A stretch of 32,000 bases of DNA from an archaeon (GTDB lineage: Archaea; Iainarchaeota; Iainarchaeia; Iainarchaeales; CSSED10-239): contig DAOOON010000002.1 of the NCBI GenBank assembly GCA_035387745.1, positions 5,109 through 37,108 of the forward strand, read 5' to 3'. The translations under genes were made by a program, and so were the position numbers. Below, piece by piece: positions 1-32,000 of the stretch. The notes below the pieces were generated by a model. That model was not told the DNA's origin and made no database searches. It saw only the letters and a list, made by a program, of their open reading frames with translations. Position 1 is the stretch's first letter, and the number at the start of each line of letters is the position of its first letter.

Positions 1-97
1 AAAAATCAAACTAAAGCAAACCTATATAAATATTATTCTTTTTTCTAGTATATATAGCTTTCGGTTTTAGACGGTTTTGAAACAAAAATCACAAAAA

Positions 98-646
98 TCA
101 GATGGTCTTCTTAAACAACAACCTATCTACACCTTTGTAGTTTTTATAGAGTTTTTGTTTCTGGTAGCCGTTTTTTATTATATTGTTTAAAGAATATTTA
201 TTTTTTGGATGTGTTGCAGTAAATAAATATTTATAACCTTTATCTTTCATATAATTTTCTCTAAATTTAAGAAAATAATCTTGAATACCATATCCTCTAA
301 ACTTTGAAATAACACCTACACCATCAATTTCGCAAACTTTTGTTAATTCTTTTTTATTTATGCCATAATGCTTTACTAATCCGTTTATATTTTTAGAATC
401 TGCTTTTCTAAACGAAATTCTGCCATATGCAACGGGATTTTTATCAGAATACATTACAAAAATCAAATCGTTTCCTAATTTTATGTCTTCTTTATATCTT
501 GAATAATTATATGGCGAATCAAATTCGCTAGGAACATCTTTTATAATTTCTAAATGCAGTTTTTTAAAAATCGGAACTTCAAATTGATTTATTCTATATA
601 TCTTGAATTTTTTGTTTTTCAGAATTACAGAATCTACGTATTTCAT
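98..646 (-). CDS. GNAT-family N-acetyltransferase (putative)
   Basis: 182-aa ORF. It has an acetyl-CoA-pocket style motif, ISKFRGYGIQ (R/Q-x-x-G-x-G/A), followed by a helix and a YKYLFTATHPKN...NGY tail typical of the GNAT fold. Confidence 0.55.
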   Translation of the reverse strand: MKYVDSVILKNKKFKIYRINQFEVPIFKKLHLEIIKDVPSEFDSPYNYSRYKEDIKLGNDLIFVMYSDKNPVAYGRISFRKADSKNINGLVKHYGINKKELTKVCEIDGVGVISKFRGYGIQDYFLKFRENYMKDKGYKYLFTATHPKNKYSLNNIIKNGYQKQKLYKNYKGVDRLLFKKTI

Positions 647-660
647 ATTAATCTTATAAA

Positions 661-2130
661 CTATACAATAACTTCTTCCTTTTTTATCTCAATGTTGCTA
701 CTAGTTAGTGTGGGCCTTAAAAGAAGCCTTAGTGGGTCTTTGTCAGGATATCTTATAACAACATCATTATTAGAAACTACCTCTATTCTCACAATTGCGG
801 GTTCTTTGTCTATAAAATCATCAATATATTCTGCACCAATACAATAGTTTAATTTAGGATTTTCCTTAAGTATTGTTAATAACTCATTGCCAATAATCGA
901 ATTATTAAAAACCTCACTTGCTTGAGGAATAATTACTAACATTTCTTCTTTTACTTCTTCTGATAATCTTTTTAGTATACCATAAATATAAAATAAATAT
1001 AACGGATTATTTCTATTTATCAAGAAAACTTTACTAGATCCAATATTTTTATAAGTGCTTTCAAATATTATAGAAAGATCAGTATCTCCAAAATATCCAG
1101 AATATACGTCTTCAATAATATTTAATTTAGAGATTAACCTCCATTTCTCAAAGTCAGTAATCTCATCAGTTATTCCTATTGCTGCAATATTTTCTATTAA
1201 TTCGGAAATGTCTTTTACTTTATCGGTATAGGCTTGATCAATAATTTTTTGAGTAACGCCAGTAAATTTAAATAAATTAATGAATGCCTGTTTTGGTATT
1301 ACATGTAGAGGCAATTTAATTTTAAAGAAATCAATTGTGTTTATTGGAAAACCAAAAGGAGAAACTTTCATATCAAATGCCCCTAATAGTTCTTCTTTTT
1401 GCTGAGGATAAGACAGCGTTTTAAATACGCCCGTACTATCAAAAACAACCACTTTCTTTGAAGACAATAAATAATTTTCTGCAATAACTTTCATTGCAAA
1501 TACTCTGTCTTCTTCTTCTGCACCGGTTACTACAATTGATCTTAGGTTCTCTAAACTTGCATTAATTGTAACACCATTCTTTCTACCAACCAATAACTTA
1601 TCTACAGAACTAATGGCTGTTGAAAATTCAATATTATTTGGAGAATTTGTTAATGCCTTAACAATAAAAGGATCAGAAAAAAAATAATTCCTTATTTCTG
1701 GCGGCAGCATCTTTAGTGACAATAATTTTATATTGTAAGATTTTATTATAGAAATGATGGAACTTGTAATTTTGTTTAATTTTAACATCTTCTTCTCTAT
1801 GTGCTCATTAATTTGAGAAGAATCTATAATTTCGGTATCTGTATTTAATATAAAAAATTTGTGTGTATTTTTATCTCCAATATCAAAATGCTTTTCAAAA
1901 ACAATGCACTGATTTGGCAGCGTTTCTGCGAATAACTCTATGTCTCCATCAACCGCAAAAACCTTGTATAATTGAACAAGCACAGAGGATGGTTCTTTTG
2001 ATCTTAATAAAGAAACAAAATAGTCATCATTAAATAAAATTGCCAAATCCTTTTGACCATATACACCTTCAAAAAGCGTACTCCAGGTTGTTATTTGTAT
2101 CATGTTATTACAATTGTGGTTATTACCCAT
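661..2130 (-). CDS. Hypothetical protein, HerA/FtsK-like P-loop-fold layout with degenerate Walker motifs
   Basis: 489-aa ORF. LLVGRKNGVTINASLENLRSIVVTGAEEEDR...KKVVVFDSTGVF parallels the HerA/DUF87 pattern (iG...v.ld...rH.aI.G.TGSGKS...viifDphGEY), but the P-loop is replaced by TGAEEEDR. The Walker-B position reads MLVIIPQASE. Confidence 0.4.
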   Translation of the reverse strand: MGNNHNCNNMIQITTWSTLFEGVYGQKDLAILFNDDYFVSLLRSKEPSSVLVQLYKVFAVDGDIELFAETLPNQCIVFEKHFDIGDKNTHKFFILNTDTEIIDSSQINEHIEKKMLKLNKITSSIISIIKSYNIKLLSLKMLPPEIRNYFFSDPFIVKALTNSPNNIEFSTAISSVDKLLVGRKNGVTINASLENLRSIVVTGAEEEDRVFAMKVIAENYLLSSKKVVVFDSTGVFKTLSYPQQKEELLGAFDMKVSPFGFPINTIDFFKIKLPLHVIPKQAFINLFKFTGVTQKIIDQAYTDKVKDISELIENIAAIGITDEITDFEKWRLISKLNIIEDVYSGYFGDTDLSIIFESTYKNIGSSKVFLINRNNPLYLFYIYGILKRLSEEVKEEMLVIIPQASEVFNNSIIGNELLTILKENPKLNYCIGAEYIDDFIDKEPAIVRIEVVSNNDVVIRYPDKDPLRLLLRPTLTSSNIEIKKEEVIV

Positions 2131-2197
2131 TCATATTTTAAATCAAAACATTTAAATAAATAATATGTTATATATTTTTAATAGATATAGTATTTAA

Positions 2198-2743
2198 ATG
2201 GACTTTATAATGATAGATGCAACACTAATTAAAGATACAATTACCGAATTGTTGGAAGCAAACGTAGATAAAGAAACAATTTATCAGACTTTAAAAGACA
2301 TTGGTGTAGAAGATTCTGAGATTGATAAATATTATAAAGAAGCAACAACTAAAGAAAAAGAACAAAAAACAGAAACAAAAAATCCTGAATCTAAACCCGA
2401 ATCACACCCTAAAATCGAAACCGCATCACCAAAAATTTTAGAAAATATAAAAACTGAAGAAGCAATACATCAAAAACCAAAAGCAACAACTGAAGACTTA
2501 GAAAAGGCCACAAAAGATGTTATTGATTCCTCTATTATGGAAAATCAAGAAATAGATGAAAAAATAACTAAAGAAGATAACACCCAGATTTTAGAAATAA
2601 ATAACACAAATTTAGAAATTAAAAAGCAAATATCTGAACTAGAAAATAATCTTGGCGATATTAAAGCACAAATTAACGGCCTTACAAAAATTATGAAGGA
2701 CATTCTAGAAGAAAATAGGAATATTCTAAACAAATTAAAATAA
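2198..2743 (+). CDS. Hypothetical protein (small helical N-domain, Lys/Glu/Thr-rich linker, C-terminal coiled coil)
   Basis: 181-aa ORF transcribed divergently from 661-2130 across a 67-bp gap. It has a low-complexity KEKEQKTETKNPESKPES segment and a heptad-like C-terminus. Confidence 0.5.
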   Translation: MDFIMIDATLIKDTITELLEANVDKETIYQTLKDIGVEDSEIDKYYKEATTKEKEQKTETKNPESKPESHPKIETASPKILENIKTEEAIHQKPKATTEDLEKATKDVIDSSIMENQEIDEKITKEDNTQILEINNTNLEIKKQISELENNLGDIKAQINGLTKIMKDILEENRNILNKLK

Positions 2744-2745
2744 TA

Positions 2746-3060
2746 CTATTGGTTACCAAGCATCTTTAATAAATCTTCGTAGCCTCCACCTTCTTCTTTT
2801 GGCGCTCCGCCTTTCTTAAAAATGGCTACAAAAACAATTATCAAAATACAAACTCCAAAAATAATTAACCAAAATTGCGGTATCTCCGCAGTAGTTATAA
2901 ATAACATTACTGCTAACAGAAAAACTAAAAGCAGATTTATTAGCCCTGGAAAAAATATAGAATAAAGTATTACAATAACTGGTGCAAAAAAATAATAATT
3001 ATATTGAAAAGAAAAAATAATAAGTATTCCAATAACAAAAAAACTTAAAAAATCAAACAT
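2746..3060 (-). CDS. Small integral membrane protein
   Basis: 104-aa ORF with about three hydrophobic helices and a Gly/Glu-rich tail. It lies immediately downstream of 3062-3328 on the same strand. Confidence 0.5.
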   Translation of the reverse strand: MFDFLSFFVIGILIIFSFQYNYYFFAPVIVILYSIFFPGLINLLLVFLLAVMLFITTAEIPQFWLIIFGVCILIIVFVAIFKKGGAPKEEGGGYEDLLKMLGNQ

Positions 3061-3061
3061 G

Positions 3062-3328
3062 TTATTTTTTTACTCCTGCCCAACCTTTTATTGTATTTTT
3101 TAAATCGCTTCCAAATACCCAGTATATCCCAACACCGATTGCAACTAACCAGATTAAATCCGGATATCTGTAAAATAAAAGGAAAACTAAAAAACCAGTA
3201 ATTAATATTGCAATTAATTCATTACCTATTTGTTTTTTTGCCCAAACATAAATAGAAATAGAAAAAACAATGAATAATATTATCCAAATAGAATCTTCTA
3301 GAGAGGTTACTAAAATAATACTATTCAT
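3062..3328 (-). CDS. Small integral membrane protein
   Basis: 88-aa ORF with three predicted hydrophobic helices, 15 nt downstream of rpl15e. Confidence 0.5.
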   Translation of the reverse strand: MNSIILVTSLEDSIWIILFIVFSISIYVWAKKQIGNELIAILITGFLVFLLFYRYPDLIWLVAIGVGIYWVFGSDLKNTIKGWAGVKK

Positions 3329-3343
3329 TTATGTCTACCTTTT

Positions 3344-3952
3344 TTACTTTGCTTTTCTATCTTTTGCTCTTATTGATGGTCTATTTTTTTCTGTGCCTTT
3401 TCCTTTTCTATCAAGGCCTCTGTTCTTCTTTCCTGCACTTGTTATGCCTTTATATGCCCTGCCTCTATTCTGTGGCCAGCATATCCAATTTATGTCTTTA
3501 TCTTGCATAATCCTTGGATGGTTTGGATCAATTAAAATTATCTCATAATATTTTTGTTGACCATCTTCTCCAATCAAGTAGGAATTTAAAACCTCTAGAC
3601 CAGGATATTTTGATGCTGCCCTAAGTTCTGCTATCCTTTGAATAGATATTCTTCTTGTTATCTTATTAACACCCATTCTTTTTGGTTTTCTACCATTTAC
3701 TGGTCTTCTAATTAAACCTGAACCTTTTCTAACTTTTGCTAGAACTACAATAAAGCCTTGTTTTGCTTTATAGCCAAGCTCTCTTGCCCTTGGAATGTTT
3801 GTTGGATTATCAAGTCTAATCACTGCTTCTTTTGTATGTCTATACTTGATTAATCTGTCTGTATATAATTTCTTATAATTATAATTATCATCTTTTTCTT
3901 TTTTAAACTCTTTTTGTATTGTTTCTTTTATGTATTTTGATGCTGTACTCAT
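3344..3952 (-). CDS. rpl15e: 50S ribosomal protein L15e
   Basis: 202 aa. YKYIKE-type N-terminus, RLDNPTNIPRARELGYKAKQGFIVVLAKVRKGSG, and a basic C-terminus typical of L15e. Confidence 0.9.
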   Translation of the reverse strand: MSTASKYIKETIQKEFKKEKDDNYNYKKLYTDRLIKYRHTKEAVIRLDNPTNIPRARELGYKAKQGFIVVLAKVRKGSGLIRRPVNGRKPKRMGVNKITRRISIQRIAELRAASKYPGLEVLNSYLIGEDGQQKYYEIILIDPNHPRIMQDKDINWICWPQNRGRAYKGITSAGKKNRGLDRKGKGTEKNRPSIRAKDRKAK

Positions 3953-4091
3953 ATTTACTCCATTTTTTAATTTTTTGCATGCATTAATATATTATTAATT
4001 CACTTATAAATAATTTATAAAACAAAACCTTTATATAGTGGTTGTTGAAATAAGCAAGGATTAAGCTTATTTTCAAAAAATACAGATTTAA

Positions 4092-4799
4092 ATGAGAAAT
4101 ATGCATTTATTTTCTTCAAAAGAAGCCAAAAAAAAAGTAATTATCGCTTTAGTGATATCTCTATTTTTAGTGGTTGCTGCGGCGGTTTTTATTTGGCCAT
4201 ATGTTTCTATTCTTACTAAGCCTTCTGTAATTAAAGAACTGGTATTAGGTTTTGGAGTTTGGGCACCACTTGCTTTTATTGGGCTACAGATTTTACAAAT
4301 GGTTTTTTTATTTATTCCGGCTTCACCAATTATTATTGTTGGAGGATATATCTTTGGAGCGTGGGGCGTATTTTATTCTGTTATCGGTATTATTTTAGGG
4401 TCAATAATAATATTCTTTATTGGCAGATTGTTTGGAAGACCTTTTTTAGAAAGCGTTCTTGATAAAAAAATAATAAATAAAATAGATTATGAATCAGACA
4501 ATATCGCAAAGACATTATTTATTTTATTTTTAATACCGCCATTACCACATGATGCTTTCTGCTATATGGCTGGAATTACAAAAATCGAATTAAAAAAATA
4601 TATTTTAGCAGTGGCTGTTGGAAGATTACCGCAAATTGTATTTTTAACTTTAATTGGCTATCAACTTACCAAATTAAATTTGTTTTGGTCCTTATTACTT
4701 ATAGGAGTTATAATTGTTGGTTCAATTATTATCTTTCAAAACAAAAACAAAATTGAAACACGCCTTCATGGTTATGTTGGGAAATTACAGAAAAAATAA
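4092..4799 (+). CDS. TVP38/TMEM64 (DedA/SNARE-associated) family membrane protein
   Basis: 235 aa, polytopic. The core FIPASPIIIVGGYIFGAWGVFYSVIGIILGSIIIFFIGRLFGRPF matches the VTT-domain pattern. Confidence 0.7.
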   Translation: MRNMHLFSSKEAKKKVIIALVISLFLVVAAAVFIWPYVSILTKPSVIKELVLGFGVWAPLAFIGLQILQMVFLFIPASPIIIVGGYIFGAWGVFYSVIGIILGSIIIFFIGRLFGRPFLESVLDKKIINKIDYESDNIAKTLFILFLIPPLPHDAFCYMAGITKIELKKYILAVAVGRLPQIVFLTLIGYQLTKLNLFWSLLLIGVIIVGSIIIFQNKNKIETRLHGYVGKLQKK

Positions 4800-4800
4800 G

Positions 4801-4872
4801 GTCCTATGGTCTAGTGGTTATGACGTTACCTTGACATGGTAGAGATCCCCGGTCCGATCCCGGGTGGGACCA
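4801..4872 (+). tRNA. tRNA-Val (anticodon GAC), atypical T-arm
   Basis: Manual cloverleaf: acceptor GGTCCTA/TGGGACC, anticodon stem TTACC/GGTAG, loop TTGACAT. The T-arm CCCGG-TCCGAT-CCGGG has only a 6-nt loop. A GC-rich island in AT-rich DNA. Confidence 0.75.
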
Positions 4873-4900
4873 TTTAATTTTTTTAGGGGAAGAGAAAAAA

Positions 4901-5503
4901 ATGATATCAAAACTTATTGCTCTTTTAGTTCTTTTTTTTGTTATCATTGATCCTCTTGCAAGCTTTGCTGTGTTTTTTGTTAATACCAAAAACTATAAGA
5001 AAAAAGAAAAAATAAAGATTGCAATAATGGCTGTTGCCATTGCTGCGGTTCTTTCTTTTTTAGTATTGTTATTTGGAGAAAACCTACTTACAATTTTTAG
5101 CACAGACATAAATAGCTTTAAGATTGCTGGTGGAATAATCCTACTAATACTTGGAATAAACATGTCTCTTGGAAGATCGATTGTTGAAGTTGAAAAAAGT
5201 AATGCAGACTCAGTTCATGCAATTGCTTCAGTTATTGCTACGCCACTTCTTACTGGTCCAGCAACAATTACTGCAATAATTATTTCTGCAGCAGACTATG
5301 GGAAAGTCCTAACTGGTGTTGCAATTGGAATAATCTTACTGTTGACTGGAATATCTTTATATCTTACAATTATTTTCCATCACTTGACAGAAAAAGCAAA
5401 AACCACAATACAAATTATTAGCACAATGCTTGGACTTATTACTCTTGCTTGGGGAGTAAACTATATACTTACTGGTGTGCAAGCTATATTTCATCTAATC
5501 TAA
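4901..5503 (+). CDS. MarC-family (UPF0056) integral membrane protein
   Basis: 200 aa, six hydrophobic segments, N-terminal IIDPLASFAVFF motif, and the Gly-rich helices typical of MarC. A GGGGAAGAG Shine-Dalgarno-like element lies upstream. Confidence 0.65.
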   Translation: MISKLIALLVLFFVIIDPLASFAVFFVNTKNYKKKEKIKIAIMAVAIAAVLSFLVLLFGENLLTIFSTDINSFKIAGGIILLILGINMSLGRSIVEVEKSNADSVHAIASVIATPLLTGPATITAIIISAADYGKVLTGVAIGIILLLTGISLYLTIIFHHLTEKAKTTIQIISTMLGLITLAWGVNYILTGVQAIFHLI

Positions 5504-6168
5504 AGTAGTTTTCTTTGAAAAGCATCTTTAACAATATTATCTATTGTCTTCCATTTCATTCGTGTGTATTCTGGAAAGCTTTTGTACTTTTTAAAATAGT
5601 CTTTTAGAAAATCTATGGTTCTTGGGTCAGAAGAGTATCCTGAAATATCAGAACCTACTAACTCTTTTAACATTTTATCTCTTGTAACTTTTGCAAGAAT
5701 TGAAGCACACGAAACAGAAACGTGGTTTAAATCTGCTTTGTGCTCAGAAATCACTTTGAATTTATAATCGCAAGAAATTGCTTTTAGATTATCTTTTATT
5801 CTCTTGGAAAAATGATCTGTAGAAGTATCTGGAGAATCAAATACTACAATTTCTGGTTTTACTTTTAGTTTAGAAAGAGCAAAACAAGCCTTTTGTGCTT
5901 CTATTTCGTTAAGGGAAAATCTGTCCATTAAAACATTAAGTTCTTCAGCAGGTATTGCAACAATCTTATAGTCTTCTGCTTCATTTTTTATTAGTTCAAA
6001 TAATTCCTCTCTCTGCTTTGGTGAGAGAAGCTTAGAGTCTTTTACTCCTGCATCTTTAAACATCTTTTCCTTGTTTTTATCAATCACACAAACAGCTAAG
6101 AGTAAAGGCCCTAAGACGCAGCCCCTTCCTGCTTCATCCACCCCGCTAATCAGTTGTTTAGTCATCAT
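5500..6168 (-). CDS. rnhB: Ribonuclease HII
   Basis: 222 aa. GVDEAGRGCVLGPL catalytic motif, with DSKLLSPKQRE and ASILAKVTRD motifs. Confidence 0.9.
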   Translation of the reverse strand: MMTKQLISGVDEAGRGCVLGPLLLAVCVIDKNKEKMFKDAGVKDSKLLSPKQREELFELIKNEAEDYKIVAIPAEELNVLMDRFSLNEIEAQKACFALSKLKVKPEIVVFDSPDTSTDHFSKRIKDNLKAISCDYKFKVISEHKADLNHVSVSCASILAKVTRDKMLKELVGSDISGYSSDPRTIDFLKDYFKKYKSFPEYTRMKWKTIDNIVKDAFQRKLL

Positions 6169-6249
6169 TAATCAAGCTTTTTAAATACTTTGTTTATTAA
6201 ATATAATATAGTACTTATTTTAAAGACTTATTAAATTGGTGAAAATACT

Positions 6250-6513
6250 ATGCAAGGAACGATAATGAATTACAGAATGGGTGTAAACACACAAAAGAAT
6301 AATCATTTACTTATAAGAATAGATGATGAAAAATACAGAACTAAAGAGTCTGTTGCTCCATTATTTGGACATAAAGTTGTATTTACTACTATTGGAAAAA
6401 AAGTAATAACTGGTAAAGTTGCTTCAGCTCATGGTAATAAAGGAATTATTAGAGTTATCTTTGAAAGAGGACTTCCAGGAGATGCTGTTGGTCAAAAAGT
6501 AGAAATAAAATAA
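6250..6513 (+). CDS. rpl35ae: 50S ribosomal protein L35Ae
   Basis: 87 aa. YRMG..Q..NHLLIRID, GHKVVF and GKVASAHGNKGIIRVIFERGLPGDAVGQKVEI match the L35Ae pattern. Confidence 0.8.
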   Translation: MQGTIMNYRMGVNTQKNNHLLIRIDDEKYRTKESVAPLFGHKVVFTTIGKKVITGKVASAHGNKGIIRVIFERGLPGDAVGQKVEIK

Positions 6514-6516
6514 ATT

Positions 6517-7284
6517 ATGACAAAACATAAAGATTTATTTTTTAAATACACAATTTCTAGACTAAAGACAGAATTAGAAAGAGCAGATCAACGAATAATT
6601 GCTATTTCTCAAATTCTTTCTAGTTTGCCTAAAAATATAAATGAGATATTTGAGGAACTTAGAATTATTGGAGATATTCTTTATCCTAATATGGAAAAAG
6701 AACTAACGCTTGAAGAATATGTTAGACTTTGTTCTCTTGAAGAAATTTCAGAAAACACATTAAAGAAAATTTCTCTGGATAAAACTAAGATAAGAAAGAT
6801 TTTAGAAATACAAGAGATGGGCTTATCTGCAGAATTAGAAAAAGACGAAAAAATCATATTTATTAACTTAGCAAAGAACCTTCAAGCACTACTTGATACC
6901 AAGAAAAGCCTTGAAGCCTTAGAAGAAAAAATGGTAAAAACAAATTATCCTAACTTCTCTGAGATTGCAACGCCAGCCATTGCTTGTAAGATGATTGAAG
7001 TTGCTGGTTCTTTTGAAAGGCTTTCTAGATTTCCAGCTTCAACCATACAATTACTTGGTGCAGAAAATTCTTTTTTTAGGGCGCTTAAAACTCGAAGCAA
7101 AAAAACACCAAAATACGGTTTTATTTATGCTCATCCTTTGTTAATAAACTTAAACAAGAAAGACAAAGGCAAGTTTGCAAGAACTATTTCTGCAAAAATT
7201 GCAATTGCAATCAAGGCCGATCTTGGCGGAAAAGACCTAAGAAAAGAATTAACTGACAAAATTAATAGTAAATTAAAAAAATAA
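6517..7284 (+). CDS. nop5: Nop5 (Nop56/58) C/D box RNP core protein, short form lacking the N-terminal domain
   Basis: 255 aa. NOSIC/Nop-domain core AIACKMIEVAGSFERLSRFPASTIQLLGAENSFFRALKTRSKKTPKYGFIYAHPLL...GKFARTISAKIAIAIKAD. Only about 25 aa precede the coiled-coil region. It lies directly upstream of fibrillarin. Confidence 0.8.
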   Translation: MTKHKDLFFKYTISRLKTELERADQRIIAISQILSSLPKNINEIFEELRIIGDILYPNMEKELTLEEYVRLCSLEEISENTLKKISLDKTKIRKILEIQEMGLSAELEKDEKIIFINLAKNLQALLDTKKSLEALEEKMVKTNYPNFSEIATPAIACKMIEVAGSFERLSRFPASTIQLLGAENSFFRALKTRSKKTPKYGFIYAHPLLINLNKKDKGKFARTISAKIAIAIKADLGGKDLRKELTDKINSKLKK

Positions 7285-7293
7285 AGAAAAATT

Positions 7294-7899
7294 ATGGCAA
7301 TAAAGAATTTAATAAAGGAGAATGGAGATTTCTTTACCTTAGACTTGAACAATAAAGAGAAGAGATACTGGGACCCAACTAGATCTAAGGTGTGTGCGGC
7401 TTTAAAAAAAGGATTAAATTTCTTGCCTCTTAAAGCAGACTCAACCATTCTTTACCTTGGTGCAGCAGAAGGCTATACTTGTTCTTATATTTCTGACCTG
7501 GCTTTTCAAGGAATTATCTTTGGAGTAGACTTTTCAGCTCACAGCATGCAAAAGTTTGTTTTGCTTTGTAAAGAACGAGAAAATCTTTATCCAATACTTG
7601 GAGATGCAAATAAGCCAGAGGATTATAAACAATTAGTAGATTGCAAAGTTGATTTAATAATCCAAGACGTTGCACAGAAGAACCAGATTGAAATACTTAC
7701 AAAGAATGCAAAAGAATTTCTTAAGCCAGAAGGATATGTTATTCTAAGTCTTAAGACAACTGCCATTTCACAAAGGAACACAGGGGTAATCATTGACGAA
7801 GAAATAAGAAAATTTGAAAAAGAGTTTACAATAGTTGACAAAAGAAGACTAGACCCTTTTGAAAAGAAGCACATGATTATAGTTGGAAAAAAGAAATAA
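7294..7899 (+). CDS. flpA: Fibrillarin-like rRNA/tRNA 2'-O-methyltransferase
   Basis: 201 aa. RYWDPTRSKVCAAL, ILYLGAAEGYTCSYISD (motif I variant), ILGDANKP, QDVAQKNQ and DPFEKKHMIIVG align with archaeal fibrillarin. Confidence 0.9.
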   Translation: MAIKNLIKENGDFFTLDLNNKEKRYWDPTRSKVCAALKKGLNFLPLKADSTILYLGAAEGYTCSYISDLAFQGIIFGVDFSAHSMQKFVLLCKERENLYPILGDANKPEDYKQLVDCKVDLIIQDVAQKNQIEILTKNAKEFLKPEGYVILSLKTTAISQRNTGVIIDEEIRKFEKEFTIVDKRRLDPFEKKHMIIVGKKK

Positions 7900-8094
7900 C
7901 TATTTTATTCCCTTGGATTTTAGAAAGGCATCTATTGACCTATCATAAGTCTTTTCTGCCTTTGTATCAAAGTAACAAGCAGGTAGCTCGCCTCTCTTTC
8001 TATGGTAAGAAACACATTCACAGCAGAGGCCTTTCTTCTCACAATCATATGTGCAATTGCAAGACTTCTTGTTTATTTCTTTTTTGCATTCCAT
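7900..8094 (-). CDS. Small Cys-rich protein (DUF6485-like)
   Basis: 64 aa. The pattern [31 protein letters not shown] recalls a conserved Cys-rich family of unknown function. The family name is from memory. Confidence 0.45.
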
Positions 8095-8105
8095 AATTAA
8101 TCACT

Positions 8106-9038
8106 TCAAATCATAAAAAGAACAATATTAAAAATAATGTAAAGCAATAACAAAGCAAGACCTTCTTTTTTTGTAAGCTTTTTATCAATTATAACATAAA
8201 TAAACGAAATCAAGGCTAAACCAAACATTGGTATTGCAATCTTGAAGATATGAGACGGAACAATAACAAAACCAAAGAATCTAGAAAAGCTTGAAACAAT
8301 TAAAATATCAATAATGCTTGCACCAATAATGTTTGCTACTGCAATGTCTAGATGGCCTTTCTTTACAGAAATTAGACCAACAGTAAGTTCTGTTAAACTT
8401 GTGCCTAAAGCAATAACAGTTATTGCAATAATTTCTGGGAACACCCCAATAATTCTTGAAACATTAAGCATAGAATCTACTACGTATTTTGAACCAACAT
8501 ATATCAATATCGAATAAATTAAAATAAAAAATACACAAAGATAAGAATTAGATTTTGTAGGGTCTTCTAACTTTACTGGTTTTGATAATTTATATTGATA
8601 AATAGAATATGCTAAATAAAGAATTACACACAAAAATGCCTCTAATAGCGTAAAATTACCATCAATAATAAATAAAACAAAAAGGCAAACAACTATAGCA
8701 AGCATCCATAAGTCAGTTTTTAATGTATCTTTGTAAATGTATTTTGTGCCATACAAAAAACCCACAAGACCTATAACCAAAAAAATGTTTGTAGTAACTG
8801 ACCCAATAATTGTCGGGATAACAATCTCTGATTCCCCTCTTAAAGTTCCATAAATTGAAGAAGCAAGCTCCGGTAGCGTTGTTCCAACACTAACAATTAT
8901 TAAGCCTATTAAAAATGTAGAGAGCCCTAGATTCTTACCAAGCTCTTTTGATTTATCCACAAACATATCTGCAGAGAATATCAATACAAATAAACTTGTA
9001 AGAAAAACTAAAATCCAAAAAATTAAAGCAAATAACAT
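8106..9038 (-). CDS. Ca2+/cation antiporter (CaCA family, YrbG-like)
   Basis: 310 aa, polytopic. It has two alpha-repeat motifs, GTTLPELASSI and GTSLTELTVGL. Confidence 0.8.
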   Translation of the reverse strand: MLFALIFWILVFLTSLFVLIFSADMFVDKSKELGKNLGLSTFLIGLIIVSVGTTLPELASSIYGTLRGESEIVIPTIIGSVTTNIFLVIGLVGFLYGTKYIYKDTLKTDLWMLAIVVCLFVLFIIDGNFTLLEAFLCVILYLAYSIYQYKLSKPVKLEDPTKSNSYLCVFFILIYSILIYVGSKYVVDSMLNVSRIIGVFPEIIAITVIALGTSLTELTVGLISVKKGHLDIAVANIIGASIIDILIVSSFSRFFGFVIVPSHIFKIAIPMFGLALISFIYVIIDKKLTKKEGLALLLLYIIFNIVLFMI

Positions 9039-9045
9039 AAGCCCC

Positions 9046-9645
9046 TCATTTCTTCACATATGCTTTTGTTATTATTATGTCTTCTATTGGCCAATCTTCG
9101 TGACCGCCTTTAGTTCCGGTCTGTACGCCTTCAATTGCTTTAACTACTTCCATACCAGAAATTACTTTACCAAAAACAGCATAACCTGGATTACCTGGTG
9201 TGTAATTTAGAAAATCGTTATCTACAGTATTTATGAAAAACTGAGAAGTTGCTGAGTTTGGAGCATTTGTTCTTGCCATAGCTATAGTGCCTTCTGTGTT
9301 GTATAGACCGTTATTTGATTCTAAGACTATTGGACTATTGGTGTCTTTTTGAACACCAGATATTGTAAAGCCCCCACCCTGTATCATAAAGTCCTTTATT
9401 ACTCTATGAAAAACTAGGCCATCATAATGACCAGAATTAACATATGCTAAAAAATTAGCAGTAGTTATTGGTGCATGATTTGTATCAAGCTCGATTTCTA
9501 TATTACCTTTTGTTGTTTCTAAAATTACTATTGGAATCACATTCATATTTTTATCCTTTTTTAATATTGAAAATATATTGATTAGCAAAACAATTAAAAT
9601 GATTGCTAAAATTACAAAAATTACAATTAATTTTTTATTTTTCAT
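9046..9645 (-). CDS. Cyclophilin-type peptidyl-prolyl cis-trans isomerase with N-terminal membrane anchor
   Basis: 199 aa. N-terminal TM/signal anchor, then FHRVIKDFMIQGGGF, GTIAMARTN.PNSATSQFFIN and GYAVFGKV motifs. Confidence 0.9.
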   Translation of the reverse strand: MKNKKLIVIFVILAIILIVLLINIFSILKKDKNMNVIPIVILETTKGNIEIELDTNHAPITTANFLAYVNSGHYDGLVFHRVIKDFMIQGGGFTISGVQKDTNSPIVLESNNGLYNTEGTIAMARTNAPNSATSQFFINTVDNDFLNYTPGNPGYAVFGKVISGMEVVKAIEGVQTGTKGGHEDWPIEDIIITKAYVKK

Positions 9646-10151
9646 GCATTCACCTTTTTCTTTTCTAATTTATTAACAATTGGAACAAAATAATTTTCTA
9701 TAACAAAACTTACATTATCAATAATCTCATTTAAGGTTTTATTTATTATTTTCTCCCATTCTTTTATTTCTTTTTCTATTTTCTCTATATTTTCTTTATC
9801 ATCAGAATGTGAAATAACATAAAGCCTTAACTGAAAAACAAAATCCGAAAGATTATCTTTCAAAGACATTAATTGATATCTTAATTTTATAGTTTTTTTA
9901 GCACTATCATATACAAATCTTGGATGGCTGTTTTTCTTGTATACCCCGGAAACAAATGGATCGATTATATGCATAAATTTAGTTTTAATTTCTGTAATTG
10001 TATCCATTAAATCAACTGGCTTTTTTATTGGCTTTGTTTTAATATCTAGAGTCTTATGAATATTCTTAATATCTAAATCTAGCTTTGGCTCAATCTTTTT
10101 TAAGTGGCCTGGCTTTTTTAGTCTTATTTTTTCGCGATATTTAAAGGGCAT
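9642..10151 (-). CDS. Hypothetical protein (Lys-rich N-terminus, helical C-terminus)
   Basis: 169-aa ORF. Its stop overlaps the PPIase start (ATGA). It starts 13 nt downstream of tRNA-Thr. Confidence 0.5.
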   Translation of the reverse strand: MPFKYREKIRLKKPGHLKKIEPKLDLDIKNIHKTLDIKTKPIKKPVDLMDTITEIKTKFMHIIDPFVSGVYKKNSHPRFVYDSAKKTIKLRYQLMSLKDNLSDFVFQLRLYVISHSDDKENIEKIEKEIKEWEKIINKTLNEIIDNVSFVIENYFVPIVNKLEKKKVNA

Positions 10152-10164
10152 AATTATTCCATTT

Positions 10165-10236
10165 TAGCCTCTAGAGGGACTTGAACCCTCGACCTTTTGC
10201 TTACGAGGCAAACACTCTACCACTGAGCTATAGAGG
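10165..10236 (-). tRNA. tRNA-Thr (anticodon CGU)
   Basis: The reverse complement folds canonically: acceptor GCCTCTA/TAGAGGC, anticodon arm TTTGC-CTCGTAA-GCAAA, T-arm GAGGG-TTCAAGT-CCCTC. Confidence 0.9.
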
Positions 10237-10246
10237 CAAAGGCAAT

Positions 10247-11761
10247 CTATTTTATTTTTAAAAACTTTGTTTTACCATAGTAAAGCTTTTCTAATAATTT
10301 TCCTAGAGACTTTACTGAAACTCTTTTTTGTTCTTGAGAATCTCTATCTCTTATCGTTACTGTTTGCTTTTCTAAAGTTTCGTGATCAATTGTTAAACAA
10401 TAATTACAACCTATCTCGTCAAGGCGCGCATATCTTTTACCAATAGAACCTGCTTCATCATAGAATATATCATATCTCTTTTGCTCTTCTTTTAAAGCAT
10501 TAAATATCTCTGTTGCTTTCTCAGAAAGCCCGTCTTTTTTCATTAATGGTAATATAGCAACAAAATACGGGGAAACCTTTGGATTAAGATGCAAAATGTT
10601 TCTTTCCTCTCCATTTATTTCCTTTATTTCAAAAGAATTTTCCAAAAGAACATAAAATAATCGTCCAAGACCTATTGAACAAACCTCTAGAACATGTGGT
10701 TGTATTCTTTTTCCGTCTTCTGAAATTGAAAGATCTTTCTTTGAACCTTTACCGTGAGCTAAAAGATCATAGTCTGTTCTGTAATTAACACAAAATAATT
10801 CGACCCATTCTTTTTCGGTTTTTACTTCACAATCAAAGGTTTGTTTAGAATAAAAGGCCTTGTCGTTATCTGGTAATTCTCTAAATCTTATGTTGTCGTG
10901 AGAGAAGCCAAGATCTTCTAAGAACTTTTGAGTAATATAAAGGGTGTATGTAATTAGATTCCCTGATGTTATTTTTTTTTCTGTAATTTTTGAAACATTA
11001 TAGTCCTTTTCTTGCTTATCTTTTAACAACTTAAATCTTATTTTGTATTTTGAAATTGTGTCTAATGGAATTGGTGTTTCATCTATTTTGTCTGAATCAA
11101 AAAACATTTCTGTTTCTAATTGTTCAAACTCTCTACATCTTAAAAGACCATTTCTTGGAGAAATTTCGTTTCTATAGACACTTCCGTGTTGTGAGATTGT
11201 TAAAGGCAAAGTTTGTCTTCCGGTTTTATATATTCTTAAAAAATCAACAAATATTGATTGACAAGTTTCTCCTCTTAAGTAACCTAAATTACCTGATTGT
11301 GTGCCAACATTAATACTTGACATCAGATTGAATTTTTTAATATCTGTTAAATTTCCTTTACATTTAGAACAGACAATATTATTGTCAGCAATTAATTTTT
11401 CATATTCTTCAATTGACATACTTTCTGGAACTTCTTTTTTTGTGTTTTCTGAGATTAATCTGTCAAGTCTATAAACGGTTTTACATTTTTGACAAGTAGC
11501 TATTGGATCATTGAAATTTTTAAGATGACCTGATGCTTGAAAAACATCCTCTGGAAGAATTATTGAACCAGAAATTTCTATAAAATTATTCTTTCTTACA
11601 AACTCTTCTCTCCAGAAATTTATAAGATTTATTCTTATCCTATTCCCTATTGGTCCAAACTCGTAGAAACCTGCAAAATTATTTGCATAAATCTCTGCTG
11701 ATGGGAAATAAAGAGAACGAGTTGCACAAAACTCATTAAATTTTTCCAAACGTGTAGCCAT
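10247..11761 (-). CDS. glyS: Glycine--tRNA ligase (archaeal/eukaryotic class II type)
   Basis: About 504 aa from the first ATG; the ORF track begins 3 codons earlier at GTG. FPSAEIYANNFAGFYEFGPIGNRIRINLINFWREEF, class II motifs GLLRCREFEQLE and a C-terminal anticodon-binding domain. Confidence 0.9.
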   Translation of the reverse strand: MATRLEKFNEFCATRSLYFPSAEIYANNFAGFYEFGPIGNRIRINLINFWREEFVRKNNFIEISGSIILPEDVFQASGHLKNFNDPIATCQKCKTVYRLDRLISENTKKEVPESMSIEEYEKLIADNNIVCSKCKGNLTDIKKFNLMSSINVGTQSGNLGYLRGETCQSIFVDFLRIYKTGRQTLPLTISQHGSVYRNEISPRNGLLRCREFEQLETEMFFDSDKIDETPIPLDTISKYKIRFKLLKDKQEKDYNVSKITEKKITSGNLITYTLYITQKFLEDLGFSHDNIRFRELPDNDKAFYSKQTFDCEVKTEKEWVELFCVNYRTDYDLLAHGKGSKKDLSISEDGKRIQPHVLEVCSIGLGRLFYVLLENSFEIKEINGEERNILHLNPKVSPYFVAILPLMKKDGLSEKATEIFNALKEEQKRYDIFYDEAGSIGKRYARLDEIGCNYCLTIDHETLEKQTVTIRDRDSQEQKRVSVKSLGKLLEKLYYGKTKFLKIK

Positions 11762-11853
11762 GATTTTCACTATTTCATATTATAAACATTTTGTTTTCTA
11801 TTATATTATATAGTAATAGAATAAAAACATATTTAAAAATGGCTTTTTTTCTA

Positions 11854-11862
11854 TTTATTTAA
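11854..11862 (+). promoter_or_regulatory. Candidate TATA box for the tRNA-Leu transcription unit
   Basis: TTTATTTAA lies about 80 nt upstream of mature tRNA-Leu. An archaeal start about 25 nt downstream would put the GC-rich block in a 5' leader. Confidence 0.25.
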
Positions 11863-11870
11863 CATTAGAT

Positions 11871-11940
11871 GTGTGTCAGTAAACACTATTGGGTGCGAGC
11901 TGACCGACCATTGCGCGCTAACCGAGCGAAACCGGTTATT
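11871..11940 (+). ncRNA. Candidate structured RNA / structured 5' leader abutting tRNA-Leu
   Basis: 30 of 50 nt are G+C at 11891-11940, against 7 of 50 at 11821-11870 (hand count). Two adjacent hairpins: 11895-11918 (GCGAGC/GCGCGC with one A.G, 12-nt loop) and 11919-11938 (TAACCG/CGGTTA, 8-nt loop). Confidence 0.25.
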
Positions 11941-12022
11941 GCAGGGGTTCCCGAGCGGTCAAAGGGGCATGGCTTAGGACCATGTGCTTAGTGCTTCGCA
12001 GGTTCGAATCCTGCCCTCTGCA
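11941..12022 (+). tRNA. tRNA-Leu (anticodon UAG), class II with long variable arm
   Basis: Acceptor GCAGGGG/CCTCTGC, anticodon arm CATGG-CTTAGGA-CCATG, long variable arm, T-arm GCAGG-TTCGAAT-CCTGC. Confidence 0.9.
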
Positions 12023-12023
12023 C

Positions 12024-12030
12024 TTTTTTT
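12024..12030 (+). terminator. Oligo-T tract after tRNA-Leu
   Basis: A T7 run begins 2 nt after the tRNA 3' end. Archaeal RNA polymerase terminates at oligo-T. Confidence 0.35.
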
Positions 12031-12036
12031 AAAAAA

Positions 12037-12651
12037 CTAGTATCTATTATTGCTTTCTATTATCTTTTTCATTTTCTCAACACGATAATCAATTCCTTTC
12101 GTGTCCCCAAATTTTAATTGAGAAAACTTACTTTTGATGATTTGATATTCATTAAAAGAATTAACTAAATTAGTCAATATTTTTTCTCTTTGCTTATCAC
12201 TTAATTTATTTAAATTTTTTCCTTCAGATTCTAATACTCTTTCATAAAGAGACTGAAGTTTATTCCCAATCGCCCTTTCAATAAAACTCTGGGCAGTTCT
12301 TGTGTCTTGTCTAAACTTTTCAACAGCTTCTTCAAATTTTAGTATTGGCTCATTTACTTTCTTTCCGGCTTTTATTTCAGAAATATAATCTAATTCTGCA
12401 TTAGCCATTGCTTCAAAATGTTGTAATACATCATAATTTTTACTAACTTCTGTAAATTTTTCAGAAAGTAAAGCAGTGCCTAATTTCATTTTTTGTACTT
12501 GTATTTTTAATTCTCGTAATTTATTTGCATCTTTAAGTAATTTGGTCTTTACTTTTTCAGGAATTGCTGGTCTTTTTACAATTTTTCCGTGTTTTTTCTT
12601 TTTTTCAGCTTTTTCTTTTGGCTTTGGCCTAACGCCTGCAAATTTTGGCAT
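12037..12651 (-). CDS. Hypothetical protein (Lys/Pro-rich N-terminus, helical body)
   Basis: 204-aa ORF with N-terminus MPKFAGVRPKPKEKAEKKKKHGKIVKRP, followed by predicted long helices. Confidence 0.5.
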   Translation of the reverse strand: MPKFAGVRPKPKEKAEKKKKHGKIVKRPAIPEKVKTKLLKDANKLRELKIQVQKMKLGTALLSEKFTEVSKNYDVLQHFEAMANAELDYISEIKAGKKVNEPILKFEEAVEKFRQDTRTAQSFIERAIGNKLQSLYERVLESEGKNLNKLSDKQREKILTNLVNSFNEYQIIKSKFSQLKFGDTKGIDYRVEKMKKIIESNNRY

Positions 12652-12740
12652 AATCTTTCCCTCTTAAATATTATTAATTTATATTAACAATAATTAAATA
12701 AAAGATATTTAAAACTATCTTTTTAACAGAAACTAATTAA

Positions 12741-13367
12741 TTATTTATAAATGGCGCCAGTTTCCATATACCAAAGATAAAAATCAAGCTCACCAAGAGT
12801 CAGATTAGTTTCTTTTGCTAGGCCTTCTAATTTTTTCTCTATCTTTAAATATGCGTCTTTGTTAAGATTTTTTGGCTTTTTTACAATCTTATTGTCTGCC
12901 AAGATATCGACTATATGAAAATCAATAATTGCATAATCGAAAAAACCAATGTTTCTTAGAAAATGACTAGATTCCTTAAAGCCAAGGCCCTTGATATTTT
13001 TTACAAGCCACTCTCTTTTTTCGTACTTGTCTTTAATAGAAAAAAGTTTTTCTTTAATGTCGTCTTTGTGCTCCTGAGCCAGAAAAATAAAATGAGCACG
13101 CGTGTTTGGAAACCTGTGACCGTTTGCTTTTAGAAGCTTTGCAAGTTGGGCTTCTGTACCTGTAAGAAAAAGACAACCACACTTCTCTTGAATCTCAACT
13201 GCCCTTTTAGCATTAAAATTGGCGGTCATCAAACAAAAGCAAAGCTCTTGAAATATGTCCTGAGAAGATTTCTTGGAAAAACTTTTAAATTGCTTTATCT
13301 TTTTAGAAATAGTTTTTTCTATTGCTGTTTTTTTTAAAGCATTAATTTGAGAAACGAGTTTTTTCAT
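12741..13367 (-). CDS. ogg: 8-oxoguanine DNA glycosylase/AP lyase, archaeal Ogg2-type (HhH-GPD)
   Basis: 208 aa. IKGLGFKESSHFLRNIGFFDYAIIDFHIVD matches the HhH-GPD motif of the Methanocaldococcus-type Ogg. Confidence 0.8.
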   Translation of the reverse strand: MKKLVSQINALKKTAIEKTISKKIKQFKSFSKKSSQDIFQELCFCLMTANFNAKRAVEIQEKCGCLFLTGTEAQLAKLLKANGHRFPNTRAHFIFLAQEHKDDIKEKLFSIKDKYEKREWLVKNIKGLGFKESSHFLRNIGFFDYAIIDFHIVDILADNKIVKKPKNLNKDAYLKIEKKLEGLAKETNLTLGELDFYLWYMETGAIYK

Positions 13368-13409
13368 ATCTGTCCAAGATTTAGTGTATTTTTAGAGAAA
13401 AGAAGTCAT

Positions 13410-13784
13410 TTAAGACTTCCAAACTCCGTGTATATTACATAGACATCTTGCACTTATCTTATAGCCCCCACCTTTAAACTCAGCAACAGGCTCATCTCCT
13501 GGAGTTAGTTTCTTAACATACACTGAACCATCAATATTAACTTCAATCCATTTGATGTGATGCTCTGCTGTCATTGGGTGTGGTATGTCTCCAACTCTAA
13601 CAACAATACTATCTCTTGTTTTTTCAATTACTGGAATGTGCTTTTCCTTTAATTGTTCTTCGCTAGTGTCGTGATGAAGATCCATGTTTTGTCCACAGCA
13701 CACAAGCGTTCCGCCGCCAGCATCAATTACTTCAACAACGTTACCACAGATCGCACATCTATAAATTTCTCCTTTTTTTACCAT
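13410..13784 (-). CDS. dfx: Desulfoferrodoxin (2Fe superoxide reductase)
   Basis: 124 aa. N-terminal desulforedoxin Cys motif YRCAICGNVVEV...LVCCGQNM, then an SOR domain (KHIPVI, HPMTAEHHIKWIE, CNIHGVW). A GGGGGT Shine-Dalgarno element lies upstream. Confidence 0.9.
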   Translation of the reverse strand: MVKKGEIYRCAICGNVVEVIDAGGGTLVCCGQNMDLHHDTSEEQLKEKHIPVIEKTRDSIVVRVGDIPHPMTAEHHIKWIEVNIDGSVYVKKLTPGDEPVAEFKGGGYKISARCLCNIHGVWKS

Positions 13785-13798
13785 AGTTTTTTACCCCC

Positions 13799-14377
13799 TT
13801 AATAATTCTCATTTTGTACTCTAAAATACTCTGGTGGATGACCACATGATGGGCATTCCTTTGGTGGTTCCTTTCCTTTGTGCATATATCCACATTTACT
13901 ACATATCCACACGACTTCTATTTCTTTTTTCAATAACGTTTTTTCATCTAAATTCTTTAATAATTTTTTATATCTTTCTTCGTGATGCTTTTCGGCAATT
14001 GCTATTGCTCTAAGTTTGTTTGCAATTTCGGGCATGCCTTCTTTTTCAGCGACATCAGCATATTCTGGATACATACTTGTATATTCGTGATTTTCCCCAG
14101 AAATTGCGGCTCTGAGATTGTCTGCTGTATTTCCATATGCTGTTGGAACATCTGCTTCAACAACTAGATCTTCTGTAATATTATTTTGTTTCTTTAATTC
14201 TCTTATTAATACAAACAATTGCTTTGCGTGTTCTCTTTCTTGTTCTGCGGTTTCTAAGAAGATATCTGCAATCTGAAATAAGCTTTCTTTTGTTGCAACC
14301 TTTGCATAGAAAGTATATCTGTTTCTTGCTTGAGACTCTCCAATAAAAGCCTTACATAGATTTTCTATAGTTTTCAT
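13799..14377 (-). CDS. rbr: Rubrerythrin
   Basis: 192 aa from MKTIENL, preceded by AAGGGGGT; the ORF track starts 13 codons earlier. Diiron EQEREH / EKHHEERY motifs and a C-terminal rubredoxin-like CSKCG...CPSCG. Confidence 0.9.
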
Positions 14378-14468
14378 ATATTTTACCCCCTTTATCCTAT
14401 AAATATATAAAAGCATAAATATTAAATATATTGTTATAATATATCTATTGTAAAAAAGTGTGAAAAAG

Positions 14469-15296
14469 ATGACTGAAAAAATAATTGAAGAACTAAGTCA
14501 AATAAAATTTAAAGCAACAACCATCTATGAGTCCTTTAAATATCCTTTACATCGTACAAATAAAACACAAAGAATTCCTTTGTTAAAAAATATAAAGAAT
14601 AATATTGAGGAATTAACTAGACTATTAAATGGGCTTTTAGGTTATTCGTCTATACAATTTAATAAAGAAATTGAAGCAGAAAAGATCAGGCTGTTCCAAA
14701 ACGTATTTCTGGAAATATCAGGTAAACTACAACAATCAATCTTTTTAGAAGAACACACCACAATTGTAGAAAATGATCTTGTAAATATAAAAAATGAAAT
14801 TGCAACTCCTGAGAAATACTTTGAAATAGAACAATCTGTTAAAAACAATATAAATAACCTTATTATTTTTATTGATGATGCAAAAAAACAAATTGATCAC
14901 AAATATGTTAGTCTTGCAAATCAAAAAAGATCTGTTGAAGAGTTATTAAAAACACTTGAAAGAAAAGATCAAACAATATTGGAACTAAACAAAAGGATTG
15001 ATGAACTCAATTGGATAGATGCAAAAGAAAAAGCAAAAACTTCAAGACTTGCAAATTTAGAAGAAGAATTACTTAAAACCTATAAAGCAAATGAACAGGA
15101 TCTTACCATTTTAAAGTTGCACATAATACATATTGAAAAGGCCCTAGATAATCTTTTAAGAGAATCAAAATCATTAACTCAAGATATTAATCATCTAGAG
15201 GCAAAAAACATATTAAAAGAGCAAGCATCATTGGAATTGATTAAAGAATTAAAAAAAGAATTGATTGCAGCAAAATATAATTTAAAAAATAAGTGA
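14469..15296 (+). CDS. Hypothetical coiled-coil protein
   Basis: About 275 aa from the first ATG; the ORF track begins at GTG 14460. Heptad-rich and Lys/Glu/Leu-rich throughout, with no TM segment. First gene of a three-gene run. Confidence 0.5.
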
Positions 15297-15302
15297 TAAA
15301 TA

Positions 15303-16829
15303 ATGTCTGAATATGATCCATTTGGCGGTAGATTTCCACAAGACTCCGAAAAACCAAAATCTAATTTTAAATTAGATGAAAAAACAATTGGGCTAATTAA
15401 GAAAGTAATTATTTTAGTCGTGGTTTTAGGTGTTATTGGGGGCGCGATTTATTTTTTCTTTTTTAATAACATTATAATTAATTTCTCTGTAAAAGACACA
15501 GAAGGGAAGGCATTAAATTCTGCAAACATAAAAATCACTCCTGAGAAACAAAATAAATCAATTCAATATTCTCCAGGAGATGAAATAAAATTAAATAAAA
15601 ATAAAAATTATAAATATGCAATTGAATTAAAAGGATATAAAACAATTAATGGGCAATTAGCTCCTAAAGACATCGTAGAACCAAACCAGGCCATTAAATT
15701 AGAAAAAGACATTAGACTAGATGTTCTTTCTTTTATTTGCCCAACAGACGTATTTATTGGGCAAACTGTTAAATGCGAATTACAATTAAATAACATTAGC
15801 GAAAATGAGGACTATAATCTAGAAAATTTAATTTTTAGAGACGATAAAGATAAACCGCTTAAAAACTGGGCTGATTTAAATGATGAATTCTTAAGATTTG
15901 TAGACGGATTTGATGCAGAAGTCCCTAGCACCAAAATAATTACACACAAAACTAAAGACACTGTTTTTATTTTATTTAGTGTGCCAGAAAGTATTAAACG
16001 CGGAACAACACAAAAAATTATGGCAAGAATTAAGTACACAGATAATAATGCAATTCAAGAAATAAAAATATCTCAAGCGCCCAATATAGGGTTTACTTCT
16101 GAACTGAGTAGTGCTTTAAATTTAGAAAGCGGAAATGAAATAATTAAAACATATACAATTGATAACTCTAAAAATAAAACAGATCTATCGGGATTAGAAC
16201 TAGAAATCGATGCAAATTATGAGCCCACAACTGGAGAATTAGATTCTAATTTCGATATAGCCGAAATAATAGTGCCAGATTATACCACCCTAAATGTAAA
16301 TGCATCTTCGCGTTCACAAGGACAAATAACTATTAAATTACCTAATAATTTAAGGGCGGGAAAAATCACAGGAATTTTAGCATTAAACAGCCCCATTTTT
16401 TCTGAACCAAAAAAAATCACATTTACAATTAATATAAAGGAACCAGAAAATAAATTTAATATAAGTCTAAATAAAAGTACAGAAACGTTAGATTATGATG
16501 CAAACACTAATATTACAACTATTAAACAGATAACTTTAAATTTAGATAACAAGAACAAAATTCCAGTTCATATAAATTCAATTTATATTGAAAACTCAAC
16601 AGGAACAACAGATTGTAATCATTGGATAGTTCTTCCTACAGAATATAATGGTTATGACATTCAATCAAATTATAATCCAGCGCCTATAATTTTATTACAA
16701 GGATCGGACCTAGGCTCTTTAACAACAATAACTGGATTAAAGATTTGTAATATTAATGTAGATTATAGACATCCATATTTAGATGAAAATATAATTATTA
16801 AAAATAAGATACAAATAAGTGTAAATTAA
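15303..16829 (+). CDS. N-terminally membrane-anchored surface protein (PEGA/CARDB-like beta domains, inferred)
   Basis: 508 aa. Short cytoplasmic head, one TM (VIILVVVLGVIGGAIYFFFF), then Asn/Thr/Ile-rich beta-type sequence. FSVKDTEGKAL...ELKGYKTINGQL resembles a PEGA/carboxypeptidase-regulatory-like unit. Confidence 0.55.
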   Translation: MSEYDPFGGRFPQDSEKPKSNFKLDEKTIGLIKKVIILVVVLGVIGGAIYFFFFNNIIINFSVKDTEGKALNSANIKITPEKQNKSIQYSPGDEIKLNKNKNYKYAIELKGYKTINGQLAPKDIVEPNQAIKLEKDIRLDVLSFICPTDVFIGQTVKCELQLNNISENEDYNLENLIFRDDKDKPLKNWADLNDEFLRFVDGFDAEVPSTKIITHKTKDTVFILFSVPESIKRGTTQKIMARIKYTDNNAIQEIKISQAPNIGFTSELSSALNLESGNEIIKTYTIDNSKNKTDLSGLELEIDANYEPTTGELDSNFDIAEIIVPDYTTLNVNASSRSQGQITIKLPNNLRAGKITGILALNSPIFSEPKKITFTINIKEPENKFNISLNKSTETLDYDANTNITTIKQITLNLDNKNKIPVHINSIYIENSTGTTDCNHWIVLPTEYNGYDIQSNYNPAPIILLQGSDLGSLTTITGLKICNINVDYRHPYLDENIIIKNKIQISVN

Positions 16830-18851
16830 ATGGACTATATTGATTGGATAATTTCTAGTGTTTTATTTATTACAGTTATTGCATTTGTACTTATTAGTTT
16901 ATTTAATATTTTACCTAAATCAAACAACACAAATACAATCAGTGATTTACTATATAAATCTACAATCTCTCTGATTATTCCGGTTTATAATGTTTCTATG
17001 ATTTCTGAAGATTCAGAAGTGTACCCTTATGTTATTTCAGACTGTAATTATGGTAGAGCAGAAAACACATTTGAAATCGATACAAACAATAATTTGTTAT
17101 TTGGATTGATTTATGATAAAGATAAATTCTATAATTATGAAACAGACATTAATGCTTTATCTGGTCTTGGAGTACGATTATTATTAGAAAACTTTAATGA
17201 TTATAATTATCAAGACACTTTTGATTTAAATTCAGGAACCGCAAATATAAGTTCTGGAATTTTAGAGCTAGAGGCCGGTTCAACAATAGACACAACAATA
17301 GAATTTTCTAAATATCTTGGTTCATTTGTAACAAATGCAGAAGATATAAACGTATATATTAATTTTGATACTACAAGCGACAGATTTTATTGTAGTTTTA
17401 ATGAAACAGGCGTCCAGCTTTTTAAAATTGGAGAATCAGAAGCAATTGAAGAAAATAATACTACTCTAAAAACGACAAACTGGAGAAAATTAAATTTTGG
17501 ATATTACAGGGACTTTGAGGGATTTTCCTGGTTTTTTTGTGGAATTGGCGAAAACATTAATATCCTAGAAACCTCTAGCCAAACACATCCCGAAGAAACC
17601 ACAATAAGAATTGAAGCAATAGATGATCAAACTTATATAGATGATTTTAGGGTCTATAAAAGTTTAATTAATATAACAGAACATGATGGCACTACAGTTA
17701 AAACAGATTCATTAAGAACAACAGTAACTAGCGCAGATATGAGAGTAGAATTCTATGAACTGTCCGAAATGGATGCTAATGAAGTATTGGGGTGTGCTCT
17801 GTCTTTTTCCACTTCAAGTGGAAATTTAAATAATTATAATGAGGGGCCAATTAAAATTTTCTCAAATGATTCAAATCAAAACAAATTAGTTTTCTTTCCT
17901 ATAGCAAAAGAATTTTGGATATATAAGTATACTGGAGAAGATCCAATTACTATTACTTATATAGTTGATGAAATTAAACCGTATAATTTTGGTTCTGCAA
18001 CAGAAAACGGGCAATTTGTAGATTTAAATAAAATACCAGGAAGCTATGCTGTGCCTGTTTCCTTTGTTCCTGAAAATTCTTTTACAACAGAAAATTTTGG
18101 TTCTTTTGATGTGAACTTTAATAAAGTTTTTTCTGAGATTACGCCAACAGGCGGTGGTTCTGAAACGCCAATTATACAATATTGTAAAGTTGAGGGATGT
18201 AGCGATATTACCAGTGATTCTAATTTTATATTTGATACTGATACAAACACGGCAGAAGTGATTTTTAAATTTCCGGAAGAAACTGTTGCTAATCAACCAT
18301 TTAATATTGTTATTATTTTTAACTATTTTAATTTAGAAAATTTAGAAAATGCTACCGGAGAGGCAACGGTGCTTGATGGCACACAGCTTACTGCAAGGGT
18401 CTCAGCAGAAGAAATTATAATTGATACAAATCAATTTTATTTATATAATATTTTTAATCCTATTTATCCAAACATTAAACAAACAATAATATTTGATGTC
18501 TTTGATAATACAGGATTACATGCACAGGATTGTAACTTCTTTATAAATTGGGGTTCTCAAAATATAGTTGTAACTTGCGATGAAAATTATTTACTTAAAG
18601 TTAGATATAGATTTACTGATTTAAATAATACCATTTTAGATTATCCAAATCTATCAATCACAAAGACTAACGAAAGAATTGTGACACAAGAACATTTTGA
18701 GAATTTATCTTGTGATTCTTATTTTGTAAATATTAAAAATAAAACATTAGATGTTAACTGTGGTATTGGAGTTAATCCTAATTATAAAATGATTATAAAA
18801 TATCTTCATAATACGGGATTATTAGAAAATGCAGACATATATATAAAATAA
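16830..18851 (+). CDS. Large N-terminally anchored surface protein with LamG/ConA-like segment (inferred)
   Basis: 673 aa. Its ATG abuts the previous TAA. N-terminal hydrophobic helix. NWRKLNFGYY...IRIEAIDDQTYIDDFRVYK resembles the C-terminal strands of LamG-like jelly-roll domains. Confidence 0.55.
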   Translation: MDYIDWIISSVLFITVIAFVLISLFNILPKSNNTNTISDLLYKSTISLIIPVYNVSMISEDSEVYPYVISDCNYGRAENTFEIDTNNNLLFGLIYDKDKFYNYETDINALSGLGVRLLLENFNDYNYQDTFDLNSGTANISSGILELEAGSTIDTTIEFSKYLGSFVTNAEDINVYINFDTTSDRFYCSFNETGVQLFKIGESEAIEENNTTLKTTNWRKLNFGYYRDFEGFSWFFCGIGENINILETSSQTHPEETTIRIEAIDDQTYIDDFRVYKSLINITEHDGTTVKTDSLRTTVTSADMRVEFYELSEMDANEVLGCALSFSTSSGNLNNYNEGPIKIFSNDSNQNKLVFFPIAKEFWIYKYTGEDPITITYIVDEIKPYNFGSATENGQFVDLNKIPGSYAVPVSFVPENSFTTENFGSFDVNFNKVFSEITPTGGGSETPIIQYCKVEGCSDITSDSNFIFDTDTNTAEVIFKFPEETVANQPFNIVIIFNYFNLENLENATGEATVLDGTQLTARVSAEEIIIDTNQFYLYNIFNPIYPNIKQTIIFDVFDNTGLHAQDCNFFINWGSQNIVVTCDENYLLKVRYRFTDLNNTILDYPNLSITKTNERIVTQEHFENLSCDSYFVNIKNKTLDVNCGIGVNPNYKMIIKYLHNTGLLENADIYIK

Positions 18852-18867
18852 AAAGAACAATTTCTAA

Positions 18868-19032
18868 TTAGATTATTGCTCTAAGAATGAGGATAACGAT
18901 AGCAATACCTAAAGATAAACCTATTACTGCTTCTGGGGATAATTGCGGACCTGCTACAGACTCCTTAAATTTCATAATTCCTATAGCTGAACTGGGACCT
19001 TGATTATTATTTTTAGAATAATTCATCTTCAT
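18868..19032 (-). CDS. secG: Preprotein translocase subunit Sec61beta (archaeal SecG)
   Basis: Hand-translated 54-aa ORF absent from the track: MKMNYSKNNNQGPSSAIGIMKFKESVAGPQLSPEAVIGLSLGIAIVILILRAII. It matches the Sec61beta pattern SAG(L/I)x(R/K)(Y/F)xE...P.(L/V)sPe.Vi plus a C-terminal TM. Confidence 0.65.
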   Translation of the reverse strand: MKMNYSKNNNQGPSSAIGIMKFKESVAGPQLSPEAVIGLSLGIAIVILILRAII

Positions 19033-19116
19033 AAATTTATCACAATTTAAATAGAACTATATATATTTAAAGAAACCAAAACCTTTTATATTAATCTATT
19101 TTATATTTTATTAGGG

Positions 19117-20055
19117 TTGAAGGGTATGGTAGAGCAGAAACAATCAGAATATAAGTGGCTGGTAAGAATAATATTTCTTTTAATAATTATAGTTGCGGCA
19201 TTATTTGTATTTATTTGGACAGGAACTATAAGGTGCAGATCTATACCTGGCGGCTGCAACGTGTACTGGAGCGTTATGACTATAGTTACAGGAAAACAAC
19301 AACCGAGCGTTCTAATTTTATATGACCCTACAGATCAGAAAGGTCTGGGTAATCCCGAACTATTAAAAGATTTGCTGACTGATCGAAAAGGGGTGGCAAT
19401 ACACCCTTCCCTTGCGGATATTCGATACCTTAATTCTGAACAATTAAAGAACGTAAGTCTTGTAGTTGTAGAAAAGGCAAGAAAAATTTCTACGCTTCAA
19501 TTAATGACTATGCGAAACTATATCGCACAAGGCGGAAGAATTGTTTGGATTGGAGATGCAGGAATAGAACACAATGAAGATAAAGGAGATTTGCTATATG
19601 TTGGCCCAGAAAACGAAAAAAAAAATGGATGGGTCAGATTAACAGATGCAAATATGATTATATTTTTTAACAGAACTCTAGGGGTTAATTATGTTGCAAA
19701 TTTTTGCGATATAAGAGATTGCGATGTTGGGGATAAATTTACTGGAAAGTTAATGCCAAGTTCAGACACTCATCCGTTAGTTTATGGTTTAAAACCAAAT
19801 CTCCCAATCTCTGATAATTATTCTATAGTGACCTTGATAGAACCTAATCCCGTTCCTTTAAAAATAGATTTTGGAGCAAATCTGCGAGATACAAATAATA
19901 ACGGTTACGGAGACATATTTGATGCCATAGTGACCAGCAATTCAAATAGAGTGGCTTACTATGCTATCCCCCCTGAATATCTTGCAGAAGACAAAGATGG
20001 AGAAAACAAATATTTTTCTATTATTTATAATATGTTTGAGGGAATGGTAAATTGA
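19117..20055 (+). CDS. N-terminally anchored hypothetical protein, compositionally distinct
   Basis: 312 aa. The start is uncertain (TTG at 19117 or ATG at 19126). One TM, Cys pairs (RCRSIPGGC, FCDIRDC), and alternating strand/helix blocks VLILYDP / SLVVVEKA / GGRIVWIGDAG. Confidence 0.55.
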   Translation: MKGMVEQKQSEYKWLVRIIFLLIIIVAALFVFIWTGTIRCRSIPGGCNVYWSVMTIVTGKQQPSVLILYDPTDQKGLGNPELLKDLLTDRKGVAIHPSLADIRYLNSEQLKNVSLVVVEKARKISTLQLMTMRNYIAQGGRIVWIGDAGIEHNEDKGDLLYVGPENEKKNGWVRLTDANMIIFFNRTLGVNYVANFCDIRDCDVGDKFTGKLMPSSDTHPLVYGLKPNLPISDNYSIVTLIEPNPVPLKIDFGANLRDTNNNGYGDIFDAIVTSNSNRVAYYAIPPEYLAEDKDGENKYFSIIYNMFEGMVN

Positions 20056-20056
20056 C

Positions 20057-20410
20057 ATGACAAAATCTTTTGAAGTCGCAATTTCTATCATTTTGCTTTT
20101 ATTTTTTGTTTTTTTTTTATTTGAAACTATAAATCAGAAATATTCTCAAAATCCTATACCAGAAGAAGTTAAAACCATAATTTTATTAGAAGCTAGAGAT
20201 TCGGGATTTAGGGAACTTATCTCTAACTCTGAAGTTGATAATGTCTATTCTTTACTTTATCCGCAAATGGATTATAGATTTAATGTAAGCATTTGTGATT
20301 GGTTAGATGATAATTGTGAAAATAGAGAATTAGAGAATTTCGCAAAAAAAAGAGAATTTGTGTATTTCTTTTCTGATACTAATAAAACCCTTCATATTGA
20401 ATTAGATTAA
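20057..20410 (+). CDS. Small pilin-like protein (class III signal-like N-terminus)
   Basis: 117 aa. MTKS|FEVAISIILLLFFVFFLF: a short charged head, a small residue, then a hydrophobic helix of about 20 aa. It starts 1 nt after the preceding stop. Confidence 0.45.
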   Translation: MTKSFEVAISIILLLFFVFFLFETINQKYSQNPIPEEVKTIILLEARDSGFRELISNSEVDNVYSLLYPQMDYRFNVSICDWLDDNCENRELENFAKKREFVYFFSDTNKTLHIELD

Positions 20411-20422
20411 AGGAGCAATAAT

Positions 20423-20902
20423 TTGAAAAAAGGATTTACATACATTGTAACTACAATGTTACTTATAATACTTATAAGTGGGGTTGTTATTGTATCTAAT
20501 TATAACGCCCCAGGGAATAAAATAAACCCTGTAGCAATACTTGCAAAAAACTATGAAAACGAGTTCTTAAATATTTTAAACTCTGGTTCATCTGTTGAAG
20601 ACATTAATCAATTTAATTATAGATTTAAGAAATTTATAAACAGCAATAATTATGATTCTAAATTGTGTAATTTAATTACTACAGAGAATGGGATTATTGC
20701 AAGCAATTTTATGGACCAAAATTGTGATTTAATGATAAATGGAGTATCTAATCAAACAATTACAGAGAATAACACAATTATAACAGATATATTTATAAAT
20801 GATACGAATATATATTTATGTAACTGTTATTATAAGGCAGGAGAGAATATCTATTATATAGATATTTATAATGAGAACTCAAAAACTACATTTAAAAATT
20901 AG
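20423..20902 (+). CDS. Small pilin-like protein (class III signal-like N-terminus)
   Basis: 159 aa. TTG start 7 nt after AGGAG. MKKG|FTYIVTTMLLIILISGVVIV resembles the K-G cleavage context of type IV pilin/archaellin precursors. Confidence 0.5.
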   Translation: MKKGFTYIVTTMLLIILISGVVIVSNYNAPGNKINPVAILAKNYENEFLNILNSGSSVEDINQFNYRFKKFINSNNYDSKLCNLITTENGIIASNFMDQNCDLMINGVSNQTITENNTIITDIFINDTNIYLCNCYYKAGENIYYIDIYNENSKTTFKN

Positions 20903-20912
20903 AGGGGATATT

Positions 20913-21263
20913 ATGAAGAATGTAACTGAACTATTAAATCAGATAGAAGAAAGAACTAACATAATTGTTGCAAAATTAGAAATTTTAAGATTTGCAGAAG
21001 AAGATGTTCAGACAATTAAAAAATCATTAGAAGTAATTAAAAAGAAACTTGAATCTGGAGAAATAAGTAAATTTTCGTATGCCACAATGCTAGAAATAAA
21101 CAAAAAAAGAGCAATGGAAAATACCAATTCCAAAAAGAAAACGTGGGATGAAGTTGCAGAATCCATAAATGAAATAAGCGATTTACTAAATGACTTAAAA
21201 GATACATTCAATGCTAAAACAGAATTTGAGGGAATAGATGAAATTAAAACATCAAAGTCTTAA
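20913..21263 (+). CDS. Hypothetical small coiled-coil protein
   Basis: 116 aa from ATG 20913, preceded by GAGGGG; the ORF track starts at 20871. Helical and Lys/Glu-rich. It lies directly upstream of the ATPase. Confidence 0.5.
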   Translation: MKNVTELLNQIEERTNIIVAKLEILRFAEEDVQTIKKSLEVIKKKLESGEISKFSYATMLEINKKRAMENTNSKKKTWDEVAESINEISDLLNDLKDTFNAKTEFEGIDEIKTSKS

Positions 21264-21296
21264 ATTATTATTTAAAATCGAATATAAAGATGAGCC

Positions 21297-23279
21297 ATGA
21301 AAATACCAAATCAAAAGGATGCATCAAAACTTTATGACCTAATTCTTAATCTTAAAAATATCGAAAATCAAAGAACTGCAAAAGAACAAGAAATATTAAC
21401 TAAATTCTATAATCAAGAACTAGATTCTAAAAAACTAGTTTCTGAATTAAAGAAAGAAAAATTATTTTCTAATTCTAAAAAATTAGATTTGAATTTTATT
21501 AACACATTTATTGAATATAGCAAACAACTAGAATTTCTTTCCGAAAACATAGATGTAACTACTATAAAAGAATATAAATTAACTAAAAGACCAGCACCTT
21601 TTATTTTAGGATTAAAAAAAATATTTTCTTCAAAAACTACCAAAATTAGCGAAAAAAAGAAATCTGCAAAACCAAAATTAGTGGAAGTTAACCCAAAAGA
21701 GAAAAAACAACAACAAAATATATTCCAAAGCCTTTTTAAAAATCTTAAGACAGATAAAGAAACCATAAAAATTAAAGAAAATGCTAATCCGTTGCCTTCT
21801 TTTGAAGAACCAAAAGAATTGTTACCAGAGAACTATCAAATATTAATTGAGGGCTATGCCTATGCATTTGTTGAAGAAAAAGAAGGTTCCAGAAGATATG
21901 TTGTTGCAGAACCTGAATTAACCTCAGCTGAAGAAAAAATACTTAAAGAGACAAAACAAGAATTAATAAATAAAATATCACTTATTGAAATAAAAGACGA
22001 ATCTGAATTAATAAAAAGAATAGAAAAAATATTTAATAAAACAAAGATTACTCCTCAACAAAAATCAAAAATAATGTATTATGTAGGCAGACAGATTAAA
22101 GGGCTAGATCTTATAGAACCATTAATGCACGACCCGTTAATTGAAGATATAGAATGCGATGGAACAGGCATTCCAATATTTATTGTTCATAGAAAATATG
22201 GCCATCTTGAAACTAATATTGCATACAAAGATGAAAAAGAACTACAACAGTTTGTAATTAAGATGGCGCACTTAAGTAAAAGCTATGTTTCATATGCTAG
22301 CCCTTTACTTGATTCTATACTTCCCGACGGTTCTCGTGTTAACGCTACACTTACAACTAACGTTTCAACTAGAGGCCCAACATTTACTATAAGAAAATTC
22401 CCACACACCCCTTTAACCGCAATTGATTTAATTACTAGCGGCACATTAAACCCTATGATTGTCGCGTATATTTGGACAATAATGGAATTTCAAAAAACTG
22501 CATTAATAATTGGGCCAACAGCTGGCGGGAAAACTACATTATTAAATGTTATTACTTCTTTTATTCCTCCAGGAAGAAGAGTTGTTTCAATTGAAGATAC
22601 TAGAGAAATAAATTTACTTTTAGATAACTGGGTACCACAAATAACTAGACCCGGGTTTGGCCCCCCTGATGGAACTGGCAAAAAATACGGGGAAGTTACG
22701 ATGCTTGATCTTATTAAAGAATCATTTAGACAAAGACCAGATTATTTAATTGTAGGGGAAGTCAGAGGAGAAGAAATGTCAATCATGTTTCAGGGCATGG
22801 CATCTGGTCACTGTTGTTTGTCTACTGTTCACGCAAGAAGCCTGCCTGACCTCGTAAACCGACTTATAACCCCACCAATATCTCTTGAACCAGCACTATT
22901 AACTTCTCTTGACCTTGTTATTGTTACTGGATTTGAAGGTGGCAGCGACATAAAAAGAACAATAAAAGAACTAGATGAAATTAAAGGATTTAATTCTAAA
23001 GAAAATAAAATAGAATATACGGCAATATATAATGTTTATGAACGCTCTCAAGAAAAAGACGGGGATTTATTCACACACGAACTGCCAATTACCTATAAGA
23101 GCGAAATTTTACAATCTATTGCTAGAGAATATAATATTAATATAAACCATTTATTAGAAATGATAAACAAAAGAATCAAATTTGTAGAAGAATTAACCAA
23201 AAATCCCCCAAAAGACTATGTTGAATTTAAAATTGCAATAAATAAATATAAATTGCAAGAAAAAGTAATTACTAATTAG
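21297..23279 (+). CDS. Type II/IV secretion-family ATPase (archaeal FlaI/ArlI/PilB-like) with long N-terminal extension
   Basis: 660 aa. DPLIEDIECDGTGIPIFIVHRKYG, LPDGSRVNATL, RGPTFTIRKF, Walker A GPTAGGKTTLLN, EDTREI, RQRPDYLIVGEVRGEE and GHCCLSTVHA. The first ~180 aa are Lys-rich and lie outside the conserved core. Confidence 0.9.
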   Translation: MKIPNQKDASKLYDLILNLKNIENQRTAKEQEILTKFYNQELDSKKLVSELKKEKLFSNSKKLDLNFINTFIEYSKQLEFLSENIDVTTIKEYKLTKRPAPFILGLKKIFSSKTTKISEKKKSAKPKLVEVNPKEKKQQQNIFQSLFKNLKTDKETIKIKENANPLPSFEEPKELLPENYQILIEGYAYAFVEEKEGSRRYVVAEPELTSAEEKILKETKQELINKISLIEIKDESELIKRIEKIFNKTKITPQQKSKIMYYVGRQIKGLDLIEPLMHDPLIEDIECDGTGIPIFIVHRKYGHLETNIAYKDEKELQQFVIKMAHLSKSYVSYASPLLDSILPDGSRVNATLTTNVSTRGPTFTIRKFPHTPLTAIDLITSGTLNPMIVAYIWTIMEFQKTALIIGPTAGGKTTLLNVITSFIPPGRRVVSIEDTREINLLLDNWVPQITRPGFGPPDGTGKKYGEVTMLDLIKESFRQRPDYLIVGEVRGEEMSIMFQGMASGHCCLSTVHARSLPDLVNRLITPPISLEPALLTSLDLVIVTGFEGGSDIKRTIKELDEIKGFNSKENKIEYTAIYNVYERSQEKDGDLFTHELPITYKSEILQSIAREYNININHLLEMINKRIKFVEELTKNPPKDYVEFKIAINKYKLQEKVITN

Positions 23280-23281
23280 AT

Positions 23282-24589
23282 TTATTTAAAAGGGTCTCTT
23301 CTATTAAACAAGTATTCTGGATCTATGTCCTTTGATTTTGTTTTTTGTTTTGGCTTATTTTTTATTTTGATTTTCTTTACTAAAGTTATACTCACTAGAA
23401 CCACAATTGTTGCAACAATAATATAAATAAAATATTTTGTTAAGTCCTGAGTTTCAATCTCATTAATCCCTGCATCCTTTATTTTTTTTACTTGATTTTT
23501 TGCCAGTTTTATCTTGCTTATACTCTCTTCATACCTGCCTTTATTATATAATTCTTTTATTTGAGCATAATTTTGACTTAATTCAGATACAGTTTTTGTG
23601 TCTTTCCATAAATTTATATTTTCTGAATTTAGTATTTGATTTATGGAATTATCTAGTGTGCCTTTTAAATCTGTATTAAAATTATATAGCAAAGATTTTG
23701 CAACATAATAATTTTGTCTAGTCTCTAGAGTTTGTTGTAAGATCTCTAAGGGACTATTGGGCCCTGCTTTTTCAAAATCAGCAATCACTAAAGAATAGAA
23801 CTGATTTGTTGATGCAAGGCTATCTGTTATCGTAGAAATGTCCCCGTTTAAGTTATTTGGAGCTTCAATATAGCTCAGGATTATCTTTTTTGTGGTTTCA
23901 TCTAATTTTTGATCTGCAACTATAACTTCAACAATCTCATTAGTTGAATCTCGGTAATTTATAGAAGATGAAACAATATCGTTATACCCCTTAAACGTAT
24001 TTTTATATAATAATATCAAACTATCTGCTTTTGTACAATCGGTAGTATCTAAAAACGTAGATTGTTCTTTTTGTAATTTACTAAGCTTTGTTTTCATGTC
24101 TTGTAATTGATTAATTAATAATTCTAATTTATCTTTTGTGTTCTGACATTTTGTAGTTATTGAAGAAGAATAATTTGATCTAATAATTCCGTCTAATTTT
24201 GCGGATTTTGATTGCAAGGTTATATTTAAATTATCTATTTTGTCAACTAATTGCTGAGACAAATAGTTGTTTCCACTTTTGGTTTTTATATTTCTATTAA
24301 GTAAGGCCGTTTTAATGATATTTTGGGTATTTGTATTTATTTCATAAATAACAGACCCATTATTTGATTCTATAGGCAAAAATAACACAATATTTGATTC
24401 TGCATCAACAATATTTAGTGTATAATACTCGTTATTATCGCAATCAATATAGTAAACACTGCCAGGATCTAAATATTCATTATTTGACAACATATATTCT
24501 TTAGCAATATCCTGTGCCGAATATAAGGAAATGGCTTGTGCCATCGGAATTATAAACAACAAAAACATGACAGCAATAATTTTTTTCAT
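23282..24589 (-). CDS. Secreted, C-terminally anchored helical protein
   Basis: 435 aa. Signal peptide MKKIIAVMFLLFIIPMAQA, a small N-terminal beta-rich domain, a long helical middle, a C-terminal TM and a Lys-rich tail. Its start overlaps the upstream stop (ATGA). Confidence 0.55.
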   Translation of the reverse strand: MKKIIAVMFLLFIIPMAQAISLYSAQDIAKEYMLSNNEYLDPGSVYYIDCDNNEYYTLNIVDAESNIVLFLPIESNNGSVIYEINTNTQNIIKTALLNRNIKTKSGNNYLSQQLVDKIDNLNITLQSKSAKLDGIIRSNYSSSITTKCQNTKDKLELLINQLQDMKTKLSKLQKEQSTFLDTTDCTKADSLILLYKNTFKGYNDIVSSSINYRDSTNEIVEVIVADQKLDETTKKIILSYIEAPNNLNGDISTITDSLASTNQFYSLVIADFEKAGPNSPLEILQQTLETRQNYYVAKSLLYNFNTDLKGTLDNSINQILNSENINLWKDTKTVSELSQNYAQIKELYNKGRYEESISKIKLAKNQVKKIKDAGINEIETQDLTKYFIYIIVATIVVLVSITLVKKIKIKNKPKQKTKSKDIDPEYLFNRRDPFK

Positions 24590-25560
24590 TCTTCCTCTTC
24601 TTTAAATATTTTATTGAACAAATATACTATTGCTGCAAATATTAAAAAAACTATTGATAGGCCAGTATAAACGAAAGAAGAAAATGCTAATGCAAAGAAA
24701 AATGCAAAATTGCTTTCTATAAAACCCATAAATGGAATTGCCTTTATTGTGTCTATGATTTTGACTTTAATAACTGGCGCATCAAGATCTGGCATTAGTT
24801 CTTTTATTTCTGCAGTTGTTTTATTTGCTGCTGCAGAGGTTTTTAGATTTTCCATAAAATCAGTAAAATCAGAAGAAGTTTCATCTGTTTTTATTCTTAA
24901 TTCCAAATATTCTCTAGATTCCATAATATATTTTAAATTAGACAAAGTGCACTGCTGGTTTATTATATATGAGGTGCTAATCCAGGGGTCAATATTATCT
25001 GCAATAAATAGATTTACAAGACCTGCTTCGAATTCTTCTACTTTTTTATTTTGCTCTGGAAGAATATATATTGCAGAAGAAATGAATAATCCAATTATTA
25101 AAAATATAGTTAATTTAGATAAATAATCTGTTGTTTGATTAAACAAATTTTTCTCAGATGTTTTTTTAACTATTAAACACAAAATAAGATGTGCTGATAT
25201 ATATAATATTAGAAATAAAATAAAATAAATATTAAGCTTTAAAAATATAACCGAAAAAATAAAAGACAAAAATAAACCGACACCAACAATGATTAAACTT
25301 TCTTTTTTTACAGAATTATATATGATTGATAAAATAATTATGGAAGTTATAGGAAAAAATATCACAAAAAATAGAAAATTTAGAGAAAATATAGAATTAA
25401 GTATTGTCGCTATATCAAATACCCTGAAAGCATAAGCCGTTAACTTAGAAGAAATCAAAAAATAAATCCAAAAAAATGAAGAGAACGTAACAATTAATAA
25501 TTTTATTAGATGTTTAGAATTAAATTCCATTGCACCTTTTTTATTTATCATAAATTCCAC
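24586..25560 (-). CDS. Polytopic membrane protein, unknown function
   Basis: 324 aa. The start is uncertain (GTG at 25560 or ATG at 25551). About five N-terminal TM helices, a soluble segment of about 110 aa, then C-terminal TM(s). Confidence 0.5.
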   Translation of the reverse strand: MEFMINKKGAMEFNSKHLIKLLIVTFSSFFWIYFLISSKLTAYAFRVFDIATILNSIFSLNFLFFVIFFPITSIIILSIIYNSVKKESLIIVGVGLFLSFIFSVIFLKLNIYFILFLILYISAHLILCLIVKKTSEKNLFNQTTDYLSKLTIFLIIGLFISSAIYILPEQNKKVEEFEAGLVNLFIADNIDPWISTSYIINQQCTLSNLKYIMESREYLELRIKTDETSSDFTDFMENLKTSAAANKTTAEIKELMPDLDAPVIKVKIIDTIKAIPFMGFIESNFAFFFALAFSSFVYTGLSIVFLIFAAIVYLFNKIFKEEEE

Positions 25561-26486
25561 TATTCAATTATTTCATTTATATTTATTAGATCTATCATTT
25601 CTTGATTTTCTTTATCATAAACAAATGTTGTTTCTGCTTGAGAAACATAAGAGCCATTTCTATCAATTAACACAGGATATGCAGATATTGCCTGCGCTTT
25701 TAATAGTTCTCTAAATGCAACTTTCCTATCAAAGCTTGACAGGTTTTTCCCTACCCAAAATTCGGAAAATGCCATACCTTCAAAGCTTTTGATTTCTTCT
25801 AGTATTTTTCTTGCATTTGAGTTTCTTATTGAAACATCTTTTTCAAAAATAAAGATATAGACGTTGCTTCCTTCTGTCACATATCCATTACCAGTACTAG
25901 AGAATGGTTCTATTGCAAACCAAGAATCAATTTCTGATAATTTAATATTAATATTATTTTTTACATTTGGTATTGATGGGTGGTTGTGAGTTGTATATCT
26001 TGTAATGGTGTGGCCAGTTAGATTACTTATTGGCTTATAACCATAACCTTTGATTGTATCTTCTATAATTTCCCCAACTTTTGAAACAGTTACAATTTTA
26101 GGATTTTTAAGAATATAATCTTTTGAATTTAATAACGCTTTATCGCTTGACTCTTTTAATTTTTCATGAATTTTAGAAAAAACAAAAGTTTGAGAAGAAT
26201 CTGTAATATAGCCATCAATTGAAACGCCAACATCAACTTTTAAAACATCTGTTTCTTTAAGAATTACTTGCTCTTCGGGGTTATAAGAATTGTGTGCAGC
26301 CTCTTGGTTTATAGAAAGGTTAACTGGCCAAGCTGGTTTTGCGCCTTTCTCTTTTATGTAATTTTCTATTTCTGCCCCTATCTCTAAAAAAGAAATGCCT
26401 GGTTTAACTATCTTTTTTGCGAATTTTTGTGCGCCATTATTTATAATCCCTGATTTCTTTAAAATGTCGATTTCTGTTTTGTTCAT
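25560..26486 (-). CDS. map: Methionine aminopeptidase, type 2 (archaeal)
   Basis: 308 aa. PGISFLEIGAEIENYI, AWPVNLSINQEAAHN, DVLKVDVGVSIDGYITDSSQT and the inserted helical subdomain typical of MetAP2. Confidence 0.9.
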   Translation of the reverse strand: MNKTEIDILKKSGIINNGAQKFAKKIVKPGISFLEIGAEIENYIKEKGAKPAWPVNLSINQEAAHNSYNPEEQVILKETDVLKVDVGVSIDGYITDSSQTFVFSKIHEKLKESSDKALLNSKDYILKNPKIVTVSKVGEIIEDTIKGYGYKPISNLTGHTITRYTTHNHPSIPNVKNNINIKLSEIDSWFAIEPFSSTGNGYVTEGSNVYIFIFEKDVSIRNSNARKILEEIKSFEGMAFSEFWVGKNLSSFDRKVAFRELLKAQAISAYPVLIDRNGSYVSQAETTFVYDKENQEMIDLININEIIE

Positions 26487-26977
26487 TTTTTTTCTTTTTT
26501 ATTTGTTAAAAAAACTACCGCAATAAAAGCAACAATAAACCCAAAATATATTGGCATATCTGGAATTGGAACATTCTTTTGTGCTTGTTTAATCATAAAC
26601 CAAATTTGGCCAATGTTATTTATTGGATTATCATCATCTTCTAATATTGTTGCTCTAATAAGGTGTTGAGCAGTAGATGCATTCGAATCTGGAATAATAA
26701 TGTTAACAAAAATATTATTGGAATCATTTGCTCCAATGCTTATTGCATTTCCCTCAAAATAATTTCTATCAAAAATCTGGACTGCTTGAGGGGTAAATAC
26801 TTCTATTCTTAAATTTACATCTTGGGTAGTACTAGAGGTGTTAACAACAATAACATTAATATCAAAATTTGTATCTTCAATTACTGCTTTTGGTGCAATT
26901 ATCTCACCTATGTAAAAATCAGCAAAAATTGTGCCAGACATTAGTATTAAAAATGCAAATATAAATATTTTTTTCAT
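26483..26977 (-). CDS. Secreted CARDB-like protein with C-terminal TM plus basic tail
   Basis: 164 aa. Signal peptide, a single beta domain ending ATILEDDDNPINN (a CARDB-style E/D..NN signature), then PIPDMPIYFGFIVAFIAVVFLTNKKEKK. Confidence 0.5.
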   Translation of the reverse strand: MKKIFIFAFLILMSGTIFADFYIGEIIAPKAVIEDTNFDINVIVVNTSSTTQDVNLRIEVFTPQAVQIFDRNYFEGNAISIGANDSNNIFVNIIIPDSNASTAQHLIRATILEDDDNPINNIGQIWFMIKQAQKNVPIPDMPIYFGFIVAFIAVVFLTNKKEKK

Positions 26978-27059
26978 ATCTTTATTCTCCTAAATATAAT
27001 ATAGTAAATATAAAGACAATAAGGTTTATAAAATTAGCTAAAAAAAGAAATAAAGAGAA

Positions 27060-27530
27060 TTAGGCGATTTTTGAATCGTAATTCCCTGCATTTAAATCCT
27101 TTAAGGCTTCTGCTGGAGTCTTGCCATCAATATTAACCCCAAGAGATCTACAGGTTCCAAAAACTTCTCTAATTCCGGCTTTAAAACTTCTTGCACTCAA
27201 TTGACCATACTTTGCTTTTGTTATTTTTAGAATCTTATCAAAAGTAATGTTTCCGGCAATTTCTGTTCCGGCTTTCCCTGAGGCCTTTTTAATATTTAAT
27301 TCTTTTTTTATTAATGCGCTTGTTAATGGTGCACCGACTTCAACAGAATAGCTCTTATCTGAATTAATATGAACTTTAACTGGCACTTGCATGCCTTCTA
27401 ATTCCTTTGTTACTCTGTTTATTTCTTTAACAACTTCCATTGTGTTAACACCTAATGGCCCTAAAGCTGGACCAAGTGGTGGACCTGCACTAGCTTTTCC
27501 TGCGTCTACTAAAACTTTTATTGTTGGCAT
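27060..27530 (-). CDS. rpl11: 50S ribosomal protein L11
   Basis: 156 aa. GKASAGPPLGPALGPLGVN and the remainder match L11. Confidence 0.95.
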   Translation of the reverse strand: MPTIKVLVDAGKASAGPPLGPALGPLGVNTMEVVKEINRVTKELEGMQVPVKVHINSDKSYSVEVGAPLTSALIKKELNIKKASGKAGTEIAGNITFDKILKITKAKYGQLSARSFKAGIREVFGTCRSLGVNIDGKTPAEALKDLNAGNYDSKIA

Positions 27531-27546
27531 ATATTTTTCACATCCT

Positions 27547-27984
27547 TTAATTTAATAATTTAATATTTTCTGCTTTCATTGTTATTGGAACTTTGACTGT
27601 TGCATCAAACAACTCAATAACTACTTCTTCTTTTGCAACATTTACTCTTGTTACTTTTGCTCTTGAACCTTTAAAAGGACCTAAGATAATCTCTACGGTC
27701 TGTCCTGGCTTAATAGAACTCATTAATGGTCTGGATTCTAAGATTCCCGCAATCTCTTTAATATTTATATTGCCTGTAACCATTTGCCCACCCTTAATGT
27801 GAGGGACGTTATGTATTAACAGCTCTACGGTTTTTTCCTCTTGGGCTTCTATCAATATGTAGCCTTTAAGATCAGCCATCTCTACTAGAGAATAGACTGG
27901 AAGTCCTTCTTCTTTAATTCTGTGGTGAAGAATATCTATAACAACTCTTTCTTGACCAACTGTTGTTCTAACTGTAAATATCAT
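27547..27984 (-). CDS. spt5: Transcription elongation factor Spt5 (NusG)
   Basis: 145 aa. NGN domain (FTVRTTVGQER, GYILIEA) and KOW motif PGQTVEIILGPFKGSRAKVTRV. Conserved position between secE and rpl11. Confidence 0.9.
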   Translation of the reverse strand: MIFTVRTTVGQERVVIDILHHRIKEEGLPVYSLVEMADLKGYILIEAQEEKTVELLIHNVPHIKGGQMVTGNINIKEIAGILESRPLMSSIKPGQTVEIILGPFKGSRAKVTRVNVAKEEVVIELFDATVKVPITMKAENIKLLN

Positions 27985-28160
27985 ACTTTTCCGCCTATTA
28001 TATTCATTATTATTCTTACTATAAAACCAATAACTCCAATAACAATCATACCAATACCAACGATCTTTGCCATTGCCCAGTATTCTTTCTTTCCTGGTTT
28101 TTTTGCAATCAATAGAATTCTTTTTGATGATTCAAAAAATTCTTTTATTTTATTTACCAT
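27981..28160 (-). CDS. secE: Preprotein translocase subunit SecE (Sec61gamma)
   Basis: Hand-translated 59-aa ORF absent from the track: MVNKIKEFFESSKRILLIAKKPGKKEYWAMAKIVGIGMIVIGVIGFIVRIIMNIIGGKV. Its stop overlaps the spt5 start (ATGA). This is the canonical ftsZ-secE-spt5-rpl11 position. Confidence 0.7.
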   Translation of the reverse strand: MVNKIKEFFESSKRILLIAKKPGKKEYWAMAKIVGIGMIVIGVIGFIVRIIMNIIGGKV

Positions 28161-28172
28161 CTTTTATCACAT

Positions 28173-29288
28173 TTATACGCTTTCAATATTTAGTTCTAAT
28201 TTTTCTTTTTTCTTTCCTATGTTTGTTCCAACAATGTCACTTAAGTAAGGAATATCTGCGCCTGCAATTACTGCCATAACTTTTATTGAGTTTCTTGGCA
28301 TGTCCTCATCAACCATGGCCCCCCAGATAATGTGAGCATCTTGACTAATCTTTGAAGCTACCGTTTCAACTATTAGCTCTGCTTCTTTAAGAGTCATGTC
28401 TTGGCCACCCAAAACATTTACTAGAGCTTTTCTAGCATTACCAATCTCAATATCAAGTAATGGTGAGGTTAGTGCATCTTCTACTGCTTCCATTGCTCTT
28501 GAATCGTTATTATTCTTGTTTATTGAGCTTTCTCCAACACCGATCATTGCTAGACCCCCATTTGAAAGTATGGTTCTTAGATCAGCAAAGTCAAGATTAA
28601 TTATTCCTGCTTTTGTTACTAGTTCAATTATTCCTTTAACTGATTGTGTTAAGATTTTATCCACTTCTTGAAAAGCAATCTGTAATGGTAAGTCTGGTGC
28701 AATTTCTAAAATCTTATCATTTGGAATAATTATTAAAGTATCAACTTCTTTCTTTAATCTTTCAAGACCACCTAGTGCATTTTCAATTCTTTGCTTTCCT
28801 TCAACAGCAAATGGTAAGGTTACAACGCCTATTATTAGTGCGCCTTTTTCTTTTGCAATCCTGGCCACTTCTGGTATTGCGCCTGTTCCTGTTCCTCCGC
28901 CAAGTCCACAAGTAACAAAGACCATGTCTGCGTCTTTTAATACATTCTTTATTTCGTCTTTGGATTCCTCTGCTGCAGCTCTGCCAACTTCTGGGTTTGA
29001 ACCAGCACCAAGGCCTCTTGTAGTTTTCTTTCCTATTAGCATTTTTTTATCTGCTCTAATCTTTAATAATGCTTGAGCATCAGTATTCATGGCTATCATT
29101 ATTGCGCCTTCAATACCTGTCTGATTCATTCTGTCAAGACTATTACCGCCAGAACCGCCAACACCAATAACATAGATGTTTGGAAGAGATGCTTTTAGAA
29201 ATTCCTCTAATTCCTCATCATCACTTCTTTGAACTTTTTCACTATTCTCGTCTTGTGCAACTACGCGGCTGCTTTGCATTCCTGACAA
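28173..29288 (-). CDS. ftsZ: Cell division protein FtsZ
   Basis: 371 aa. GVGGSGGNSLDRM, the tubulin signature GLGGGTGTGAIPEVA, and NLDFADL. A TTG start lies 7 nt after AGGGGGA; an in-frame ATG lies 3 codons downstream. Confidence 0.95.
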   Translation of the reverse strand: MSGMQSSRVVAQDENSEKVQRSDDEELEEFLKASLPNIYVIGVGGSGGNSLDRMNQTGIEGAIMIAMNTDAQALLKIRADKKMLIGKKTTRGLGAGSNPEVGRAAAEESKDEIKNVLKDADMVFVTCGLGGGTGTGAIPEVARIAKEKGALIIGVVTLPFAVEGKQRIENALGGLERLKKEVDTLIIIPNDKILEIAPDLPLQIAFQEVDKILTQSVKGIIELVTKAGIINLDFADLRTILSNGGLAMIGVGESSINKNNNDSRAMEAVEDALTSPLLDIEIGNARKALVNVLGGQDMTLKEAELIVETVASKISQDAHIIWGAMVDEDMPRNSIKVMAVIAGADIPYLSDIVGTNIGKKKEKLELNIESV

Positions 29289-29438
29289 AATTCATTCCCC
29301 CTGGCTTGTTATCTTATCTTTAAACATAAAACATAAATATAATATAAAAAAAGATATTATATTTATAGACTAGAAACCTTTAAATATAAATCTATTTTAG
29401 GTTATATAGAGACAGAAAGCTAAAATTAAGGAATTTTT

Positions 29439-30347
29439 ATGATAGATAAAGACATTTTAAGAATTGGTAAAGACATTAAAGAAATAAAAATACAAGGCGC
29501 AAGTAAGATTGAGCTTGCTGCAGTTAATGGTATTAAAGAACTTATTAATAAAAGCAAATTTGAAGGAAACGACTTTTTAGGAGTCGTTGTAGAAAATATT
29601 AATCATTTGATTTCTCAAAGACCAAATGAACCAAAACTTAGAAACTCTCTTTCTTATATCTGGCAGATGTCAAACAAATATTTCAGTATAAAAGACAGAA
29701 ATTTACTTGTTGATTTGATTGAAAATTATGAGAGAAATATTACGCAAAATAATGAACTGATTTCAGAATATGCTTCTCAGTTGATTGTTAATGGCTCAAC
29801 AATTCTTACACATTGCCATTCTAACTTAGTAGAAAACGCATTTAAGAAGGCCTATGATAGAGGCACAGACTTTGAAGTAATCTGTACTGAGACTAGACCT
29901 AGGTTTCAGGGACGAATTACTGCTAAAGCCCTAAGCGAATATGGAATCAAGACTACGCAGATTGTGGATTCTGCAGTATCAGGGTATCTTAAAAAGATTG
30001 ATTTTTTTATGACTGGTGCTGATGTTATTTTTCAAGACGGTTCTATTATGAACAAAGTTGGAACGCACACAATTAGTATTGTTGCTAAGAATTTTAAGAC
30101 TCCGCACATTGTTCTAACTTCCACTCATTGTGTGGAGACAGATGTTTTTGTTTCTTTAAATGAATCTATAGAAGAAAGAGATATTGATGAGATTTGGAAA
30201 GTTGAAGACGGAAGGCCAAAAGATTTAAAGTTAAGAAATCTTTCTTTTGATATTGTTCCAAACGAATTGATTGATAAATTCATAACAGAAGAAGGTGTTT
30301 TTTCTCCAGAAACTCTTGCACTCTGGGTTAGGAAGAATTTGAAATAA
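29439..30347 (+). CDS. aIF-2B subunit 2 / ribose-1,5-bisphosphate isomerase family protein
   Basis: 302 aa. ILTHCHSN, VICTETRPRFQGR, TGADVIFQDGSIMNKVGT and FD.VPNELIDKFITEEG are typical of the eIF-2B alpha/beta/delta family. Confidence 0.8.
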   Translation: MIDKDILRIGKDIKEIKIQGASKIELAAVNGIKELINKSKFEGNDFLGVVVENINHLISQRPNEPKLRNSLSYIWQMSNKYFSIKDRNLLVDLIENYERNITQNNELISEYASQLIVNGSTILTHCHSNLVENAFKKAYDRGTDFEVICTETRPRFQGRITAKALSEYGIKTTQIVDSAVSGYLKKIDFFMTGADVIFQDGSIMNKVGTHTISIVAKNFKTPHIVLTSTHCVETDVFVSLNESIEERDIDEIWKVEDGRPKDLKLRNLSFDIVPNELIDKFITEEGVFSPETLALWVRKNLK

Positions 30348-30365
30348 AAACCCAAATTATTTAAA

Positions 30366-31196
30366 TTAAACGGAAATTTGATTCTCTATAATTAAATTAT
30401 TGTTTATGCAAGAATAGTCATTTACCTTTATATCTAATGCCTTAACTCGTTTTATAGTTAAATCTAAATATTTCTTATCTAAATCAATACCAATATATCT
30501 GCGATTATACAATTTAGATACAATGCCTGTTGTCCCAGAACCATTAAATGGGTCTAATACTAGATCTCCTTTGTCAGTTGTGGATAAAACAATTCTTTTC
30601 AATAATTCTAATGGTTTTTGGGTGGGGTGTTTACCCGATCTTTTTTCCAGTTGAGGTGTTAGAGGTATCCACCAAACACTTCTCATTTGTTTTCCTGATT
30701 CACTAATCTTATCTTCCCATTTTTTCATAAGTTCATAATTAAATTTGTGTTTAGATCCTTTTTCTTTTCTTGCCCAAATCAAAGTTTCGTGGCTATGAGC
30801 AAAATATCTACAACTTAAATTTGGCGGGGCATTAGGTTTAAACCAAGAAATTTCATTAAGTATTTGATAATCTAATATTTGTAATGCATAACCAACTTGA
30901 TAAATGTTGTGCATTGTTCCGGATATCCAAATACTTCCTGTATCTTTTAAAACTCTTCTACACTCAGATAACCAGTCAAATGTAAATTCAAAATCTTTAA
31001 CAACCCCGTTTGATTTATCCCAATCTGCTTTATTTACTGAAACCATTTTACCGGCTTTACAAGAAACGCCGCCATTTGATAAAAAGTACGGGGGGTCTGC
31101 AAAAATAAGATCTACTGAATTGTCTGGCATTTCTTTTAATATTTTAATACAATCTCCTTGATGAAGATTAAAATCAAGAGAATTATAATAGTTCAT
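30366..31196 (-). CDS. Beta-class N6-adenine DNA methyltransferase, DpnA / M2.MboI-like
   Basis: 276 aa. IFADPPYFLSNGG, VSVNKADWDK, WISGTMHNIY, PNLSCRYFAHSHETLIWARK, GKHPTQKPLELLKRI and LDPFNGSGTTG closely follow my recollection of DpnA. Confidence 0.85.
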   Translation of the reverse strand: MNYYNSLDFNLHQGDCIKILKEMPDNSVDLIFADPPYFLSNGGVSCKAGKMVSVNKADWDKSNGVVKDFEFTFDWLSECRRVLKDTGSIWISGTMHNIYQVGYALQILDYQILNEISWFKPNAPPNLSCRYFAHSHETLIWARKEKGSKHKFNYELMKKWEDKISESGKQMRSVWWIPLTPQLEKRSGKHPTQKPLELLKRIVLSTTDKGDLVLDPFNGSGTTGIVSKLYNRRYIGIDLDKKYLDLTIKRVKALDIKVNDYSCINNNLIIENQISV

Positions 31197-31198
31197 AA

Positions 31199-31228
31199 AG
31201 ATATATACAATTAGTTATTTATATATCT
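31199..31228. promoter_or_regulatory. Perfect 9-bp inverted repeat (AGATATATA-12 nt-TATATATCT) just upstream of the methyltransferase ATG
   Basis: Read directly from the sequence. On the minus strand the distal arm sits about 24-32 nt before the ATG, which is TATA-box spacing for a leaderless transcript. It could also be an operator. Confidence 0.3.
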
Positions 31229-31252
31229 TTTGGGGGTAGTTGTCCAGTGGCA

Positions 31253-31774
31253 TTATGGTTTAGGCAAACCTAAAAATTCCAAGGGTATTTCATTAAAGAA
31301 ATAATAACAATTTACTGATTTTATATAATCTAAAACATCTTTGTATTCTAGTTTTTTGAACCAATCATTTAACAGATAAGTGTATTTAACTTTGATATTT
31401 AATGGTTTAAATAATTTGTTATATTGTTTATTCTTAAAATCGCAAGTCTGTAATTTTTCATCTACAGAACCAGCCACTTCTTGAAATTTAATTTCTATAA
31501 TAAATAGTGTGCGTTCTTTCAATACAAATATAGCATCATCAGGCAATAACTTTTTAGAAATATAATTCAAATAATTTATGCCACTTGGTTCTAAAAAATT
31601 TTTATAAATTTTGTGTTTTTGATAAAAGGTAGCAATCTTTTTACCATTAAAGAAAATATCGTCGTTCTTTATGTCATATCCTTTAATTTGAGTAAATAAT
31701 TGCTTTAACGAAATTCTTTCTTCAAATCTAAGTCCAGTAATGGTTTTCCCTCCACCGACGCCACTTTTTATCAT
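31253..31774 (-). CDS. Putative type II restriction endonuclease, PD-(D/E)xK fold
   Basis: 173 aa. LLPDDAIFV...LFIIEIKFQ gives a PD...(D/E)xK arrangement. The gene is sandwiched between two DNA methyltransferase genes on the same strand. Confidence 0.45.
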   Translation of the reverse strand: MIKSGVGGGKTITGLRFEERISLKQLFTQIKGYDIKNDDIFFNGKKIATFYQKHKIYKNFLEPSGINYLNYISKKLLPDDAIFVLKERTLFIIEIKFQEVAGSVDEKLQTCDFKNKQYNKLFKPLNIKVKYTYLLNDWFKKLEYKDVLDYIKSVNCYYFFNEIPLEFLGLPKP

Positions 31775-31785
31775 ATTATCACCAA

Positions 31786-32000
31786 TTAATAATTTTTTAT
31801 TAGTACTTCCTTAATTTCATTTCTTTTTGTGCCATCACAATTTATCATTCTTTTTGCTAAAACTTCTTTGATTTTATATTTTTTATATTGTTCTTTAATA
31901 AATGGGGTTGGACTATTGCTTTCTAAAACAAAACACCCTTTTTTATCCAATTTATCAAATATATTTTTTAATCTCAATTGATCGGATCTAACAAAGTCAT
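31786..32000 (-). CDS. Dam/DpnM-family N6-adenine DNA methyltransferase, C-terminal part (gene continues beyond window)
   Basis: The frame is open to the window edge (..DFVRSDQLRLKNIFDKL..). CFVLESNSPTPFIKEQYKKYKIKEVLAKRMINCDGTKRNEIKEVLIKNY matches the Dam/DpnM C-terminus (..SNS....ELY.....V.A.R.........R..I.E.IVTNY). Confidence 0.75.
   Translation of the reverse strand, partial: DFVRSDQLRLKNIFDKLDKKGCFVLESNSPTPFIKEQYKKYKIKEVLAKRMINCDGTKRNEIKEVLIKNY

Follow-up and report, generated by a model that had tools for sequence, protein, structure and literature searches.

A probable rearranged type IV pilus cluster, with a FlaI/GspE-family ATPase that lacks a neighbouring platform gene, in one lineage of Iainarchaeota

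Layout of the locus and its relatives

Eight open reading frames were found on the plus strand in two tightly packed runs within the window, by which we mean the whole 32,000-nucleotide stretch of archaeal DNA that was analysed. The first-pass annotation had described this arrangement, and both its coordinates and the TAA|ATG junction at which the 508-aa gene abuts the 673-aa gene (16827-16832) proved to be real. A minus-strand gene for Sec61beta sits between the two runs, which are therefore separate transcription units. The features are as follows:

14469..15296, plus strand: cytoplasmic coiled-coil protein, 275 aa
15303..16829, plus strand: N-anchored beta-rich surface protein, 508 aa
16830..18851, plus strand: large surface protein, putative adhesin, 673 aa
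18868-19032, minus strand: Sec61beta, 54 aa
19126..20055, plus strand: family A, clade-specific protein with an N-terminal transmembrane (TM) anchor, 309 aa
20057..20410, plus strand: family B, leaderless pilin-like protein, 117 aa
20423..20902, plus strand: family C, pilin-like protein with a canonical class III signal peptide, 159 aa
20913..21263, plus strand: family D, cytoplasmic coiled-coil protein, 116 aa
21297..23279, plus strand: ATPase of the FlaI/GspE/TadA family, type IV pilus assembly, 660 aa
23282-24589: 435-aa protein, between the ATPase gene and the gene for the 324-aa membrane protein
24586-25551, minus strand: polytopic membrane protein, called the "324-aa" protein here

Orthologue lengths and gene callers favoured starts at 14469 (275 aa), 19126 (309 aa) and 20913 (116 aa) on the plus strand, and at 25551 for the minus-strand membrane protein, which gives 321 aa versus 324 aa. 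Family A is cited below as the 312-aa protein after its original ORF call; the supported start at 19126 gives 309 aa. A scan of this AT-rich archaeal DNA for bacterial promoters and terminators gave no signal above chance, with 56 sites versus 57 expected.

The order 673-aa gene, A, B, C, D, ATPase was kept in every related locus of this type examined (more than 25, the window-type loci). The neighbourhood is thus conserved, and a lack of such conservation was what the first-pass annotation had named as a refutation of its reading. The relatives are named Ca. Iainarchaeum, and the earlier view that a DPANN archaeon carries a locus of the type IV filament kind here is supported. Sister Iainarchaeota have a layout of pilins, a giant LamG adhesin, B-like, C-like and DUF7289-like pilin-like proteins, a coiled-coil protein, the ATPase and two T2SSF genes; the T2SSF genes come right after the ATPase gene, and Pilin_N-type pilins are encoded nearby. 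We took an ATPase, two T2SSF genes and Pilin_N pilins together as the complete sister form. This layout is ancestral. In the window lineage, the cluster no longer includes the T2SSF pair or the DUF7289-like pilin; the operon now starts with a newly gained extracellular protein of 312 aa, and Sec61beta is an insertion. Sister loci contain homologues or counterparts of the ATPase and of the proteins of 673, 117, 159 and 116 aa, and family HMMs picked up B, C and D in 14 loci with T2SSF. The genes around the ATPase had been called unannotatable; this holds for Pfam and NCBIfam, but four of the unknowns have counterparts in the classical pilus loci of related genomes.

The ATPase and the search for its partners

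The 660-aa protein matched Pfam T2SSE (E = 4e-30), with Walker A GPTAGGKTT at aa 406-414 and Walker B RPDYLIVGEVRGEE at aa 480-493, which makes it a FlaI/GspE-type ATPase with intact motifs and upholds its initial identification as a type IV filament ATPase. Walker A, the Asp box, Walker B and the His box are conserved across the clade; the catalytic boxes were intact in 12 window-type relatives, and ATPase identity ranged from 54 to 100% over the more than 25 window-type loci. The best solved relative was Archaeoglobus (A.) fulgidus GspE (2OAP, E = 1.6e-92), with FlaI (4II7, 1.4e-69) second. The GspE structures (2OAP/2OAQ) aligned to residues 178-650 and have the same Walker A/B, Asp and His boxes, whereas the window ATPase carries an extra N-terminal region of ~177 residues. 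This extension, taken as residues 1-190, is lysine-rich, predicted to form a coiled coil and quick to evolve, with 31-78% identity within the clade. The archaellum motor ATPase FlaI/ArlI (4II7/4IHQ) belongs to the same ATPase superfamily (E about 1e-69), but the window protein scored 331.7 bits with the NCBIfam FlaI model, under the equivalog cut-off of 550, and the archaellum partner genes are absent from the window. Membership in the bindosome assembly family (BasE) was rejected at 213.4 bits, under a cut-off of 1000.

A Pfam scan of every named window ORF of at least 60 aa found neither T2SSF (PF00482) nor Peptidase_A24, and the 9.2 kb beyond the 3' end of the window in the same genome likewise had neither, so that both genes are absent from ~41 kb of this genome in all. 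The 5' end of the window lies at about the end of its 55.7-kb source contig. These scans agree with the earlier remark that the ATPase has no platform or peptidase gene beside it. A T2SSF pair within 10 kb of the ATPase was found in none of the window-type loci examined (more than 25, on contigs of up to 0.98 Mb). Two wider searches were also made. A T2SSF profile search with a word index, which has low sensitivity, gave matches only on contigs with sister-clade ATPases and none on the 0.19-0.98 Mb contigs bearing window-type ATPases. A scan of GTDB genomes with two strict peptide patterns, also of low sensitivity, found sister-type T2SSF in 14 MAGs, none of which has a window-type locus. Both searches are insensitive to diverged T2SSF, and absence is not proven by them.

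Pilin-like, surface and accessory proteins

The two small proteins of families B and C had both been described as pilin-like from their N-termini. The 159-aa family C protein indeed has a canonical class III signal, but the 117-aa family B protein is leaderless. Absence of such signals from the small ORFs had been named as a point against the first reading, and a conserved signal was found in one of them, the 159-aa family. Its N-terminus reads MKKG|FTYIV, followed by a hydrophobic helix. The Gly at -1 was invariant in a 7-sequence alignment (A6), and every one of the more than 20 window-type loci listed had the motif [KRN]G|[FY], with leaders of varying length; the counterparts in sister loci have [KRN][GA]|Q, also after variable leaders. 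Family C is homologous to L010_8333 of a classical locus (E = 3e-7), and we consider it a putative minor pilin from these sequence features. Since the class III motif is conserved, a prepilin peptidase is most likely encoded elsewhere in the genome.

Family B begins right at the hydrophobic helix (MTKSFEV...). Its ORF opens 1 nt after the preceding stop, and thus no in-frame start is possible upstream. Alignment A5 showed M1, E6, R52, C80, C87 and N109 to be invariant, which includes a Glu at position 6 and two Cys. The clade orthologue from L007 was homologous over its full length to L010_7935 (E = 6e-9). A homologue in L011 has an RRRG|F leader, and nearly all others start M-x-K-[STV]-x-E. 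This pattern suggests a putative minor pilin that would not need signal cleavage. Family D was found just upstream of the ATPase in all window-type loci, and a counterpart of ~108-115 aa occupies the same position in T2SSF-carrying sister loci (L010, L012-L016 and L026). It has no predicted TM segment, and we infer that it is a putative accessory or regulatory subunit associated with the ATPase.

The 673-aa protein also has a leaderless, pilin-like N-terminus, MDYIDWI and then a hydrophobic helix. Proteins orthologous to it in this position begin with M[DE][YH]IDW and bear Laminin_G_3 or DUF2341 domains. The family HMM matched a 2,211-aa FG-GAP/LamG protein of L012 (first ~230 and last ~110 residues); L012 is a sister locus that contains T2SSF. 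The domains and the N-terminus are consistent with a putative pilus-associated or tip adhesin.

Family A, the first gene of the ATPase operon, was found only in window-type loci and always directly upstream of family B. It is anchored by an N-terminal TM segment, bears the conserved motif R-C-x-x-I-P-G-x-C and is predicted to have an alpha/beta domain outside the cell, and its identity across the clade was 57-44% with the Cys conserved. Weak, sub-threshold ABC_transp_aux/GIFT matches were seen in 4/5 orthologues, and a single-sequence AF2 model was too low in confidence to be of use (pLDDT 46). Family A was also tried as a diverged pilin, T2SSF or DUF7289-like protein, and each was rejected (hhalign 0.1-1.6%).

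The 275- and 508-aa proteins had been counted as parts of the system, but they are found only in a subset of the loci. Orthologues of the 508-aa protein, which has one TM segment (residues 26-60) and no family match in Pfam or NCBIfam, occur in L001-L003, L007, L035-L037, L042 and L052-L053. It is a variable accessory whose tie to the pilus system is gene packing alone, its gene being adjacent to that of the 673-aa adhesin. The 275-aa gene co-occurs with the 508-aa gene and shares its patchy distribution; its product, which has no predicted TM and 37% identity to the L007 orthologue, is a variable accessory and a candidate member of the pilus system.

A probable rearranged pilus cluster and other readings

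These data suggest that the locus is probably a rearranged archaeal type IV pilus cluster, of the Tad/GspE type and not an archaellum, that belongs to one lineage of Iainarchaeota (DPANN). Among the features of archaeal Tad/GspE-type pili, it has the ATPase, class III pilin-like proteins and accessory genes homologous to those of complete loci; the T2SSF platform and the prepilin peptidase were not found in the window and its flanks. The platform, peptidase and major pilins are most likely encoded elsewhere in the genome. A canonical pilin of 242 aa (KG|IAPIITVIL...) lies about 13 kb downstream, and locus L033, which overlaps the window with 100% identity over 1,847 bases, links this pilin to the same genome. 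Because of this pilin, and because the conserved class III motif implies a peptidase, the missing parts are probably supplied in trans. The first-pass annotation had rated the locus its strongest candidate for a system not yet described. The locus is instead a derivative of a standard archaeal pilus cluster that is complete in sister lineages, a notable variant and not a new machine.

Various reports bear on this reading. FlaI/FlaJ/FlaK-type type IV pili have been reported as general in DPANN, including Diapherotrites (PMC8561730), and pilins encoded in trans can serve modules of ATPase and TadC (PMC4858521). Our search of the literature on pili of Iainarchaeota/Forterrea found nothing specific to the window locus and general DPANN FlaIJK-type statements in one paper. 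The lack of T2SSF and A24 peptidase genes in ~41 kb of this genome, and within 10 kb of the ATPase in all window-type loci, argues against a rearranged pilus, as do the wider T2SSF searches, which were negative at low sensitivity. Also, the ATPase genes of archaeal type IV pili are considered to stay together with the gene for their cognate TadC/FlaJ platform, and an ATPase apart from its TadC partner is unusual in archaeal systems (PMC4858521). Archaeal type IV pili of the euryarchaeal type, which have two TadC-like genes, make up Clades 1 and 2 of Makarova, Koonin and Albers 2016 (PMC4858521), and the sister Iainarchaeota loci follow exactly this plan, with two T2SSF genes.

The window locus shares with such euryarchaeal-type pili a GspE/FlaI-family ATPase, class III minor pilin-like proteins and a large adhesin-like protein, and in both cases major pilins can be encoded in trans. 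Methanococcus Epd pili and the Haloferax PilB/PilC systems are examples of this type. In contrast to them, the window clade shows no T2SSF pair beside the ATPase or within 10 kb, one minor pilin-like protein and the adhesin have no leader peptide, the operon is headed by the clade-specific extracellular 312-aa protein and the ATPase has its 190-residue N-terminal extension.

If the locus is a rearranged pilus cluster, the hexameric ATPase would drive a membrane platform encoded elsewhere in the genome, and the 116-aa coiled-coil protein would probably modulate the ATPase. The 159-aa protein would be cleaved by a prepilin peptidase, also encoded elsewhere, and would then join the leaderless 117-aa protein and the 673-aa adhesin through their N-terminal helices as a priming or tip complex. 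Below this complex, major pilins encoded in trans could polymerise, with the 242-aa pilin as one candidate. The outcome would be an adhesive filament, plausibly for attachment to surfaces or host cells. Bacterial minor-pilin/adhesin tip complexes, such as PilVWX-PilY1 and GspHIJK, also have several small pilin-like proteins and one large protein encoded together and apart from the major pilin. This likeness is by analogy only and claims no sequence homology, the window components being archaeal and two of them leaderless.

A clade that consistently keeps the ATPase apart from the platform gene, has leaderless members in its minor-pilin set and has gained a new extracellular protein in the operon would offer a natural test of the modularity of type IV machines. 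For DPANN biology, the cluster is a candidate attachment apparatus with an adhesin and a priming complex, and the variable middle of the adhesin (LamG, DUF2341 or FG-GAP) may follow the specificity for a host or a substrate.

Another possible explanation, which we consider unlikely, is that T2SSF was lost altogether and that assembly or extrusion of the pilin-like proteins and the adhesin depends on the ATPase and a non-homologous membrane partner, which could be the anchored protein of 312 aa or some membrane protein not recognised as such a partner. No window-type neighbourhood has T2SSF, the low-sensitivity profile and pattern searches found none on window-type contigs of up to 0.98 Mb or in MAGs with a window-type locus, the gain of family A coincides exactly with the clade in which adjacent T2SSF is missing, and the ATPase is still strongly constrained. 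These negative searches are weak for diverged T2SSF, however. Family A has a single TM, and its Cys motif and the positive-inside rule place its domain outside the cell, so it could not contact a cytoplasmic ATPase. Type IV filament systems that dispense with a T2SSF-type platform are not known. Both the conserved class III motif and the canonical pilin close by point to standard pilus biogenesis in this genome. A fuller form of this idea, in which a lineage with genomes of ~0.7-1 Mb has no T2SSF at all, uses a non-homologous ATPase partner and primes its filament with leaderless pilin-like proteins and no peptidase, is more doubtful still. If true, this would make it the first type IV filament machine to work independently of T2SSF, and a true absence of T2SSF from these small genomes would overturn a requirement presumed to be universal.

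A decaying, non-functional pilus remnant is very improbable. The platform genes and a pilin gene are gone from the locus and an unrelated Sec61beta gene has been inserted, as decay might produce, but every gene remains intact across more than 25 loci at 54-100% ATPase identity, the catalytic boxes are invariant and the small proteins keep an invariant -1 Gly, Glu at position 6 and Cys pairs.

The 324-aa protein, with or without the 435-aa protein, could in principle be a cryptic, highly diverged platform, a proposal that we regard as largely refuted and as having only a slight chance of being right. The 324-aa protein is polytopic (6 TM segments, plus a helical soluble domain of ~100 residues), and its gene is adjacent and convergent to the ATPase gene in every window-type locus. 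This adjacency carries little weight, since the whole MetAP-L11-Spt5-SecE-FtsZ block is collinear throughout the window clade. As a T2SSF homologue the protein was rejected by hhalign against T2SSF profiles (0.5% and 2.4% probability). Its AF2 model was confident (pLDDT 85), but Foldseek against the PDB gave nothing at E <= 0.001, with top TM-scores of about 0.2; sequence searches of the PDB were empty, Pfam gave no match and none of the 65 family members had a consistent Pfam match. Distant relatives lie near MetAP and surface proteins (L027) or unrelated genes (L029 and L030), where the ATPase is absent. The 324-aa protein had been put forward for pairing with the ATPase, and its lack of linkage to ATPases outside the collinear clade speaks against this.

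Finally, an archaellum locus was refuted by the membership test and has next to no chance of being correct: FlaI is the best NCBIfam match and the JGI label is also FlaI, but the score lies below the equivalog cut-off, Pfam found no FlaH/ArlH, FlaJ/ArlJ, FlaF/G or archaellin genes in the window, and the ATPase has A. fulgidus GspE, not FlaI, as its closer relative.

The ATPase and its gene neighbourhood

The locus is a type IV pilus cluster, specific to Iainarchaeota, that has been rearranged and is no longer coupled to its platform genes. The surrounding DNA is archaeal, with a GC content of ~29% and housekeeping genes for L15e, L35Ae, Nop56/58, fibrillarin, Spt5, aIF-2B, and FtsZ. All eight plus-strand ORFs described in the first-pass annotation were present at their coordinates, and the TAA|ATG junction it had reported was real (16827-16832). 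The block is divided into its two runs by one further gene, identified from gene callers on public contigs and the ORF list:

18868-19032, minus strand: Sec61beta, 54 aa, between the two ORF runs

The 660-aa ATPase was the sole protein of the eight to match a curated family (Pfam T2SSE, E = 4e-30). It scored under the cut-offs of the NCBIfam FlaI model (331.7 bits; cut-off 550) and BasE model (213 bits; cut-off 1000), and its similarity to A. fulgidus GspE (2OAP, E = 1.6e-92) exceeded that to FlaI (E ~1e-69). An identical ATPase was found on 8 public contigs, and identity to full-length relatives ranged from 87% down to 54%, with the catalytic boxes intact throughout the clade. Residues 1-190 (21297-21866) form a lysine-rich, fast-evolving N-terminal extension, which was 31-78% identical within the clade compared to 72-95% for the catalytic domain. 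A repeat-containing region, mis-assembled, in a "secretion-related ATPase" was mentioned in the Ca. Forterrea genome paper (PMC5905446) and could be a region of this type.

Neighbourhoods were collected via the ATPase and via the 312-aa protein (31 metagenomic loci for the latter) and annotated with HMMs built from the window's own families. Conservation of the neighbourhood had been proposed as a check, and the same gene order was seen in every locus of the window type: the large surface protein (W673), Sec61beta on the minus strand, families A (~310 aa), B (~120 aa), C (~155 aa), and D (~115 aa), and the ATPase. Past the ATPase, on the opposite strand, lie F (~440 aa), the membrane protein G (~320 aa), MetAP, H, L11, Spt5, SecE, and FtsZ. 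The 275- and 508-aa genes were present in only a subset of these loci. Since the housekeeping block is collinear across the whole clade, the position of F and G beside the ATPase is a weak sign of a functional link. In all window-type loci, Sec61beta interrupts the pilus cluster, with the adhesin gene on one side and the ATPase operon on the other; SecE is ~9 kb away, adjoining Spt5. No Sec61beta counterpart was found at the matching position among the genes called in the sister loci.

Sister loci and the origin of the parts

ATPases that are ~47-55% identical over the core sit in classical clusters of related Iainarchaeota (e.g. L010, L011, and L012), and a scan of GTDB genomes for their T2SSF yielded 14 further sister loci, most named "Candidatus Iainarchaeum archaeon". 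The sister order, which represents the ancestral layout, is a B-like protein, a C-like protein, a 250-aa RG|VSPLIS protein with a weak match to DUF7289, a coiled-coil protein, the ATPase, and two T2SSF genes; upstream are a giant protein with LamG/FG-GAP domains and pilins of the Pilin_N type (KG|VSPLIA). Family B was homologous to L010_7935 (E = 6e-9 via the L007 orthologue) and family C to L010_8333 (E = 3e-7 via the L008 orthologue). In the L012 adhesin, the W673 HMM matched both ends, ~230 residues at the N-terminus and ~110 at the C-terminus; a shared feature is the leaderless start M-[DE]-[YH]-I-D-W, which leads into a helix. Family D has positional counterparts upstream of the sister ATPases. 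By these similarities, the unassigned proteins can be recognised as components of an archaeal type IV pilus cluster of the standard kind. The block had been called unannotatable, which holds for curated families apart from the ATPase, but B, C, D, and W673 have counterparts in sister pilus clusters. The observation made in the first-pass annotation was confirmed, while its interpretation stood only in part: with its parts matched in sister loci, this is a rearranged type IV pilus cluster rather than an undescribed system.

The sister clusters carry their own ATPase-adjacent T2SSF pair and the DUF7289-like pilin, whereas the window-type clade lacks this adjacent pair and that pilin and has acquired family A. 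Proteins of this family are held in the membrane by a single TM anchor and share the conserved motif RCxxIPGxC; their alpha/beta domain probably lies outside the cell. Weak GldG/GIFT-like matches were found in 4/5 orthologues, and the family is unrelated to T2SSF or pilins.

Pilins, peptidase, and platform

Two short proteins had been noted for pilin-like N-termini. Among all window ORFs of at least 35 aa, B and C were the only ones with class III-like N-termini, and C has a cleavage motif, but B almost always lacks a leader and starts M-x-K-[STV]-x-E. Family B has an invariant Glu and two paired Cys residues, and in one homologue from a sister locus an RRRG|F leader is retained. Every window-type locus has the C motif as [KRN]G|[FY][TAM][YF][IV], and the sister loci have it as [KRN][GA]|Q. 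With this motif conserved and the leader highly variable in length, the N-terminus of C bears the hallmark of a class III signal that is processed. A canonical pilin lies in the flank. The window comes from a 55.7-kb ENA contig, of which it covers the initial 32 kb, and JGI contig L033, which is 100% identical to the final 1,847 bases of the window, extends 9.2 kb beyond it:

L033 4252-4980 (extrapolated window ~36217-36945), minus strand: canonical archaeal type IV pilin, 242 aa, ~13 kb from the ATPase

Its N-terminus is MSSKLKIKLKG|IAPIITVILVVVVAVILG (KG|IAPIITVIL...), and a chitobiase/Fn3-associated domain (CHB_HEX_C_1/Fn3_assoc) is fused C-terminally. The gene lies between Nre and PolB, with an AglB/STT3 N-glycosylation gene nearby. 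Together with this pilin, the conservation of the cleavage motif implies that a prepilin peptidase would be encoded in the genome.

The ATPase had been described as having no neighbouring platform or peptidase, and indeed no window ORF matched T2SSF or the A24 peptidase family. No T2SSF was found within 10 kb in any window-type locus, several of which are on contigs of 0.25-0.98 Mb. A T2SSF profile search, which would miss diverged members, returned 42 proteins whose contigs matched, by length, only those with sister-clade ATPases and none of the 0.19-0.98 Mb contigs with window-type ATPases. Likewise, the GTDB scan, which diverged T2SSF would also escape, found no sister-type T2SSF in assemblies holding a window-type locus. 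The missing components are probably encoded in trans. A machine that truly works without a T2SSF platform is unlikely, given the strong constraint on the ATPase and pilin-like genes and the presence of canonical pilins. Also counting against it are the FlaI/J/K-type pili reported in DPANN, including Diapherotrites (PMC8561730), and the known ability of archaeal pilin sets to function in trans (PMC4858521).

The 324-aa membrane protein (family G) is not the platform. Profile comparison with T2SSF gave a probability of 0.5-2.4%, its confident AF2 model (pLDDT 85) had no meaningful PDB fold match, and no ATPase was near any distant member examined, the neighbours being MetAP and surface proteins or unrelated genes. 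The family is small: a set of 1.84 billion proteins yielded 119 cluster representatives.

Other features of the window and flank

Further features are listed here.

23282-25551 and 25560-26486, minus strand: tightly packed unit of MetAP, a 321-aa orphan polytopic membrane protein (G, start-corrected), and a 435-aa protein
661-2130, minus strand: conserved soluble protein, 489 aa, no family assignment
2746-3328, minus strand: two tiny conserved polytopic membrane proteins, 104 and 88 aa, no family assignment
9642-10151, minus strand: conserved basic protein, 169 aa, no family assignment
12037-12651, minus strand: lysine-rich protein, 204 aa, sub-threshold match to the ALIX V-domain (PF13949, E = 6.7e-6)
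26483-26977, minus strand: conserved secreted, C-anchored protein, 164 aa, no family assignment
30366-31774 (window part, minus strand) and L033 8554-9411: strain-variable restriction-modification-like island with an N4/N6 DNA methylase, a PD-(D/E)XK nuclease-like protein, and a Dam-type methylase

The stops and starts of the MetAP unit overlap. Its 435-aa product is secreted, C-anchored, and coiled-coil, and the 321-aa protein has a helical, novel-looking fold in the confident model; its family is again near MetAP in a distant genome (L027). The same weak ALIX V-domain match was recorded on the public contig L001. The 204-aa protein could be ESCRT-related or simply coiled-coil; the same genome has FtsZ. 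On L001, which carries an identical ATPase, GNAT and radical SAM genes take the place of the restriction-modification-like island.
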